Of a stretch of 64,000 bases of DNA, positions 1-64,000 are shown in pieces. The notes under the pieces are model-generated. The model was not told where the DNA came from. It ran no database searches and saw only the letters and a list, made by a program, of their open reading frames with translations. The stretch lies in the IMG/VR virus record IMGVR_UViG_3300025466_000015. One strand, given 5' to 3'. Numbering within the stretch: the first letter of the stretch is position 1; every line of letters starts with the position of its first letter. The DNA is from a virus. The translations under genes were made by a program, and so were the position numbers.

Positions 1-68
1 TTTGCTTTTGGAACATCTACATCAAACGTATACTGCTCAATCACACCGACCTAAGAGATAAATAAAAC

Positions 69-3000
69 ATGGCAACATTTAGTTTTCCCAATTCACCATC
101 TCTTAACCAGACATATACATTTCAAGGCAAAACTTGGAAATATAATGGTACTGGTTGGGCTTTGGTTACCAATGTTGACATTGCACAGTCGGCATGGAAT
201 ACAGCTAATTTAGCATACATCAATTCAAACACAGCTGACATTCTAGCACAAGCTGCATATGATACAGCCAATACAAAGTTCAGTTCATCTGGTGGTACTA
301 TCACAGGTCCCACAACAATTGCAGCTAATGTCACTATTTCTGGTAACAACAATTTAACTGTTACTGGTAACTTAAATGTTTTAGGTTATACAACCACAAG
401 TTATACAAACTCTTTGACCTTGTCAAATGCTATGTTTAGTTTGCATACATCGAATACATTAGGACCATTGACAACAAATGATGGTTTGAATATTGGTATG
501 GCATTTCATTACTATGATACTGCTGATAAACAAGCTATCTTAGTAAGAGAAAATTCAACTGGTTATTTGATTTGGTATAACACTTCTACCAATCTTATTG
601 GTAATACCGATAGTAAAGGTATTACAATGGGAACATTCCAAACGGATGCTCTTATTGCCAATACGGTTTTGGCCAATGGTATTGAATTGTATGCCTTTAC
701 AACATCCGCATATAATGCTGGCAACAACACATTAACTTATGCTACTGCAGGATTCAATAAAGCAAATGCAGCCAATGTTTTGGCACAAAGTGCTTACGAT
801 TCAGGAAATAGTACATTAACCTATGCAACAGCTGGATTTAACAAGGCTAATGCTGCAAATGTTCTAGCACAGTCTTCATATGACTTTGCCAATACGGTCA
901 ATACTTATTCATTCTCAGCATATTCTTACGCAAATTCTACCAACACATTAACAGTTGCTGGTTTTAATAAAGCTAATGCTGCTAATGTTTTAGCGCAATC
1001 AGCATATGATTCTGGCAACAGCACTCTAACATATGCTACATCAGGTTTCAATGAGGCTAATGCTGCTAATGTATTGGCACAAAGTTCTTATGACTTTGCA
1101 AATACTGTTAATACATATGCGTTCTCTGCATACTCATATGCAAATGCAACAAATACTCTAACAGTATCAGCATATAATAAAGCAAACGCTGCAAATGTAT
1201 TGGCTCAATCTGCCTACGATGCTGGTAATTCTACAAACACTTTAACAGTATCCTCTTATAACAAAGCCAATGCAGCCAATGTTTTGGCACAGTCTGCTTA
1301 TGATTCTGGTAATAATACCTACACATATGCACAGTCTGGTTATACTAAAGCCAACAATGCAGTTCAAACAGCATTTGTTACTGTGTCTGCTAACGGCACT
1401 TCAATTACACCATCAAGCAACAATGATACATTAACAATCACTGCTGCTACCGCTAACGGTATTAATGTTCTCAATCCATCTTCCAAGACTATTGATTTTG
1501 GTTTAAGAACATCTGGTGTGACTGCTGGTAACTATGGTAGTTCCACAAACATTCCAGTAATTGCTGTTGATGCTTTTGGTCGTATCACATCAGCATCTAA
1601 CACATCCATCTCAACATCTATCAGTTTATCTGGTACAACAGGTTCAGGTTCAGTATCTGGTGGTGGTACATTAACATTCAATTCAACGAATGGTGTAACA
1701 GAATCTATTTCTGGTTCTACAATCACCATCAATACACCACAAGATTTAAGAACATCTGCATCACCTACATTCGTTGGTTTAACAACGACTGGTGATGTAA
1801 ATATTGCTGGTAATCTTTCTGTTGCTGGCACATACACATATTCAAATACACAAGTATTCCAAACAGTTGATTCATTGATTGAATTGGCCGCAAACAATAC
1901 ATCCGATGTAGTTGATATTGGTTTCTACGGACAATACAATACTAACAAGTATGCTGGTTTGGTTAGAACTGGTGGTGGAAACTTTGCTCTGTTCAAAGAG
2001 TTGTCATCACCAACATCTAACACATTTGGTAACATCACACTAGGTAACTATGGTACTCTAAGAGCCAATTTAACTGGCGGTATGATTTCTGGATTGGCCA
2101 ATACGATTGGTATCGTAGATGGTGGTACTAATAACTCCACATACACGACTGGTGCTTTGTTACAGTACAATGGTTCTGCCATCGTATCATTAGCCAACAC
2201 TGGTGTATCTGCTGGTATCACATACGGTAATACAACATCTATACCATCTATCACATTGGATGCTTATGGTCGTGTTACTTCAATTTCTAATAATGCAATC
2301 TATGTTCCACCAGGAACTTCTATTGTTGCTAATACAGGCCAATTAACTGCTAATGCTGCAACAGGTATCGTAGCACTTGGACTTGCCACAACTGCCGTAT
2401 CTGCTGGCAACTATGGTGGTTCTACACAGATTCCAGTTCTTGCTATTGATGCTTATGGTAGAATAACATCAGCATCTAATACTTCTGTATCAACTACAAT
2501 TAGTTTGGCTGCTGGATCTGGTTCAGGTTCTGTATCTGGTGGCGGTACATTAACAGTATCTGGTGGTACAGGTATCACCACATCAGCATCTGGTTCTACA
2601 ATTACGATTACGAATTCTGGTGTTACATCATTAACTTCGAATTCAACTGGTAGAATCACACAGAGTTCCACAACGGGTGCTGTTACATTTGACTTGGCAA
2701 CAACTTCTGTAACTGCTGCTACATATAACTATTCAACAATTCAAGTTGATGCTTATGGTCGTATAACATCAGCAAGTTCTGGTACACCTGTTACAACATT
2801 CAATACAAGAAGTGGTGCTGTTACATTAAGTTCTTCTGATGTTACAACGGCACTAACATATACTCCTGCTAACATAGCTGGTGATACATTTACTGGTGCA
2901 GTTACAGTACCTTCATTGAAGGCTAATACTTCTGTAACAGTTAATACATCAGGCTTCATTACGTCTACTTCTTACACAACTAGTTCCACATCACAAGTTA

Positions 3001-3263
3001 CGGTTGATTCATTTGCAACAGCAACTTATAGGAGCGCTAAATATCTAGCACAGATGACTTCAGGTACAAGTTATCATGTGATTGAATTAAGAGTGGTACA
3101 TGACGGAACTAATCCGTTATTAGCACAATATGGTGAAATCTTTACTGGTTCATCATTAGGAACATTTGATGTATCAATCACAACCGGTAATTTGAATCTG
3201 TTGTTTACTCCAACTAACTCTGCCACAACTGTTAAACTGATAAGGACTAACATCGTGGTGTAA
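69..3263 (+). CDS. Long tail fibre / virion structural protein with internal repeats
   Basis: 1064 aa, Thr/Ser/Gly/Ala/Asn-rich; tandem NKANAANVLAQSAYD repeats and four D(A)YGR(I/V)TS repeats typical of phage fibres; late-type ATAAATA just upstream. Confidence 0.7.
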   Translation: MATFSFPNSPSLNQTYTFQGKTWKYNGTGWALVTNVDIAQSAWNTANLAYINSNTADILAQAAYDTANTKFSSSGGTITGPTTIAANVTISGNNNLTVTGNLNVLGYTTTSYTNSLTLSNAMFSLHTSNTLGPLTTNDGLNIGMAFHYYDTADKQAILVRENSTGYLIWYNTSTNLIGNTDSKGITMGTFQTDALIANTVLANGIELYAFTTSAYNAGNNTLTYATAGFNKANAANVLAQSAYDSGNSTLTYATAGFNKANAANVLAQSSYDFANTVNTYSFSAYSYANSTNTLTVAGFNKANAANVLAQSAYDSGNSTLTYATSGFNEANAANVLAQSSYDFANTVNTYAFSAYSYANATNTLTVSAYNKANAANVLAQSAYDAGNSTNTLTVSSYNKANAANVLAQSAYDSGNNTYTYAQSGYTKANNAVQTAFVTVSANGTSITPSSNNDTLTITAATANGINVLNPSSKTIDFGLRTSGVTAGNYGSSTNIPVIAVDAFGRITSASNTSISTSISLSGTTGSGSVSGGGTLTFNSTNGVTESISGSTITINTPQDLRTSASPTFVGLTTTGDVNIAGNLSVAGTYTYSNTQVFQTVDSLIELAANNTSDVVDIGFYGQYNTNKYAGLVRTGGGNFALFKELSSPTSNTFGNITLGNYGTLRANLTGGMISGLANTIGIVDGGTNNSTYTTGALLQYNGSAIVSLANTGVSAGITYGNTTSIPSITLDAYGRVTSISNNAIYVPPGTSIVANTGQLTANAATGIVALGLATTAVSAGNYGGSTQIPVLAIDAYGRITSASNTSVSTTISLAAGSGSGSVSGGGTLTVSGGTGITTSASGSTITITNSGVTSLTSNSTGRITQSSTTGAVTFDLATTSVTAATYNYSTIQVDAYGRITSASSGTPVTTFNTRSGAVTLSSSDVTTALTYTPANIAGDTFTGAVTVPSLKANTSVTVNTSGFITSTSYTTSSTSQVTVDSFATATYRSAKYLAQMTSGTSYHVIELRVVHDGTNPLLAQYGEIFTGSSLGTFDVSITTGNLNLLFTPTNSATTVKLIRTNIVV
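700..1360 (+). repeat. Coding tandem repeat (NKANAANVLAQS(A/S)YD units)
   Basis: Six near-identical NKANAANVLAQS units visible in the translation. Confidence 0.8.
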
Positions 3264-3278
3264 ATGTGAAAGTATATT

Positions 3279-3854
3279 ATGAATGGTGAATGGTGTTATT
3301 TCAAGTCACGGTTTTCCAAAGAAGACTGTGACAAAATTCTAAAACTTGGTTTACAAATAGAACCAAAAGAAGCTTCTCTCGGTGTTGCTGGTCTCAATGA
3401 GAATCAGAACACCGATTATCGTAGAAGTAAAGTTCGATTTATCCAATCCGACAATACAGACTTTCAGTTTGTCTTTGATGAGATATGGAAGATGGGTATT
3501 ACGGCCAATCGACAATGGTTCAATTTTCACATTACCAATCTATCATTTCTCCAACTGGCAGAGTATGATGAATCATATCAAGGTGAATACAAGAAACACC
3601 ATGATGTTTTTTGGGTGAACAACGACAAGTACCATCGTAAATTAACTTGTGTCATACAGTTGACTGATCCATCCGAATATGAGGGTGGTGAATTTGAAAT
3701 GTTTGATTTGGCCGAATATCCAAACAAAGAAGAATTAAAAGAACAAGGTACAGTTATCTTTCTTCCTTCTTTTATTCCTCATATGGTTCATCCTGTGACC
3801 AAAGGAACTCGATATTCATTAACAGCATGGTTTGAAGGGAATAAATGGCAATGA
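3279..3854 (+). CDS. 2OG-Fe(II) oxygenase (prolyl-4-hydroxylase/PKHD-like)
   Basis: HxD (HHD), RKLTCVIQL, YEGGEF, distal H (PHMVHPV) and RYSL motifs. Confidence 0.85.
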   Translation: MNGEWCYFKSRFSKEDCDKILKLGLQIEPKEASLGVAGLNENQNTDYRRSKVRFIQSDNTDFQFVFDEIWKMGITANRQWFNFHITNLSFLQLAEYDESYQGEYKKHHDVFWVNNDKYHRKLTCVIQLTDPSEYEGGEFEMFDLAEYPNKEELKEQGTVIFLPSFIPHMVHPVTKGTRYSLTAWFEGNKWQ

Positions 3855-4987
3855 AATTTCATGTACTAGGTTTACCACACACAGTCACTAGCAAAGAATA
3901 CAATGCTTGTGCATACACTCAGAAGGTCGTTAAGTTCTGTAAGATGATGACAGAACGAGGACACACAGTCATTCATTATGGCCACGAAGAATCTAATCCA
4001 ATTTGTACTGAACATGTCACAGTATTAAGTTCTGATGATTGGAAACAAACTTATGGTGACCATGATTGGCGTAAACACTTCTTTAAGTTTGATACAAATG
4101 ACCATGCTTACCAAACTTTTTATAAAAATGCTATTGAAGAAGTTGGCAAAAGAAAAGAAAAAAATGATTTCATCTTACCATTTTGGGGCTCAGGTGTTCG
4201 TCCCGTTTGTGATGCACATCCAGATTTAATCTGTGTAGAACCAGGAATTGGATATCCAGCTGGTCATTGGGCTCGATTTAAAATCTTTGAATCGTATGCA
4301 GTCTATCATGCCTATTATGGATTAGAATCGGTTGGTACCTGTAAACAGGACTGGTATGATGTGGTGATACCAAACTATTTTGATCCTGATGACTTTGAGT
4401 ATGCACCAGAAGAAAAAGAGAATTACTTTTTATTTCTAGGACGTGTATATGAAGGCAAAGGTGTTAACATTGCCGTTCAGGCTACTCAAGCTATTGGTGC
4501 CAAACTCATCATTGCTGGTCAAAATTCATTGAAAGATATGGGTTATACAGAAACACCAGCACATGTGATTGAATTAGGTTATGCTGATATTCAAGCTAGA
4601 AAAGATTTGATGTCTGCGGCTAAAGGTGCCTTTGTGGCGTCTTTGTATAACGAACCATTTGGTGGTGTTCAAGTTGAATGTTTGTTCTCTGGTACACCAA
4701 CAATCACAACAGATTGGGGAAGTTTCACGGAAAACAATATTCATGGTGTGACTGGTTATCGTTGCAGAACCTTTGAACAATTTGTATGGGCAGCCAAAAA
4801 TATTGATAAAATTAAACCACAAGCATGTAGAGATTTTGCTATGAATAACTTTAGTCTAGATGTGGTTGTTAAGAAATATGAAGAATACTTTCAGTCTGTA
4901 TTGAATGTTTATACAGGTAATGGATGGTATGAACCTAACTTAAAAAGAACAGATTTAGACTGGTTAACCAAATATTATCCTACATAA
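3851..4987 (+). CDS. Glycosyltransferase, GT-B fold (GT4-like)
   Basis: FLFLGRVYEGKG and EPFGGVQVE (ExFG...E) motifs; ATGA overlap with upstream gene. Confidence 0.85.
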   Translation: MKFHVLGLPHTVTSKEYNACAYTQKVVKFCKMMTERGHTVIHYGHEESNPICTEHVTVLSSDDWKQTYGDHDWRKHFFKFDTNDHAYQTFYKNAIEEVGKRKEKNDFILPFWGSGVRPVCDAHPDLICVEPGIGYPAGHWARFKIFESYAVYHAYYGLESVGTCKQDWYDVVIPNYFDPDDFEYAPEEKENYFLFLGRVYEGKGVNIAVQATQAIGAKLIIAGQNSLKDMGYTETPAHVIELGYADIQARKDLMSAAKGAFVASLYNEPFGGVQVECLFSGTPTITTDWGSFTENNIHGVTGYRCRTFEQFVWAAKNIDKIKPQACRDFAMNNFSLDVVVKKYEEYFQSVLNVYTGNGWYEPNLKRTDLDWLTKYYPT

Positions 4988-5021
4988 ATAAACTATAATA
5001 ATAACAAGAGGATAGTGAATC

Positions 5022-6450
5022 TTGGCCACTTCATCTAACTTTGTAGTTAAGAACGGTTTGACCGTTGGTACTACAAACGTCATCAATTCATCAGGACAAT
5101 GGGTAGGATCTCCCAGCGGACTCATAGGTGCTACTGGTGCTACTGGACCTACCGGAGCCACAGGGTCAACCGGACCTACGGGACCTGCAGGAGCTACAGG
5201 TTCTACCGGCCCAACGGGATCAACAGGACCAACTGGTGCTACGGGTCCTGCTGGCACCAATGGTACTAACGGAGCAACCGGTGCTACTGGTGCAACAGGT
5301 CTTCAAGGCAATGCAGGTCCAACAGGACCTACTGGTTCTACGGGACCAACAGGACCTACTGGTGGTCAAGGTGCAACAGGTGTTACTGGTCCTACAGGTC
5401 CTTATGGACCAACAGGTCCTTCGGGTCCTACTGGACCGACAGGACCCACAGGACCTACTGGTGCTACAGGTTCTTTTTCAGGTACAACTTCGTCAAGCGT
5501 ATCATTTACAGGATCATTCTCAACATACAATCAGTTAATATATCCACAACCTGGAGCTTGGGTAGAAGGTATTTCATTTTCTATGTCCTCAACATCAACA
5601 TGGGGTGGTTTAAGGTGGCGTAGAGAAAGAGGTAATTATGATGGTAATTGGTATATTGGATTTACCGCATTAGATTCTTCAGATGATTTGGTTTTTGGTG
5701 CAAACAATGGCGGTAGTCAAATTGATAATATTCTTAGATTAGTTAAATCAGGATATGTATACACAAATTATAGTTTAAGATCACCAATATTTTATGACCA
5801 AAATGACACTGGTTATTATGCTGATCCAAATAATACATCATACTTCTATCGTTTGTTTACAACAAATAGTGGTGGAATAACAATAAATGGTGGATCATCT
5901 TTTATTTTGGGAGGTTCTGGTGCAACTTTTGATAATTCAACTGGAGCTAGATTAAGTGAAAGCTATGGAGCATTATGGAATTTTTCAAACTCTGCTACAT
6001 GGCACCATCAAGTTATTAATGGTTCATCATTAGTTGGATTTACAGCATCTGGTGGAAATTATGGTAGCGGAAATATATACGCTTCAGGTAATATTACTGC
6101 ATATTATTCGGATGAAAGATTAAAAGAAAAAGTTGGTAAAATAGATAATGCATTACAAAGTGTATTATCTTTAAACGCATTTAAATATATCAATAATGAT
6201 ATAGCTGTAGAAAAAGGTTTTAAAGGAACCGAAGTTCAGGTAGGTTTATCTGCACAAGAAATTCAAAAAATATTACCTGAAGTTGTTAGTCTTGCTCCAT
6301 TTGATATGCAAGGTGTTCCAGAAACAGGTGAAATTGTATCCAAATCAGGAGAAAACTATTTAACAGTAGATTATTCTAGATTGGTTCCTTTACTCATTGA
6401 AGCCATCAAAGAGCAACAACAACAAATAGAAGAATTGAGAAGGTTAATCA

Positions 6451-6461
<11 letters not shown>
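5022..6461 (+). CDS. Collagen-like tail fibre 1 with C-terminal peptidase S74 intramolecular chaperone
   Basis: (G-P/A-T)n repeats; YSDERLK...[16 protein letters not shown] chaperone motif; TTG start. Confidence 0.85.
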
Positions 6462-8185
<1,724 letters not shown>

Positions 8186-8196
<11 letters not shown>

Positions 8197-10294
8197 TTCA
8201 AATTTTGTTGTTAAGAATGGCCTTACAGTTGGTTCAACACAGGTCATCAATTCATCTGGTGCTTGGGTTGGTCCAAATAGTGGCCTTGTTGGTGCTACAG
8301 GTGCTACGGGTCCAACTGGTCTTACTGGACCTACAGGTCCGACTGGAGCCACAGGTCTAACAGGTTCCACAGGACCTACGGGGCCTACAGGACCAACAGG
8401 TAGTACAGGACCAACGGGACCTACTGGACCCACAGGTCCTCAAGGCGCTACTGGTGTTACAGGTCCAACAGGACCTGGAGGACCTACTGGACCAACAGGT
8501 CCGACTGGACCAACGGGACCTAGTGGACCTACTGGTCCAACAGGTGCCACAGGTGCTTCACCATTTTCATTGAATGGCACATCAGCATATTATACGGCTG
8601 GTAATGTTGGTATTGGAACAAGCAGTGCAATAAGCACATTAACAGTTTCTAGAAACGGTGCTACATCCGTATCATCAGTAGATTCAAGTTCTACAGCACA
8701 TTTAAATTTAATTGGTGCTGATGCTAAAGTTAGGTTACAATTAGGAACCGGAAATAGTTTATATAGCACATATGCAGGTTGGATTCAAGCAAGTTATGAT
8801 AATGGCGGAGGTAGTAATGGTGTTGAAGCATTATTGTTAAATCCTATTGGTGGCAATGTCAATATTGGATATCAAGGTGATGCTGGTTATAAATTATATG
8901 TTAATGGAACTGCATCTGCATCAAGTGATTTTAGAGCTCCAGTATTTTATGATTCAGATAATACTGGTTATTATGTAAATCCTAATGGTAATACAGTATT
9001 ACAAAACCTTTATATTGGTGGTGGTTCAGCACTATTACAACCAGGTAATGTAAATAGAAATACTTATTGGACTTCTACTGGTTCTAGTGATATAGGTATA
9101 TCATTTTTTAGTAGTAGTGGTTGGGCTATGCAGTTATATGCTAACTATAATGATGGTTATGGTTTTTTAGCTAGTAATTGGGGAAATTGGGATATTAAGA
9201 AAGTTCCTGGTGGAGTTTTATATTTAAACAATACTACTAGTTATTATTTAAATCCTCCAAGCACTTCCGTATTAAGCACACTTTATGCCGCTATTATGTA
9301 CGACACAGATAACTCTGGTTATTATTGTGATCCTAATGGCACATCAAATATAAATTATTTACAATGTGCAAATTATATTGGTCTTGGAGGTAATGCTTAC
9401 AATACTAATATGTCTGGCACATATGGTGTTTCAATATATCACGCAAATTATCCGGCAGTTGGATTTCAAAATAATTCTGGTTATAATTGGTTAATTTATA
9501 AACAAAGTACCAGATTGAGTATATGGAATAGTACAGATGGTGATATGGTCAATTTTTATCCAGGTCCATATACACAATTCGCAGGTTCAGTAAGAGCACC
9601 AATATTTTATGATTCTGATGATACTAGTTATTATACAAATCCAAATAGTTATTCACAACTTCGACACTTAACATTAGGTCATTACAATGATCCACTTGGT
9701 TATAGTGGTGGTTATTACGATATAAATTTTTATGGGTATCGTGACGTTGGCCAAGATTTTTATGCTGCCAAAATTAGAGGACAAAGGACAAATAATTGTT
9801 GTGGTGGAAATTGGTTATGTCAAGGTTCGATACTGCAATTTTATACTTTTCAAGGTTGTGCATCAGGTAACGGCGACTCAAATTTAGGTTTGAGAGCAAC
9901 ATTCGACAATGATTGTTCATTTACAGGCAACGTTACTGCATATTCTTCAGACAAAAGATTAAAAACAAATATAAATCGTATTACTGGAGCTATGGATAAA
10001 GTGAACCAGTTAACAGGTTTTACTTTTAACTGGAATCAAACAGCATATGATTTAGCAGAATATGACATGCAAAAAAATCAGGTTGGTGTTTTTGCTCAAG
10101 AAGTGGAAGAAGTGTTACCTGAAGCTGTTGCATTAGCACCATTCGATACAGATTTTGAAAATGGTAGAGTTTCAAAATCAGGTGAAAATTATTTAACTGT
10201 TCAGTATGAAAAATTAGTACCATTGTTAATTGAAGCGTTAAAAGAACAAGATGTTCGTATTCGTGAATTGGAAAAAAAATTAAATGCTAAATAA
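8186..10294 (+). CDS. Collagen-like tail fibre 3 with S74 chaperone
   Basis: Same N-terminus, GPT repeats, SSDKRLK...GVFAQEV...[14 protein letters not shown]. Confidence 0.85.
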
Positions 10295-10526
10295 TTTTGA
10301 AAATATAATAAGATCCTGGAAAATTTCTTTAGCTCCAAATGAAGAACAAAAAAAATTGGCAAATAAAAGAAAAGAAATTTGTCAAAAATGTGAATCGTGT
10401 AAAGAATTTAATAATGAAATTTTAAAAAGAATAGTTGAATATTATTGTGATGAATGTAAATGTCCAATAGGTAAAAAAATATATTCAGTTACAGAATCGT
10501 GTCCAAAAAATAAATGGAGTAATTAA
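10284..10526 (+). CDS. Small Cys-rich hypothetical protein
   Basis: CxxCxxC, CxxCxC and CPxxKW pattern; coupled to neighbours. Confidence 0.6.
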
Positions 10527-10837
10527 TGTACGCAAGATTGAAACCCACAAAAGTTTTAGGTAAAACATTAGACAGACTAAATGTTAGTATTATAAATTAT
10601 GTTCTAGGATCATCTAGGCCCATTTTGGGATATTCTATTATTGCGGACGATGATACCACAATTACTTCAGGAAATATTAATCTGGATGAAACAACATATA
10701 CAAATTGGACAACAAATGATGAGATTTTGTTGGAATATGTTGCATCAAATTTAAATATTGAGATATTAGATATCACAAAAGTAACAAAAACTTCAGAAGA
10801 ATTTTTGAAAGAAGATCCAAATTTAGAAACAAGATAA
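10526..10837 (+). CDS. Hypothetical protein (fibre-associated)
   Basis: ORF coupled to upstream gene in fibre region. Confidence 0.55.
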   Translation: MYARLKPTKVLGKTLDRLNVSIINYVLGSSRPILGYSIIADDDTTITSGNINLDETTYTNWTTNDEILLEYVASNLNIEILDITKVTKTSEEFLKEDPNLETR

Positions 10838-10892
10838 TTAATTTAAAGAAACATATATAATATTTCAACAGCCAAAATTTTAGGAGAAAACT

Positions 10893-11294
10893 ATGGCCAA
10901 TACTCTAGCATCTTTTGCTAATTCCCAATGGACTTATAGCCACACGGTTAAAAGTCTCAAAGTCCGTGATATTACTCATACTAGTAACACATATCCTAAT
11001 ACAGTCATCCAGACTTATTGGGAATATTCTGCCAATACACCAGATGGTGTAACAGGAACATTTAATGGTGCAACTCCATTTACAATTGATCCTACTTCCA
11101 ATAATTTCTCATTTATAGATTTTGAAAACCTAAAAGAAGAAGATGTTTGGAACTGGATATATAATGTTGTAACAGATAGTTATGCACAACATGTCCAAGA
11201 GAAGATTGCTGAACAGATTAATACCAAAATTAATATTATCACAGAACCATCTTTGCCATGGGCTCCAGCAAATACTTCAAATACAGCTGGATAA
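10893..11294 (+). CDS. Hypothetical protein, probable tail-fibre accessory protein
   Basis: SD AGGAG; FIDFENLKEEDVWNWI and C-terminal LPW motif seen in phage fibre-associated proteins. Confidence 0.55.
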   Translation: MANTLASFANSQWTYSHTVKSLKVRDITHTSNTYPNTVIQTYWEYSANTPDGVTGTFNGATPFTIDPTSNNFSFIDFENLKEEDVWNWIYNVVTDSYAQHVQEKIAEQINTKINIITEPSLPWAPANTSNTAG

Positions 11295-11330
11295 ATATAA
11301 AGTCATCATTAACACATAAAGGAAACTGAA

Positions 11331-11534
11331 ATGACCGAACAAACACAAAATCAAAGTGAACAAAAAGTTACACTAACATTAACCGTAAATCAGATTAATG
11401 TAATTATTGCTGGATTGGATGAATTGCCACACAAATTCAGCCGTAAATTGCTTGATGAAATTCAACAACAAGCTGTACCACAACTCCAAAACAACCAGTT
11501 ACAGGGTGATTTGGCTAATAAGGTAGTTAACTAA
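11331..11534 (+). CDS. Small hypothetical protein
   Basis: SD AAGGA, ATAAATA upstream. Confidence 0.6.
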   Translation: MTEQTQNQSEQKVTLTLTVNQINVIIAGLDELPHKFSRKLLDEIQQQAVPQLQNNQLQGDLANKVVN

Positions 11535-11551
11535 AAGAAGAAGACTGAAAC

Positions 11552-11812
11552 ATGGCGCTGTTAACCAATATTTTATCACCAGACACTACTGTAAAGTATG
11601 TCAAAGAAAATGCTGAAGCTGATTGGGAAGTTTATGTTCCAACGGGTGATGATGATCCTAATCTAGCATTAGAAGATTATTACAAAGTTGTTGAACATGA
11701 AAAGCCACATGAGTCTTTTGACATTGATGGAATTTGGAAGACAGTCGCTTTTGTTCACATCAATAGGACTTTAAGGCAAGTTCATTTACACTACGGAGTC
11801 GATAGAATATGA
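11552..11812 (+). CDS. Hypothetical protein
   Basis: ORF in operon, ATGA overlap with next gene. Confidence 0.55.
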   Translation: MALLTNILSPDTTVKYVKENAEADWEVYVPTGDDDPNLALEDYYKVVEHEKPHESFDIDGIWKTVAFVHINRTLRQVHLHYGVDRI

Positions 11813-13194
11813 CGTTACAATCATCTGGCGCAATATCTTTATCTGATGTAAACGTAGAACTAGGCAGGTCCAGTACAGCAACAATTTGTATGAATTGTTC
11901 TTCGGTCAGATGTTTGTTTGGCGTTTCTTCAGGCGCCATTAGTATGAGTAGTGGTTATGGTAAATCCAGCATACCAAAAGGTTCGGGTACATACACAGCT
12001 CCAGGATGTTATACATTTGTTGTTCCACAGAAAACTACACGTTTGAGTGCGCTTGCTATTTCAGGCGGATCAGCTGGAAGCAAACCATACTCATACTTTT
12101 ATCCGTGTTATAGTATAGGTACTTGGACTTACTATCCTTACGCTGGTTATGTTACCGGCGGAACTGGAGGTTACGGTGGCGGCATATCTTATAGAAATAA
12201 TTTTTCTGTTGCTACCGGACAAAATCTGACTGTTCGAGTTGGAGCTTGTCAAGGTTCATCTGGAGGCCAGGGAAATTATAGTATGGTTAACGCTAGTGGT
12301 GCAACTAATGGATATCCCGTATATGCGGCTACAAATACATGTTTCCCACTTTTTTATAGTGGTACCTCCGCATCAACTTATACATCAAGCGGAAAACAAG
12401 CAGGTTGTGGATCTTCAAAACAAGCTGGCGGTACAGCTAGAGGCATAACTCCTTGGGTAGGAATAGGCGGCGGTGGAGGTGGAGTTGCAGGATCTAGTTG
12501 TGCTGGTTATTTTGTTTGTGGATACTGTTCGTATAATGGATTTTATCAGTACTATCAGCCTTGTCACTCTTATGGTGCCGGCGGATCAGTTATGGGCAAA
12601 GGATGTGGATCATTTTCTCAATATACTGGCAATTGTTCGCAATGGGTATGTTTTTACTATTCCGGAGGTTATGGAGGTTATCCATTATATGGAAAACATG
12701 GATATGGCCGCAATGGTGGTTCCGCTGGAGGATCAGCACCAAATAAAGCAGACGGAAGATGGTCTGGATGTTATTGTTATTACACAGGATACAAACCTGG
12801 TTCAGGGCCAGGTGGTGGAGGAGGAAGTAATGCTACTTATGGATTCAATAATAGTGGATCTTATAATCCTCCAGGAGCCGGACCCTGTGTTTATTGCAAC
12901 GGTCACGGCGGTGGAGGCGGTTCTGGTGGTTCCGGAGGTGGTAACGGATCTTATAGTGTAGGAGGTAATGGTGGAGGTTACGGTGGCGGAGGAGCAGGAG
13001 CTTCGGCAGCTCTATCGCCGTGCAATCCTTACTATAATTACACAGCTGGAACTTATCTTTATGGTAATAGTAACTGTGTTTGTTTTTATAATAATAGGGG
13101 AATACATTTTGGCGTTGGCGCAAGCGGAACGGTTAGAATTGTATACCCAGGTTGTACAAGATCATATCCATCAACAAATGTAGGATGTCCATAA
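11809..13194 (+). CDS. Gly/Cys/Tyr-rich adhesin-like fibre-tip protein
   Basis: N-terminal LQSSGAISLSDVNVELG module; polyglycine tracts; C-terminal GASGTVRIVY. Confidence 0.6.
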   Translation: MTLQSSGAISLSDVNVELGRSSTATICMNCSSVRCLFGVSSGAISMSSGYGKSSIPKGSGTYTAPGCYTFVVPQKTTRLSALAISGGSAGSKPYSYFYPCYSIGTWTYYPYAGYVTGGTGGYGGGISYRNNFSVATGQNLTVRVGACQGSSGGQGNYSMVNASGATNGYPVYAATNTCFPLFYSGTSASTYTSSGKQAGCGSSKQAGGTARGITPWVGIGGGGGGVAGSSCAGYFVCGYCSYNGFYQYYQPCHSYGAGGSVMGKGCGSFSQYTGNCSQWVCFYYSGGYGGYPLYGKHGYGRNGGSAGGSAPNKADGRWSGCYCYYTGYKPGSGPGGGGGSNATYGFNNSGSYNPPGAGPCVYCNGHGGGGGSGGSGGGNGSYSVGGNGGGYGGGGAGASAALSPCNPYYNYTAGTYLYGNSNCVCFYNNRGIHFGVGASGTVRIVYPGCTRSYPSTNVGCP

Positions 13195-13195
13195 A

Positions 13196-14149
13196 ATGAA
13201 ATGTATTATTAAAGTTGATGAATCTGGAAATACAGCAGATCATCCAATATTGATATCAAATTTTTTAGATGTTTATCCTGATCTAGATATTTCAGGAAAT
13301 ACAGCACCGCCAGGATTTGCTTGGTTCACTAGAAAAAATAGAAATGTTGAGTTCTTAAGAAATACGCCAGAGACACATAAAGTGGCCACTCGATATGTGA
13401 AAACCGATGAAGGTTTTGAAGATGATCATTTTTACCATGAATTGACAGAAGAACAAAAAGCTTTTGTATCAAACAGATCAAAAGGTGAAAATACTATCAA
13501 AACAATTGAACACTTTAAGTATTTGTCCGAATATAACATAGAAAATTTAGAAGACTCTAATGAAATTAATACTTGGATTAAATTTCACAATCTTATTCCA
13601 AACATAGATGAAATGCCAAAAGTGAGCATACATAAATCATTAACAACTCTAGAAGATCATCCTGATGATGAAGAATTTTATGATGATATTGTTGATTATG
13701 CAAACGTTGCAACAATATTATTGCCTAGGTTGCCTCTTCCGGATGCAAATGGTGTTTTTCAAGATCATTTAGATTCTTCTAATAATTGGGTATTTTTTGA
13801 TCCAAACGAGCCTTTAACTCCAGAAACAGAAAAAATACTTCATAGAATTTTAATTAATCCAGAGGTAGAAAGAACTTCAAATCTCATAATCTCGGCACTA
13901 AGCACCTTACCGATTTTACCTAATAATATTATGGATCAAGTGGTACTGACATTAGATAATTTGAATTCAAATACTGCAAATTTATCGATTGCTTATTCAA
14001 CAGTTAATTTACTGAGAGAAGAAAGAGCTAAAATTTATCCAACACATGCTGCAAATATGATTATGAACACCGCACAAACATCATCATATATAACATTAAC
14101 TACAACGGCTTTAGACCAATACAACTCAATCATCGATACGTCGGGTTAA
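13196..14149 (+). CDS. Hypothetical protein
   Basis: 317 aa ORF directly after adhesin-like gene. Confidence 0.55.
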   Translation: MKCIIKVDESGNTADHPILISNFLDVYPDLDISGNTAPPGFAWFTRKNRNVEFLRNTPETHKVATRYVKTDEGFEDDHFYHELTEEQKAFVSNRSKGENTIKTIEHFKYLSEYNIENLEDSNEINTWIKFHNLIPNIDEMPKVSIHKSLTTLEDHPDDEEFYDDIVDYANVATILLPRLPLPDANGVFQDHLDSSNNWVFFDPNEPLTPETEKILHRILINPEVERTSNLIISALSTLPILPNNIMDQVVLTLDNLNSNTANLSIAYSTVNLLREERAKIYPTHAANMIMNTAQTSSYITLTTTALDQYNSIIDTSG

Positions 14150-14196
14150 TTGCCAATCCTCCTATTGAATAAATAGAGAATAATAGGAGAAATTGG

Positions 14197-15213
14197 ATGG
14201 CAACCATAACCAACAGAAATGATTTTAAGACCTACTGTCTGCGTAGACTGGGTTTTCCTGTCATCGAAATTAACGTAGATGATGACCAAGTAGAAGACCG
14301 TATTGACGATGCTCTTCAATACTGGCAAGACTACCATTTCGATGGACTACAAAAAGTTTATTACATCAAAGCGGTCACTGGTTCACAAATCGTTTCTGAT
14401 ATAGACATCTCAGGTATATACAACGGAACAGCAGCCAACGGAACATTCATTGGTGCTACATCAGGTTCATTAGCATTACTCAAAGTTGGTGGTTTTCAAG
14501 GTGCCAACAATACTATGATTTCAGTTATGGGAAATCAAGCCTTTACGGCAGGTGAAGGTATATCATATTACGATCAGAGTGGCAATATAGTACCAACTGG
14601 TGCCAATGTGGTATCGTATATGATGGGTGATGTAGACCAAAAATACCTAGACTTATCAGAAGCTAAAGATGCTCAGGGTAATCCAATGGAAATTATTGGT
14701 GTGCCTAGAATCTTTCCAGTTACCGATTCTCAAGCTGGTGTCAATATGTTTGACCTCAGATACCAACTCCGTCTGAATGAGTTGTATGACTTCACCTCCG
14801 CATCCTATATCAACTATACTTTAACTCAACAACATCTACGTTCTTTGGAGTTAATGTTCACTGGTGAAGTTCCAATTCGTTTTCAAAGACATATGCAGAG
14901 ACTCTACATTGATTGGGCTTGGGGTTACTCAGAAGCACCAGTAGGAACTATTGTTGTTGCCGAATGTTATGCCAATATTAATCCTGATGTATACACTAAG
15001 GTTTGGAATGACCGTTGGTTGAAAGAATATGCCACGGCTCTCATCAAACGTTCATGGGGATCCAACCTCAAGAAGTTCAATAACCTACAATTGCCAGGTG
15101 GTGTAACTCTCAATGGTGATACCATTTTCAATGAAGCGGTTCAAGAAATTGATAAGTTACATTCGGAGATGGAAACACAATACGGAGCACCATTGGAATT
15201 TTTCCTAAACTAA
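14197..15213 (+). CDS. gp13: Neck protein gp13
   Basis: YCLRRLGFPVIEINVDDDQVEDRIDDALQY and LPGGVTLNG motifs; T4 synteny. Confidence 0.92.
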   Translation: MATITNRNDFKTYCLRRLGFPVIEINVDDDQVEDRIDDALQYWQDYHFDGLQKVYYIKAVTGSQIVSDIDISGIYNGTAANGTFIGATSGSLALLKVGGFQGANNTMISVMGNQAFTAGEGISYYDQSGNIVPTGANVVSYMMGDVDQKYLDLSEAKDAQGNPMEIIGVPRIFPVTDSQAGVNMFDLRYQLRLNELYDFTSASYINYTLTQQHLRSLELMFTGEVPIRFQRHMQRLYIDWAWGYSEAPVGTIVVAECYANINPDVYTKVWNDRWLKEYATALIKRSWGSNLKKFNNLQLPGGVTLNGDTIFNEAVQEIDKLHSEMETQYGAPLEFFLN

Positions 15214-15214
15214 T

Positions 15215-16099
15215 ATGGCAACTTCACAATATTTTTCGTTATACAGCAATAAAGGTGAGCAGAGACTCATTGAAGACATTATTGTTGAGTCTATTAAAAT
15301 CATGGGTGTAGATGTATTCTATTTACCCAACGATAATGATGCAGCCAGAGATTTACTGTATGGTGAAGATCCTGTTCGTAGGTTTGAATCAGCGTTTACG
15401 ATTGAAATCTACTCTACAAATGCAACAGAATATGGTGGTGAGAAAGAGTTCTTCTCTAAGTTTGGCTTAGAAATTAAGAACCAAGTTTCTGTCATCATGT
15501 CTAAAAGGTCTTTCTCACAAAGAGTACCACAAGATAGATTTACAAGGCCTCGTGAAGGTGACTTGATGTACATTCCATTTCTAAATGGTACTGGTGAATT
15601 GTATGAGATTAAATTTGTCAATCAAACCAAAGATTTCTTTATGTTAGGCCGTCAGGTTCCATATTTCTACGAATTGGAACTGGAGAAATTCCGTTACTCA
15701 CAAGAAGTTATTCAAACTGGTGATGCCGATATTGATGCTATTGTTTCAGATTCGGCATACACAATACATTTCACAACTACAACAGGTAATGCTAACAATT
15801 ATGTGTTGAAAGAAATTGCTTTCCAATCACCCGATGGAACACAAAACAATGCTACAAGTGTGGGTATCGTATCATCTTGGTTACCACACGCCAACACCTT
15901 GTCACTCACAAATATTTCTGGTGAATTTATTGATAATCGTGAGGTTATTGGTGCTCAAAGTAATGCTAGATTTGTCATATCAACATATGATCCATTGAAT
16001 AACCCAGCAGCTAAAGAAGTGTATGATAACCAATACATCAATGTTCAAGCTGGTGACATACTTGATTCAACAGAAAACAATCCATTTGGAAGTATCTAA
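15215..16099 (+). CDS. gp14: Neck protein gp14
   Basis: EQRLIEDIIVESIKIMG, FSKFGLEI, RPREGDL, NPFG; synteny. Confidence 0.92.
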   Translation: MATSQYFSLYSNKGEQRLIEDIIVESIKIMGVDVFYLPNDNDAARDLLYGEDPVRRFESAFTIEIYSTNATEYGGEKEFFSKFGLEIKNQVSVIMSKRSFSQRVPQDRFTRPREGDLMYIPFLNGTGELYEIKFVNQTKDFFMLGRQVPYFYELELEKFRYSQEVIQTGDADIDAIVSDSAYTIHFTTTTGNANNYVLKEIAFQSPDGTQNNATSVGIVSSWLPHANTLSLTNISGEFIDNREVIGAQSNARFVISTYDPLNNPAAKEVYDNQYINVQAGDILDSTENNPFGSI

Positions 16100-17085
16100 T
16101 GGCCAATATATTTTATAACCGTGTTATTCGAAAGATCGTTGTTGGATTTGGTAATCTATTTGACAACATTACTCTTGTTCGTTATAATCCAGATTTGACG
16201 GAAGCGGAACGATTTGTTGTTCCTATTGCCTATGCGGACAAAGAAGACTATGTGATGCGTCTAGAAGGTGATTACAATTTGGATAAAAAAGTCCAGATTA
16301 CATTACCTAGAATGTCTTTTCAAATGTCTGGCATGTCTTATGATGCTACTAGAAAACAAAACACAAACATCAAAGCTTTTGCCAAACAATCTGGCGGTGG
16401 TGTTGCTGCTCAATACAATCCTGTTCCATATGATATGGATTTTTCTCTATACATTTATGTAAGAAACATTGAAGATGGTACACAGCTAATTGAACATATC
16501 ATTCCATATTTTACACCAGATTATACAATTAAAATTAATTTAATTCCTGAAATGGGAATCGTTAAAGAAATACCGGTCATATTAAAGAATGTAGATATGC
16601 CTGTAGATTTTGAAGGTGATAGAGAAAAAGATACTAGAGTTATTGTTTGGACTTTAAACTTTACAGTTAAAGGATTTATTTTTGGTGCTGTATCAGACAA
16701 TATTGCATTGATAAGAACATCAATCACAAATATTCTGAATGATATTTCACCAACAGACCAAGTTGTTTTTAAAATGAAAGCTCCAGGTATTGGAACATAT
16801 CAGATGGGTGAAGTTGTTTATCAAGGATATTCACATTCTACTGCAACGGCAACGGCTAAGGTTGTTGAGTTCAATAACAATCATTTGACATTAACAAACA
16901 TCAATGGTAATTTTGTTTCTGGCAAACCAATCTATTCATCACAATCTAATTCAAATTATACATTTGATTCATATGCTGTTGTGAATCCAAAATTTGTTGA
17001 GATTGTTACGACACCTAATCCAACTAACGCTACGCCAGCAAACAATTATACATATAACACAGTAGTAACGGAATATCCAAACTAA
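16099..17085 (+). CDS. gp15: Tail terminator / sheath stabiliser gp15
   Basis: FGNLFDNI, VPIAY, LPRMSF, PVPYD, IIPYFTP; synteny. Confidence 0.92.
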   Translation: MANIFYNRVIRKIVVGFGNLFDNITLVRYNPDLTEAERFVVPIAYADKEDYVMRLEGDYNLDKKVQITLPRMSFQMSGMSYDATRKQNTNIKAFAKQSGGGVAAQYNPVPYDMDFSLYIYVRNIEDGTQLIEHIIPYFTPDYTIKINLIPEMGIVKEIPVILKNVDMPVDFEGDREKDTRVIVWTLNFTVKGFIFGAVSDNIALIRTSITNILNDISPTDQVVFKMKAPGIGTYQMGEVVYQGYSHSTATATAKVVEFNNNHLTLTNINGNFVSGKPIYSSQSNSNYTFDSYAVVNPKFVEIVTTPNPTNATPANNYTYNTVVTEYPN

Positions 17086-17096
17086 GAGGAAATAAA

Positions 17097-18083
17097 ATGG
17101 CTTTAACAATCACAGGCGGAACAATAATCACAGGCGGTATTACACTAAAATCACAAGTAGTTGATCCTTATGCACCAACAGTTTCATCAGAATCGCCTTT
17201 TGCTGGATTACAAAGTTACTTTTTTGAAGGTACACAAAGTCGTCTGCAATATAACGCTTCCAATTTATCATTAGGAACAGATTGGACAATTGAATGGTTC
17301 CAAAAAGAAACTATTCCAAACAATTTCCCAAGGCCTTTCTGTGTTGGTAATAATTTAATGGGTGTTAGTATGGAAGGTGGAGAACCAGGAACATTCTACA
17401 TTCAAGAAAATTCAACTTACCATAATATCTATTCTGTAACGAGAAGAGATGCTTGGCACCATTTTGCTATCTCTTCTGTAGGCGGTATAGTTACTGTTTA
17501 TCAAGATGGCGTTCACCAAGGAAGTACATTCTCGTTTACTTCGGTCGATACGACCGGTCAAACTTTATTCCTTGCAGGTAAAGCCGGTGCATTGACATCA
17601 GAATATTTTGGTGGTTACATAACTGATATGCGTTGGACTGTTGGTGTTGGTGTTTATACAGGCGACTTCACAACACCTTCAACACCATTACAGTTGACAC
17701 AAGCTGGTGATGGTATGAATATTCAACCAATTACATCAGGCCAAGTTAAGTTCTTCTTAGAACCTGGTCGTGATTATCTAGTTACAACACCTCCAGGAAC
17801 TCCTTACACCACTTGGAGTGGTTTAGCATCTGGTGATAATCCATTCGGATGGACAACTCAACAATATGGTGATACCTCAATTTCTATACCTTGGCAATGG
17901 GGCGGATATAATACAACACAAGCAAGACCTACCGCTGGACAAACCGTTTCAGATGGCAGTGGCCATAGTGCAACAATTATAAGCGTGACAGATAATGCAG
18001 GTGGAGGTGGAATGAATTTATTGATAATAATAAACTCTAGTAATTCTGGTTTTGCTACTGACACAATAGTTTACATTCAATAA
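17097..18083 (+). CDS. LamG/concanavalin-A-like domain virion protein
   Basis: DWTIEWF, WHHFAIS, VYQDGV, FGGYITDMR, YTGDFTTPSTPL motifs. Confidence 0.65.
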   Translation: MALTITGGTIITGGITLKSQVVDPYAPTVSSESPFAGLQSYFFEGTQSRLQYNASNLSLGTDWTIEWFQKETIPNNFPRPFCVGNNLMGVSMEGGEPGTFYIQENSTYHNIYSVTRRDAWHHFAISSVGGIVTVYQDGVHQGSTFSFTSVDTTGQTLFLAGKAGALTSEYFGGYITDMRWTVGVGVYTGDFTTPSTPLQLTQAGDGMNIQPITSGQVKFFLEPGRDYLVTTPPGTPYTTWSGLASGDNPFGWTTQQYGDTSISIPWQWGGYNTTQARPTAGQTVSDGSGHSATIISVTDNAGGGGMNLLIIINSSNSGFATDTIVYIQ

Positions 18084-18098
18084 CATATAAAAATTACT

Positions 18099-18515
18099 AT
18101 GAATGATTTTGATAAAAAAATGTCGGAAGTATTTGATGTAACACCGGTTGAACAGGTCAAGAAGCCTCAACCGGTTGTTACAACCCATTACAATCCACCA
18201 AGTGATGAAAAACAAGACTTGGTGGATGCGTATCAACAATCCAAAGAAAACATCCAAGAGATTATTGATTCAGGCAAAGATGCCATGGAAGAAATACTCC
18301 AAATTGCCAAAGCAGGCCAACACCCAAGAGCTTTTGAGGTCTATGCCACCTTATTAAAGAACATGACTGAAGCCAATGATAGACTTCTGAAGATTCAAAA
18401 AGAGATGCGTGAGATTGAAGGCAGAAAGAAAGATTCTGGTACCACAATTGATAAGGCTATATTTGTAGGAAGTACGAATGAGCTTAATAAACTTCTAAAA
18501 GGCAAATTAAGATAA
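18099..18515 (+). CDS. gp16: Terminase small subunit gp16
   Basis: HPRAFEVYATLLK and AIFVGSTNEL motifs; precedes gp17. Confidence 0.9.
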   Translation: MNDFDKKMSEVFDVTPVEQVKKPQPVVTTHYNPPSDEKQDLVDAYQQSKENIQEIIDSGKDAMEEILQIAKAGQHPRAFEVYATLLKNMTEANDRLLKIQKEMREIEGRKKDSGTTIDKAIFVGSTNELNKLLKGKLR

Positions 18516-18568
18516 ATAGGTGTAGGTCGCCAGATTGCAGTCTGCACCTACTCTAACATTGTAAAGGA

Positions 18569-19159
18569 ATGTCAGCTATGCCTATTTATTATACACACCA
18601 TATTATACCCCGTCATGCTGGCGGAACAAATGATCCTTCAAATTTAATCAAATTAACCGTAGAAGAACATGCCGAAGCTCATCGTATTCTATACGAAACT
18701 TATGGCCGATGGCAAGATTATGTTGCATGGAAAGCAATATCCGGATCTATAGGTAAAGAAGAAATAATAAAACTAACACAATCTTTGGCCACAAAAGGAA
18801 AAAAACAAACACCTGAACATGTACAAAAAAGAAAAATGATGGGTGAAAAAAATCCTATGTGGAAAAGTGGTGAAAAAAATCCTATGTATGGAAAAAGAGG
18901 CGAACTTTCACCACATTTTGGCAAAAAAAATTCGGAAGAAACAAAAAAGAAAAGAAGATTGTCTTTAATTGGTCGCTCTTATGAAGACCTACATGGCAAA
19001 GAAAAAGCTGAAGAAATAAAAAATAAACTAAGTAAGCCAAAAACAGAAGAACACAAGCAAAAATTAAGAAAACCAAAGCCAAAAGTTGTTTGTAGGTTGA
19101 AAGACAGAAAAGAAATGAGTTTAGGTAATTTTATGAATTGGTATAAAAATGCTAGATAA
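18569..19159 (+). mobile_element. Free-standing HNH homing endonuclease with NUMOD3-like repeats
   Basis: HHIIPRHAGGTNDPSNLIKLTVEEHAEAH; GEKNPMYGK repeats; inserted between gp16 and gp17. Confidence 0.85.
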
Positions 19160-20822
19160 ATCGTCTTATAGGGATAACCCCTTGCTCAAAAGAGCCGGTG
19201 TTGAGGTAAGTTACACACAAGAACAGATTGATGAGTATATCAAATGTGCTGGTGATGCCACTTATTTTGCCGTGACTTATATGAAGATTGTCAACGTTGA
19301 CGAAGGTCTGATACCATTTAAGATGTGGGACTTTCAAAAAGAAATGTTGGAGTTATTTCAAAACAATCGTTTTGTTATCACTAAATGTCCTCGTCAGGTG
19401 GGTAAAACTACCACCACGGTAGCATATCTCCTTCATGCTACACTATTCTCTGAATCACAGAACGTAGCCATTTTGGCGAACAAAGGTTCTTTGGCTCGTG
19501 ACATTCTAGCTAAGTATCAATTGGCTTATGAGAATCTACCGCAATGGTTACAACAAGGTGTAATCACATGGAACAAAGGTAATGTAGAGTTAGAGAACGG
19601 TTCTAAACTGATTGCTGCATCTACATCCAGTTCTGCTGTTCGTGGAGGATCATTTAACATTGTATTCTTAGATGAGTTTGCTTTTGTTCCAGCCAACATG
19701 GCACATGAGTTTTTTAACTCAGTTTATCCTGTTATCTCATCTGGTAAAACCACAAAGATTATTATCGTTTCTACTCCAAATGGAATGAATTTGTTCTATA
19801 AGTTGTGGTCTGATGCGGTTAATAAGAAGTCCGATTACATTCCTTTTGAAATTCATTGGTCTATGTTACCAGGCAGAGATGAGGCATGGAAAGAACAGAC
19901 GATTAGGAATACCTCATTGAGGCAATTCCAACAAGAGTTTGAAACCATGTTCTTGGGTTCTTCAAACACGCTCATTTCTGGTATCAAGTTACAGAGTTTG
20001 GTGTACCGAGAACCTATTGCTAACCATGACTTACTTAAAATCTATGAGTATCCTATCAAAGAAGATGGTGAAAAGAACCTCAAAGACCATCTTTATGCCA
20101 TTGCCGTTGACGTTTCTGAAGGTAAAAACTTAGACTCATCAGCCTTTACTGTGTTTGATATATCAGAAACACCATACAAACAGGTGGCGGTGTACAAGAG
20201 TTCATCTATTTCACCAATTCTCTTCCCAACAGTCATCTATAATGCAGCCAGATACTACAATGATGCTTACGTTTTAGTAGAAATCAATAACAATCCTGAA
20301 GTGGCAATGACATTACATGCTGATCTAGAGTATGAAAACCTACTTAAAGTGTTTACTGGTAACAAAAAAGCACAACAACTGTCTGCTGGTTTCCAACGTG
20401 GAACACAGATGGGTCTTAAAATGTCACCAGCAACCAAGAGAATTGGTTGTTCCAACCTAAAAACATTGATTGAAACCGATAAACTAGAAATCTGTGATTT
20501 TGATACCTATTCAGAATTGACCACGTTTGTGGCCGATAAGACATCATTTGCAGCTGAAGAAGGTGCCAATGATGATATCGTAATGACTTTAGTACTATTT
20601 GCTTGGGCAGCCACTCAAAAGTACTTTAGAGAAATCGTTAACCACGATTTGAGAAAACAATTACAGTTACAAACCATGAACCAAGAAGACGATGAGACAT
20701 TACCTTCAATGATTATTGAAGATGGATTGGACAATCCGTTAATTGTAGAAGGTGGCGACGTTTGGGAAATGGCTGGTTCTGAAGATGTATACTCAGGATA
20801 CTTCAGAAGTTTACATAAGTAA
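19149..20822 (+). CDS. gp17: Terminase large subunit gp17
   Basis: PRQVGKTT Walker A, FLDEFAF Walker B, STPNG, nuclease VDVSEG and NDDIVM. Confidence 0.96.
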   Translation: MLDKSSYRDNPLLKRAGVEVSYTQEQIDEYIKCAGDATYFAVTYMKIVNVDEGLIPFKMWDFQKEMLELFQNNRFVITKCPRQVGKTTTTVAYLLHATLFSESQNVAILANKGSLARDILAKYQLAYENLPQWLQQGVITWNKGNVELENGSKLIAASTSSSAVRGGSFNIVFLDEFAFVPANMAHEFFNSVYPVISSGKTTKIIIVSTPNGMNLFYKLWSDAVNKKSDYIPFEIHWSMLPGRDEAWKEQTIRNTSLRQFQQEFETMFLGSSNTLISGIKLQSLVYREPIANHDLLKIYEYPIKEDGEKNLKDHLYAIAVDVSEGKNLDSSAFTVFDISETPYKQVAVYKSSSISPILFPTVIYNAARYYNDAYVLVEINNNPEVAMTLHADLEYENLLKVFTGNKKAQQLSAGFQRGTQMGLKMSPATKRIGCSNLKTLIETDKLEICDFDTYSELTTFVADKTSFAAEEGANDDIVMTLVLFAWAATQKYFREIVNHDLRKQLQLQTMNQEDDETLPSMIIEDGLDNPLIVEGGDVWEMAGSEDVYSGYFRSLHK

Positions 20823-20895
20823 TGTAAAAACCGTGAATCATAAATATCCTCATGGTATTAACTGCCAAAACACATAATAATTCAAGGAGAATAAA

Positions 20896-22587
20896 ATGGC
20901 ATTTCAAATCTCTCCAGGCGTTCTTGTATCTGAAGTAGACTTAACAACAGTCGTACCTTCAGTTCTAACGACTGCTGGTGCATTTGCTGGAACATTCGTT
21001 TGGGGTCCAGTAAACAAATTAGTCTTAGTAGACAGCGAAATTACTTTAGCAAAAACATTTGGCAAACCAGATGACAATTCAGCAGTTTCTTTCTTCACAG
21101 CAGCCAATTTCTTGGCATACGGTAACAATTTGACTATTGTCCGTGCTGTTGGAACAGGCACATACAACGCTGTTGCTAATACTGGTCAAACAAATATTCA
21201 AGTTGCAAACGAAAGTATATTTGAAAGTAGCTATTTAAATTCAAACAATTCAAATCTTTATGGTCCTTTTATGGCCAGATATCCAGGAAATTTAGGAAAT
21301 TCTTTGTCTGTAGCTGTTTGTGCTAATACAACAACATTCAACACATGGACATACAAAGGTTATTTCACTAGTGCTCCAGGTACTTCCGATTTTGTTTCTA
21401 AAGCCGGCGGTTCATCTGATGAATTACACATTGCAGTTGTAGATACTGGCGGTTTGTTCACAGGAACACAAGGTACAATTTTAGAAACATTCCCATTTGT
21501 ATCTAAAGCTTCTGATGCTTCAGTAAATGGTACAACAAATTATTATAAACAAGTTATTTTTAATAACTCTAAATATATTTACGCTGTTGATCCTGTTGAT
21601 TATGCAAACACTAATACTACATGGGGTTCTACATCTAATACTAATTTTTCTAGAATTTTATCGAATCAACTAATACCTTTATCTGGCGGTACAAATGTTG
21701 CTCCAGAAAATGCTGATTTAGAATCAGCTTATACACTATTTGAAAACAAAGAACAAATTGATATTTCTCTAGTATTGACAGGAGATGCATCAATAGCAAC
21801 ACAACAATTTGTTATTGACAATGTGGTTACACCAAGAACAGATTGTATTGCTTTGATTTCTCCGCCTAAAACAGCAGTTGTTAATCAGTCAGGTTCCGAA
21901 ACTACAAACATTCAAACATGGTTAGTTTCATTAAGCCGTTCATCTTCATATGTTGTCGCTGATTCTGGTTGGAAATATCAATTAGACAAATACAATAATG
22001 TTTATCGCTGGGTACCATTGAATGGTGACATTGGTGGTTTATGTGTGTATACAGATACAGTTAAAGATCCATGGTTCTCGCCTGCTGGTTTTAACCGTGG
22101 TGCAATCAAAAATTGTATCAAGTTGGCATGGAATCCAACAAAAACATATCGTGACACATTATATGCAGCTGGTGTAAATCCTGTTGTATCGTTTGCTGGT
22201 CAAGGTACAGTATTGTTTGGAGACAAAACTCTACAAGCTAAACCATCCGCTTTTGATAGAATCAATGTTCGTAGATTGTTTATTGCTTTAGAAAAATCAA
22301 TCAGCACTGCCGCTAAATTCTCATTGTTTGAATTGAATGATGAGTTTACAAGAGGTCAATTTGTTGCTTTGGTAACACCTTTCTTGAGAGATGTTCAAGG
22401 TCGCCGTGGTATTACAGACTTTAAAGTAGTTTGTGATACAACAAACAATACACCACAAGTTGTAGATTCTAATCAATTTGTTGGTGATATCTACATTAAA
22501 CCTGCTCGTTCTATCAATTACATTCAATTGAATTTTGTTGCTGTTGGAACAGGTGTTGACTTTAATACTATCGTCAACGCTGCTTAA
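20896..22587 (+). CDS. gp18: Tail sheath protein gp18
   Basis: SPGVLVSEVDLT, PWFSPAGFNRG, FDRINVRRLF, KPARSINYI. Confidence 0.96.
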   Translation: MAFQISPGVLVSEVDLTTVVPSVLTTAGAFAGTFVWGPVNKLVLVDSEITLAKTFGKPDDNSAVSFFTAANFLAYGNNLTIVRAVGTGTYNAVANTGQTNIQVANESIFESSYLNSNNSNLYGPFMARYPGNLGNSLSVAVCANTTTFNTWTYKGYFTSAPGTSDFVSKAGGSSDELHIAVVDTGGLFTGTQGTILETFPFVSKASDASVNGTTNYYKQVIFNNSKYIYAVDPVDYANTNTTWGSTSNTNFSRILSNQLIPLSGGTNVAPENADLESAYTLFENKEQIDISLVLTGDASIATQQFVIDNVVTPRTDCIALISPPKTAVVNQSGSETTNIQTWLVSLSRSSSYVVADSGWKYQLDKYNNVYRWVPLNGDIGGLCVYTDTVKDPWFSPAGFNRGAIKNCIKLAWNPTKTYRDTLYAAGVNPVVSFAGQGTVLFGDKTLQAKPSAFDRINVRRLFIALEKSISTAAKFSLFELNDEFTRGQFVALVTPFLRDVQGRRGITDFKVVCDTTNNTPQVVDSNQFVGDIYIKPARSINYIQLNFVAVGTGVDFNTIVNAA

Positions 22588-22615
22588 TAAATACAGTTAA
22601 TACTAGGAGAATAAA

Positions 22616-23164
22616 ATGGCATTTAATGTAGCAGAATTTAGAGCGAATCTGATTGGGGAAGGTGCTCGTCCCAATCTGTTTTCAGTTTCTTTAAATTTTC
22701 CGACAACCGTTACAAACGGTTCAGCCGCTGGCCAAAAAACAACCTTTATGGCCAAGTCAGCACAATTACCAGGTTCTACTGTTGGTAATGTTACTGTACC
22801 ATACTTTGGTCGTGAACTAAAGTTTGTTGGTAACAGAACCTTTACAGACTGGACTTTAACAATTATCAACGATGAAGATTTCTTGATTCGTAACAGTCTA
22901 GAAAATTGGATGAATCAATTGAACAGTCATGCTGGTAACGTCCGTGCTGCAACTGCTGTATCACCAACAGGTTATTCTGTTGATGCTGTTGTAAATCAAT
23001 ACGGCAAAGCAGGTGGAAATCCAATCAAATCATATAATTTTGTTGGTATGTTTCCAGTTGATTTGGCTGCTATCGATTTGGATTGGGGATCAAATGATTC
23101 TATTGAAGAATATGCAGTAACATTTGCATTCCAATACTGGGAAGCGGCTAACATCACAACTTAA
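22616..23164 (+). CDS. gp19: Tail tube protein gp19
   Basis: GARPNLF, GRELKFVGNRTFTDWTLTIINDEDF. Confidence 0.95.
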   Translation: MAFNVAEFRANLIGEGARPNLFSVSLNFPTTVTNGSAAGQKTTFMAKSAQLPGSTVGNVTVPYFGRELKFVGNRTFTDWTLTIINDEDFLIRNSLENWMNQLNSHAGNVRAATAVSPTGYSVDAVVNQYGKAGGNPIKSYNFVGMFPVDLAAIDLDWGSNDSIEEYAVTFAFQYWEAANITT

Positions 23165-23180
23165 TTTTATTATTTTTTAC

Positions 23181-23203
23181 AGAGGAGCTTCGGCTCCTCT
23201 TTT
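23181..23203 (+). terminator. Rho-independent terminator
   Basis: AGAGGAGC-TTCG-GCTCCTCT followed by T run. Confidence 0.85.
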
Positions 23204-23233
23204 ATGGTTACTTGAATTGGATTTTAAAAAAAT

Positions 23234-24925
23234 ATGGCAGCTATAAACAAGTTTTCTCTTTTCGGTTTTTCTATCTCTCGTGACAAGAACGAGGCAGAAC
23301 AGGCCGTACAACAGTCGTTTTCGCCACCAACGAATGACGATGGTGCTCTGACGATAACTTCAGCAGCCTACTATGGTACATATGTTGACTTAGATGGTAC
23401 AGCAAAGAATGAGGTTGAATTAATCTCTCGTTATCGTGAGATGGCAATGCAACCAGAAATCGAATCGGCAATTGACGATATCGTTAACGAAGCTATTTGT
23501 CAAGATGACGATGGTAAGATTATTGATATCGTATTGGATAATCTAAATGAATCTGAAAAGATTAAAAAAGCTATTCGAGCAGAGTTTCAAACCATTCTAA
23601 AGTTGTTGAACTATAACAACATGGCACAAGATATCTTCCGTAGATACTATATTGACGGCAAGATGTACTACCATATCATTATTGATAAAGAAAATCCAAC
23701 TCAAGGTATCAAAGAACTCAGATACATTGATCCACGCAAACTTCGTAAAGTTCGTGAGATTAAAAAGAAAAAAGACGAACGCACAGGCGTTGATGTTATG
23801 GATGTGATTAATGAATACTATATTTACAATGATAAAGTCACTACTGGTGCTTCTAGCAATTTTGGTCCTGTTGGTGTTCGTATCACTACTGATTCCATTA
23901 TTTCAGTTGTTTCCGGCCTCATGGATTCCCGTAGAGCGGTGGTTCTATCATATTTGCATAAGGCTATAAAGCCATTAAATCAGTTGCGTATGATTGAAGA
24001 TGCGACAGTTATCTATCGTATCTCAAGAGCACCAGAACGTAGGATCTTCTACATTGACGTAGGTAACTTGCCTAAACTAAAGGCTGAACAATACCTGCGT
24101 GACATCATGGTTAAGTACAAGAACAAGTTGGTGTATGATGCCAACACAGGTGAAGTCAGAGATGACCGTAAGTTCTTATCAATGATGGAAGACTTTTGGT
24201 TACCACGCCGTGAAGGTGGTAAAGGCACAGAAATTACAACATTACCTGGTGGTCAAAATCTAGGTGAGTTGGAAGACGTTAAGTACTTTGAACGTAAGTT
24301 GTATAAGTCATTGAGTGTACCAATCTCTCGTTTGGAACCTAATCAAGGCTTCTCTTTAGGTAGAGTATCTGAAGTTACCCGTGATGAATTAAAATTCAGT
24401 AAGTTTGTAGATAGACTCCGTAATAAATTTGCGGATGTATTTGACCAAGCCTTGAGAGCACAATGTGTACTGAAAGGTATTTGTACTGCTGAAGAATGGG
24501 AACTATTCAAAGAAAACATTTATTATAACTTTATCAAAGATAACAATTTCACCGAACTCAAAGATGCCGAGTTGATGAGAGAAAGATTGTCTCTCCTTGG
24601 TGAAATTGATGCTTATACAGGACGTTATTTCTCACAAAAATGGATTCAAAAGAATGTATTGCGTCTTGATGACAATAGTATTGCTGAAATGCAAAAACAA
24701 ATTGATAAAGAAAAACAAGAAGGACTTGGTTTACCAGTTGAAATTATGAATAATGTTGCTGGTCAAATGATGGCATCCGATATACCACAACAACCACAAC
24801 ATCCAGATGATGTAGAAGCAGCTCAAGCGGCAGCAGACCAAGAAGTTAAGACAACTGCAGCGGCAGCCAAAGCCAAAACCAAGTCTGAAGAAACAACCTT
24901 TGGTAAGCTTAAAAGAATATTATAA
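23234..24925 (+). CDS. gp20: Portal protein gp20
   Basis: YRISRAPERRIFYIDVGNLPK, EDFWLPRREGGKGTEITTLPGGQNLG. Confidence 0.97.
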   Translation: MAAINKFSLFGFSISRDKNEAEQAVQQSFSPPTNDDGALTITSAAYYGTYVDLDGTAKNEVELISRYREMAMQPEIESAIDDIVNEAICQDDDGKIIDIVLDNLNESEKIKKAIRAEFQTILKLLNYNNMAQDIFRRYYIDGKMYYHIIIDKENPTQGIKELRYIDPRKLRKVREIKKKKDERTGVDVMDVINEYYIYNDKVTTGASSNFGPVGVRITTDSIISVVSGLMDSRRAVVLSYLHKAIKPLNQLRMIEDATVIYRISRAPERRIFYIDVGNLPKLKAEQYLRDIMVKYKNKLVYDANTGEVRDDRKFLSMMEDFWLPRREGGKGTEITTLPGGQNLGELEDVKYFERKLYKSLSVPISRLEPNQGFSLGRVSEVTRDELKFSKFVDRLRNKFADVFDQALRAQCVLKGICTAEEWELFKENIYYNFIKDNNFTELKDAELMRERLSLLGEIDAYTGRYFSQKWIQKNVLRLDDNSIAEMQKQIDKEKQEGLGLPVEIMNNVAGQMMASDIPQQPQHPDDVEAAQAAADQEVKTTAAAAKAKTKSEETTFGKLKRIL

Positions 24926-24949
24926 ATAGGATTCATTAAGGAGAATAAC

Positions 24950-25459
24950 ATGGACACAAGAGCAATTATAGATTATGCAATGAATGACGATGCCAAGGCA
25001 ATGCGTGATGCCTTGTATGCCTCTATCCACGACAGAGTTAATGCACATATTCAAGCACACAAACAAAATGTAGCACAGAGCCTTTTCCCTGAAGAACATG
25101 AAGAAGAAGAATTGGAAATGGCTACCGAATCTGTTGAAGAACTGACAGAAGGCAAAATGGATAAAATGAGTCTTTCTTCTCTATGGCATAAACACGCACA
25201 ACACTCATATAGTGCTGACCAAGGATATGGTGGTGGTATGGGTGGTCATCACAGCCATCATGCAGCTACTGCTATTGAGAACCATGTTCGTAAACATCAC
25301 GGCAATAAAGTAGCCGATGATATGTTGAATCATTCAGATCACCATATTGCACACGCAGAATACGCTGGTCCTGATGAATCAAAACACCATGAAAAAGAAG
25401 CGGCTAAACTAAGAGCTAAGCACGGCATTAAAGGTGATTTATACGGACACGAGGAATAA
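24950..25459 (+). CDS. Probable prohead core protein (gp67 position) with His-rich C-terminal domain
   Basis: Directly after portal, TATAAATA at 24921, acidic linker, 18 His in the last ~90 aa. Confidence 0.55.
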   Translation: MDTRAIIDYAMNDDAKAMRDALYASIHDRVNAHIQAHKQNVAQSLFPEEHEEEELEMATESVEELTEGKMDKMSLSSLWHKHAQHSYSADQGYGGGMGGHHSHHAATAIENHVRKHHGNKVADDMLNHSDHHIAHAEYAGPDESKHHEKEAAKLRAKHGIKGDLYGHEE

Positions 25460-25462
25460 TAA

Positions 25463-26002
25463 ATGTCTAATGTTTTTACATATCAAGTCATAAAAGATAC
25501 CACAGAGAAAGCGGTTATTAAGTTAACTGGTAAGTTTGATGGTTCTGGTCAAGAAGACAATGCACACCGTATTCAAGCAAATACTTTGTATGGTGCTTTG
25601 GACGCCAATGGTGTTCCATTACACACATCAGCTAGTTTAAGTAATACAGCCTTAAATTACTATGGTTTATCCATTTTTAGAGTATGGTATGATTGTGTTA
25701 ATCCAACTTCCGCAGATGTTGACATTTATTGGAATGGTAATCCAACCGAAACTGCTTTGTTAGTTTCTGGTACATATGAATATGATGGTGCAGCAAACTG
25801 GGTAACAATACCAAATTCAGCAAAAGCAAACAGCCAAATCACATTGTGTAACGGTGATATTGGTATTCGTACAAGAGGTATGGCAGCCAATAATTCATAT
25901 ACAATTATTATGGAGTTACGCAAAGATAATGCCTACTATCAACGTGGTCAATTCGATGATCCTGGTGCATTTAACTATCCACCTTATGGAGTTACTCCAT
26001 GA
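25463..26002 (+). CDS. Hypothetical virion/head-region protein
   Basis: ORF between core protein and gp21. Confidence 0.55.
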   Translation: MSNVFTYQVIKDTTEKAVIKLTGKFDGSGQEDNAHRIQANTLYGALDANGVPLHTSASLSNTALNYYGLSIFRVWYDCVNPTSADVDIYWNGNPTETALLVSGTYEYDGAANWVTIPNSAKANSQITLCNGDIGIRTRGMAANNSYTIIMELRKDNAYYQRGQFDDPGAFNYPPYGVTP

Positions 26003-26643
26003 AACTAATTAAAGAAATCCACGAAACAGTCAACTATCTCGTAGAAGAAGCTGACGGTAAAAAGACCCTTCATATTGAAGGACCATTTTTGGTTGCTGAA
26101 AAGAAAAACCGTAATGGTCGTTTGTATGAGTATGCAACGATGAAAAATGAAGTTGCTCGTTATACTAATGAGTACATCAACAAACATCGTGCTTTTGGTG
26201 AACTAGGACATCCTGAGACACCTTCTATCAATTTGGATCGTGTATCACATTTGATTACCTCTTTAAAAGAAGACGGTACAACATGGATTGGTAAAGCAAA
26301 GATACTTGATACTCCTATGGGTGCAATAGCCAGAAACCTTATTGAAGGTGGCGCACAACTAGGTGTATCATCAAGAGGCATGGGTTCACTTGTTAACAAG
26401 AATGGTGTTAATGTAGTGCAATCAGATTTTTATCTAGCCACAGCGGCTGATATTGTAGCAGACCCTTCTGCGCCTGGAGCTTTTGTTCAAGGCATTATGG
26501 AAGGAAAAGAATGGATGTTAGTTGAAGGTGTATGGACTGAAGTTGACCAAGCGCAAGCTATTCAGCAGGTTCGTCAAGCTTCTCAAAGAGATATTGAGAG
26601 AGTAAGCTTGAAAATCTTCGAAAACTTCATGAAAAAACTTTAA
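25999..26643 (+). CDS. gp21: Prohead protease gp21
   Basis: KNRNGRLY, GELGHP, LGVSSRGMGS, DIVADPSAP. Confidence 0.96.
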   Translation: MKLIKEIHETVNYLVEEADGKKTLHIEGPFLVAEKKNRNGRLYEYATMKNEVARYTNEYINKHRAFGELGHPETPSINLDRVSHLITSLKEDGTTWIGKAKILDTPMGAIARNLIEGGAQLGVSSRGMGSLVNKNGVNVVQSDFYLATAADIVADPSAPGAFVQGIMEGKEWMLVEGVWTEVDQAQAIQQVRQASQRDIERVSLKIFENFMKKL

Positions 26644-26644
26644 A

Positions 26645-26652
26645 TATAAATA
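26645..26652 (+). promoter_or_regulatory. T4-type late promoter TATAAATA
   Basis: Exact consensus before gp22; also at 24921, 33810, 43765, 50928, 53063 and minus strand 49992-49999. Confidence 0.8.
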
Positions 26653-26681
26653 TCCAATACCAAATCAAGGAGATTTTCAAA

Positions 26682-28016
26682 ATGGGAAAATTTAATCTAG
26701 CAGATGCCGCTAAAGCTCTTTTGAGTGAAGACTCAAAAGCAACCTTTGATTCTAATATCAAAGCAAAACAAGGTATGCGTGGCCAAGATTCACACAAACA
26801 CGGAGAAGTAGGCAAAGACAAAGTTAAAGCTTCTGTCGCTTACGGTGAGAAAGACGCCGGAGTAATCGGTCATTCTCCAGAAAAAGAAGATGATACGTTG
26901 CCAGATTACCTAAAAGGTACTCCATCTGCAACTCCTCCAGGTGCAACACCACCTGTTGGTTCAGAAAAAGACGGTGTTGGTTACTCATCACCAAAAGGTC
27001 AACCACAGGAAACTATGGGTCGTGGCGAGTTGAGAAAAACTTATCAAGACGAACCAACTTCTTACGAAGCTATCCGTGACCGTATCGCTGGTAAAAAACC
27101 AAAACAAACAATGCAAATGAATCCTGGTGCTACAATGCAGGGTTATGGTGAAGAAACTGAATACGATGAAGACGGTGAATTGGTAACTGAGAAGCACTGG
27201 AAAGAAAGCGAATCTCATCCTGACGAGAAACAAGATAAAGCTCTGTTCAAGAAAATGATGGCTAAAGAAAAGATGAAAGAAAAAATGAAAGAAGACATGG
27301 ACGCTCTATTGGGCGGAGAAAATCTTTCTGAAGAATTCGTATCCAAAGCAACTACAATTTTTGAAGCAGCAGTTATTGCTCGTGCTGAAGAAGTTATCGC
27401 TGCAGCTGAAGAAGAATTAGAAGAACAATTTGTTGAAGCCGTTGAACAAGTTAAAGAAGATTTGGCATCCAAACTTGATGACTACCTAAACTACATGGTA
27501 GAAGAATGGATCAAAGACAATGAAGTGGCAATTACTGCTGGTTTGAAAGCACAAGTAGTTGAAGAATTCATGTCCGGTTTACACAACCTATTCAAAGAAC
27601 ACTATATCAATATTCCAGAAGACCAAACAGATGTCGTGGAAGAATTGGTAACTAGAGTTGAAGAACTAGAAGAAGAATTGAACGAACAGATCAATACTTC
27701 AGTAGAATTATCTAAAGCTCTAAACGAACAACTAAAAATTGAGGCTATACACGCAGCATGTGAAGGCCTGACAACGCAGACCCAAGTGGAAAAACTAAAA
27801 TCGCTCGCAGAGAGTGTTGAGTTCACTAATTTGGATGAGTTCACAGAAAAATTGGAAACAATTAAAGAATCATACTTTAAAACTCCAGTAAATTCTAGTG
27901 GCAGTTCTGCACTCAATGAAGAAGTCATTATTGAAGAAGATAAGAAACCTTCAAGATCAAATGACCCAGACATTGATATGTTTGCGAAAGCAATTTCTAA
28001 ATCCGTGAATAAGTAA
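26682..28016 (+). CDS. gp22: Prohead scaffold protein gp22
   Basis: LSEEFVSKATTIFEAAV, LDDYLNYMVEEW; acidic coiled coil; between gp21 and gp23. Confidence 0.9.
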   Translation: MGKFNLADAAKALLSEDSKATFDSNIKAKQGMRGQDSHKHGEVGKDKVKASVAYGEKDAGVIGHSPEKEDDTLPDYLKGTPSATPPGATPPVGSEKDGVGYSSPKGQPQETMGRGELRKTYQDEPTSYEAIRDRIAGKKPKQTMQMNPGATMQGYGEETEYDEDGELVTEKHWKESESHPDEKQDKALFKKMMAKEKMKEKMKEDMDALLGGENLSEEFVSKATTIFEAAVIARAEEVIAAAEEELEEQFVEAVEQVKEDLASKLDDYLNYMVEEWIKDNEVAITAGLKAQVVEEFMSGLHNLFKEHYINIPEDQTDVVEELVTRVEELEEELNEQINTSVELSKALNEQLKIEAIHAACEGLTTQTQVEKLKSLAESVEFTNLDEFTEKLETIKESYFKTPVNSSGSSALNEEVIIEEDKKPSRSNDPDIDMFAKAISKSVNK

Positions 28017-28064
28017 TTTACTAAATATTACTTACCACAACAATAATAACAGGAGTTATCTAAA

Positions 28065-29411
28065 ATGTTCATGACAGAAGAACTACAAAAAAAGTGGGAT
28101 TCTGTGTTAAATCACGAAGATTTGACACCGATCAAAGACCCATATAAGAAAGCCGTTACAGCTCTAGTACTTGAGAACCAAGTACAAGCTATGCGTTCAG
28201 AGCGTCAGCAATTGAACGAAACGGATGCTGGTCCAACAAACACAACAGGTGGTATCAATAACTTTGACCCAATCTTGATTAGCTTGGTTCGCCGTTCACT
28301 ACCAAACTTGATTGCTTATGATATCGCTGGTGTTCAGCCAATGACTGGTCCTACAGGTTTGATTTTCGCAATGCGTGCTCTATACAACACACAAGGCGAC
28401 AAAACTGGTTCAGGCGCAGGTGCTGAAGCATTCTACGGTGAAGCAAATACATCATTCTCTGGTACAGCTTCTTTGAATAACCCCTACGGTTTCCAAGGTA
28501 CTGCTGGTGAAGACGTTGCAACAGACTTCCAAAATCCTGCTTCATTGCATACAACAACTGGTATTGCAATGCCAACAGCTAACGCTGAATTCTTGGGTTC
28601 TGATGCTTCTGGCGCTGGTGCTTTCCAACAAATGGCCTTCTCTATCGAGAAAGTTACTGTTACTGCTCAATCTAGAGCATTGAAAGCTGAATACTCACTA
28701 GAACTAGCACAAGACTTGAAAGCAATCCACGGTTTGGATGCTGAGACAGAATTGTCAAACATTTTGTCTACTGAGATTCTTGCTGAGATTAACCGTGAAG
28801 TTATCCGTACAGTTTACTTGTCCGCTAAGGCAGGTGCTCAATACGGTACAACAACTGCTGGTTACTTTGACCTAGACACAGACTCTAACGGTCGTTGGTC
28901 TGTTGAACGTTTCAAAGGTTTGATTTTCCAAGTTGAACGTGATGCTAACGTTATTGCCAAAGAAACTCGTAGGGGTAAAGGTAACGTCATGATCGTTTCT
29001 TCTGACGTTGCTTCTGCTATGGCTATGGCTGGTGTGTTGTCTTATACACCTGCTTTGTCTGCTGACCTACAAGTTGACGATACAGGTAATACATTTGCTG
29101 GTTTGTTACATGGTCGCATCAAGGTTTATATTGATCCATATTATGGTGGTTACACATCTAACCAAGAGTTGGTTACAATTGGTTATAAGGGTTCTTCTCC
29201 TTATGACGCAGGTCTTTTCTACTGTCCTTACGTTCCTCTACAAATGGTTCGTGCAGTTGACCAGTTCACATTCCAACCAAAAATTGGATTCAAAACTCGT
29301 TACGGCATGGTAGCAAATCCATTTGCACAACAATTGACTCGTGGTTTGGGTGCATTGAATCAAAGAACAAACGCTTACTATCGTTTGTTTGGCGTCAAAA
29401 ACCTAATGTGA
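28065..29411 (+). CDS. gp23: Major capsid protein gp23
   Basis: GVQPMTGPTGLIFAMR, SRALKAEYSLELAQDLKAIHGLDAE, FQPKIGFKTRYG. Confidence 0.98.
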   Translation: MFMTEELQKKWDSVLNHEDLTPIKDPYKKAVTALVLENQVQAMRSERQQLNETDAGPTNTTGGINNFDPILISLVRRSLPNLIAYDIAGVQPMTGPTGLIFAMRALYNTQGDKTGSGAGAEAFYGEANTSFSGTASLNNPYGFQGTAGEDVATDFQNPASLHTTTGIAMPTANAEFLGSDASGAGAFQQMAFSIEKVTVTAQSRALKAEYSLELAQDLKAIHGLDAETELSNILSTEILAEINREVIRTVYLSAKAGAQYGTTTAGYFDLDTDSNGRWSVERFKGLIFQVERDANVIAKETRRGKGNVMIVSSDVASAMAMAGVLSYTPALSADLQVDDTGNTFAGLLHGRIKVYIDPYYGGYTSNQELVTIGYKGSSPYDAGLFYCPYVPLQMVRAVDQFTFQPKIGFKTRYGMVANPFAQQLTRGLGALNQRTNAYYRLFGVKNLM

Positions 29412-29452
29412 TTCCCAATTGGGACGAAAAGCCAACGTAAGAGTGGCACTTT

Positions 29453-29479
29453 AAAAGGGACCTTCGGGTCCCTTTTTTT
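29453..29479 (+). terminator. Rho-independent terminator after gp23
   Basis: AAAAGGGACC-TTCG-GGTCCCTTTTTTT. Confidence 0.9.
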
Positions 29480-29565
29480 GTGTCTGTTTTATTTCTTTTT
29501 AGTGATTACACTAAATATTGGAGTAAGTTTGACTTACAATCCACAATTAATTATAGGAGTTTAGC

Positions 29566-29853
29566 ATGGCACATACAGTAACAATTACAATTGTAACAGC
29601 AGAACAATCATTTCCAGCCGAAACAGTATCAGCTGGTATCAAAGTGAGACTAGGTGACAATAATCAAACAATTGTTGCAGCACCATATGTTGCAATTTTT
29701 GAAGATATTGAACCAGGTGATTACACTATTCAAGCAGAAACTATTGACGCAGCAGGAAATTCTTTGGGTAATGCAATCACAGGATCAGTAACAGTCGCAC
29801 CAGATGTTGTTAATATTGACGTACCAGCATCTTTGTCGGTAGTCGTATCTTAA
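29566..29853 (+). CDS. Small beta-rich (Ig-like?) protein, possible capsid decoration
   Basis: SD AGGAG; PGDYTIQAETIDAAGN resembles Ig-like strands; own terminator. Confidence 0.5.
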   Translation: MAHTVTITIVTAEQSFPAETVSAGIKVRLGDNNQTIVAAPYVAIFEDIEPGDYTIQAETIDAAGNSLGNAITGSVTVAPDVVNIDVPASLSVVVS

Positions 29854-29854
29854 T

Positions 29855-29877
29855 AAAGGCCGCTTAAGGCGGCTTTT
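29855..29877 (+). terminator. Rho-independent terminator
   Basis: AAGGCCGC-TTAAG-GCGGCTTTT. Confidence 0.65.
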
Positions 29878-29907
29878 ACGTCTCCTAAATAATAGATAAA
29901 GGAGATA

Positions 29908-30423
29908 ATGATGACTGTATTGAACAGAAATCCACAAAATACTAATCTATTACAACCCACAAAGTTTCTACTGGTATTCAATCGTTTACCAGCAGTACAA
30001 TACTTTTGTCAAACAGTCAACGTTCCGGGTATTGCGTTAGATGAAGTTGTGCGTTCAACACCTTTTCTAGACATATATTATCCAGGAACAAAATTAAAAT
30101 ATGATCCGTTTGATATAGATTTTCTAATTGATGAAGAATTGACAACATGGAAAAATATGTACGATTGGTTTCTGACTTTTGCTGATCCGGATGGATTTGA
30201 AAAGGATGGAAATTATTCCGAATTACAAACAAACAAACACGTTTCGGATGCAACTCTGACCATACTAAGTGCTTTAAATAATCCTGTATTAAGAATACAA
30301 TTTAGAAATGTTTATCCTTTGACAATATCGGATTTAAATTTTGATACCAAAGAATCGGCAGATTCGATTATGACCTGTAAAGCTACATTTAGGTACGAAT
30401 CATATAACTACTTGACAGTTTAA
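29908..30423 (+). CDS. gp3: Tail completion protein gp3-like
   Basis: NLLQPTKF, YFCQTVNVPGI, FLIDEEL, SDATLTIL; synteny before uvsY. Confidence 0.85.
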   Translation: MMTVLNRNPQNTNLLQPTKFLLVFNRLPAVQYFCQTVNVPGIALDEVVRSTPFLDIYYPGTKLKYDPFDIDFLIDEELTTWKNMYDWFLTFADPDGFEKDGNYSELQTNKHVSDATLTILSALNNPVLRIQFRNVYPLTISDLNFDTKESADSIMTCKATFRYESYNYLTV

Positions 30424-30440
30424 TTGATTTGTGTTATTAT
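30412..30440 (+). promoter_or_regulatory. Sigma70-type promoter for uvsY-uvsW
   Basis: TTGACA-17 bp-TATTAT. Confidence 0.6.
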
Positions 30441-30465
30441 GTTATTTTGATTGCCACTTTATACT

Positions 30466-30900
30466 ATGGAAACACTTGACCAAATTTTAAAACTATGGGA
30501 AAAAGATGCCGTTATAGATCAGACTGAAGCTGGTCTGGCACTTATCAATATACCGATTCTACACGGTAAGTACCTAACGATTCTCACCAGACACAAAATG
30601 GCAGCCAAGAAGGCACATTTTGATTACCTCCGTATGCGTAAGACCAAATGGGAATATTATACAGGTAAATTATCACAAGAAGAATTGGAACAACATGGTT
30701 GGGAACCATTTCAATTTACACTCAAATCTGACATCAATACATACTTAGAGGCTGATTCAGATTTAATTAAATTATTAGAGAAGAAAATATATCACGAAGA
30801 AGTGGTATCAGTCATTGAGTCTATCATGGCCGAGATTAAACAAAGAACTTGGCAGTTGCGAGATTACATATCATGGGAGAAGTTTGTTGCCGGAATTTGA
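30466..30900 (+). CDS. uvsY: Recombination mediator UvsY
   Basis: WEKDAVID, IPILHGKYL, KWEYYTGK, YLEADSDL; precedes uvsW. Confidence 0.9.
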   Translation: METLDQILKLWEKDAVIDQTEAGLALINIPILHGKYLTILTRHKMAAKKAHFDYLRMRKTKWEYYTGKLSQEELEQHGWEPFQFTLKSDINTYLEADSDLIKLLEKKIYHEEVVSVIESIMAEIKQRTWQLRDYISWEKFVAGI

Positions 30901-32371
30901 CCTAACAATATCAAAAAAAGATGAAGTATATGCCAAGATAATATGTGAAAAACACATTGCTAGGGAACTATCAGAGTACTTTACTTTTTTTGTACCAGGT
31001 TATCAATACGTTCCAGCATACAGGAACAAAATTTGGGATGGAAAGATACGCCTATTCATCCTATTAAATCAAACTATATACCTTGGCCTTCTTCCTTATG
31101 TGGAAGAATTTTGCAAAGACCGAAGCTATACGATAGATTATGATGATACACGACCGGATATTGAAGATGATTTTTCTGTGTATCATGCTGAGAAATTTAT
31201 ATCTGGTTTAAACATTCCGTTTGAAGTTAGAGATTATCAGATAGATGCTTTTGTACATGGTATGCAAAGACGTAGAGCTTTGTTGTTATCACCAACGGCA
31301 TCAGGTAAATCTCTTATCATATATCTTTTGGTTAGACAGTTTTTAGATTATCAAAATCTTAGGGGTTTAATTATTGTTCCTACAACTTCTTTGGTAGAGC
31401 AGTTGTTTAAAGACTTTAGTGATTATGGATGGAACACCGGTGATTATACACACAGAATCTACCAAGGCAAGCCTAAAGAAACAGATTTACCATTAACTAT
31501 CTCCACATGGCAATCACTCTATCAACTGCCTAAAGAATATTTTGAACAGTTTGATTACATCATTGGTGACGAAGCACACCTGTTCAAGTCACAATCATTG
31601 ACCAAGATACTTACATCATGTAACAAGACCAAGTATCGTATTGGCCTTACAGGCACCTTAGATGGTTCCAAGACACACAAACTGGTATTAGAAGGACTAT
31701 TTGGTCAAGTTAAGAAAGTTATTACCACCAAAGAGTTGATGGATAACAAACAAGTTTCTGATTTTGAAATCAAATGTCTAGTGTTGAAGCATCCTGATGA
31801 GATATGTAAAGCCATGAAAGAGTATACATATCAGGAAGAACTTGGTTATTTAATTATGAATGAGGAGCGTAACAAATTCATTAAGAATCTTGCGGTAAGC
31901 TTGAAAGAAAATACACTTATTTTGTATCAAATGGTTGAAAAACATGGTCAACTCCTGTATAATATGATACTAGAAACAGAGAAACTTGGCAACAGAAAAG
32001 TTTTCTTTGTACATGGTGGAACAACAACTGAAGATAGAGAAACAATACGAGCAATCGTGGAGAAAGAAAATGACGCTATTATTGTGGCTTCTTATGGCAC
32101 TTTTTCTACAGGCATTAATATTAGGAATTTACATAATGTTATATTTGCCAGCCCAAGTAAAAGCCGAGTTAGAAACCTTCAAAGTATTGGCCGAGCACTT
32201 AGAAACTCTACAGGAAAGAGTAAGGCAACACTCTATGATGTTTCAGACGACCTCACATACAAAAAACATATGAATTTTACATTACGGCATTTCGTGGAGA
32301 GGGTGAAGATATATAAAGGAGAGCAGTTCTCTTTTAAAATTTACAAGATAGGACTTAAAAATGGAAAGTAA
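30887..32371 (+). CDS. uvsW: DNA helicase UvsW
   Basis: WDGKIRLF, SPTASGKS, DEAH, GLTGT, QSIGRALR; probable TTG start after GGAGA. Confidence 0.94.
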   Translation: MPEFDLTISKKDEVYAKIICEKHIARELSEYFTFFVPGYQYVPAYRNKIWDGKIRLFILLNQTIYLGLLPYVEEFCKDRSYTIDYDDTRPDIEDDFSVYHAEKFISGLNIPFEVRDYQIDAFVHGMQRRRALLLSPTASGKSLIIYLLVRQFLDYQNLRGLIIVPTTSLVEQLFKDFSDYGWNTGDYTHRIYQGKPKETDLPLTISTWQSLYQLPKEYFEQFDYIIGDEAHLFKSQSLTKILTSCNKTKYRIGLTGTLDGSKTHKLVLEGLFGQVKKVITTKELMDNKQVSDFEIKCLVLKHPDEICKAMKEYTYQEELGYLIMNEERNKFIKNLAVSLKENTLILYQMVEKHGQLLYNMILETEKLGNRKVFFVHGGTTTEDRETIRAIVEKENDAIIVASYGTFSTGINIRNLHNVIFASPSKSRVRNLQSIGRALRNSTGKSKATLYDVSDDLTYKKHMNFTLRHFVERVKIYKGEQFSFKIYKIGLKNGK

Positions 32372-32762
32372 AGATATAAAGATTGTAAGATTAACTTCAG
32401 GCGAAGATATCGTATGTGGCTTAATTGAATCTGATGGTACATATTACTTAAAGAATCCTATGGTATTCATTCTCAAAGATACCGGTAAACAATTTGTGTT
32501 GATGTTACAGAATTGGTTACCAATGCAAGTTATGAAAATGAATGAAGCAATCATCAAAGCAAAAGATGTCATAGCTGTTTTAGAACCAGATGAAAATTTT
32601 ACTGAATATTTTTTGAATGAATCAAGAGAAATGGAAGAAGCTATTGAAGCTAAATTGAATTTGAGAAGCCTTAAAGACATTAAATCGGAAGAATCTGGTG
32701 TTAATGATTGGATGAATACATTAGAAGATATGGAAATATCTAAAGGTGATTTATTACATTAA
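32361..32762 (+). CDS. Hypothetical protein, Sm-like fold candidate
   Basis: IVRLTSGEDIVC...LKNP pattern; between uvsW and gp55. Confidence 0.55.
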   Translation: MESKDIKIVRLTSGEDIVCGLIESDGTYYLKNPMVFILKDTGKQFVLMLQNWLPMQVMKMNEAIIKAKDVIAVLEPDENFTEYFLNESREMEEAIEAKLNLRSLKDIKSEESGVNDWMNTLEDMEISKGDLLH

Positions 32763-32834
32763 TCTTTAAGGGTCTACACCGAGGACTATACTCTATGTCA
32801 AGCCTTTTGTCAACAACTTTCTGTGGTATATATT

Positions 32835-33377
32835 ATGAGCAAACAAAAACATTACATCAACAATGCTGATTTCCTATTGGCCTTAACTGAATACAAGGCT
32901 AAAGTGAAAGAGGCAAAGAAACAAAACCTACCTGCACCAGCGATACCAAATTACATCGGTGAATGCTTTATGAAGATAGCGGAAGGTTTATCTCACAAAC
33001 CAAACTTTATCAATTACTCCTACAGAGATGAAATGATATCGGATGGTATTGAGAACTGTTTGATGTACTTTGCCAACTTTGATGAAACCAAATCAAAGAA
33101 TCCGTTTGCTTATTTCACACAAATCATTTACTATGCCTTTCTCCGTAGAATACAGAAGGAGAAGAAACAACTTTATGTGAAATATAAATCCACAGAACTG
33201 GCTGGCATCCTAGATGAGTTTGAGATGTTGGAACATGAAGATGGTACTTCAAGTCAGTTTGAATTGTATGATAACATTTCCGAATTTATCGGTAACTATG
33301 AAGATGCCAAAGCTGCCAAGAAGGCTGAAAAGGCAATTAAAAAACCAAAAGGTCTTGAAAAATTTATTGAGGGGTAA
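32835..33377 (+). CDS. gp55: Late transcription sigma factor gp55
   Basis: HYINNADF, YIGECFMKIAEGLSHKPNF, NPFAYFTQIIYYAFLRRI. Confidence 0.95.
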   Translation: MSKQKHYINNADFLLALTEYKAKVKEAKKQNLPAPAIPNYIGECFMKIAEGLSHKPNFINYSYRDEMISDGIENCLMYFANFDETKSKNPFAYFTQIIYYAFLRRIQKEKKQLYVKYKSTELAGILDEFEMLEHEDGTSSQFELYDNISEFIGNYEDAKAAKKAEKAIKKPKGLEKFIEG

Positions 33378-33379
33378 TT

Positions 33380-33796
33380 ATGAGAATAGGATTTACTTGT
33401 TCGACTTTTGATTTGTTTCATGCTGGCCATGTGATGATGTTACAAGAAGCTAGAACACAATGTGATTATTTGATTGTTGGATTACAAACCGACCCAACAA
33501 TAGACAGACCAGAAAAGAATAAACCAGTTCAAACATTATTGGAAAGATTCATTCAGGTCAAAGCCTGTAAGTATGTGGATGAAATTGTACCATATTCTAC
33601 CGAAAAAGAATTGATGGACATCTTGACATCCTTCCCAATTGATGTTAGAATCATTGGAGAGGAGTATAGAGATAAACAATTTACTGGTCATAATTTGCCA
33701 TTGGCTGTTTACTTTAACTCTAGACAACACAGTTTCAGTACAACTGAACTTAGACAACGTGTACTACAAGCGAATACTAAAACCACTAAGACATGA
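33380..33796 (+). CDS. Cytidylyltransferase (TagD/glycerol-3-phosphate CTase-like)
   Basis: TFDLFHAGH (HxGH), ACKYVDE, STTELR. Confidence 0.85.
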   Translation: MRIGFTCSTFDLFHAGHVMMLQEARTQCDYLIVGLQTDPTIDRPEKNKPVQTLLERFIQVKACKYVDEIVPYSTEKELMDILTSFPIDVRIIGEEYRDKQFTGHNLPLAVYFNSRQHSFSTTELRQRVLQANTKTTKT

Positions 33797-33842
33797 AAGC
33801 ACCAAAATGTATAAATAAAAGTATAACATTTTGGAGTAAAAC

Positions 33843-34373
33843 ATGGCCAATCAATTTCCAACATCATCTAAAGAAAATAGATTAAGAGCTATTGCTAATG
33901 GTGAAAAGGTTTATGATGGAATTTCTTGTAAAACCTGCGGATCAACAAAAAAGCATGTGTCTAGTTATAGCTGTGTTTCGTGTAGTACAAAAAGGAATTT
34001 ACCCAAACTATATGACAATGAATTGATGGCCAAATATAGAACGAAAGAAAAAGTAAAATTATACTGGCAAAATAATAAAGATAAAGCGAAAGAAATTGAT
34101 GACCGTTATAATGCGTCAGAAAAAGGTAAAATTGTTAACACAACCAAATCAGCAAAACGTAGAGCTAGAGTAAAAAATCAGTTGCCAACGGATGCAAATT
34201 TTGATATAATAAAAGAGATTTATACAGAATGTCGAAGATTAAGTTTAGAAACAGGAATACCACACGAAGTGGACCACATTATTCCTATTGCTAAAGGTGG
34301 ATTACATCATCAAGACAATTTACAAATTATTAGTATGGTTGAAAACCGTAAAAAAGGTGCAAATATTTTATGA
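33843..34373 (+). mobile_element. Free-standing HNH endonuclease
   Basis: N-terminal CxxC...CxxC; HEVDHIIPIAKGGLHHQDNLQII...N..K. Confidence 0.85.
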
Positions 34374-35452
34374 AAGTTGCTATTATTAGCGATCAACACT
34401 TTGGAGCTCGAAACGATTCAACACATTTTTTGGATTATTATGAAAAATTTTATGACGAAACATTTTTTCCTATTATTGATAGCGAACGAATTGATACTGT
34501 TCTTATTCTTGGTGACACTTTTGATAGGCGCAAATATGTAAACTTTTATTCACTCAAGCGAACCAAGGATATGTTCTTTGATAAGTTGGCTGAGAGAAAT
34601 ATTCAAGTTCATATGTTGGCCGGTAACCACGATACTTATTTTAAGAATACCAATGATGTAAACTCTGTGGATTTATTGTTGCGTGAGTATGACAACATCA
34701 ATGTGATTGACTCACCACAAACAATTCACCTAGAATATGAAAACGTATCACATGATGTTTGTATGATACCATGGATTTGTCTTGATAATTATCAACAATG
34801 CTTAGACGAAATTAACAATACATCATCCGATTTATGTATGGGTCACTTTGAAATTGCTGGTTTTGCCATGCATCGTGGTATGCCATCTGAAGAAGGACTA
34901 GACCGTGGAATTTTCAAACGATTTGATTACACTTTCTCTGGTCATTATCACCATAAATCTAATGCTGATGGAATATACTATTTGGGAAATCCTTACGAAC
35001 TCACTTGGCAAGACTTCAATGATCCTCGGGGGTTCCATCTTTTTGATTTGGATAAACGTGAACTTACTTTTATTCATAATCCTAATGTGATGTTTCATAA
35101 ACTAACATATGATGATGTGGCAGAAACAATTGCTGAAATTAGTGCGAAAGACATGGTGCCTTATACTGGCAAATATGTTAAAGTGGTAGTATTGAATAAA
35201 ACTAACCCTTATTTGTTTGACAAATACATGAATAGCCTGTATAATGCTAATCCTATTGATGTGACTATTGCTGAAGATTTTACGGATTATACCGAAGGTC
35301 TAGAAGAAGAAATGGTGGATCAAGCCGAAGATACATTGACTATTCTAAACAAGTATGTTGATGCTATTAAACAGGATAATATTGATAATGGTAGACTCAA
35401 AGGTATATTAAAAGAGTTATACGTTGAAGCTTTGAACTTAGAAACTGCATGA
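34370..35452 (+). CDS. gp47: Recombination endonuclease subunit gp47 (Mre11/SbcD-like)
   Basis: DQHFG, GDTFD, GNHD, GHFE, SGHYH. Confidence 0.95.
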   Translation: MKVAIISDQHFGARNDSTHFLDYYEKFYDETFFPIIDSERIDTVLILGDTFDRRKYVNFYSLKRTKDMFFDKLAERNIQVHMLAGNHDTYFKNTNDVNSVDLLLREYDNINVIDSPQTIHLEYENVSHDVCMIPWICLDNYQQCLDEINNTSSDLCMGHFEIAGFAMHRGMPSEEGLDRGIFKRFDYTFSGHYHHKSNADGIYYLGNPYELTWQDFNDPRGFHLFDLDKRELTFIHNPNVMFHKLTYDDVAETIAEISAKDMVPYTGKYVKVVVLNKTNPYLFDKYMNSLYNANPIDVTIAEDFTDYTEGLEEEMVDQAEDTLTILNKYVDAIKQDNIDNGRLKGILKELYVEALNLETA

Positions 35453-37182
35453 TAAACTTTCAAACCGTAAGTTGGAAAAACTTTCTTTCTACTGGTGCTT
35501 CAGGTACCGAGATTAGATTGGACAAATCTCCAAACACTTTAATCATTGGCCATAATGGTGCTGGTAAGTCTACTGTGCTTGACGCTTTGTGTTTTGGTTT
35601 GTTTGGTAAACCATTCCGGAAAATAAACAAACCACAGTTGCTTAACTCCATCAATACGAGTGATTGTGTGGTCAACGTTGAATTTTCTATTGGTACAAAA
35701 CAATATAAAGTGATTCGTGGTATCAAACCTAACTTGTTTGAAATATATTGTAATGGTGTTTTGGTGAACCAGGATGCGAAAGCTAAAGACTACCAAGAGC
35801 ATTTAGAAAAGTTTATTCTTAAACTAAACTACAAGTCTTTCACTCAAGTAGTCATCCTTGGTTCAGCTTCTTTTGTTCCGTTCATGCAATTATCTCCTGC
35901 TGATCGTAGAGCCATTATTGAAGACTTGTTAGATATTCAAATCTTCTCGTCTATGAATGGTGTCGTTAAAGATAAGATGGCTGAATTCAAAGAAGAACTG
36001 TCAAAGGTTAAATATGCCATTTCTTTAGCACAAGAAAAGATTAACCTCCAAAAGCAAAACATTGAAGAACACAAACTTGCCAATGAAGAAGAAGTTCAAC
36101 GTAAACGTGATGAAATTGAGACCAATCAATCACAGTTGGAACAATTGACTTTGGATAATGAAAAGATTCAAAAACACATTGACATATTGTCTAAACAAAT
36201 AGGTAACGAAAAGACTTCTTTGGAAGCTAAATCCAAAAAGTTATTACAACTCGAAACCAAGGTTGAAAACAATATTAAAAAGAATGAAAAGGATGTGACC
36301 TTCTATGAATCAAATGACAACTGTCCAACTTGTAAACACCCACTTGAGGAGTCCTTCAAACAACTCCAAATCACCGAGCGAAAAGAAAAACTTACACAAC
36401 AGAAAACGGGTCTTAAGGAAATTGAGAATGAAATCCAAAAACTCTCAGAACGAATGGCAGAAATTGCATCCGTAATAGACAACGTTTCTAAACATAACTC
36501 ACAGATTGTTGCCAATAATTCCACAATAACTTCTATTAGAAAATATATTGACAAGTTAAACCGTGAGATTAAAGAGTTATCTTCCAAGAAAATGAATTTG
36601 GAAGAAGACAATAAAAAATTAATTGAGTTGAAAGCTGAACTGGTTGAATTAAATACAACACATGAGTCATTGTCAACCGAAAGAATGTATTATGATTTTG
36701 CTGCCAACCTATTAAAAGATACAGGCATCAAAACCAAAATCATTAAACAGTACTTACCAATCATGAATAAATTGATTAATAAGTACTTAACGGCAATGGA
36801 CTTTTTTGTTAACTTTAATATTGATGAGAACTTCAATGAAACAATTAAGAGTAGGCATCGTGACGAGTTTTCTTATGCTAATTTTTCCGAAGGAGAAAAA
36901 CAAAAAATAGATTTGGCATTACTATTTACTTGGCGCCAAATTGCTAAATTGAAAAACTCTACGAATACTAATTTGTTAATATTGGATGAGATATTTGATA
37001 GTAGTTTAGATGGTGCTTCGGTAGAATTGTTGATGGGACTGTTGAATGAACTATCACAAGATACCAATGTATTTGTTATCAGCCATAAATCAGACCAACT
37101 ATTTGACAAATTTAGGTCCGTAATTAAATTTACTAAAAAAAATAATTTTTCTATAATTGAAAATAATAAAATTACTAAATAA
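35449..37182 (+). CDS. gp46: Recombination ATPase subunit gp46 (Rad50/SbcC-like)
   Basis: GHNGAGKS, CPTC hook, FSEGEK, LILDEIFD, VISH. Confidence 0.96.
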   Translation: MINFQTVSWKNFLSTGASGTEIRLDKSPNTLIIGHNGAGKSTVLDALCFGLFGKPFRKINKPQLLNSINTSDCVVNVEFSIGTKQYKVIRGIKPNLFEIYCNGVLVNQDAKAKDYQEHLEKFILKLNYKSFTQVVILGSASFVPFMQLSPADRRAIIEDLLDIQIFSSMNGVVKDKMAEFKEELSKVKYAISLAQEKINLQKQNIEEHKLANEEEVQRKRDEIETNQSQLEQLTLDNEKIQKHIDILSKQIGNEKTSLEAKSKKLLQLETKVENNIKKNEKDVTFYESNDNCPTCKHPLEESFKQLQITERKEKLTQQKTGLKEIENEIQKLSERMAEIASVIDNVSKHNSQIVANNSTITSIRKYIDKLNREIKELSSKKMNLEEDNKKLIELKAELVELNTTHESLSTERMYYDFAANLLKDTGIKTKIIKQYLPIMNKLINKYLTAMDFFVNFNIDENFNETIKSRHRDEFSYANFSEGEKQKIDLALLFTWRQIAKLKNSTNTNLLILDEIFDSSLDGASVELLMGLLNELSQDTNVFVISHKSDQLFDKFRSVIKFTKKNNFSIIENNKITK

Positions 37183-37208
37183 ATAGTAACGACAACTCAT
37201 TTTCAATT

Positions 37209-37889
37209 ATGAAACCTTATAAAGTATATGAAATAATAAACAAAATCAATGGCCATAACTACATTGGGTATACAAAATTAACATTAACTGAACGTTTTTG
37301 TTTGCATAAAAACGCAAAAACCACTCGTATGCCTGTTGTTTCAGCCATAAAAAAATATGGTGCTGTTAATTTCATTATAAAATTATGTGCTGAGTTTGAT
37401 ACCAAACAGGAAGCTATTAATTATGAAATTAACAAAATATTGGAGTTGAAACCCACTTACAACGTACATTCCGGTGGCACAGGAGGACCAATGTATGGAC
37501 CAATGAATGGAATGTTTGGTAAAAAACACACACAAAAATGGATTGATGAAAAACGAATTAGTATGTTGGGCGAGAAAAATCCCATGTTTAATAAAACACA
37601 TTCCGATAATACAAAAAAAATATTATCTGAACTTAAACAAGGAAATGTTCCATGGAATAAAGGTCTAAGTGGAATATATTCTAAAGATTCTTTGTTAAAA
37701 ATGAAACAACCAAAAACCGAAGAACATAAAAACAAGCTAAAGAAAACCTATCAATTCGTTTCTCCTGCCGGCGAATTGATATTGGTAACAGGATTAACAC
37801 AATTCTGTTTAGAAAATGAGTTGAATAAAGGCGCTATGTCCGAATTATGGTCTGGCAAACGTAAAAATTATAAAGGATGGACAAAATGA
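37209..37889 (+). mobile_element. Free-standing GIY-YIG (Seg-like) homing endonuclease
   Basis: KVYEIINKINGHNYIGYT, ERF..H, YNV, NUMOD3 repeats (NGMFGKKH, NPMFNKTH). Confidence 0.85.
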
Positions 37890-38467
37890 GTGATATGATT
37901 ACATTTGATACAACAGATGCATTAAAGACTATTGGCCCCACACCAATCATCAACATTTATGATTTGGTTCCTGAAGATGATCCTATTTTAAGAGAACCTA
38001 TACCTGAATTCAACTTCAATAATCCACCAATTAATCCAAATAAGTTTGCTTCGGCTCTTGTTGAGACTTGTAAGAAATATAATGGTTATGGACTATCAGC
38101 TAACCAGTGTGGTTTTAAACATCGTGTATTTGTAGTTGGTGCTGGTGATGATTATGTGGCATTCTTTAATCCTAAAATTGTTGAAACCAAAGGTGAAGTC
38201 CATATGATGGAAGGTTGCCTTTCTTTTCCTATGTTAGGACTACACATTACTAGACCGGCCGAATTGGTTATTGAATATCAGGATTTTAATGGTGCGACTA
38301 GGACTGGACATTATGTTGGTATGACTGCTCGTTGTATCCTCCATGAGCTTGACCACATGAACGGAATAGTGTATACTAGCAAAGCGAAACCACTAGCTTT
38401 GCAAAGTGGTATGAAGAAACGTAATAAAGTTATGAAAATGGTGAAAAAAATCAATGGCAAAAAGTAA
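37886..38467 (+). CDS. def: Peptide deformylase
   Basis: GYGLSANQ, EGCLS, HELDH motifs. Confidence 0.93.
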   Translation: MSDMITFDTTDALKTIGPTPIINIYDLVPEDDPILREPIPEFNFNNPPINPNKFASALVETCKKYNGYGLSANQCGFKHRVFVVGAGDDYVAFFNPKIVETKGEVHMMEGCLSFPMLGLHITRPAELVIEYQDFNGATRTGHYVGMTARCILHELDHMNGIVYTSKAKPLALQSGMKKRNKVMKMVKKINGKK

Positions 38468-39779
38468 AACAACAATTAGTACACTCTTTGGCGAAGAAGA
38501 GGTTTATGTCACTACCAAAAAAATTCCTCCTCTAGAAGAACAATGGGAAATTTGGCAAAATATGAATCGACCAAATTCATTCAAGTCTATTGATGAAAAT
38601 GAATTAAAAGAAATATTACTTAAAGATTTAACTTATGCATCTCAGATGGATGTTCGTGAATATACTTTGTATCAAAAATGGAATGAAGTACATGAAAAAT
38701 ATCCAACCATTAAAAGAAACACTTTTGATGGAAGCAGTGAGATTCAGTTAGTTGATTCAAAACATGAGAATGATATTAAAGAAATTAAAGAAAACATTTG
38801 GGTACCAGAAAGTCCAGATGATTATGCCAATCTACAACCTACGATGATTTTATCCAATGGTCCTTTGGCTGACAAATGGAATACTCTTAGAACTTTCTCC
38901 TCAACAATGAAGAACAATTCTAATATTGGTCGTAATCTATATTACACGGTGATGGATAAAGTGACACAAAAGTATCTTGGTGTTATTTGTATATCGTCTG
39001 ACTTCTTGGATCTCACTCCAAGAGACAATCACATTGGTTGGCCTAAGACAGTCAAGACTCAAGGCAACATGATTAACCATACGGCTATTGGTTCTACGAT
39101 TGTTCCACTACAACCACTTGGTTTTAATTATATGGGTGGCAAATTACTTGCCTTATTATGTTTATCTGATACAGTACAGAATGATTGGAAAAGACAATAT
39201 GAAGACACGCTTGTTGGTGTTACTACCACTTCTTTATATGGCAACACTAAAGCCGGTGGCCTTTCTCAGTATGATGGTCTTGATTACTGGAATCCTATGG
39301 GTTTCACATCTGGATCCGTAGCATTTGATCCTTCAAAACAAACTATGAAAATGGTCTTTGATTGGATTAAAGAAAACCACACACGCAAATACTTTGAGTG
39401 GTGGGAAGCCAAAAAGGAGACTGGTCTGCCTTTCAAACGTGACCATAAAAACCGTTCATTACATTTTGCTTATAGTAAATTAAAAATACCTAAAAACTTA
39501 ATTCGTTGTGAACATGCTCGTGGAATTTATTTCTCTCCTTTATATAACAATACTTGTGAATATTTAAGAAAAGAAATAGGAGATGACCAATTGATTAAAT
39601 CCTTTGATACGAGCGAGGAAGCTTTGACAAACATTTGGAAAACCAAGTTTGCCAAACCGAGAATAAGACAATTACAAAAGAAAAACAAAGTATCCACGGA
39701 ATCTTTGTTCTATGATGACTTGATATATTTGTCTTGGGAGGAAACTAAGACAAAATATTTACCACAGGTTGGTAGATAA
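38454..39779 (+). CDS. DUF4338 / Druantia DruA-like protein (paralogue 1)
   Basis: GRNLYY, LGVICISSD, PLGFNYMGGKLLALL, TTTSLYG...SQYDG, GFTSG. Confidence 0.7.
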   Translation: MAKSKTTISTLFGEEEVYVTTKKIPPLEEQWEIWQNMNRPNSFKSIDENELKEILLKDLTYASQMDVREYTLYQKWNEVHEKYPTIKRNTFDGSSEIQLVDSKHENDIKEIKENIWVPESPDDYANLQPTMILSNGPLADKWNTLRTFSSTMKNNSNIGRNLYYTVMDKVTQKYLGVICISSDFLDLTPRDNHIGWPKTVKTQGNMINHTAIGSTIVPLQPLGFNYMGGKLLALLCLSDTVQNDWKRQYEDTLVGVTTTSLYGNTKAGGLSQYDGLDYWNPMGFTSGSVAFDPSKQTMKMVFDWIKENHTRKYFEWWEAKKETGLPFKRDHKNRSLHFAYSKLKIPKNLIRCEHARGIYFSPLYNNTCEYLRKEIGDDQLIKSFDTSEEALTNIWKTKFAKPRIRQLQKKNKVSTESLFYDDLIYLSWEETKTKYLPQVGR

Positions 39780-39800
39780 ACAAGTATACCGCAAGGATGC

Positions 39801-39829
39801 TTGACAAGTGTACTATATAATTGTATAAT
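39801..39829 (+). promoter_or_regulatory. Perfect sigma70 promoter
   Basis: TTGACA-17 bp-TATAAT. Confidence 0.85.
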
Positions 39830-39885
39830 ACACACATCTCATAATGATGTGAGATTTTTTTGAAACTTTATTATTAGGAGTCCTT

Positions 39886-40155
39886 ATGACTAAATTATCC
39901 GCAAAGCAAAAAATGTTGAACGCTCTCAAGCAATCTGAGGGATACAACACTTTCACAGTTGCTCAAGCACAACGCCGTTTCGGTATCAGCAATGTTTCTG
40001 CTCGTATCGAGGAACTTCGCAAAGAAGGTCATTGCATTTACACCAATTACAAGCGTAATACTGATGGTGTTAAAGTTGCCTCTTATCGTCTAGGCACACC
40101 AACAAAAGCTTTGGTTCAAGCTGCCGTTAGATCCGGTTACAGCTTCAATGCTTAA
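39886..40155 (+). CDS. Small winged helix-turn-helix protein
   Basis: FTVAQAQRRFGISNVSARIEELRKEGHCI...YRL; SD AGGAG. Confidence 0.7.
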   Translation: MTKLSAKQKMLNALKQSEGYNTFTVAQAQRRFGISNVSARIEELRKEGHCIYTNYKRNTDGVKVASYRLGTPTKALVQAAVRSGYSFNA

Positions 40156-40177
40156 TCCTTTGGCGTGACATTTGTGA

Positions 40178-40207
40178 GGAGTTCACCGAAAGGTGACTCC
40201 TTTTTTA
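40178..40207 (+). terminator. Rho-independent terminator
   Basis: GGAGTTCACC-GAAA-GGTGACTCC-TTTTTT. Confidence 0.8.
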
Positions 40208-40225
40208 TTTTATTATGGAGTTTAG

Positions 40226-41044
40226 ATGGAAATTTCAATCAAAAAAGAAGACCTACAAACAAAAAGTATCTTTGTAGCTACTCCAATGTACGGTGGTATG
40301 AACCACGGTCTCTATGCAAAGGCCTGTCTAGACTTACAAGCACTTTGTATTCAATACGGAGTGAACATCAAATTCTCATTCCTATTCAACGAATCTCTTA
40401 TCACAAGAGCTCGTAACTACCTTGTGGACGAATTCTTACATCGTTCAGATTGTACTCATCTATTGTTTTTGGATTCAGACATTCACTTTGATCCAAGAGA
40501 TGTTATTGCTATGTTAGCACTCGACAAAGATGTTATTGGTGGTCCTTATCCTAAGAAAGCCATCAAGTGGAGATCAGTCAAGAAAGCTATTGAAAAGAAT
40601 CCAGATATTGATCCACAAACTCTAGAAAAAGTGACCGGTGATTATGTGTTTAATCCTGTTAAAGGTACAGCACAATTTACTGTTACAGAACCCCTAGAAG
40701 TTATGGAAATCGGTACTGGTTACATGATGGTAAATCGTGATGTATTCCCTAGAATGGAAGAAGCATATCCGATGATTCGATACAAACCAGATCACGTTGG
40801 TCAAGCCAACTTTGATGGTTCACGTTACATTCATGCTTTCTTTGATACAGTTATTGATTCTGTTGATTCAATTACAGGTGGTGGTTCTGAACGTTATCTA
40901 AGTGAAGATTATATGTTCTGCCAAATGTTCCGTAAAATTGGTGGACAAATCTACTTGTGTCCATGGATGAGAACAGATCACATTGGCACATATCACTTTA
41001 AAGGAGATATGCCTGCTGTCGCTAATTTTGTTGGAGAAATGTGA
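40226..41044 (+). CDS. GT-A fold glycosyltransferase-like protein
   Basis: VATPMYGG, ESLITRARN, LFLDSDI (DxD), GTGYMMV, LSEDYMFC. Confidence 0.75.
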   Translation: MEISIKKEDLQTKSIFVATPMYGGMNHGLYAKACLDLQALCIQYGVNIKFSFLFNESLITRARNYLVDEFLHRSDCTHLLFLDSDIHFDPRDVIAMLALDKDVIGGPYPKKAIKWRSVKKAIEKNPDIDPQTLEKVTGDYVFNPVKGTAQFTVTEPLEVMEIGTGYMMVNRDVFPRMEEAYPMIRYKPDHVGQANFDGSRYIHAFFDTVIDSVDSITGGGSERYLSEDYMFCQMFRKIGGQIYLCPWMRTDHIGTYHFKGDMPAVANFVGEM

Positions 41045-41352
41045 TGGAGAAAGGTCGTAAATTTGACGGTGGTAAGTTAGAATACGGCCTTTTACCTCCT
41101 TTAGCATTAAAGGCTACAGTAGATGTATTGACCTTTGGTGCTCAAAAGTATGAGAGAGATAATTGGAAAAAAGTGCCAGATTCCAAACGTAGATATTTTG
41201 ATGCTTTGCAAAGACATATTTGGGCTTGGAAAGAAGGCGAACAAATTGATACAGAATCTGGTAAACATCACTTGGCCCACGCCATGTGTTGCTTGATGTT
41301 TTTGTATGAACATGATATAATGTATTCTTTAAATGATGGAGATGTGAAATGA
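41044..41352 (+). CDS. dATP/dGTP diphosphohydrolase-domain protein (DUF5664-like)
   Basis: KFDGGK, FGAQKYERDNW, DALQRH, DTESGKHHLAHAMC. Confidence 0.8.
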   Translation: MEKGRKFDGGKLEYGLLPPLALKATVDVLTFGAQKYERDNWKKVPDSKRRYFDALQRHIWAWKEGEQIDTESGKHHLAHAMCCLMFLYEHDIMYSLNDGDVK

Positions 41353-42026
41353 AACTTAACAATGATACCCTAACAGTACTGAAGAACTTTTCTGCCATTA
41401 ATGGCAACCTAGAGTTCAAAGCTGGTAAAGAAATTAAAACAATTTCTACTACTAAAACCGTGATGGCAAAAGCCACACTAACAGATGAATTCCCACAAGA
41501 CTTCTGTGTGTATGACTTGAACCAGTTCTTATCGGTTTATTCTCTACACAAAGATTCCGATATTGACTTTGATGATGTCAATGTTATCTTTAAGAGTGGT
41601 CGTTCTAAAATCAAGTATCGTAAGGCTGATAAGATTAATATCGTAACAGCACCAGATAGAGATTTGGTTTTGCCTTCTGTTGAAGTATCCTTCACGTTGT
41701 CGGAAACAGACCTGGCTGATTTGCTAAAGAGTGCTTCTGTTCTACAATCACAACATATTATTGTTGAATCTGATGGTGCAAAGGTACATATTACGGCTTG
41801 TTCTATTCAACAAAACGGACAACATTCAGAGAACACCAATTCTATTGAAGTTGGTGATGGTAATGGAAGTGTTTATTCTGCCACATTCTTGACTGAAAAC
41901 TTCAAGATGATTCCTGGTTCATACGATGTGGAAATTTCATCCAAAGGTATGGCATCATTCAAAAATACTAAGCAACCAATTCAATATTGGATTGCCATTG
42001 AAGCTAAACACTCTACGTTTGCTTAA
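41349..42026 (+). CDS. gp45: Sliding clamp gp45
   Basis: LKNFSAIN, YDLNQFL, ENFKMIPGSY, YWIAIE. Confidence 0.93.
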   Translation: MKLNNDTLTVLKNFSAINGNLEFKAGKEIKTISTTKTVMAKATLTDEFPQDFCVYDLNQFLSVYSLHKDSDIDFDDVNVIFKSGRSKIKYRKADKINIVTAPDRDLVLPSVEVSFTLSETDLADLLKSASVLQSQHIIVESDGAKVHITACSIQQNGQHSENTNSIEVGDGNGSVYSATFLTENFKMIPGSYDVEISSKGMASFKNTKQPIQYWIAIEAKHSTFA

Positions 42027-42055
42027 TTTGATTTTTTATATTATGGAGTATTTGA

Positions 42056-42988
42056 ATGGACCAACATATTTTGTGGGTAGAGAAGTACCGCCCAGCTAAA
42101 GTTGAAGATTGTATTTTACCTGAAGCAATCAAAACAACGTTTCAGGAATATGTAAACAGAAAAGAAATACCAAACTTGCTGCTCTCCGGATCAGCAGGTG
42201 TTGGTAAGACTACGATTGCCAAAGCCTTGTGTGAAGAAGTTGGTTGTGATTACCTAGTCATCAATGGTTCTGACGAGAATGGTGTTGATACCATTCGAGT
42301 CAAAATCAAGAGTTATGCTTCTTCAATGTCACTTCTAGGTGGCAGAAAAGTTATCATCATTGACGAGGCTGATTATCTAACAACCAATGCACAGGCTATT
42401 CTGAGAGCTTCTATTGAAGAATTCTCTGGCAATTGTTCTTTCATATTCACCTGTAACTTCAAGAATCGTATTATTGATCCGATACACTCAAGGTGTACTG
42501 TTGTTGACTTTAAAATCAATGGCAGTAAAGCCAAGATGGCATCAGCATTCTTTAAACGTGTTGAGTGGATTCTAGAACAAGAAAACATTCCTTACGAAAA
42601 AGAAGTAGTTGCAGCCATTATCACCAAGTATTTCCCTGATAATCGTAGGGTTCTTAATGAACTACAAAGATATTCTGTTGGTGGTTCTATTGACAAAGGT
42701 CTTTTGGCATCGGTTTCCGATGTTCAATTGACTGAGTTAATTAACTCACTAAAGGTCAAAGACTTTGCTGGTGCTCGTAAATGGGTCACCAACAATCTGG
42801 ATAACGATCCAGTTCGTATCTTTAGAACAATGTATGACAAACTATATGAGGTGTTGAAACCCAACTCTGTACCTCAAATGGTTCTTATTCTTGCCAAGTA
42901 TCAATATCAGGCAGCCTTTGCCGCTGACCATGAGATTAATCTAATGGCTTGTCTTACAGAAATCATGGTGGATTGTGAGTTTAAATGA
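42056..42988 (+). CDS. gp44: Clamp loader large subunit gp44
   Basis: WVEKYRP, GSAGVGKTT, IIDEAD, SRC. Confidence 0.96.
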   Translation: MDQHILWVEKYRPAKVEDCILPEAIKTTFQEYVNRKEIPNLLLSGSAGVGKTTIAKALCEEVGCDYLVINGSDENGVDTIRVKIKSYASSMSLLGGRKVIIIDEADYLTTNAQAILRASIEEFSGNCSFIFTCNFKNRIIDPIHSRCTVVDFKINGSKAKMASAFFKRVEWILEQENIPYEKEVVAAIITKYFPDNRRVLNELQRYSVGGSIDKGLLASVSDVQLTELINSLKVKDFAGARKWVTNNLDNDPVRIFRTMYDKLYEVLKPNSVPQMVLILAKYQYQAAFAADHEINLMACLTEIMVDCEFK

Positions 42989-43365
42989 GTCCATTCGATT
43001 ATGTAGACTTAATTCTACACAAAAAGAAAGAAGACGATGACCTAGAATTTGGAGATTATGCTCCTTTTCTGGTGAATCGTTCTTTATCCTATCACTTGGA
43101 TTGTATTCTCTATGTCAATGAGATGAATATCAAACCTAATATTGATAAAGACCTTCAATACCGCTATCTTCTAAATAGTATTAGACCAATGAAACGGAAG
43201 TTCGAGCCGTGGCAGAAATCATTGGTGGACAAAGATATCCAGTGTGTTAAAGAGTTTTTTGGTTACAATAACCAGAAAGCTAAAGATGCGTTGAGTATTT
43301 TAACCGATGAACAAATCGCTGATATAAAAATAAGAATAGACAAAGGCGGAGTGAAGAAGTTATGA
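42985..43365 (+). CDS. gp62: Clamp loader small subunit gp62
   Basis: PFLVNRSLS, NEMN, KGG; synteny gp44-62-regA. Confidence 0.9.
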   Translation: MSPFDYVDLILHKKKEDDDLEFGDYAPFLVNRSLSYHLDCILYVNEMNIKPNIDKDLQYRYLLNSIRPMKRKFEPWQKSLVDKDIQCVKEFFGYNNQKAKDALSILTDEQIADIKIRIDKGGVKKL

Positions 43366-43769
43366 TTGATATAAAAGATTTGGTTGAAATTACCTTAGGT
43401 CAGGAAGATGACTTTCTTAAGGTGAGAGAAACATTAACAAGGATTGGTGTAGCCTCAAAGAAAGATAGAACACTATACCAGTCTTGCCATATTCTCCATA
43501 AAAAAGGACAATATTATGTGGTTCATTTCAAGGAACTATTTGCACTTGATGGCAAACCCACCGACATTACCGAAAACGACCTATCTCGTAGGAATGCTAT
43601 TGTTAAGTTATTGGAGGATTGGGAACTGGTTAAAGTTGTTCGGAAAGAACAAATAGAGACACCAGCCCCTATTTTCTTGTCACAGATTAAGATTCTGTCA
43701 CACAAGGAAAAGAAAGATTGGCAACTTGTACCGAAATATAATATCGGTAAGAAGCCTCAATCAGTATAA
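43362..43769 (+). CDS. regA: Translational repressor RegA
   Basis: DDFLKVRETLTRIG, LYQSCHILHK, HFKELFALDG. Confidence 0.96.
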   Translation: MIDIKDLVEITLGQEDDFLKVRETLTRIGVASKKDRTLYQSCHILHKKGQYYVVHFKELFALDGKPTDITENDLSRRNAIVKLLEDWELVKVVRKEQIETPAPIFLSQIKILSHKEKKDWQLVPKYNIGKKPQSV

Positions 43770-43841
43770 ATACTAATATGATTATGTGCCGTGCTCTCTG
43801 AGGCGGCAATTTTTTAAACTTGCTTATTTAAGGAGTCTATT

Positions 43842-44279
43842 ATGACAAGCTTACTATTTCCAAAATTGGATAACCTATACGCCAACATGATTGGGTTTGA
43901 TGAGACTATTGGTATGTTAAAGGCAGCCGCCAATGACGTAGCCAAATATGCTCCAACTTACCCACCATACAATATCAAACAAGTCAAAGATAACAAGTAC
44001 GTCATTGAGATGGCAGTTGCTGGTTTCACTAAGGCTGATATTGAGATTACTATGGAAGGTAACAAAATGGTTATCAAAGGTTCTGCCAAGGACGATGACG
44101 ACCAAACTTACTTACATAAAGGAATCGCTAACCGTGCTTTTGAAAGAGCATTCACTCTTAAAGATACCATCGAAATCAAAGATGCCGAATTGGCAAATGG
44201 TATGTTAAAAGTCTGGTTAGAAAACATGGTAAAGGCTCAAGATGCTATCAAGAAAATCGGTATCAAAACTAGAGACTAA
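43842..44279 (+). CDS. Small heat-shock protein Hsp20
   Basis: YPPYNI, IEMAVAGF, HKGIANRAF, NGMLKV; TATAAATA at 43765. Confidence 0.92.
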   Translation: MTSLLFPKLDNLYANMIGFDETIGMLKAAANDVAKYAPTYPPYNIKQVKDNKYVIEMAVAGFTKADIEITMEGNKMVIKGSAKDDDDQTYLHKGIANRAFERAFTLKDTIEIKDAELANGMLKVWLENMVKAQDAIKKIGIKTRD

Positions 44280-44342
44280 TTGGTGGCCCGTTTCAGACGA
44301 GGAATGGGATAGATTAAACTATCCTGAAAAATTCAAAAACAA

Positions 44343-44654
44343 ATGAAATACCTAATCAAAGGCATCACCTCGGAAGGTAAAACTTTTAGGCCAAGTGATT
44401 GGTCGGAAAGACTTTGTTCCGTGTTGTCCTATTGTACACCAGTTAAGAAGACCGTCTCCAATGCGCCAGGATACTCTCCATATGTCAAACCAGTCATGGT
44501 TGATGACATTAGATGTGTATTGGTAGACTCTAAACTGGTGGATGTAGAACCAAGAGCCTTGGATTTTGTATTGAATTTTGCCGAGGATAATGACTTAATT
44601 GTAATTGAGGATTACCAAAAAGTGGTAAACATCCGAGAATTCATGGTTGCCTAA
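44343..44654 (+). CDS. DUF3579-like protein
   Basis: IKGITSEGKTFRPSDWSERL, YSPYVKP, FVLNFAEDNDL. Confidence 0.75.
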   Translation: MKYLIKGITSEGKTFRPSDWSERLCSVLSYCTPVKKTVSNAPGYSPYVKPVMVDDIRCVLVDSKLVDVEPRALDFVLNFAEDNDLIVIEDYQKVVNIREFMVA

Positions 44655-44678
44655 AAACAACTTGTGGTGATTATCCTA

Positions 44679-44706
44679 AGGGGCCTCTTGACAGGCCCCT
44701 TTTTTT
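44679..44706 (+). terminator. Rho-independent terminator overlapping a sigma70 promoter
   Basis: AGGGGCCT-CTTGAC-AGGCCCCT-TTTTTT; TTGACA at 44688 and TATAAT at 44711, 17 bp apart. Confidence 0.8.
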
Positions 44707-44727
44707 GTCTTATAATAGACTTTTATT

Positions 44728-44949
44728 ATGGAGGAAACTGTGGTGATTCTAGACAAACATTTTGAAAAATTGAACAAACGAGCTTTTGATCCAGCAAACA
44801 AAGCGGATTTGGCGATCTTTAAAGAGTTCCTGGAGACTGGTCGTTGGGGTGCTAACGGATGTCCTTTCCTTTTAACTTGGCCTTACCTGACAATTCCTGA
44901 TATGATTAAGGACAAGGTTACCAAACATGTACTCAAAGTTGAGGCTTGA
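44728..44949 (+). CDS. Hypothetical protein
   Basis: ORF after promoter; W..GCPFLLTWPYLTIPDMIKDK. Confidence 0.6.
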   Translation: MEETVVILDKHFEKLNKRAFDPANKADLAIFKEFLETGRWGANGCPFLLTWPYLTIPDMIKDKVTKHVLKVEA

Positions 44950-45386
44950 TGAAACCCAAGTTTATTCGTTATTACATGGACATTGCCAAGCGTACAGCTG
45001 AATTAAGTTCAGCTAAACGCCTACAGGTTGGTGCTATCATTGTTAAGAATGACCGTATTGTGTCGATTGGATACAATGGTACTCCATCCGGTTGGACCAA
45101 TGTTTGTGAAGATGAAAACTATAAAACCAAAATTGAAGTTATTCACGCTGAGGCCAATGCAATTGCTAAGTTGGCAAGGTCTACGGAGTCTGGAGAAGGC
45201 GCTGTCATGTTTTTGACACACGCACCTTGTATGGATTGTGCTAAGCAGATATACACAGCTGGCATCCGTAAAGTGTTTTTTGACAGTCATTATCGTTCTA
45301 CGGATGGAGTTGTGTTTCTCAACAACTGCAACCTGGAGGTAGAACAAGTAAATGAAACATTGGAAACAAATAGTCACTTACAGTAA
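44946..45386 (+). CDS. dCMP deaminase
   Basis: GYNG, HAEANAI, PCMDC. Confidence 0.92.
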   Translation: MMKPKFIRYYMDIAKRTAELSSAKRLQVGAIIVKNDRIVSIGYNGTPSGWTNVCEDENYKTKIEVIHAEANAIAKLARSTESGEGAVMFLTHAPCMDCAKQIYTAGIRKVFFDSHYRSTDGVVFLNNCNLEVEQVNETLETNSHLQ

Positions 45387-45490
45387 GTATATGATTTGTC
45401 TAGTGATTTTTGTATGGAAGATGTGGAAAGAATACTTAAACAATAAATAGCAAGGAGTCATCATCGGGTCAACTAATTAAAGGAGATTAA

Positions 45491-46003
45491 ATGAGATTAA
45501 AAGTAGTTAATTGTCCCGATAAAGATTTCAAACCTATTGTAGAAAGAGCAGCTTCTTTCTTTGCCAAAGAATTAATACCCAATACTAGAGTCCGTAACCA
45601 TTGTTTTACCAAGATTAGATTCAATGCTAAGATTTTGGAATATGGTTATGCTAGTGTGGAAGACTATAACACAAGAAATCAACCAAGAGAATTTCTAATA
45701 GAGATTCATCCAGGTATTGGTGCCAGAGATATATTGTCAACCATAGCACATGAGATGGTTCACATTAAACAATATATTGATGGTGAGTTAAATGAAGAAA
45801 TGTCTTACTGGAAAGGTAAGAGAGTAGATTCGGATAAAATGGAATATTGGTATTCACCATGGGAAGTAGACGCCAATGGATATGAAGTTGGTTTGATAAC
45901 CAAGTTTGCCGTTGCTGAATGTCTTTGGGAAGTCTTAGATGGATTTAAAAATCCAGCAACTCCTATAGTTTCTATACCAATAAAATGGAAAAAGAGAAAA
46001 TAA
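45491..46003 (+). CDS. HEXXH zinc metallopeptidase-like protein
   Basis: TIAHEMVHIKQY, PWEVDA; SD AAGGAG. Confidence 0.75.
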   Translation: MRLKVVNCPDKDFKPIVERAASFFAKELIPNTRVRNHCFTKIRFNAKILEYGYASVEDYNTRNQPREFLIEIHPGIGARDILSTIAHEMVHIKQYIDGELNEEMSYWKGKRVDSDKMEYWYSPWEVDANGYEVGLITKFAVAECLWEVLDGFKNPATPIVSIPIKWKKRK

Positions 46004-46019
46004 ACGCCTATATACTAAC

Positions 46020-46118
46020 ATGAATAACATAAAACACTCCTTTAATCAGCCGATGTATCACACAGAGTCAATTTGTGCCGATACGCTGTGGCTCGTCAAA
46101 GGGGTTTGTACCTGTTAG
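46020..46118 (+). CDS. Candidate attenuator leader peptide (32 aa: MNNIKHSFNQPMYHTESICADTLWLVKGVCTC)
   Basis: Translated by hand; its 3' end carries GGGGTTTGTA, complementary to the 5' arm region of the downstream terminator. Confidence 0.6.
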   Translation: MNNIKHSFNQPMYHTESICADTLWLVKGVCTC

Positions 46119-46146
46119 AATATAAAAGTTAAAACAAAAGTACTAC

Positions 46147-46178
46147 AAACCCCAGACCTAAAAGCTCTGGGGTTTTTT
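46147..46178 (+). terminator. Rho-independent terminator (candidate attenuator) before the tRNA array
   Basis: AAACCCCAGA / TCTGGGGTTT stem with T run. Confidence 0.8.
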
Positions 46179-46230
46179 GTTGTCCGAATACAACACCAGT
46201 ATTGACAAAGGTCATCGAACCATATACAAT
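46178..46230 (+). promoter_or_regulatory. Sigma70 promoter with upstream palindrome
   Basis: TGTTGT-N6-ACAACA, 6 bp, TTGACA-17-TACAAT. Confidence 0.75.
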
Positions 46231-46265
46231 ACACACTTGTTCTTTAAAAAATTAGATTGTATTTT

Positions 46266-46341
46266 ACCCTCTTAGCCAAGCTGGTAAGGCATCGGATTTT
46301 GATTCCGACATGCGGTGGTTCGAGTCCATCAGGGGGTGCCA
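46266..46341 (+). tRNA. trnQ: tRNA-Gln(TTG)
   Basis: Cloverleaf, anticodon loop TTTTGAT, encoded CCA. Confidence 0.92.
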
Positions 46342-46408
46342 TATAAAAACACATTTGCAACCACATGGGAGTGAGATATCCAAGGGGAGTGTGTTTCTAT
46401 ATGACAAT

Positions 46409-46499
46409 GGAAGATAATGCAGCTGGGTAGGCCGGCGACCAGCCTTGAAAACTGGGTTCTGAGAAATCGGATGGGGTTCGACTCCTCTGTCTTCCGCCA
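46409..46499 (+). tRNA. trnS: tRNA-Ser(TGA)
   Basis: Loop CTTGAAA, long variable arm, GCCA end; D arm atypical. Confidence 0.85.
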
Positions 46500-46516
46500 A
46501 TTAAAAGGAGTTTATT

Positions 46517-47080
46517 ATGCCTAGTGTATTTCTTGTAAGTGACACACATTTTGGTCATCATGGAGTGTGTCGTTTCACTGGTAAAGATGGTGTTACAAAG
46601 CTTAGGCCATGGGACAATCCAGATGAGATGGATGAAGAAATGGTCAAGCGTTGGAACGAAAGAGTAAAGCCAACTGATAAAGTTTATCATCTTGGTGATG
46701 TGGTGATTAATCGTAAATCTCTTAATATTATGCGTAGGCTTAACGGAGACAAAGTTCTTATTAGAGGTAACCATGATATCTTTAGAGATAAAGAATACTA
46801 TGAACACTTCAGAGAGCTCCGTGCTTATCATGTTATGAGAGGTATGATTCTTTCACACATTCCACTTCATACCGATAGTATTCAAAGATTTGGTACCAAT
46901 ATTCACGGTCATACCCATGATAGGCGTGTAATGATTGGTAATGAAATTGATATCAGATACCATTGTGTATGTGTGGAACAAACAGACTACACTCCTATTC
47001 TTTTTGAAGATGTTGTGAAACGTATTCAAGCAGAAGGTGGTGAAGTTGATTTCAGACAGCATGGAAATAGAGCCATGTAG
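46517..47080 (+). CDS. Calcineurin-like metallophosphoesterase
   Basis: SDTHFGH, HLGD, GNHD, HGHTH. Confidence 0.9.
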   Translation: MPSVFLVSDTHFGHHGVCRFTGKDGVTKLRPWDNPDEMDEEMVKRWNERVKPTDKVYHLGDVVINRKSLNIMRRLNGDKVLIRGNHDIFRDKEYYEHFRELRAYHVMRGMILSHIPLHTDSIQRFGTNIHGHTHDRRVMIGNEIDIRYHCVCVEQTDYTPILFEDVVKRIQAEGGEVDFRQHGNRAM

Positions 47081-47171
47081 GAGATTTGGCCGAGAGGTCT
47101 AAGGCAGCAGGTTGCTAACCTGTCGTATTGAGTAATCAGTACCGTGGGTTCGATTCCCACAGTCTCCGCCA
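47080..47171 (+). tRNA. trnS: tRNA-Ser(GCT)
   Basis: Loop TTGCTAA, long variable arm, GCCA. Confidence 0.93.
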
Positions 47172-47176
47172 GTTAA

Positions 47177-47254
47177 GGTTAGGTGCCAGAGAGGTCCAAT
47201 GGAACAGTCTGCAAAACTGTAAAACCGTGGGTTCAAATCCCACCCTAACCTCCA
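47177..47254 (+). tRNA. trnC: tRNA-Cys(GCA)
   Basis: Loop CTGCAAA, U73, CCA. Confidence 0.93.
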
Positions 47255-47362
47255 TTAATAGTTGACCGGAATAAAGTAATACTAAAGTATTAGGTTGCCA
47301 TTTCAACCAGTTCTGTTACAATACATTTATCGGTTGAGAAATCAATTGATAAAAAAAGTGAA

Positions 47363-47413
47363 GTTGTAGAAATACAACAGGATGGTTGACAAATTATCCC
47401 AATCTGGTATAAT
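47363..47413 (+). promoter_or_regulatory. Sigma70 promoter with upstream palindrome
   Basis: GTTGT-AGAAAT-ACAACA, 6 bp, TTGACA-16-TATAAT with extended -10 TG. Confidence 0.7.
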
Positions 47414-47446
47414 AGAGTCTTGTTCAGTTAATTAAGGAGAAAAATT

Positions 47447-47548
47447 TTGGAATGTTTAAAATGTAGATTTTGGCACTGGCCAACAAATTACACAAAAGGT
47501 GCTCCATGTGATCCTAAATTCATTCCAGTTCCCGTAAAAACGGAATAG
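47447..47548 (+). CDS. 33-aa microprotein MECLKCRFWHWPTNYTKGAPCDPKFIPVPVKTE
   Basis: TTG start after AAGGAG, own promoter; C-x2-C-x3-H-x10-C. Confidence 0.5.
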   Translation: MECLKCRFWHWPTNYTKGAPCDPKFIPVPVKTE

Positions 47549-47560
47549 AAAACAAAAAAA

Positions 47561-47616
47561 GAGTGTTGTCATCGTACAACACTCTGGTTGACAAAGGTAA
47601 TTACCTATGTTATAAT
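47561..47616 (+). promoter_or_regulatory. Sigma70 promoter with upstream palindrome
   Basis: GAGTGTTGT-CATCGT-ACAACACTC then TTGACA-17-TATAAT. Confidence 0.8.
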
Positions 47617-47636
47617 TGTTCTTTAAATTGTAAGTT

Positions 47637-47711
47637 GCTCGGTTCGTCTATCGGTTAGGACACCGCCCTTTCACGGCAGTAAGACCAGTTCGATTCTGGT
47701 ACCGAGTACCA
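47637..47711 (+). tRNA. trnE: tRNA-Glu(TTC)
   Basis: Loop CTTTCAC, CCA. Confidence 0.92.
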
Positions 47712-47920
47712 TACTAAAATACATTAGGTTACCAACTCTAGTAGGTGACTTTTTAGGTTGAAATGCGGGCCGCTGCATACCTTTAAAGTTACATGAAGCC
47801 TTCCGATGGCGCTAGAATCAGTTGAAGTGTAATGTGGAGATTGTCTTATCGGCAGACGAAGCCGTGAGAAGCTGGATGAAGTTCCAGAACGACAATCACA
47901 TCCTAATGTATTTCAGTATG
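47712..47920 (+). ncRNA. Candidate ~210-nt structured RNA
   Basis: Long terminal stem plus internal helices, between tRNAs. Confidence 0.55.
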
Positions 47921-47924
47921 GTGT

Positions 47925-48046
47925 CATTTGTTTTGCTGACGTAAGCCATGGGGGAAACGTCAACCCTGAGTAACTGCGTATATAAACGGTACGTCTAGCT
48001 AGCAATTCCGTTGAGCGTCAGCAAATAGTGCGTCAGCAAAACAAAT
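47925..48046 (+). ncRNA. Candidate ~120-nt structured RNA
   Basis: Perfect 17-bp terminal inverted repeat CATTTGTTTTGCTGACG. Confidence 0.5.
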
Positions 48047-48121
48047 GGTCTCATAGTATAATGGTTAGTACGGTGGCTTGTCACGCCACTAATAGGAGTT
48101 CGATTCTCCTTGGGACCGCCA
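48047..48121 (+). tRNA. trnD: tRNA-Asp(GTC)
   Basis: Loop TTGTCAC, GCCA. Confidence 0.93.
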
Positions 48122-48125
48122 ATTT

Positions 48126-48225
48126 TTAAAATGTGTGTAGCAGTTGAGTCTGCCATAAAACACGGTTCGCCTGTAGCACGGTACTCAGCCCGACATAAAG
48201 AACAGTTACTGACCACACATTTTAA
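48126..48225 (+). ncRNA. Candidate ~100-nt structured RNA
   Basis: 12-bp terminal stem TTAAAATGTGTG/CACACATTTTAA, internal hairpin and possible pseudoknot. Confidence 0.5.
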
Positions 48226-48235
48226 TTTGTTTTAT

Positions 48236-48370
48236 GCTCAGAAACATCCACGCTACGGTTCGCAACCGTGGGTCCACGGTGAGTTCGCTACTCATGGCAG
48301 TTGGAGAGGTAAACACCCCCGCCACAGGGGGTCTCCGGTGAAAGAAGGTGGGATTCCTTCGTGAGCGCCA
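48236..48370 (+). ncRNA. tRNA-like RNA with expanded body
   Basis: GCTCA/TGAGC acceptor-like stem, T-arm-like GAAGG-TGGGATT-CCTTC, GCCA end, three internal hairpins. Confidence 0.55.
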
Positions 48371-48374
48371 ATTT

Positions 48375-48450
48375 GGAATCGTAGCTCAGTTGGCAGAGCA
48401 GCGGACTTTTAATCCGTAGGTCAGGAGTTCAAATCTCCTCGGTTCCACCA
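48375..48450 (+). tRNA. trnK: tRNA-Lys(TTT)
   Basis: Loop CTTTTAA, CCA. Confidence 0.95.
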
Positions 48451-48457
48451 GCTTTAT

Positions 48458-48532
48458 GGAGAGATTAGTTTAGTGGTAAAACCACGGGTTGTGATTCCGT
48501 TATCACGGGTTCGATTCCCGTATTTCTCCCCA
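48458..48532 (+). tRNA. trnH: tRNA-His(GTG)
   Basis: Loop TTGTGAT, G-1:C73. Confidence 0.92.
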
Positions 48533-48539
48533 AGATTAT

Positions 48540-48614
48540 TCCACAGTAGCACAGCGGTAGTGCAGTTGGCTGTTAACCAATTGGTCGTAGGTTCAATCCC
48601 TGCCTGTGGAGCCA
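48540..48614 (+). tRNA. trnN: tRNA-Asn(GTT)
   Basis: Loop CTGTTAA, GCCA. Confidence 0.95.
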
Positions 48615-48621
48615 AGTAAAT

Positions 48622-48706
48622 GGATGTGCCGCCGTAATGGTATGGCAGGAGACTGTAAATCTTCCGGTTTACACCACAGTTGGTTCGATCCCAACCACAT
48701 CCACCA
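48622..48706 (+). tRNA. trnY: tRNA-Tyr(GTA)
   Basis: Loop CTGTAAA, variable arm, ACCA. Confidence 0.92.
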
Positions 48707-48710
48707 TTTT

Positions 48711-48786
48711 GCCCCTATAGCTCATCTGGTAGAGCAACTGATTTGTAATCAGTAGGTGCCGTGTTCGAGTCATGGTGGGGGCACCA
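48711..48786 (+). tRNA. trnT: tRNA-Thr(TGT)
   Basis: Loop TTTGTAA, ACCA. Confidence 0.95.
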
Positions 48787-48792
48787 ATTTTT

Positions 48793-48869
48793 CGGAGTGT
48801 AGCACAGCCTGGTAGTGCGCTTGCTTTGGGAGCAAGAGGTCCAAGGTTCGAATCCTTGTACTCCGACCA
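48793..48869 (+). tRNA. trnP: tRNA-Pro(TGG)
   Basis: Loop TTTGGGA, CGG/CCG-ACCA acceptor. Confidence 0.95.
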
Positions 48870-48963
48870 TTTCATATGAAGGTGTAAATTCTCTACTTGT
48901 AGTCCAAAATTCTTTGGCCTTGTAGGGTTCTGTAAAAATGCCTTTATTCATTTCCGTATTTAT

Positions 48964-49037
48964 GGGGGATTAGTATAATGGGATTACGGCAGCTTTGCAA
49001 GTTGTTTATAGGAGTTCGATTCTCCTATCCTCCACCA
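48964..49037 (+). tRNA. trnA: tRNA-Ala(TGC)
   Basis: Loop TTTGCAA, G3:U70. Confidence 0.93.
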
Positions 49038-49042
49038 TTCAT

Positions 49043-49117
49043 AGTGACGTAGCTTAACGGTAGAGCAAATCCTTCATACGGATTAGGTTGGGGGCTCGAA
49101 TCCCTCCGTCACTACCA
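49043..49117 (+). tRNA. trnM: tRNA(CAT), probably elongator Met
   Basis: Loop TTCATAC, paired 1:72. Confidence 0.8.
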
Positions 49118-49119
49118 AT

Positions 49120-49194
49120 CGGTCCTTAGTAAAATGAATATTACACAGAGCTACGAACTCTGAAGTGGGAGTTTGATTCTCTCAGGACCGGCCA
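49120..49194 (+). tRNA. trnR: tRNA-Arg(ACG)
   Basis: Loop CTACGAA; D-loop GA and T-loop TTTGATT variants. Confidence 0.85.
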
Positions 49195-49200
49195 ATATAT

Positions 49201-49274
49201 ACTCTCATAGTTAAATGGTATAACAGACGCTTGATAAGCGTCCATTACAAGTTCAATTCTTGTTGGGAGTACCA
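49201..49274 (+). tRNA. trnI: tRNA-Ile(GAT)
   Basis: Loop TTGATAA, ACCA. Confidence 0.93.
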
Positions 49275-49276
49275 AT

Positions 49277-49351
49277 ATCTCGTTAGTGTAACGGTAACAT
49301 GCTGGTCTCCAAAACCATGCGATTGCGGTTCGAATCCGTAGCGGGATACCA
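49277..49351 (+). tRNA. trnW: tRNA-Trp(CCA)
   Basis: Loop CTCCAAA, CCA end. Confidence 0.9.
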
Positions 49352-49352
49352 A

Positions 49353-49967
49353 TTATTCTGAAACTGATTCAGCAGGATGCCATTCTGTTGGTGTCACACC
49401 TTCAAGCAAGGTGGATAAATCTAAACCATAATAATAGTCTTCTAATATTTCTTTCATATAATCAAGAACCTCTATTTTGTGTTTGAATTGTTTTAATTCA
49501 CCTTCACGGAATTTAATTTGATCCTGTATGATACTTTTAATGAAGTTTTCACCTTCTTTTTTACGGTTAACCTTATTTAAAATTTTATTGAGCTTGATTA
49601 TAAAACCATTACATGTTATAATGTTATCTTTAATTTGGCCAACGTTATCTTGCATTTCTCTTTTCATTACAAAGATTAAATCATCATGGTCTGGATTAAT
49701 TTTTGTAATGCAATGAGTTGTTAAACCTGCTAACTCTTGTAACGCTTCTGTTCTAATCGGAATATCTTCTTCTATTTTGCCTGTTGCATCATAGTCGGCT
49801 CTTCTGGATGGATCACTAAGTACTTCGTAAGCAAGTTTAATTTTTTTAAAAGTGGTCTCATCACCACCTTTATCAGGATGATGTTGTTGAGCCAAAGCTC
49901 TGTATCTTTGTTTGATTTCATCAAAGGTGCATCTTGGAGATAGTCCTAGTTCATCGTATAAGTTCAT
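49353..49967 (-). CDS. J-domain (DnaJ-like) protein
   Basis: LYDELGL, HPDKGG, AYEVLSD..RR..YD; TATAAATA on minus strand at 49992-49999. Confidence 0.88.
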   Translation of the reverse strand: MNLYDELGLSPRCTFDEIKQRYRALAQQHHPDKGGDETTFKKIKLAYEVLSDPSRRADYDATGKIEEDIPIRTEALQELAGLTTHCITKINPDHDDLIFVMKREMQDNVGQIKDNIITCNGFIIKLNKILNKVNRKKEGENFIKSIIQDQIKFREGELKQFKHKIEVLDYMKEILEDYYYGLDLSTLLEGVTPTEWHPAESVSE

Positions 49968-50010
49968 TTTATTGATTTAAAAGTTGTAAGATATTTATAA
50001 AGGTGGTTAT

Positions 50011-50493
50011 ATGAGAAAATTTGATATAGAAGAAGTTAAATCATTTCTTGCTTCACAAGGACCAGATACTAAAGTTTATCTTGGTGCTGATTCTGAAAGA
50101 GTAAGAGTCAATGGTGTTTGGTATGCAGACTACGCTTTGGCCGTTGTTGTTCATATTGATGGCCGCCATGGTTGTAAAATTTTTGGTTATGTTGAACGAG
50201 AAATTGATTACGACCACAAGAAAAGTAAACCAGCAATGAGATTAATGACCGAAGTTTATAAAGTTTCGGATTTATTTCAATCACTTGCTGAAGTATTGGA
50301 AGACTTCCATGTTGAAGTGCATCTAGACCTGAACAAATCGGATCTATTTGGTTCATCATGTGTAGTACAACAAGCAATTGGTTATATCAAAGGTACATGT
50401 AATATGACACCAATGGTTAAACCAGATGCACCTGCGGCTTCTTTTTGTGCTGATAGATTAAAAAGAATTCTAACAGAACAAGAAGCAGTTTAA
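50011..50493 (+). CDS. RNase H-like YkuK/DUF458 family protein
   Basis: VYLGADS, RLMTEVYK, EVHLDLN, VKPDAPAASFCAD. Confidence 0.75.
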   Translation: MRKFDIEEVKSFLASQGPDTKVYLGADSERVRVNGVWYADYALAVVVHIDGRHGCKIFGYVEREIDYDHKKSKPAMRLMTEVYKVSDLFQSLAEVLEDFHVEVHLDLNKSDLFGSSCVVQQAIGYIKGTCNMTPMVKPDAPAASFCADRLKRILTEQEAV

Positions 50494-50512
50494 TTTTTTT
50501 ATAAGGATTTTT

Positions 50513-50770
50513 ATGAGTTATATTCCATTGAATGGTAAAATTATTGTTGAACGTATTGAAGCATCAAAAGAAACAGCTTCAGGTATTATTTTAAAATCTT
50601 CTGGTGAACCAGATAGAGCAAAAGTAATTACTGTTGCTGATAATTTGGATGAAGTTTCAATTAATGATGAGTTGCTTGTTAATTGGAATGGAGCCGTAAA
50701 ATTAGAAAACGATATTTACAGTATTGACATTGAACATGTTGTTGCTGTATACGATGCCTCGTTAGTTTAA
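50513..50770 (+). CDS. groES: GroES-like co-chaperonin
   Basis: PLNGKIIVER, ETASGIIL mobile loop. Confidence 0.85.
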   Translation: MSYIPLNGKIIVERIEASKETASGIILKSSGEPDRAKVITVADNLDEVSINDELLVNWNGAVKLENDIYSIDIEHVVAVYDASLV

Positions 50771-50829
50771 TGGTAGAACACCGCCCTTACAAGACGGTTA
50801 CGGCAGTTCGATTCTGTCACGAGGTACCA
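50756..50829 (+). tRNA. trnV: tRNA-Val(TAC)
   Basis: Loop CTTACAA, ACCA; overlaps groES 3' end. Confidence 0.88.
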
Positions 50830-50830
50830 T

Positions 50831-50906
50831 GCAACCTTAGCTGATGTGGTCATAGCGGCGGTTTGAAGAGCCGTGGAAGTTGGTTCGATTCCAACAGGTT
50901 GCACCA
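50831..50906 (+). tRNA. trnF: tRNA-Phe(GAA)
   Basis: Loop TTGAAGA, ACCA. Confidence 0.9.
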
Positions 50907-50964
50907 AATAATGTAATACTTGTTTTATATAAATATATCATGTATACCATTTTTAAGGATAGAA

Positions 50965-51426
50965 ATGAGACAAGATATAATAGATAGAAAACAAGATATA
51001 CTCATTTGGATTAACGAAAATCAATCTAAATCTTTTATTTGCAAACAACTTGGATGTAAACCAGAAACACTTGAAAGTTATCTAAAAAAGTTTGGTGTTG
51101 TTTATAAAGGCAACATGGGACTAAAGGGTAAAAAAACAGACAGTAAATATGTTCCAGCTTTGGATTATATCAAAGGTTCTTTTGTTTCCGCACACAAACT
51201 AAAATTAAAATTAATCCGTGATGGTATAAAAGAGCATAGATGTGAATTGTGTAGCACAATTGAATGGATGTCTCAAAAAGTTCCTTTAGAGCTTGACCAC
51301 ATAGACGGAAATCATTATAATAATGAATTGTCTAACCTGAGAATTATTTGTCCAAATTGTCATGCACAACAGGATACTAATTCAGGTAAGAATGTAAAAC
51401 ATCGTAAAAAAATATTGCCCCTTTGA
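50965..51426 (+). mobile_element. HNH endonuclease inside the tRNA array
   Basis: CELC, LELDHIDGNHYNNELSNLRIICPNCH; TATAAATA at 50928. Confidence 0.85.
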
Positions 51427-51501
51427 TGTAACTGGTAGCCATGCGGTCCTTAGAAGTCCGTGCCGAAAGGTGTGAGGGTTCGAATCCCTTGGGGGGCACC
51501 A
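51417..51501 (+). tRNA. trnL: tRNA-Leu(TAG)
   Basis: Loop CTTAGAA, long variable arm, ACCA. Confidence 0.9.
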
Positions 51502-51505
51502 ATAT

Positions 51506-51582
51506 GTGGTTGTGATGGAATTGGTATACATATCAGACTTAAAATCTGAGTTTTGTGGGTTCGAGTCCCACCTTCCACACCA
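51506..51582 (+). tRNA. trnL: tRNA-Leu(TAA), short variable region
   Basis: Loop CTTAAAA; two T-T mismatches in acceptor stem. Confidence 0.82.
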
Positions 51583-51586
51583 TGAG

Positions 51587-51664
51587 GCCCCTGTGGACAA
51601 ATTGGCAAAGTCGTTTCTCTCAAAAGGAAAAATTCTCTCGGTTCGACTCCGAGCGGGGGTACCA
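51587..51664 (+). tRNA. trnL: tRNA-Leu(CAA), short variable region
   Basis: Loop CTCAAAA, ACCA. Confidence 0.85.
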
Positions 51665-51736
51665 GTAATAATGTAATAAAAGTAATAAGAGTAATATCCT
51701 GTGTAGGATGTTAAGTGCTGATGTATAATAACATCT

Positions 51737-52018
51737 ATGAAAAACACTATATTACTCCTATCATTTTTAGCAACTGCCTGTGGCGGAGGTGAACCAAATA
51801 CTTCCGTAACCAAACCATGTGTCAGTAACATTGTAGCAACTATGTCTGAGATGACCTCGCCATTTTTTGAAGGTATGGGTACGCCTGATAGCATTACCAC
51901 ATTTCCTATAATAAATGGTCAACATAGTATTGAATATGATTTTAAATCACTACATAAGAGACTAACATTTATTTGGACAGACCAAGGTGTTTGCCAAGAA
52001 ATAGAAACAACAATTTGA
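51737..52018 (+). CDS. Putative lipoprotein
   Basis: MKNTILLLSFLATAC lipobox signal. Confidence 0.65.
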   Translation: MKNTILLLSFLATACGGGEPNTSVTKPCVSNIVATMSEMTSPFFEGMGTPDSITTFPIINGQHSIEYDFKSLHKRLTFIWTDQGVCQEIETTI

Positions 52019-52093
52019 CTGCCGTTAGTATAATGGATAATACAGCTGCCTTCTAAGCAGTCAATAGAGGTTCGATTCCTCTACGGCGGACCA
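52019..52093 (+). tRNA. trnR: tRNA-Arg(TCT)
   Basis: Loop CTTCTAA, ACCA. Confidence 0.93.
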
Positions 52094-52121
52094 ATAAATA
52101 GTAATAGTTAAGGAGAAACTA

Positions 52122-52454
52122 ATGTCATATATTATTCAACTCGTAAAAAATAAACCGGAAGACAAACAATTTTTTAGATATGGTTATAAAGATTCCGATG
52201 CGAATACTATTGTGAAAAATATTAATAGTTGGATCAATAGTCAACCTGGTCTTATTAGTCGTAACACGCCGCCTCCTGCAGATTTTGATATTGCAAATTC
52301 TAATATAATAATTGAAAGTTTTGAATTTAAATCAAATGTTTTTGCTGAAATATTTCAAGCACAAACCGCTTCAAATCCGGATTGGCAATTACGATTAAGT
52401 TACGAAGCAAACAATTCAATTACATCAACTTGGCAAGTGGTTGAAAATACATAA
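52122..52454 (+). CDS. Hypothetical protein
   Basis: SD AAGGAG, ATAAATA upstream. Confidence 0.6.
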   Translation: MSYIIQLVKNKPEDKQFFRYGYKDSDANTIVKNINSWINSQPGLISRNTPPPADFDIANSNIIIESFEFKSNVFAEIFQAQTASNPDWQLRLSYEANNSITSTWQVVENT

Positions 52455-52456
52455 TT

Positions 52457-52531
52457 GCTCCGATAGCTTAATGGTAAAGCAACCGACTCATAATCGGTTG
52501 AGTCTGTGTTCAATTCACAGTCGGAGCACCA
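52457..52531 (+). tRNA. trnI: tRNA(CAT), probably Ile2 (lysidine)
   Basis: CCGA-CTCATAA-TCGG anticodon arm resembles Ile2. Confidence 0.75.
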
Positions 52532-52549
52532 AGTTTACCACAAGGACGC

Positions 52550-52578
52550 TTGACAAGAGCGCCTATATAAGATACAAT
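52550..52578 (+). promoter_or_regulatory. Sigma70 promoter for the Gly tRNA sub-cluster
   Basis: TTGACA-17 bp-TACAAT, 12 bp before tRNA-Gly(GCC). Confidence 0.75.
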
Positions 52579-52590
52579 CTAATTTTAGTT

Positions 52591-52665
52591 GCGGGTATGG
52601 TGCTAGTGGTAACACAAGACCTTGCCAAGGTTTAGTTGAGAGTTCGATTCTCTCTACCCGCTCCA
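52591..52665 (+). tRNA. trnG: tRNA-Gly(GCC)
   Basis: Loop TTGCCAA, GCGGG/CCCGC-TCCA. Confidence 0.93.
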
Positions 52666-52672
52666 GTTTATT

Positions 52673-52746
52673 GCGGATTTAGTTTAATGGTAGAACGGGA
52701 GATTTCCAATCTTTCGGCAACAGTTCGATTCTGTTAATCCGCTCCA
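52673..52746 (+). tRNA. trnG: tRNA-Gly(TCC)
   Basis: Loop TTTCCAA, TCCA. Confidence 0.93.
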
Positions 52747-52751
52747 GTTAT

Positions 52752-52816
52752 GCGGGGGTTTCAAACAACATTGGGGTCCACCTGATGTCCTAGTGAGAAT
52801 CTAGGCACCCGCTCCA
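52752..52816 (+). ncRNA. D-armless tRNA-Gly-like RNA (65 nt)
   Basis: GCGGG/CCCGC-T-CCA acceptor, T arm CCTAG-TGAGAAT-CTAGG, 7-bp arm with loop GGTCCAC, no D arm. Confidence 0.65.
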
Positions 52817-52835
52817 ATTTATTATGGAGTTCATA

Positions 52836-53027
52836 ATGTCTGATGGTGGCAAAGGAAGTAATCCAAGACCTTTTAGTGTAGACCAAGACACTTATGGTAA
52901 AAACTTTGACGCCATCTTCCGTAAACCTACACCAAAAGAATTAGATGATGAGGCAGCTGAAAAAGAAGCTTTTGATAAATTATCGCAGGGTGGTGAAACA
53001 GTATCACGAAGGACTCATAATCCTTAG
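52836..53027 (+). CDS. Small hypothetical protein (MSDGGKGSNPRP...)
   Basis: SD GGAG; 3' end runs into tRNA-fMet. Confidence 0.55.
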   Translation: MSDGGKGSNPRPFSVDQDTYGKNFDAIFRKPTPKELDDEAAEKEAFDKLSQGGETVSRRTHNP

Positions 53028-53057
53028 TTCTTGGTGCGACTCCAGGCTCTGCAACCA
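52984..53057 (+). tRNA. trnM: tRNA-fMet(CAT), initiator-like
   Basis: C1:A72 mismatch, loop CTCATAA, ACCA. Confidence 0.8.
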
Positions 53058-53100
53058 GTTCATATAAATATCCAGTTATCGTTTAACTTGGATATAGAAA

Positions 53101-54537
53101 ATGCCTGTAAAAAGTTTTGTAGAATTTGAAAAAGAAAAATACCAAAAGCACATTGACTTTTATGGTAAAATTCTAATTATCGGTTATGGCTCTGTTGGAC
53201 AAGCCATTTTACCAGTTATTTTAAGACACATTGCTGTTGATCCAAAAAACATCACGGTACTAGAACGTGATAATCATAGACACATTTTTATTCACCGCCA
53301 CGGTGGTTCTGGCTGTCACTATGTCAGAAAAGAGATTCTTCCAAGTAATTACAAAAAAGTATTATCAACCTATGTTGGTGAAGGTGATTTAATTATCAAT
53401 TGCTCACTTAATATTGATGCACAAGCATTACTAGAGTGGTGTATGGAAAATGATGTGATGGAAATTGATACATCATTAGAAAGATGGGAACATCATCCAG
53501 ACGAAACAATTCCAAAGTTGTCTGAACGAACATTGTACCATACACATAAAGTTGTTCGTGAAGCTATGATGCAACATGTTGATGGTCCTACATGCTGTGT
53601 GACTCATGGTGCAAATCCAGGTTATGTTACTCATTTGACCAAAAGAGCACTTCTTAATCTAGCCAAGAAACGTGGCAAAAAAGTTGAGATGCCAACAGAC
53701 CGTGAAGAATGGGCTCAGTTGATGAAATCACTAGATGTTAAAGTGATTCATATTGCTGAAAGAGACCAACAAGTTATTAATCAACCAAAAACAAAAGGTG
53801 AATTTACCAACACATGGTCTTGCGAAGGTTTTTGGGCTGAAGGTAGAGCGCCTGCCGAGATGGGCTGGGGCACACATGAAGACAGACATCCAGAAGGCGG
53901 TAAGTCACAAGGTAATGCAGCTTTCTTAATGCAACCTGGCGCTTCTGTATTGATGAAGTCTTGGGTACCAGATGGTGGACAATACAATGGTTACTGTATT
54001 CAACATTCAGAGTCAGTAACAATATCAGAATACTTCACAACAAAACGTGGTGACTTTAGACCATCCGTTTATTACGTTTATCAACCATGTGATTCGGCTA
54101 TTGCTTCGCTACATGAGATGCGTGGTAACGAATTAGATATTCAAAAAGAACAACGTATTCTCAAAGATGAAATCGTTGACGGCATGGATGAATTGGGTGT
54201 ATTATTGATTGGTGACGGCTTCTGCTTCTGGCACGGTTCACAATTAGATATTCACGGGGCTAGAGAATTAGTGGAAGGTGAAAATGCAACATCAATGCAA
54301 GTTGCAGGTTCTATGTTGGGTGCCATCGTTTGGATGATTAAAAATCCGAGAAATGGTTACACAGAACCAGAAGAATTGCCGTTTGAAGAAATCTTGGCCA
54401 TCGGTGACCAATATTGGGAACCATTGGTATCTGTAATGTCTAACTGGACACCAAGCAAGGACACTAACAGTCTATTCTATAAAGAATTTGATGAAAGTAA
54501 TCCTTGTAAATACGAAAACTTTAGAGTCTGGACTTAA
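53101..54537 (+). CDS. hss: Homospermidine synthase
   Basis: IIGYGSVG NAD motif, HGANPG, HIAERD, NTWSCEGF, GMDELGVL, NATSMQV. Confidence 0.9.
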   Translation: MPVKSFVEFEKEKYQKHIDFYGKILIIGYGSVGQAILPVILRHIAVDPKNITVLERDNHRHIFIHRHGGSGCHYVRKEILPSNYKKVLSTYVGEGDLIINCSLNIDAQALLEWCMENDVMEIDTSLERWEHHPDETIPKLSERTLYHTHKVVREAMMQHVDGPTCCVTHGANPGYVTHLTKRALLNLAKKRGKKVEMPTDREEWAQLMKSLDVKVIHIAERDQQVINQPKTKGEFTNTWSCEGFWAEGRAPAEMGWGTHEDRHPEGGKSQGNAAFLMQPGASVLMKSWVPDGGQYNGYCIQHSESVTISEYFTTKRGDFRPSVYYVYQPCDSAIASLHEMRGNELDIQKEQRILKDEIVDGMDELGVLLIGDGFCFWHGSQLDIHGARELVEGENATSMQVAGSMLGAIVWMIKNPRNGYTEPEELPFEEILAIGDQYWEPLVSVMSNWTPSKDTNSLFYKEFDESNPCKYENFRVWT

Positions 54538-54827
54538 TTAGGCACAGCCACAACTCTCTTGACTCCAGTTTGTGGGTCAATCATTTCTTGCCAATGATAA
54601 CCAAACGGTGGTGCTTGCACTACTGGTTGTTGAACAATAACTGAAGGTTGTTCCACATAAACTGGTGGACGAGCTAATTCATAACCAACAACACCACCAA
54701 TCAAAGCTGGTGCAACCCAACCCATTCCGTTTCCACGATAACAACAATATCCACCATGATGATGCCATTGTGCATCAGCAGTTCCTAAAATTGTTAAAAG
54801 TGATAAAGCTAGTAGTGATTTTTTCAT
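54534..54827 (-). CDS. Secreted Pro/Gly-rich small protein
   Basis: Signal peptide MKKSLLALSLL..ADA; GWVAPALIGGVVGY. Confidence 0.65.
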   Translation of the reverse strand: MKKSLLALSLLTILGTADAQWHHHGGYCCYRGNGMGWVAPALIGGVVGYELARPPVYVEQPSVIVQQPVVQAPPFGYHWQEMIDPQTGVKRVVAVPN

Positions 54828-55585
54828 TATAGTCTCCTTCTGTGTATATCGTAAAGATAAGTAACCTCATAAATTCTTGTATGAGTGTTTCTGCTTCCTA
54901 ATACGATAATGATAGAATTATTTAGTTTAGTCACAATACATCCACCAGAAGCAGAGATCCATCCTGTCTTACTTATAGTAAAATCTTTTTTACCAACGAG
55001 TGGATTTGTATTATGATATACAAGTTTTCTTTTCTTTACGATAACTTCAACGGATGTTTTTTTATCTGCTTCTACTATAAATGAATAATTAGCTGCAGCC
55101 TTAACTAGATTAACCAATTGTTTGGCTGAACTGGTATTTCTCTTATCAAGACCTGTTGGTTCATATACGATAGAATCAACCATATTCAAACTTTGTAATT
55201 TTAAATTCATCACATATACACAGACACCAAAACCACCAGGGTATTGTTCGCATAGAGTTTGTGCAGCTCTGTTATTACTATTGACTAAAGCCAATTCTAA
55301 TAAAATTCTTCTTGGCAATTGTGAAGGTAAGGCATCTCGAATTTTAGTACTGAGAGGTACTAATTCATCCATATCTTGTTTGGCATCCAACACAACCATT
55401 GCCACAATCAATTTGCTGATACTGGCTATTGGTTGTATTCTATCTTCATTAGACGCATCAAGAACGGTATTGGTATCTTCGTTTGTGATTAACCAAGACT
55501 TTGCGGTAATTGGTTGCGCTTGGACATTTCCGAGATTAAAAAGTAGGGAGAATAAACATAATATAGAAAAAACAATGCGTAGCAA
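54827..55585 (-). CDS. Serine D-Ala-D-Ala peptidase, family S11 (PbpG/PBP7-like)
   Basis: Signal peptide; SxxK (ASISK), SxN (SNN), KTG; PTGL. Confidence 0.88.
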   Translation of the reverse strand: MLRIVFSILCLFSLLFNLGNVQAQPITAKSWLITNEDTNTVLDASNEDRIQPIASISKLIVAMVVLDAKQDMDELVPLSTKIRDALPSQLPRRILLELALVNSNNRAAQTLCEQYPGGFGVCVYVMNLKLQSLNMVDSIVYEPTGLDKRNTSSAKQLVNLVKAAANYSFIVEADKKTSVEVIVKKRKLVYHNTNPLVGKKDFTISKTGWISASGGCIVTKLNNSIIIVLGSRNTHTRIYEVTYLYDIHRRRL

Positions 55586-55616
55586 TTTAAATACTCCTCA
55601 ATGATAGTAGTCATAT

Positions 55617-55784
55617 TTATTTGCTCAATTTAAGATACAATAATACTATAGCCATAGCAAACACATATAAGCAAAGGAAAAAACCAAGTATAATTTTTAC
55701 TGATAAAGTCAGAAAAAAATCAGAAAAAGACATAGTTTCTTGTTCATCAATTTCATCATCTTGATTGTTGTTGTAATTCGGCAT
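55617..55784 (-). CDS. 55-aa single-pass membrane protein
   Basis: Translated by hand: MPNYNNNQDDEIDEQETMSFSDFFLTLSVKIILGFFLCLYVFAMAIVLLYLKLSK; fills the gap in the operon. Confidence 0.45.
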   Translation of the reverse strand: MPNYNNNQDDEIDEQETMSFSDFFLTLSVKIILGFFLCLYVFAMAIVLLYLKLSK

Positions 55785-56577
55785 CTTCTTTTTGTAATTG
55801 TTCTTCGTATTGTTGCAATTCTAATAAATGCAATCTTCTACGTTCTGCTTGATGTTGTTTAATAACTTCTGGTTCTAATTCTGGCCATCTCTGTTTTCTA
55901 TCGTATGAGATATAAGCCATTAATAAAGTCATAGTTAATCCTAAAACAATAACAAAGCCACCATAACTTAATTCTGTCATGTACAATTTAAATTTTTCTC
56001 TTTTTCTGGCTGCAGCTCTTTCTTCATCACGGAGTTTTTTCTTGAGTAAGAATTTTTGTTCTACACCCATACTTTTCATCATCTCACTAACATCAGTCCA
56101 TAAAGCACCTAATTCTGGTGGTGCGTTGTAAATCATCATCTCACGGAGTTCAACTTGCATCTGTTCAAGTTGTTTTTTCATTAGAACAAGTTGTAGAGCA
56201 CGTTTACCTAGACTTGAATCTCCTGTGTATAATTCTTCACGGTTCTTTCTTTCTTCTTCTTCAATCACGGCCATACATTTTGTCATGGCATCAAAGAAGT
56301 CGCCAAGGTAATTACCAAGTTCAGTATAAATGCCAGTAGTTTCACCACCACGTTTATTCAATTCAATGACACGATTCTTCTCTTGTATGAATTGATTTTT
56401 CACCTCAACGGAAACTGGAGTTCCGGGTGGATGTGCTTTGTGGAACTGGTCGTCAAGATCCTTGAGGACGGATTTAACCTCCCCAGCAGCACCCTTGATG
56501 TCTTTATATAATTGGCAACCTTTTTTAACGGCCGCAACTGCTCCGTTTGCTAGAGCAAACAGCGTAATCGGATCCAT
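55756..56577 (-). CDS. Coiled-coil membrane protein
   Basis: MDPITLFALANGAVAAVK N-terminus, helical body, one TM segment near C-terminus. Confidence 0.65.
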   Translation of the reverse strand: MDPITLFALANGAVAAVKKGCQLYKDIKGAAGEVKSVLKDLDDQFHKAHPPGTPVSVEVKNQFIQEKNRVIELNKRGGETTGIYTELGNYLGDFFDAMTKCMAVIEEEERKNREELYTGDSSLGKRALQLVLMKKQLEQMQVELREMMIYNAPPELGALWTDVSEMMKSMGVEQKFLLKKKLRDEERAAARKREKFKLYMTELSYGGFVIVLGLTMTLLMAYISYDRKQRWPELEPEVIKQHQAERRRLHLLELQQYEEQLQKEDAELQQQSR

Positions 56578-56685
56578 TTATCCCTTTGCTTGATTAATGT
56601 TTTAATGGCAAAGATGACAAGGACAGCTTGTGGTCCGATACGAATTCATATATAATGTTATATTATTATTTATGTGGAGAACATT

Positions 56686-56997
56686 ATGAAAGTACTAGCG
56701 TTACGCCTCGTTACAGGCGAAGACCTTCTTGGAGAGTTAGAAAGTGAATCGGAAACAGAATTTGTGATTGAAAATCCAGTTGGAATCACAGTTGTTCGTG
56801 GTAAAGATGGTATGCCTAATGTGGGATTCTCACCATTTCCATTACATTCTGAACAAAAGACCGGCACAACTGTTGCCTTAGCTAAGCGTCATGTAGTATA
56901 CTCCTACACTCCAGCCGAAGACTTTGTTACAAACTATAATCAAATCTTTGGTTCTGGCATCGTTCTACCACCAACACCACAAATTATTACAGGTTAA
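56686..56997 (+). CDS. Hypothetical protein, Sm-like fold candidate
   Basis: LRLVTGEDLLG...IENP, YNQIFGSGIV; directly before gp43. Confidence 0.6.
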   Translation: MKVLALRLVTGEDLLGELESESETEFVIENPVGITVVRGKDGMPNVGFSPFPLHSEQKTGTTVALAKRHVVYSYTPAEDFVTNYNQIFGSGIVLPPTPQIITG

Positions 56998-59537
56998 TGA
57001 CAACATTTTATACCAATGTGCAATCAGTTGGTAATCAAATCCTTTACCGTGGTGTCAGAAATGGCCAACGGATTAAAGAAAGGGTTGATTACGAACCATC
57101 GCTTTATATTCCTTCAAATAGAAATGCCAATTTCAAATCTCTAGAGGGTATTACTCTTACACAAAAGAGATTTGATGGTATGTCTATGGCAAGAGAATAT
57201 ATTAAAAATTTCAAAGATGTGGCCGGTGCACCAAAGGTCTACGGTCAAACTCGATTCGAATATGCTTACATTGCTGACGAACATCCAAACATGGTTGATT
57301 GGGAACAAGAACACGTTTCTATCGGCATCATTGATATTGAGGTTGGTTCTGAAAATGGTTTCCCTGATCCATACAAAGCTGACGAACCAATTACAGCCAT
57401 CTGTTTAACATTCTTAAATGGCAAGACTTGGGTATTCGCCTGTGGTGACTATGAAACACAAGGTGATGAGTTGTATGTAAAATGCAAAGATGAGTGGACT
57501 CTTTGTAGTAAATTCATGAAACTCTGGCAAGACCAATGTCCTGATGTTATCACTGGTTGGAATACAAAGTATTTTGATATACCTTATCTTGTTAATCGTT
57601 TCACAAAAATTCTAGGTGAGAAAGAAGCAAAGAGACTATCGCCTTGGAATATGATTTTTGATAAGAAAGAATTCAACAACAATCGTGAGATGACATCGTA
57701 TGATTTGATTGGTATCGGTTCTCTAGATTATATCGAACTCTACAAATGGTATGCTCCTGGCGGTAAGTCACAAGAGTCTTATCGTTTGGATAATATTGCT
57801 CAAGTAGAACTCGGTGAAGGTAAAATTTCATATGATGAGTTTGATAACCTACACGCCTTGTATCGTTTGAATCATCAAAAGTTTATTGAGTATAACATCA
57901 AAGACGTTGCGTTGATTATCAAACTAGAAGACAAGTTGAAGTTGATTGAATTGGCCTTGACCTTGGCTTATGACACCAAGTCCAATTACAATGATGTGTT
58001 TGCTCAAACTAGAATGTGGGATGCTTTGACATATTCATATTTGCTTGGTAAAGGCATTATTGTTCCTCCAAAATCTAATCATGAAAAGACCTCGGCTTTT
58101 GAAGGTGCCTATGTGAAAGATCCACAAGTTGGTCTACACCATTATGTTGCCAGCTTTGACTTAAATTCACTTTACCCTCACCTTATGGTCCAATACAATA
58201 TTAGTCCTGAAACTTTAATTCAGCCTGAAGATTACACAGATGAAATGAGAGAAGTTCTTTCGCAAGGCGTAACAGTTGATAAATTGTTGCTTAAGAAAAT
58301 TAATACAACAAATATGAGTGGTTGTACATTAACTCCAAATGGTCAGTTCTTTCGTACTGATAAACAAGGTTTCTTACCTGCCATGATGGAAGAAATGTAT
58401 GAAGATAGAAAGAAATTCAAAAAGTTGTATCTCCAAGCCAAACAGGAGTATGAAAATGAACGAGATGAATCCAAGAAGTATGAAATCGAAAAACGAATTG
58501 CGAGATATAACAACCTACAATTGGCTAAGAAAGTTTCTCTTAATTCTGCTTACGGTGCTCTTGGCTCTCAATATTTTCGTTTTTATGACCTTAGGATGGC
58601 TTTGGGTGTCACGACAGCTGGTCAACTTAGTATTAGGTGGATAGAAAATAAAATCAATGAGTATATGAATAAGTTGTTGGAGACTAAAGATGTTGACTAC
58701 GTTATTGCGAGTGATACTGACTCTATCTATCTCCGTCTTGGCGGTGTGGTTGATAAATTTATCACTAATAAATCTACGGATACAAACAAAATCATACGTT
58801 TCATGGATAGGATTTGTGAGGATAAAATTCAACCTTTTATTGATAAGAGCTATGGAGAACTTGCAGAATACGTTAGAGCGTATGCACAAAAGATGCAAAT
58901 GAAACGTGAGGGTCTGGCCAATAAAGGTCTATGGACTGCCAAGAAGCGTTATATTCTAAACATATACAACAACGAAGGTGTACAGTATAACGAACCACAG
59001 ATGAAGGTGATGGGTCTGGAGATGATTAAATCGTCTACACCATCTGCCATCCGTGATAAGATGAAAGAGTCTATTAAGATTATGATGAATGGTTCTGAAC
59101 AAGACATTCAATCATTCATTGCTCAGTTCAGAAAAGATTTCAATAATCTTCCACCAGAAGAAATATCTTTTCCTCGTGGGTTGAATGGACTTACCACATA
59201 CTCTGATGCAATGACACTATATAAAAAAGGAACACCAATTCATGTGAAAGGTGCTATTCTATACAACCACAACCTGAAACAATTGGGACTTACTAAAAAG
59301 TATCCGTTGATTCAAGAAGGTGAGAAAATCAAATTCACCTATTTGAAGTTACCAAATCCTTTTAAAGATACGGTAATTTCCTATCCATCAAGATTACCGA
59401 CAGAGTTTGGGCTTGACAAGTATGTTGATTATGATTTACAATTCAACAAAGCATTTCTTGAACCGATTAAAGTCATTTTGGATTGTATGAAGTGGTCTGT
59501 TGAGAAAACAAATAGCCTTGAAGATTTTTTTAATTGA
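56997..59537 (+). CDS. gp43: Family B DNA polymerase gp43
   Basis: DIEV exo I, SFDLNSLYP, KVSLNSAYG, SDTDS, KKRY. Confidence 0.98.
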   Translation: MTTFYTNVQSVGNQILYRGVRNGQRIKERVDYEPSLYIPSNRNANFKSLEGITLTQKRFDGMSMAREYIKNFKDVAGAPKVYGQTRFEYAYIADEHPNMVDWEQEHVSIGIIDIEVGSENGFPDPYKADEPITAICLTFLNGKTWVFACGDYETQGDELYVKCKDEWTLCSKFMKLWQDQCPDVITGWNTKYFDIPYLVNRFTKILGEKEAKRLSPWNMIFDKKEFNNNREMTSYDLIGIGSLDYIELYKWYAPGGKSQESYRLDNIAQVELGEGKISYDEFDNLHALYRLNHQKFIEYNIKDVALIIKLEDKLKLIELALTLAYDTKSNYNDVFAQTRMWDALTYSYLLGKGIIVPPKSNHEKTSAFEGAYVKDPQVGLHHYVASFDLNSLYPHLMVQYNISPETLIQPEDYTDEMREVLSQGVTVDKLLLKKINTTNMSGCTLTPNGQFFRTDKQGFLPAMMEEMYEDRKKFKKLYLQAKQEYENERDESKKYEIEKRIARYNNLQLAKKVSLNSAYGALGSQYFRFYDLRMALGVTTAGQLSIRWIENKINEYMNKLLETKDVDYVIASDTDSIYLRLGGVVDKFITNKSTDTNKIIRFMDRICEDKIQPFIDKSYGELAEYVRAYAQKMQMKREGLANKGLWTAKKRYILNIYNNEGVQYNEPQMKVMGLEMIKSSTPSAIRDKMKESIKIMMNGSEQDIQSFIAQFRKDFNNLPPEEISFPRGLNGLTTYSDAMTLYKKGTPIHVKGAILYNHNLKQLGLTKKYPLIQEGEKIKFTYLKLPNPFKDTVISYPSRLPTEFGLDKYVDYDLQFNKAFLEPIKVILDCMKWSVEKTNSLEDFFN

Positions 59538-59546
59538 AGGAACACA

Positions 59547-60599
59547 ATGAGTATATTAGACAAAATTAAAAAGAATAGCAGTATCAAAGAATCTGCCATT
59601 CTAGCGAAATCAAAATTCTTTAATGACAAAGATATGATACCAACGGCTGTGCCAATTGTTAATGTGGCACTTTCTGGTAAGTTGGACGGTGGTCTAACTC
59701 CAGGTCTTACAATGTGGGCAGGTCCATCCAAGCATTTTAAGACAGCATTTTCCTTATTGATGGCTAAATCTTATCTGGACAAATATGAAGACTCCGCTTT
59801 GTTGTTTTATGATTCTGAGTTTGGTACTCCTCAATCCTATTTTGATTCTTTTGGTATTGACACTAATCGGGTGCTTCACACTCCGCTTACTGATATTGAA
59901 CAACTCAAATTCGATGTGATGACACAATTAACACAGTTGGAACGTACTGATAAATTGATTATCATTATTGATTCAATTGGTAACTTGGCATCAAAGAAAG
60001 AAGTTGAAGATGCTTTGGCTGAGAAGTCTGTAGCGGATATGTCAAGAGCAAAACAAATCAAATCATTGTTTAGAATGGTCACACCACATCTATCAATGAA
60101 AGATATTCCAATGATTGTTGTTAATCATACATACATGGAAATAGGAATGTTTCCTAAAGCAATCGTTGGTGGTGGTACAGGTTCTTATTACTCTGCTGAT
60201 AATATCTTTATTATTGGCCGTCAACAAGAGAAAGACGGCACAGAAGTTACTGGTTACAATTTTATAATCAATGTGGAAAAATCCCGATATGTTAAAGAAA
60301 AATCTAAAATCCCTGTTTCTGTATCTTTTGACGGTGGCATTAGTAAGTGGTCTGGTCTACTTGATATTGCACTCGAATCAGGACATGTGGTTAAGCCTAG
60401 CAATGGTTGGTATTCAAAGGTAGATTTTGAAACTGGTGAAGTTGAAGATAAAAAATATCGTGAAAAAGATACGGATAGTTCTGAGTTTTGGACTTCTATA
60501 TTGGAATCCGAATCATTCAAATCTTATGTTGAAGGTAAATATCGTGTAGCTTCTGGTAGTATCATGCAAACAGAAGACATGGAAGAAACGGTGGAATAA
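59547..60599 (+). CDS. uvsX: RecA-like recombinase UvsX
   Basis: AGPSKHFKT, YDSEFG, DSIGNLASKKE, GGGTG. Confidence 0.96.
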   Translation: MSILDKIKKNSSIKESAILAKSKFFNDKDMIPTAVPIVNVALSGKLDGGLTPGLTMWAGPSKHFKTAFSLLMAKSYLDKYEDSALLFYDSEFGTPQSYFDSFGIDTNRVLHTPLTDIEQLKFDVMTQLTQLERTDKLIIIIDSIGNLASKKEVEDALAEKSVADMSRAKQIKSLFRMVTPHLSMKDIPMIVVNHTYMEIGMFPKAIVGGGTGSYYSADNIFIIGRQQEKDGTEVTGYNFIINVEKSRYVKEKSKIPVSVSFDGGISKWSGLLDIALESGHVVKPSNGWYSKVDFETGEVEDKKYREKDTDSSEFWTSILESESFKSYVEGKYRVASGSIMQTEDMEETVE

Positions 60600-60600
60600 A

Positions 60601-60921
60601 ATGGTAGAAGGCATAGATTATTGTTTCATTTATCCTAAAGAAGATGATGCAATAGCACACATTAAATTTTTAGAAGGACCATATAAGAATACCACATTCA
60701 AATATGGTAAAGTAAAAATAAAAGAGGAACCTGACGGTGCTCATTTACTTTTTGCTTATGATGTGTTAGAATCACCAGTTATGAAGCCAAATAAGTTGGA
60801 GAAGGATGACACCTTCAAAAATTATATTGGTGATTTACTGGTAGAGATAATGACTTCCAACATGGAACAGGATATAATTGATGAAACTGGAACAGACGAT
60901 ACTAAGGAATTTGGTTTATAA
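60601..60921 (+). CDS. Hypothetical protein at the gp40 position
   Basis: Between uvsX and gp41; FKYGKV, YIGDLLVEI. Confidence 0.55.
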   Translation: MVEGIDYCFIYPKEDDAIAHIKFLEGPYKNTTFKYGKVKIKEEPDGAHLLFAYDVLESPVMKPNKLEKDDTFKNYIGDLLVEIMTSNMEQDIIDETGTDDTKEFGL

Positions 60922-62272
60922 TGAGGAATATATCCGCAAAGTATTACCATTTCTAAAAGCAGAATATTTTACTGATAGAACCGAAAGACTGATATTCAAT
61001 GAGATCCTTTCATTCACAAATGCTTACAATTCTTCACCAACGGTTGAAGCAATTGAATTGGCCATCAAAGAGAAACGAAATCTCACAAATGATGAGGTGG
61101 AAAAATCCGAATCGTATCTTAAAGAGATTGTTTCGTCTAGCGGAGAAGAATCCAAGATTCAATGGCTTGTTGACAAAACGGAGTCCTTTGTTCAAGAAAA
61201 GGCTATCTACAATGCAGTATTGGGGTCTATTTCTATACTCGAAGGGAAAGATAAAACCCAAGAGAAAGGTGCGATTCCCAAGATACTATCAGACGCCTTG
61301 GCGGTAAGCTTTGACAACTCCGTTGGCCACGATTACTTAGAAAACTCTGATGAACGATATGAATTCTACCACAGAAAAGAAGAACGAATTCCATTTGACC
61401 TCGAATTCTTCAACAAAATCACCAAGGGTGGTCTTCCTGCCAAGACACTTAACATTGCATTGGCTGGGACTGGTGTGGGTAAGTCTTTGTTTATGTGTCA
61501 TGTTGCCGCTGGCTGTATGTCTCAGGGTAAAAATGTATTGTACATCACTATGGAAATGGCTGAAGAACGTATTGCTGAAAGGATAGATGCAAATCTCCTT
61601 GATGTGACTGTTGATTCTTTGGTTGAATTGCCAAAAGATATGTTTGACAGAAAGATATCCAGACTCCGTGAAAAGACCACAGGTAAGTTAATCATCAAAG
61701 AGTATCCTACCGCATCGGCATCATCTATACACTTTAGGACACTTCTAAATGAGCTTAATCTTAAAAAGTCTTTTGTTCCTGATATTATTTTTATCGACTA
61801 TCTTAATATTTGTTGTTCAGCCAGAATCAAAGCAGGAGCCAACGTTAATTCCTATACCTATGTTAAAGCAATTGCAGAAGAATTGCGAGGTCTGGCCGTT
61901 GAATTCGGAGTCCCCATTGTCTCTGCAACTCAAACAACAAGGTCAGGATATTCCTCTTCCGACCCCGGACTCGAAGATACAAGTGAGTCTTTTGGTTTGC
62001 CTGCGACAGCTGACTTGATGTTTGCTTTGATTTCTTCCGAAGAATTGGAAGAAGTTGGTCAAATCATGGTCAAACAATTGAAGAATAGATACAATGATCC
62101 AACGTATTTCAAAAGATTCACGTTGGGTATTGATAGAGCAAAGATGAAACTATATGATATAGCACAAGTTGAAAATGACTTCTTGGCTGATGCTGGTCAT
62201 AAAGGTGAAGATAAACCTCTTAATACATTTGGTACAAGAGAACGAAAAGATTTTGGAGGATTTAAAGTATGA
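60881..62272 (+). CDS. gp41: Replicative helicase gp41
   Basis: AGTGVGKS, IFIDYLNI, SATQTTR, SESFGLPATAD, QLKNRY. Confidence 0.96.
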   Translation: MKLEQTILRNLVYNEEYIRKVLPFLKAEYFTDRTERLIFNEILSFTNAYNSSPTVEAIELAIKEKRNLTNDEVEKSESYLKEIVSSSGEESKIQWLVDKTESFVQEKAIYNAVLGSISILEGKDKTQEKGAIPKILSDALAVSFDNSVGHDYLENSDERYEFYHRKEERIPFDLEFFNKITKGGLPAKTLNIALAGTGVGKSLFMCHVAAGCMSQGKNVLYITMEMAEERIAERIDANLLDVTVDSLVELPKDMFDRKISRLREKTTGKLIIKEYPTASASSIHFRTLLNELNLKKSFVPDIIFIDYLNICCSARIKAGANVNSYTYVKAIAEELRGLAVEFGVPIVSATQTTRSGYSSSDPGLEDTSESFGLPATADLMFALISSEELEEVGQIMVKQLKNRYNDPTYFKRFTLGIDRAKMKLYDIAQVENDFLADAGHKGEDKPLNTFGTRERKDFGGFKV

Positions 62273-62619
62273 CAAATGAACAAATTATTTACGCAACATT
62301 TTTTAGTGTGGTGTGTATAACTATTTTATATACGCATATTACTTGGTCGGCTATCAAAGAATGTTACTCTATGTGGTTTAAAAAATCATATTGGACAGAC
62401 TATAACATAATTGAATTTTTATCATGGACCGCTAAAGCAATTATTATTATTCCTGGATTAATTTTTGGTATTAATATTTGGCAACTTTATTATCTGACTT
62501 TGATTACATCAGCAACATTAATTTGGGCTAGCCGTAAAAAGGCATTGCCCACACTAGTAGGTTTTAACACCATGTGGTTTTGGTTAAGCGCAATGGTACT
62601 GGCACAACATTTAATATGA
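62269..62619 (+). CDS. Small multi-pass membrane protein
   Basis: Several hydrophobic segments; ATGA coupling. Confidence 0.65.
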   Translation: MTNEQIIYATFFSVVCITILYTHITWSAIKECYSMWFKKSYWTDYNIIEFLSWTAKAIIIIPGLIFGINIWQLYYLTLITSATLIWASRKKALPTLVGFNTMWFWLSAMVLAQHLI

Positions 62620-62870
62620 TTAAAAAGTTTTTTTCACATTGGATATGGCCTTGGACTTGGTTTCCAGGATTTTCTTTAATTGATGAAGGCAGCCGCATGG
62701 CTCATGAATATACAGATGAAAAATCCAGAGAAGAAATTTCTCGCATTTATAAAGAATACTATGAAGAAGCAACATCTCCATTAGTTAATCCATTAAAATT
62801 TGATCCTTTAAATCCTCCAAAAGGCTGGGCATTTGATCCTTACTATTGCATATGGCATCCATACAAATGA
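62616..62870 (+). CDS. Hypothetical protein
   Basis: Coupled ORF; FDPLNPPKGWAFDPYY. Confidence 0.55.
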   Translation: MIKKFFSHWIWPWTWFPGFSLIDEGSRMAHEYTDEKSREEISRIYKEYYEEATSPLVNPLKFDPLNPPKGWAFDPYYCIWHPYK

Positions 62871-63979
62871 ATTTAACAACTGAAGAAGCACTATATTGTT
62901 CTAAGGCATTTCAAGATTACTTTGCTAATTTTGGTGATATTGAACAATACATGAGAGATGAGAAATTAAAATCTCTTGATTCTATTGGATCATCACTATT
63001 TCCACCTGAAGACGATTTGTTTTCAGACTTCTCTATGCACCCAAAAGACATGGATATTGAAGTAATTGAAATGAATGGTGCTATGTGGGAAACATTATTG
63101 AGTATCACTTCATCACACGTTAATAAAGCACCTGTTGGTCGCAATATACAATTGGCTGTCAGAGAAAAGAACACAGGAAAGATTCTAGGATTCATTAGAC
63201 TTGGTTCGCCAGTCATCTATATGAAACCCCGAAATGAAATGCTTGGACAAGTTTGGATACAGAACAAAGAGTTTCCTAAACGATTCAATGATTCTGCCAT
63301 CATGGGTTTTGTGATTGTACCAGCACAACCCTTTGGATTTAATTATCTTGGCGGTAAATTACTAGCTGCTATCTGTACTTCACACACAGTTAGAGAAATT
63401 GTAAATAAGAAATACAATGCTAATATTTGTTTATTTGAAACTACCAGTCTTTATGGTACGGCCAAAACTGTATCACAATATGACGGCATGAAACCTTATA
63501 TTCGATTCAAAGGATTAACCGAATCTGATATGGTACCCATGATGCACGGTGAAAGATATCAATCACTCAAAGAATATGTTGAGAGCAAAGTTGGTGGTGA
63601 TATATTAGGTGAAGATGAATCAACAACTAGCCGTAAATTGAGAACATTTACTAAGATTATTGCTATGACAAAAGCTGCACTTAAAGGCACACCAGAAGGA
63701 CAACTATTTGAAAAGACTATTGAAGATGCCAAGAATCTAACTGAAAAGAAAAGATATTATACTTCAGATTATGGTTTCAGTAATATGGTTGATTATGTCA
63801 ATGGAAAAACAGACACGTTAATTCCTGGTGAAAACTATGAAAAACATGAATTAAAAAATCTTGTTGAATGGTGGCGAAACAAAGCTATAAATAGATATGA
63901 AACTCTTAAATCTGAGGGTAGATTGCGTACCGAACTAGAAGTTTGGACATCAGGCAAAGACATTCAAATTATTAGGTAA
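62867..63979 (+). CDS. DUF4338 / DruA-like protein (paralogue 2)
   Basis: PVGRNI, LGFIRLGSP, PFGFNYLGGKLLAAIC, ETTSLYG...SQYDG, GLTES. Confidence 0.7.
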   Translation: MNLTTEEALYCSKAFQDYFANFGDIEQYMRDEKLKSLDSIGSSLFPPEDDLFSDFSMHPKDMDIEVIEMNGAMWETLLSITSSHVNKAPVGRNIQLAVREKNTGKILGFIRLGSPVIYMKPRNEMLGQVWIQNKEFPKRFNDSAIMGFVIVPAQPFGFNYLGGKLLAAICTSHTVREIVNKKYNANICLFETTSLYGTAKTVSQYDGMKPYIRFKGLTESDMVPMMHGERYQSLKEYVESKVGGDILGEDESTTSRKLRTFTKIIAMTKAALKGTPEGQLFEKTIEDAKNLTEKKRYYTSDYGFSNMVDYVNGKTDTLIPGENYEKHELKNLVEWWRNKAINRYETLKSEGRLRTELEVWTSGKDIQIIR

Positions 63980-64000
63980 AATGGCCACAAAAATAACCGA

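Follow-up and report, generated by a model that had tools for sequence, protein, structure and literature searches.

A putative leader-peptide transcription attenuator at the head of a phage tRNA array

A short open reading frame (ORF), an antiterminator and an intrinsic terminator are found immediately upstream of the tRNA array of an uncultured freshwater T4-like phage. The DNA analysed, termed the window, is the whole 64,000-nucleotide stretch of IMG/VR record IMGVR_UViG_3300025466_000015. Judged by comparison of related sequences and by folding models, this unit is probably a working ribosome-mediated (leader-peptide) transcription attenuator. In the proposed mechanism, a strand within codons 6–8 of the untranslated RNA (region 1) would hold the 5′ strand of the antiterminator (region 2), the terminator would form and transcription would stop. 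Slow movement or stalling of a ribosome over about codons 4–16 would free region 2, which would then pair with region 3 before the 3′ arm of the terminator is made, and RNA polymerase would read through. The polymerase that reads through would pass a boxA-like element and enter the tRNA genes. A ribosome running fast to the stop codon would itself cover region 2, and the terminator would form. The leader has no codon run and contains almost all of the amino acids; what it senses is therefore most likely how fast decoding proceeds in general, and with it the supply of any one of many charged tRNAs.

Leader, antiterminator and terminator in the window

The features of the unit and of the start of the array are as follows.

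46001–46003, + strand: stop codon of the upstream gene, 16 nt before the leader ATG
46008–46016, + strand: CTATATACT, a −10-like remnant of promoter P1, with no usable −35 in the window
46020–46118, + strand: leader ORF of 32 codons and a stop, uninterrupted in each of the 56 distinct relatives
46036–46043, + strand: region 1, ACTCCTTT, predicted anti-antiterminator strand, codons 6–8 (MFE and partition function)
46048–46093, + strand: central hairpin within the ORF, codons 10–25 (folding)
46098–46110, + strand: region 2, antiterminator 5′ strand, of which AAAGGGGT pairs with region 1 and GGGGTTTGTA with region 3
46144–46153, + strand: region 3, TACAAACCCC, antiterminator 3′ strand, with CCCC in common with the terminator 5′ arm
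46150–46178, + strand: intrinsic terminator, 7-bp stem, 9-nt loop, T6, −12.0 kcal/mol
46179–46194, + strand: palindrome GTTGT-N6-ACAAC, operator-like, 7 bp before the −35 of P2
46202–46230, + strand: promoter P2, TTGACA-17-TACAAT, 11/12 matches, kept in most relatives
46234–46253, + strand: rrn-type boxA-like element, CAC plus TTGTTCTTTAAAAAATT, resembling the E. coli rrn boxA oligonucleotide
46266–46341, + strand: tRNA-Gln(UUG), first gene of the array (tRNA search)

Every sequence feature named in a preliminary description of this DNA is present where that description had placed it. The leader ORF contains 19 different amino acids, Arg being absent, and 26 distinct codons among its 32, the same counts as first given. 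The terminator consists of the arms CCCCAGA (46150–46156) and TCTGGGG (46166–46172) followed by T6 at 46173–46178; a consensus terminator scan missed it only because the scan had a loop limit of 8 nt and the actual loop is 9 nt. Near the end of the ORF, GGGGTTTGTA (46101–46110) is the exact complement of TACAAACCCC (46144–46153), and four C residues of the terminator 5′ arm are taken up by the antiterminator. The two stems are mutually exclusive, as had been proposed, and the complementarity covaries in relatives. The layout of a trp-type attenuator recognized in the preliminary description is real and is conserved among these relatives.

The best partner of region 3 inside the ORF gives −19.0 kcal/mol, compared with −8.6 ± 2.2 kcal/mol for 300 dinucleotide shuffles (z −4.8, reached by 0/300), and the region as a whole folds with a z of −5.1. 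The leader codons had been considered unusual for the phage. They are indeed atypical when compared with the phage genes (CAI 0.44 vs 0.70 ± 0.08; GC3 0.52 vs 0.26), but the G+C requirement of the stems can account for the rare codons. The presence of 19 amino acids in 32 residues has a P of about 0.004–0.007 under an iid null and of 0.0016 among real protein windows, and at least 19 amino acids are also found in 4 of 163 random small ORFs of the window. In the window alone the amino-acid breadth is modest; it is convincing only across the family.

Related units, covariation and folding

The ORF–antiterminator–terminator unit is represented in IMG/VR by 134 instances with 56 distinct sequences. 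Relatives were collected in two ways: a 170-aa protein encoded upstream led to 80 IMG/VR loci, and an 18-nt boxA-like motif after P2 led to 114 more. The order of elements is P1, start, an ORF of 31–46 codons, a spacer of 22–48 nt, terminator, palindrome, P2, boxA-like element, tRNA-Gln(UUG) and the remainder of the array, with the palindrome, P2 and the boxA-like element present in most units. P1 is in most units a sigma70-type promoter consisting of TTGCCA or TTGACA, 17 bp and TATAAT. Two types of start are found. In one (at least 22 distinct units) the transcript is leaderless, with the ATG 6 nt past the −10; in the other, an untranslated region of roughly 30 nt carries a Shine–Dalgarno (SD) sequence GGAG, AGGA or GAAAG.

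The unit is closely tied to tRNA genes. tRNA-Gln(UUG), the first array gene, starts 31–120 nt past the terminator in all 53 distinct units that have enough downstream DNA. In L010–L017 other genes lie between the 170-aa gene and the array, and the unit stays with the array. Promoters inside the arrays have the boxA-like motif and lack the leader. The upstream 170-aa protein, which has an HExxH motif, has distant relatives only in T4-like myoviruses (DLP6, Cr30, Melnitz and S-SM2).

One lineage, L238 (IMGVR_UViG_3300044619_001464, minus strand), has no leader ORF at the position directly before its tRNA array; the −10 remnant there precedes the terminator by no more than about 10 nt, and the palindrome and P2 come next. 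In a distant relative, L290, a possible leader unit is located at 11618–11990 (minus strand), and this phage also encodes a tmRNA with the tag ANDSVYALAA.

When 50,697 phage records were searched with DNA of this region of the window, of the L018 unit and of L290, no copy was found in a cultured phage, and only tRNA-Glu matched. A tblastn search with a leader peptide returned noise only. In bacterial and archaeal genomes a single pattern scan gave no sign of a host copy; it produced three matches, and the two that were examined are unrelated coding sequence with no nearby tRNAs. Metatranscriptome contigs from two runs covered tRNA parts alone and are uninformative on the leader.

In all 18 members that were found first, region 3 pairs best with the final codons of the ORF, at −13 to −21 kcal/mol and with z values of −2.3 to −6.1. 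In L036, L247, L246 and L009, whose terminators are very different, region 2 differs to match. When whole units were simply aligned with MAFFT, RNAalifold recovered only the central hairpin and a portion of the terminator. As G/C runs are out of register in that alignment, alignment-free duplex tests and an alignment of the 3′ part were used. In the alignment-free test on 20 lineages, cognate duplexes have a mean of −17.7 kcal/mol and non-cognate duplexes one of −13.4 kcal/mol; 0/20000 permutations were as low (P < 5e-5). In a MAFFT alignment made without reference to structure, 93% of the cells form pairs, compared with 28–60% when the partner is slid. Two-sided changes occur in three antiterminator pairs, with U-A replaced by G-C in 8 rows. 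The antiterminator covariation score is 0.179 vs 0.093, a value reached by 0/500 shuffles, and the terminator stems also covary among relatives.

These sequence comparisons argue that the antiterminator complementarity is under selection. As had been predicted, the relatives keep a short ORF with high amino-acid diversity and a sequence that varies between lineages, together with antiterminator and terminator stems that covary. The preliminary description had also held that retention of the terminator without the ORF would speak against attenuation; this is seen in one lineage (L238). The antiterminator overlaps the terminator 5′ arm by 3–8 nt and in most members by 3–4 nt. Where the overlap is only 3–4 nt, the outcome would depend on kinetics, and the energies given here are those of an equilibrium model.

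For the window, the predicted energies are −15.5 kcal/mol for the antiterminator hairpin, −12.0 kcal/mol for the terminator and −27.7 kcal/mol for a hairpin in the ORF closed by 46036–46043/46098–46105. The unconstrained MFE of the full naked RNA, which is in the terminator state, is −44.4 kcal/mol, and it is −36.1 kcal/mol with the antiterminator enforced. Partition functions were calculated for nine lineages with a ribosome footprint of 28 nt positioned codon by codon. As naked RNA, seven of the nine form the terminator (P 0.93–1.0), the very divergent L036 included. With the A-site at about codons 4–16, the antiterminator peaks at P ≥ 0.8 in six lineages and the terminator falls to 0.00–0.29; with the A-site over region 2 near the ORF end, the ribosome-mask model favours the terminator again. 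Folding of both states had been proposed as a check, and seven of the nine lineages switch as modelled, although L076 does so only weakly in the ribosome-mask model, and in L037 and L002 the terminator is not favoured as naked RNA.

The fourth region, in which codons 6–8 pair with the antiterminator strand, is predicted by these models. The helix between regions 1 and 2 displays no covariation (cognate −11.9, non-cognate −11.9, P 0.47), and single region 1:2 duplexes are mostly no better than shuffles. The stem of the central hairpin is kept in relatives with one- and two-sided changes, and this hairpin is possibly an RNA polymerase pause hairpin or a spacer hairpin.

Promoters, the boxA-like element and the tRNA array

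The separate sigma70 promoter that had been noted downstream of the terminator is P2. Together with the boxA-like element it is situated 24 nt past the terminator in the window. The palindrome adjoins the T-tract of the terminator and is absent from lineages that do not have P2; it belongs to P2 and not to the switch, and may serve as the operator of a dimeric regulator. In its commonest form among relatives, the boxA-like element agrees with the E. coli rrn boxA oligonucleotide at 17/20 positions (PMC2724277), and the window version has an extra T. Relatives also have the motif behind promoters internal to the array. By its sequence the array seems to copy the antitermination leader of a host rRNA operon.

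Five lineages (L079/L080, L270, L203, L234 and L247) have no promoter between the terminator and the first tRNA, and in L270 and L203 the boxA-like element directly follows the T-tract. As there is no intervening promoter, read-through must feed the first tRNAs in these lineages. L238, which is without the ORF, keeps the terminator and P2; the terminator is therefore also a plain insulator, and the switch is dispensable where P2 exists. In the window the switch would add to the tRNA expression driven by P2 rather than control it alone, and it may contribute little. A related strain is represented in freshwater DNA (run X1) by a contig in which 46195 is joined to 46265, so that the 69 nt with P2 and the boxA-like element are skipped. 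This contig, which differs at 11 positions, may represent a P2-less strain like L079 or L270.

The array had been described as one of 27 tRNAs. ARAGORN finds 26, and the 27th is a Ser(UGA)-like gene with an Rfam score below threshold. This tRNA-like gene at 46409–46495, missed by ARAGORN, scores 32 bits in Rfam as tRNA-Sec-like; read by eye, its anticodon is UGA, its variable arm is long and CCA is encoded. It is probably the 27th tRNA, Ser(UGA).

The window copy is an edge case of the unit. No SD sequence is found for the window leader ATG, as was first pointed out, and the ATG is 3 nt after TATACT. There is no usable −35 box for P1 in the window; the best candidate has 4/6 + 4/6 matches and is absent from the output of the promoter scan. 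As P1 is decayed, window transcripts probably come from the upstream operon, whose promoter is at 44688. The leader may be translated by re-initiation, to judge from the position of the ATG, which is 16–17 nt past the upstream stop across the clade and remains so behind a different gene in L006.

The suggestion that CTATATACT gives rise to a late leaderless transcript did not hold: the late motif of the phage is TATAAATA, and CTATATACT is the remnant of a sigma70-type −10, which in relatives is part of TTGCCA-17-TATAAT. Copies of the T4-type late promoter motif TATAAATA are present on the + strand at 24921, 26645, 33810, 43765, 50928, 53063 and 63886. Of its 8 copies 7 are on the + strand, several of them just before ORF starts, and the total count is no higher than chance. 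CTATATAMT was tried as a repeated phage promoter motif and rejected, as it has two copies, the number that chance predicts.

The unit of the window clade might be a decayed copy, in which the terminator only ends the upstream operon (44728–46003) and insulates P2, and in which the ORF and the complementarity are inherited and no longer regulate. The absence of a −35 and an SD sequence, with the ATG so close behind TATACT, is in keeping with this reading, as are an amino-acid count of 17–19 in the clade vs 20 elsewhere and a strong P2 with boxA directly downstream. L238 provides an example of leader loss with the terminator and P2 retained. However, the clade (the window, L001, L002, L005 and L006) keeps the ORF open and the 10-bp antiterminator intact or nearly so. 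It also displays compensatory changes in the terminator stem (CCCCAGA to CCCCAC, the 3′ arm following) and a central hairpin that is remodelled yet kept. The constant distance of the ATG from the upstream stop, which would allow re-initiation, points in the same direction. We consider decay of the window copy unlikely, and a working attenuator remains the preferred reading.

The leader reading frame and comparison with known systems

The leader ORF is open in all units, and the two off-frames hold 2–4 stops. Indels in the ORF are in threes, and the variable sites at codon positions 1, 2 and 3 number 26, 26 and 50. The reading frame is evidently translatable, as far as these patterns of variation tell. 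Codon variants comprise 28 synonymous and 54 non-synonymous changes, and identity between lineages is 23–48%. This weak constraint on the peptide suits a leader better than a functional protein.

It is nevertheless conceivable that the ORF is an ordinary small-protein gene and that the pairing only stabilizes the 3′ end of its mRNA. Within subfamilies the peptide is recognizably conserved: one Trp is invariant, and short motifs and a C-terminal tail recur. The unit also has a promoter and a terminator of its own. We regard such a gene as improbable. Purifying selection is weak by the counts above, and the complementary pairing is incompatible with the terminator and changes along with it. The unit also heads tRNA arrays in 53/53 cases and is the sole route to the first tRNAs in five lineages. 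No predicted-protein homologue of the 41-aa leader was found within the limits that word matching and length set on the search, the 32-aa peptide of the window being under the minimum length.

It is more doubtful still that the transcript from P1 to the terminator (about 160–220 nt) constitutes a small structured RNA that may act in trans, with the ORF secondary: the strong folding (z −5.1), the conserved hairpins and the precedent of the attenuator-derived rnTrpL, as outlined in PMC6614838, would fit, but the frame is open in 56 distinct sequences with conserved initiation signals and with third codon positions varying most, the amino-acid breadth is specific to the translated frame, no Rfam family matches, and a small RNA would be compatible with the attenuator reading rather than replace it.

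The breadth of the leader as an attenuator sequence is best seen across lineages. Most have 19–20 different amino acids in 31–46 residues, and no leader has a run of one regulatory codon. The expected count is 14–16 from the phage proteome and 15.4–17 from the base composition of the leaders themselves. A null that keeps the residues conserved with the reference leader gives 16.6–18.2 for divergent lineages, with per-lineage P values from 0.002 to 0.9. Combination by Fisher's method (by hand) of the worst member of each of nine lineages yields about 0.0015, and these P values overstate independence since the lineages are related. The mean is 19.4 amino acids in frame vs 16.1 in the off-frames, and in 14 of 15 deep lineages the translated frame has the most, L247 being a tie. 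As breadth in frame exceeds that of the off-frames, base composition and RNA structure do not explain it. The breadth is not strict, with 17–19 amino acids in the window clade and 16 in L246. Position swaps of H and R were considered as compensation that keeps all amino acids and were rejected; base-pairing constraints explain them at least as well.

A further proposal, which we put forward only tentatively, is that selection keeps all 20 amino acids in the leader. Shortage, uncharging or cleavage of any one tRNA would then stall the ribosome and open an array that covers all 20. This would constitute a self-correcting supply loop and also a sensor and response against the loss of host tRNAs through anticodon nucleases or host tRNA decay.

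The trpL, hisL, leuL, thrL and multivalent ilvL attenuators of enterobacterial amino-acid operons resemble the phage unit in having a short leader ORF, an intrinsic terminator and an antiterminator that shares a strand of the terminator, with an upstream holding strand and a fold set by the position of the ribosome, both of them predicted in the unit. The phage unit differs from these trp-type leaders in that nearly every amino acid is found once or twice and regulatory codon runs are absent. It would also control tRNAs rather than biosynthetic enzymes, is phage-borne and often has a leaderless start.

At erm and at leader-controlled resistance loci of Bacillus subtilis, a ribosome stalled on a leader ORF remodels the downstream RNA and switches the gene on. 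Attenuators of the erm type sense drug-bound ribosomes, often via specific arrest peptides. The T-box would be similar in function to the phage unit, as it couples terminator read-through to tRNA state; however, it binds uncharged tRNA directly and needs no ORF, and the phage unit is not a member of this class. A cmscan search of 43000–55000 (E up to 1) found no Rfam leader family (Trp_leader, His_leader, Thr_leader, Leu_leader and others) or T-box, only tRNAs and chance matches. The match at 46091–46178, to BTnc005, has 19 bits against a threshold of 175. The rrn leaders are similar to the start of the phage array in having CAC and a boxA-like sequence, and some rrn operons have tandem promoters. 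They differ in being without a leader peptide or attenuator.

The closest parallel in logic appears to be the whiB7/wblC attenuator of Actinobacteria, with which the phage unit would share logic alone. It also has a diverse uORF and a Rho-independent terminator with an antiterminator, and it senses general translation stress (PMC10274678). Experiments on whiB7 have established that the composition of the uORF decides which amino-acid starvation is sensed (PMC10274678). The whiB7 uORFs are 25–40% alanine and the output is a transcription factor (PMC10274678), whereas the phage leaders have one to few Ala, a tRNA output and no sequence relation to them.

No published case of an attenuator, or of such a regulatory principle, was found for tRNA genes in the literature searched. 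Phage tRNA arrays are usually discussed as aids to codon usage or as a means of replacing host tRNAs that decay or defence has removed. A switch of this kind would help to fill a gap, namely how a phage sets the amount of its tRNAs. If the attenuator reading is correct, the unit would represent a feedback switch that senses decoding speed directly and responds through tRNA genes, and the idea from whiB7 that a broad leader is a general translation sensor would be extended to a virus. The family is large and offers natural variants: units with and without P2, units with leaderless or SD-led starts, and one in which the ORF is deleted.

Elsewhere in the region searched with cmscan, a weak match to the ROSE_3 thermometer (23 bits, threshold 43) is located at 43785–43847, just before the hsp20 gene of the phage (43842–44279).

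Follow-up and report, generated by a model that had tools for sequence, protein, structure and literature searches.

Mitochondria are essentially the only known source of tRNAs devoid of a D arm. Among these, metazoan mt-tRNA-Ser(AGY) and the minimal tRNAs of nematodes decode with a normal U33 anticodon loop and with adapted factors. In phages, the tRNA cluster of T4 includes two stable RNAs, rnaC and rnaD. In plant mitochondria, t-elements are tRNA-like structures that serve as processing signals (PMC1920247). Only one bacterial genus is known to have non-decoding tRNAs whose sole role is amino acid donation. In S. aureus and S. epidermidis, the non-proteinogenic (NP) tRNA-Gly species NP1-NP3 supply glycine to FmhB, FemA, and FemB. 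Their T loop reads TGC or TGT where TTC would be usual, and the weak A/U pairs of their T stem (A49-U65, U50-A64, and A51-U63) are associated with weak EF-Tu binding (PMC7826273). A tRNA-dependent modification has also been documented in phage Mu, in which Mom (PF25680, PDB ID: 8BV8), a protein with a GNAT fold, moves glycine from Gly-tRNA-Gly onto DNA. Mom is selective for the body of tRNA-Gly and probably reads its acceptor end (PMC13219725).

The mini-tRNA family described here would combine both characters, the absence of a D arm and a donor role outside of decoding. It is exemplified by a 65-nt gene of an uncultured freshwater T4-like phage, of which a 64,000-nt stretch (hereafter the window) has been analysed. 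With a probability of roughly 0.5, positions 52752-52816 form a functional gene for a tRNA-Gly-derived mini-tRNA that is charged, does not decode, and provides a glycine pool for a phage enzyme, the best candidate being a DruA-family GNAT. A literature search on phage glycine RNAs that are tRNA-like or devoid of a D arm returned no description of such a mini-tRNA.

Architecture of the tRNA-Gly locus

The element follows two canonical tRNA-Gly genes within a tRNA island of the window. The features of the locus are as follows.

52550..52578, + strand: sigma-70-type promoter TTGACA-17-TACAAT, identical to the consensus at 11 of 12 positions (consensus match only)
52591..52665, + strand: canonical tRNA-Gly(GCC), called by ARAGORN, Rfam score 55 bits
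52673..52746, + strand: canonical tRNA-Gly(UCC), called by ARAGORN, Rfam score 67.5 bits
52752..52816, + strand: D-armless mini tRNA-Gly gene, 65 nt, from sequence reading; models R1 and R2 score it at 85.6 and 72.8 bits, respectively
52752..52758, + strand: acceptor 5' strand GCGGGGG, pairing with 52806-52812
52759..52767, + strand: 9-nt linker UUUCAAACA in place of the D arm, unpaired and without GG
52768..52788, + strand: anticodon-arm-like hairpin of 7 bp closed by the loop GGUCCAC, in which position 33 is G and UCC spans 52777-79
52789..52805, + strand: T arm CCUAG, loop UGAGAAU, CUAGG; stem 52789-93/52801-05, loop 52794-800
52806..52816, + strand: acceptor 3' strand CACCCGC (52806-12), U73 (52813), and encoded CCA (52814-16)
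52836..53027, + strand: 63-aa ORF whose ATG lies 20 nt past the CCA and 7 nt past a GGAG

The mini-tRNA gene is separated by 5 nt from the end of the canonical tRNA-Gly(UCC). It retains several features of canonical tRNAs: a 7-bp acceptor stem with one mismatch (G6-A67), a 5-bp T stem including C49:G65, C50:G64, and U51:A63, a T loop of seven nucleotides containing U54 and A58, the discriminator, and the CCA. The hairpin is formed by the strands ACATTGG (52768-74) and CTGATGT (52782-88), with two G-U among its 7 bp, which enclose the loop GGTCCAC (52775-81). The linker at 52759-67 reads TTTCAAACA. The sequence-only reading of this DNA had described a 65-nt element keeping Gly acceptor identity, U73, and CCA, a perfect T stem with the non-canonical loop TGAGAAT, a 7-bp arm whose loop is centred on TCC with a G replacing U33, and 9 unpaired nucleotides instead of the D arm; the anatomy given above agrees with it on each of these points.

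The three genes had also been presented as a separately promoted trio. This description stands as a sequence match only; the promoter is one of five near-consensus promoters within the tRNA island. No terminator was found 3' of the element, so that transcription probably continues into the next ORF. This 63-aa ORF, which matches no Pfam or PHROG family, is probably co-transcribed with the mini-tRNA. It is not a conserved partner, the genes located 3' of the element varying among loci. Contigs of four metatranscriptome runs match only conserved parts of the tRNAs of other organisms, and not the element, and thus speak neither for nor against its expression.

Within 52752-52816, ARAGORN makes no call, and the Rfam tRNA model RF00005 gives no match even at E<=10. 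The fold of the element taken as a single sequence is unexceptional (MFE -22.3 kcal/mol, z -1.4). It is judged to be more than a chance structure because of its 58 homologues with covarying stems, and not because of this single fold.

A family of covarying mini-tRNAs

The family comprises 58 distinct sequences of 64-70 nt from viral metagenome contigs, part of which were taken from loci chosen for a protein gene nearby, with no RNA pattern being used. Model R1 was built on the 65-nt class only and missed a divergent 67-nt class; two apparent exceptions under R1 (G001 and G017) were both resolved with the broader model R2. Abundant T4-like phages of freshwater and other aquatic habitats widely carry the family, which is invisible to standard tRNA finders and Rfam. 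About 50 of the 119 pattern matches in viral contigs are family members, and none is found among the 120 matches listed for the same T-loop/acceptor pattern in cellular genomes. The family is thus apparently restricted to phages. Searching GenBank phages at the DNA level, for close as well as remote similarity, returned generic tRNA-Gly matches only.

In a covariation test on 53 sequences, 96% of the cells are paired, versus 65% after shuffling and 34-47% with slid partners, and double changes occur at 15 of the 19 pairs. All seven pairs of the hairpin, whose pairing was not used in finding the sequences, show double changes. Acceptor pairs 5-7 covary, as do four of the five T-stem pairs, the remaining one (G53:C61) being invariant. 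A covariance search of phage sequences had been suggested by the sequence-only reading, along with the argument that intact stems speak against decay; the 58 members retrieved bear this argument out, with compensatory changes in all four helices of a large family. As judged from these sequences, the mini-tRNA is a real and widely conserved gene rather than a decaying one.

The 9-nt linker of the window copy is homologous to linkers of 10-13 nt or to 3-bp mini D arms (GGU-AUAGA-ACC) in longer members. It harbors a motif, A-A-C-A, conserved across the family, and the D-loop GG is absent. The T loop possesses U54 (52/58), G55 (53/58), and A58 (58/58), with a variable position 56, and it starts with U-G-N in 52 of the 58 members. 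Position 33 of the hairpin loop is a G in 37 members and a U in 18. Of the 34 members that do not directly follow a tRNA, 22 are preceded by a promoter that ends 8-12 nt before G1 and agrees with the consensus at 10 or more of 12 positions, for a background of 3%.

Glycine identity and loss of decoding features

The identity set of bacterial GlyRS consists of G1:C72, C2:G71, (G3:C70), U73, C35, and C36 (PMC9976931). All these determinants are found in the window copy, so that the Gly identity proposed from its sequence is retained, and all 58 members share, without exception, G1:C72, C2:G71, G3:C70, U73, the encoded CCA, and C35-C36 within a loop N-C-C. Keeping this set makes the mini-tRNA a candidate for charging with glycine.

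The 40 canonical tRNA-Gly genes of the same loci all possess U55-C56 and the D-loop GG (40/40 each), and pair 51:63 is G/C in 36 of 40; among the 58 mini-tRNAs, 49 have A/U at this pair and none has G:C. With its unpaired linker and its T loop U-G-A-G-A-A-U, the window copy lacks the G18-G19 that would pair to Psi55-C56. Its anatomy suggests that the mini-tRNA has lost parts required for work on the ribosome and does not decode. Decoding may persist in some of the 18 members whose anticodon loop looks normal and has U33. As minihelices of the acceptor and T stems are bound by bacterial EF-Tu, exclusion of the mini-tRNA from EF-Tu is not guaranteed. The parallel drawn earlier with the staphylococcal NP tRNA-Gly proves apt, both RNAs having a T loop other than TTC; as for weak T-stem pairs, the mini-tRNA family has mostly A/U at 51:63, whereas pairs 49:65 and 50:64 of the window copy are C:G.

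DruA-family proteins as candidate partners

Two genes of the window encode proteins of the DruA family (PF14236, DUF4338).

38454..39779, + strand: DruA-family (PF14236) protein, 441 aa, Pfam E 4.5e-20, 72.4 bits (cut-off 27); phrog_19197
62846..63979, + strand: second DruA-family paralogue, 377 aa, PF14236 E 1.9e-9, 37.5 bits; phrog_19197 E 2e-131

They are located 13 kb upstream and 10 kb downstream of the RNA, respectively, and neither adjoins it. In 12 other loci, with no canonical tRNA anywhere in the locus, the RNA lies 24-69 nt behind the orthologue of the 38454-39779 gene, on the same strand. In one record (G040), the counterpart of the 62846-63979 paralogue is the only PF14236 gene beside the family RNA. 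PF14236 is present in 18 of the 18 searched records with a mini-tRNA, a co-occurrence that is confounded by shared ancestry, most positive records belonging to one T4-like lineage. A complete 170-kb relative (G035, RegA 85% identical) lacks both the RNA and PF14236, and so do G002 and G003. PF14236 is also found without the RNA, for instance in a 96-kb fragment (G033) that includes its tRNA island, and neither a tRNA nor a family RNA occurs within 10 kb of three distant DruA homologues.

Structurally, the AF2 model of the 38454-39779 protein has a pLDDT of 92.9. All top matches of a fold search with the DruA-like core are GNATs. The nominal best is Mom (8bv8_B, Z 9.6-10.9), with the longest alignment (Z 10.9, rmsd 4.0, 170 of 202 residues aligned), its Z being within 1 unit of ordinary acetyltransferases such as AAC(6')-Ib (Z 10.4). 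FemA is also among the GNAT matches (Z 8.1-9.7), and Foldseek ranks Mom 23rd and 26th. The core of the model has a clear GNAT fold, with a link to Mom at the level of the fold superfamily only. At the sequence level, hhalign gives a probability of 1.3% between the DruA-like alignment and Mu Mom, phmmer finds nothing for the DruA-like protein among PDB sequences, and the Pfam Mom family (PF25680) has no match in 27 related records nor in the scanned window ORFs. The DruA-like family displays a nearly invariant block, P-x-Q-P-x-G...G-G-K, at the β4-α3 junction, which is the CoA site of classical GNATs; an acyl-CoA donor may thus apply. A literature search on DUF4338/DruA function found no published biochemical activity.

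Other neighbours have been considered as partners and rejected. Upstream of the RNA, the most frequent neighbour encodes 170-190 residues (45491-46003 in the window), and its adjacency reflects a conserved gene order before the tRNA island. Separately, this protein harbors an invariant HEMxHxKQ motif and is metallopeptidase-like. A 273-aa gene (55756-56577, minus strand) was considered as a Fem-like enzyme; its product looks helical and has weak cullin-like sequence matches only.

Proposed function

In the proposed scheme, the mini-tRNA would be transcribed from the promoter at 52550 along with the two canonical tRNA-Gly, excised by the tRNA-processing enzymes of the host, and loaded with glycine by the host GlyRS. 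The absence of a D arm and of a G18-G19 elbow, G55 in place of pseudouridine 55, G33 in place of U33, and the A/U pair 51:63 would render it non-decoding, the same kinds of change keeping the staphylococcal NP tRNA-Gly off EF-Tu and the ribosome. In its most speculative step, the charged RNA would form a pool of activated glycine that is not drained by translation and serves a phage enzyme. By analogy with Mu Mom, the best candidate user may be the GNAT-fold DruA-family protein encoded at 38454-39779, with its paralogue at 62846-63979. The mini-tRNA is thus probably a private glycine carrier, and a phage acyltransferase is possibly the user of the glycyl-RNA. A fuller version is put forward tentatively, as conceivable rather than likely: a dedicated, translation-insulated carrier from which the DruA-family GNAT glycylates DNA or another macromolecule, thereby evading host defence, the two together making up a phage modification system not recognised before.

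Alternative explanations

The mini-tRNA might instead divert host toxins directed at tRNA-Gly, for example TacT/AtaT2-type GNATs acetylating Gly-tRNA-Gly. As a decoy or sponge, it would be abundant and offer its Gly acceptor end, with or without glycine, so that the real tRNA-Gly are spared. The specificity of TacT lies in U73 and G71 (PMC9976931), both of which are invariant in the family. Strong dedicated promoters suit an RNA needed in abundance, the gene is placed beside the two canonical tRNA-Gly genes of the phage, and the lost decoding features would prevent any interference with translation. However, a pure acceptor-end mimic needs no invariant C35-C36, unless it is charged first. A decoy also leaves unexplained the adjacency to a DruA-family gene in the 12 tRNA-less loci and the fact that the RNA never occurs without PF14236 among the 18 searched records, and no tRNA-Gly-targeting toxin is known for the freshwater host. 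The linkage to a GNAT-fold DruA-family gene thus favours a donor over a decoy, which appears rather unlikely.

A donor role could also be held for another phage or host enzyme, such as an aminoacyl transferase modifying the cell wall or proteins, the DruA-family protein not being the user; the synthesis of pentaglycine in staphylococci is the model. The features held in common with the staphylococcal NP tRNA-Gly would fit this role, as would the presence of FemA among the GNAT matches of the DruA-like protein. Located 2-4 kb downstream are the conserved 55756-56577 gene, which recurs near the RNA in 21 loci, and, at 54827-55585 on the minus strand, a gene for a D-Ala-D-Ala carboxypeptidase. 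This view is nonetheless unlikely: the scanned window ORFs include no member of the Fem, MprF, L/F-transferase, or cyclodipeptide-synthase families, and the proximity of the helical, weakly cullin-like 273-aa neighbour follows the conserved gene order.

Decoding by a reduced tRNA-Gly reading GGN, in the manner of the D-armless mitochondrial tRNAs of animals, should be weighed on the hairpin loop. In every member, this loop holds an anticodon for Gly (UCC, GCC, ACC, or CCC), and the 18 members with U33 have a 7-nt loop, that of G040 (U-U-U-C-C-A-A) being textbook. The U-turn nucleotide is, however, gone in the window copy and in 36 others with G33, and G55, the variable position 56, and the missing elbow partner all argue in the same direction. 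In the window, the canonical tRNA-Gly(GCC) and tRNA-Gly(UCC) directly upstream already cover all GGN codons, and the systematic A/U shift at 51:63 relative to the canonical neighbours points away from EF-Tu use. A working decoder is therefore improbable.

A t-element-like signal, at which RNase P and 3' nucleases would cut to free or stabilise the downstream mRNA without any aminoacylation, would fit the organisation of the loci. In most of them, an SD-ATG is found 6-30 nt after the CCA, promoter, RNA, and small ORF form a single unit in many, no terminator follows the element, and an acceptor/T minihelix suffices for RNase P. Yet a cleavage signal requires neither an invariant U73, G1-G3:C70-C72, and encoded CCA nor a loop N-C-C; the canonical tRNA located 5 nt upstream in the window would already supply the cut, and the downstream genes are not conserved. 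This role seems very unlikely. Lastly, a decaying, functionless tRNA-Gly duplicate, with which the failure of standard tRNA finders and the unremarkable single-sequence fold (z -1.4) would agree, is effectively refuted by the covariation, namely compensatory changes in every helix of 58 diverged homologues with invariant identity nucleotides, and many members have dedicated consensus promoters.

Possible significance, if the mini-tRNA is charged

If the mini-tRNA is charged, as in the preferred reading of a non-decoding glycine donor, the phages themselves would provide for a source of activated glycine that is kept insulated, extending the newly discovered tRNA-dependent DNA hypermodification exemplified by Mom. 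The function of the uncharacterised DruA/DUF4338 family would also become directly testable. Should a DruA-family GNAT use the glycyl-mini-tRNA, this would be the first biochemical activity for DruA of Druantia type I. Even if the proposed partner is wrong, the family constitutes a natural experiment on the minimal tRNA for GlyRS and the processing enzymes.

Comparison with known systems

The staphylococcal NP tRNA-Gly share with the mini-tRNA the Gly identity, the UCC anticodon, a U-G-C/U T loop, the absence of G18-G19, and a gene located beside normal tRNA-Gly genes. Their A/U-rich first T-stem pairs are paralleled in the mini-tRNA family at 51:63. The staphylococcal tRNAs differ by a full cloverleaf with a D arm and U33, and they are chromosomal, confined to staphylococci, and associated with Fem partners. 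In contrast, the mini-tRNAs are 64-70 nt long and phage-encoded, have mostly G33 and a D arm that is lost or reduced to 3 bp, and have no Fem nearby. D-armless mitochondrial tRNAs also possess a short connector for the D arm and a T loop freed from G18-G19 contacts; the mini-tRNA family differs by its prevailing G33 and by its coexistence with full-size isoacceptors. The t-elements and rnaC/rnaD resemble the mini-tRNA as proposed here in being small and non-decoding, with tRNA-like ends, located in or beside tRNA clusters, and cut by tRNA-processing enzymes. Unlike the mini-tRNA, they conserve neither a full aminoacylation identity set nor the N-C-C loop.

On the protein side, Mom and the DruA-family protein of the window have in common a GNAT fold and a phage origin, and no structure nominally matches better than Mom. 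The DruA-family protein has double the length of Mom, with extra N- and C-terminal domains and no detectable sequence relationship, and Mom uses the ordinary host tRNA-Gly, whereas the proposed system would rely on a dedicated RNA. Like DruA of Druantia type I (PF14236/DUF4338), both proteins of the window belong to the Pfam family, with scores of 72.4 and 37.5 bits that exceed its cut-off of 27. Their genes differ from the Druantia type I anti-phage systems in being carried by a phage, without DruB-E.

The element in its phage genome

The window is part of the genome of an uncultured T4-like phage found in freshwater metagenomes, whose closest cultured relatives are cyanomyoviruses (~50% polymerase identity). 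Besides structural genes, it encodes gp46/47-type nucleases, a sliding clamp, a clamp loader, RegA, a family B polymerase, UvsX and a DnaB-type helicase. Its tRNA island spans 7 kb, with 26 genes predicted by ARAGORN.

Features of the window
37209-37889 and 37877-38467: GIY-YIG endonuclease and peptide deformylase, just upstream of the DruA-like gene
38454-39779 (+): DruA-family protein (PF14236, E 4.5e-20), 441 aa
45491-46003: conserved protein of 170 aa whose HEMxHxKQ motif (HExxH metallopeptidase-like) is invariant
46266-53057: tRNA island
49353-49967 (minus strand) and 50920-51426: DnaJ-domain protein and HNH endonuclease, within the island
52550-52578: promoter match TTGACA-17-TACAAT, by comparison with the consensus
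52752-52816 (+): mini-tRNA-Gly, 65 nt
52836-53027: 63-aa ORF
52984-53057: tRNA-Met
53101-54537 and 54827-55585 (minus strand): saccharopine-dehydrogenase-like gene and adjoining D-Ala-D-Ala carboxypeptidase (S11) gene
62846-63979 (+): DruA-family paralogue, 377 aa

Mini-tRNA-Gly, a D-armless tRNA-Gly-like gene, comes third after tRNA-Gly(GCC) and tRNA-Gly(UCC), 5 nt downstream of the latter. Direct reading agrees exactly with the sequence-only reading, which had described an RNA retaining the glycine acceptor end and lacking a D arm. The acceptor 5' strand GCGGGGG is followed by a 9-nt linker, UUUCAAACA, at the D-arm position, and by a 7-bp hairpin whose loop GGUCCAC has UCC at its center and G at position 33. 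The variable loop is absent; the T arm (CCUAG / UGAGAAU / CUAGG) leads to the acceptor strand CACCCGC, U73 and CCA. The element receives no ARAGORN or Rfam call, even at E<=10, and its single-sequence folding energy is unremarkable, so that by itself the element might be a product of chance or a copy in decay.

The 63-aa ORF that follows is also conserved in two fetched loci (L001, L226), and its 3'-most 44 nt are shared with the tRNA-Met gene. The saccharopine-dehydrogenase-like gene is kept in 62 viral contigs; together with the S11 carboxypeptidase gene, it is an unusual auxiliary gene in a T4-like phage. Related phage contigs carry further RNA genes: tmRNAs with tag peptides ending in LAA (L023:6594-7016, L027:9856-10256); an ARAGORN "tRNA-Pyl" with anticodon CUA (L021:10529-10604, on a T4-like contig with 27 tRNAs), which would be an amber-suppressor-type tRNA; and recurrent, unusually long "tRNA-Ile(UAU)" ARAGORN calls of 92-96 nt, anticodon at 31-34 (L014:8113-8204, L021:4447-4542, L299:11424-11515, L300:12902-12993), which may be odd-shaped or intron-containing tRNAs.

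A conserved and covarying family

Loci gathered through the neighboring saccharopine-dehydrogenase-like gene, an ascertainment independent of any RNA pattern, possess homologues at the same place. Those of L002 and L003 differ in hairpin sequence and have a GCC loop; that of L013 differs in acceptor and T stem. Viral contigs scanned with two patterns, a Python structural filter and two covariance models (R1 and R2) extend the family to 58 distinct sequences of 64-70 nt. The covariance search proposed in the sequence-only reading thus recovers homologues with covarying stems, both-sided changes occurring in 15/19 pairs of a 53-sequence structural alignment. Standard pairs fill 96% of its cells, versus 65% after column shuffling and 34-47% when partners are slid, the acceptor and T-stem percentages being inflated by the filter and pairs 1-3 being fixed by one search pattern. 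The loci ascertained through the protein gene nevertheless have the same nucleotides, and in the hairpin, unused in ascertaining sequences, all seven pairs covary.

The D region is reduced in steps across the family: the 70-nt class has a 3-bp mini D arm (GGU-AUAGA-ACC), an intermediate form reads GUU-GUAG-AAC, and the 65-nt class, to which the window's copy belongs, has the 9-nt linker. An A-A-C-A motif persists in all of them. Several contigs carry two different family genes in tandem (L017:5496-5633; L201, L236, L241, L245, L267, L294), one with G33 and a UCC loop, the other with U33 and a CCC/UCC/ACC-type loop. A 73-nt tRNA-Gly(UCC) whose D loop is very small, at L319:17069-17141 on a DruA-positive contig devoid of mini-tRNA-Gly, may be an intermediate form. 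A T-loop/acceptor pattern gives 119 matches in viral contigs, ~50 of them family members; of the first 120 matches listed for cellular genomes, none belongs to the family.

Among the 34 distinct members without a tRNA directly upstream, 22 show a sigma-70 promoter match at 10/12 positions or more, its -10 hexamer ending 8-12 nt 5' of G1; an equal score is reached by only 3% of windows drawn at random from these loci. The copy in the related phage record G040 has a perfect TTGACA-17-TATAAT promoter. Mini-tRNA-Gly is, as these sequences indicate, a gene in its own right, and is likely to yield a real, stable RNA; a processing signal is a less well-supported reading.

Glycine identity and decoding features

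Invariant in 58/58 members are G1-C2-G3 paired with C70-G71-C72, U73, the encoded CCA and A58. With the N-C-C of the hairpin loop (UCC, GCC, ACC or CCC), also found in 58/58, the invariant set is exactly the bacterial GlyRS identity set of the literature (PMC9976931). Canonical tRNA-Gly genes of the same loci (n=40) have U55-C56 and the D-loop GG in 40/40 and a G/C pair at 51:63 in 36/40, whereas the family has G55 in 53/58, a variable position 56, no GG, and at 51:63 A/U in 49/58 and never G:C. Position 33 is G in 37 members and U in 18. A reduced but working decoder is a rival reading, less well supported; the family looks selected to stay a GlyRS substrate while shedding the requirements of translation.

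A candidate protein partner

When the ORFs lying up to 4 kb from the RNA in 70 loci are all clustered, without bias, two main candidates emerge. The most frequent neighbor, the HExxH protein, is rejected as synteny because conserved gene order puts it before the tRNA island, of which it is the upstream border in many relatives; its matches are phrog_10499 and phrog_16532, with no family in Pfam. The second, of ~426 aa, is directly upstream of the RNA in 12 loci, on the same strand and 24-69 nt away; its window orthologue is the DruA-family protein. None of these 12 loci has a canonical tRNA by ARAGORN, so no tRNA island can account for the adjacency.

PF14236 is present in 18/18 RNA-carrying records, the divergent 67-nt class included (in G040 as the second paralogue type only). 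The complete relatives G002, G003 and G035, the last with a RegA 85% identical to that of the window, have neither; G033, a 96-kb fragment, has PF14236 without the RNA, and no such RNA lies within 10 kb of three distant PF14236 homologues. Among these records the RNA is never without PF14236, yet PF14236 is sometimes without the RNA, which fits an accessory boosting glycine supply to an enzyme that can otherwise use ordinary tRNA-Gly. Two points count against a partnership: the RNA-carrying records are mostly of one lineage, and in the window the RNA lies 10-13 kb from the DruA-family genes.

The AF2 model of the DruA-family protein (pLDDT 92.9; core alone 93.5) has a GNAT core, and every top fold match is a GNAT. 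With an exhaustive aligner, Mom (8bv8_B) comes first in both runs (Z 9.6 and 10.9) with the longest alignments (168 and 170 residues), at most one Z unit from ordinary acetyltransferases, FemA scoring 8.1-9.7; Foldseek ranks it 23rd and 26th. No sequence relationship to Mom is seen with hhalign, and Pfam Mom occurs in 0/27 related records. Mom is a phage GNAT that can use Gly-tRNA-Gly, shows selectivity toward the body of tRNA-Gly and probably recognizes the acceptor end; its description mentions neither DruA nor a dedicated RNA (PMC13219725). Because the DruA-family GNAT retains a P-x-Q-P-x-G...G-G-K block at the pyrophosphate-binding place of CoA-dependent GNATs, it may just be an enzyme that uses acyl-CoA. 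Phage contig L302 carries a DruA-family gene (10001-11212) and a canonical Mom gene (PF25680, 14041-14868) 3 kb apart, with no tRNA within 10 kb.

Proposed function and known systems

In the best-supported reading, the RNA would be transcribed either together with a tRNA or in the manner of one, and RNase P and 3' trimming would mature it. The host GlyRS would then charge it with glycine, and EF-Tu and the ribosome would use it poorly (probability roughly 0.6). Its glycine would finally go to the DruA-family GNAT, a step proposed tentatively. A decoy for tRNA-Gly-directed toxins and a donor to another enzyme are the other rival readings.

No Rfam family and no paper describing this RNA were found. 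On cellular MAG contigs, including Parcubacteria-type ones (L406, L429, L501, L510), tRNA-Gly genes of full length (74-75 nt) combine a UGC T loop with a D loop free of GG and so carry the staphylococcal non-proteogenic signature outside staphylococci. In staphylococci, the T loop of non-proteogenic tRNA-Gly genes reads TGC or TGT, not TTC, and their T stem, A/U and "less tight", reduces EF-Tu affinity (PMC7826273). The mini-tRNA-Gly family shares the T-loop signature and, with A/U prevailing at 51:63, may share the second, and the comparison drawn from sequence alone is therefore well founded. Mini-tRNA-Gly combines two known ideas, the non-proteogenic tRNA-Gly and the D-armless tRNA, and is new in host and in shape.
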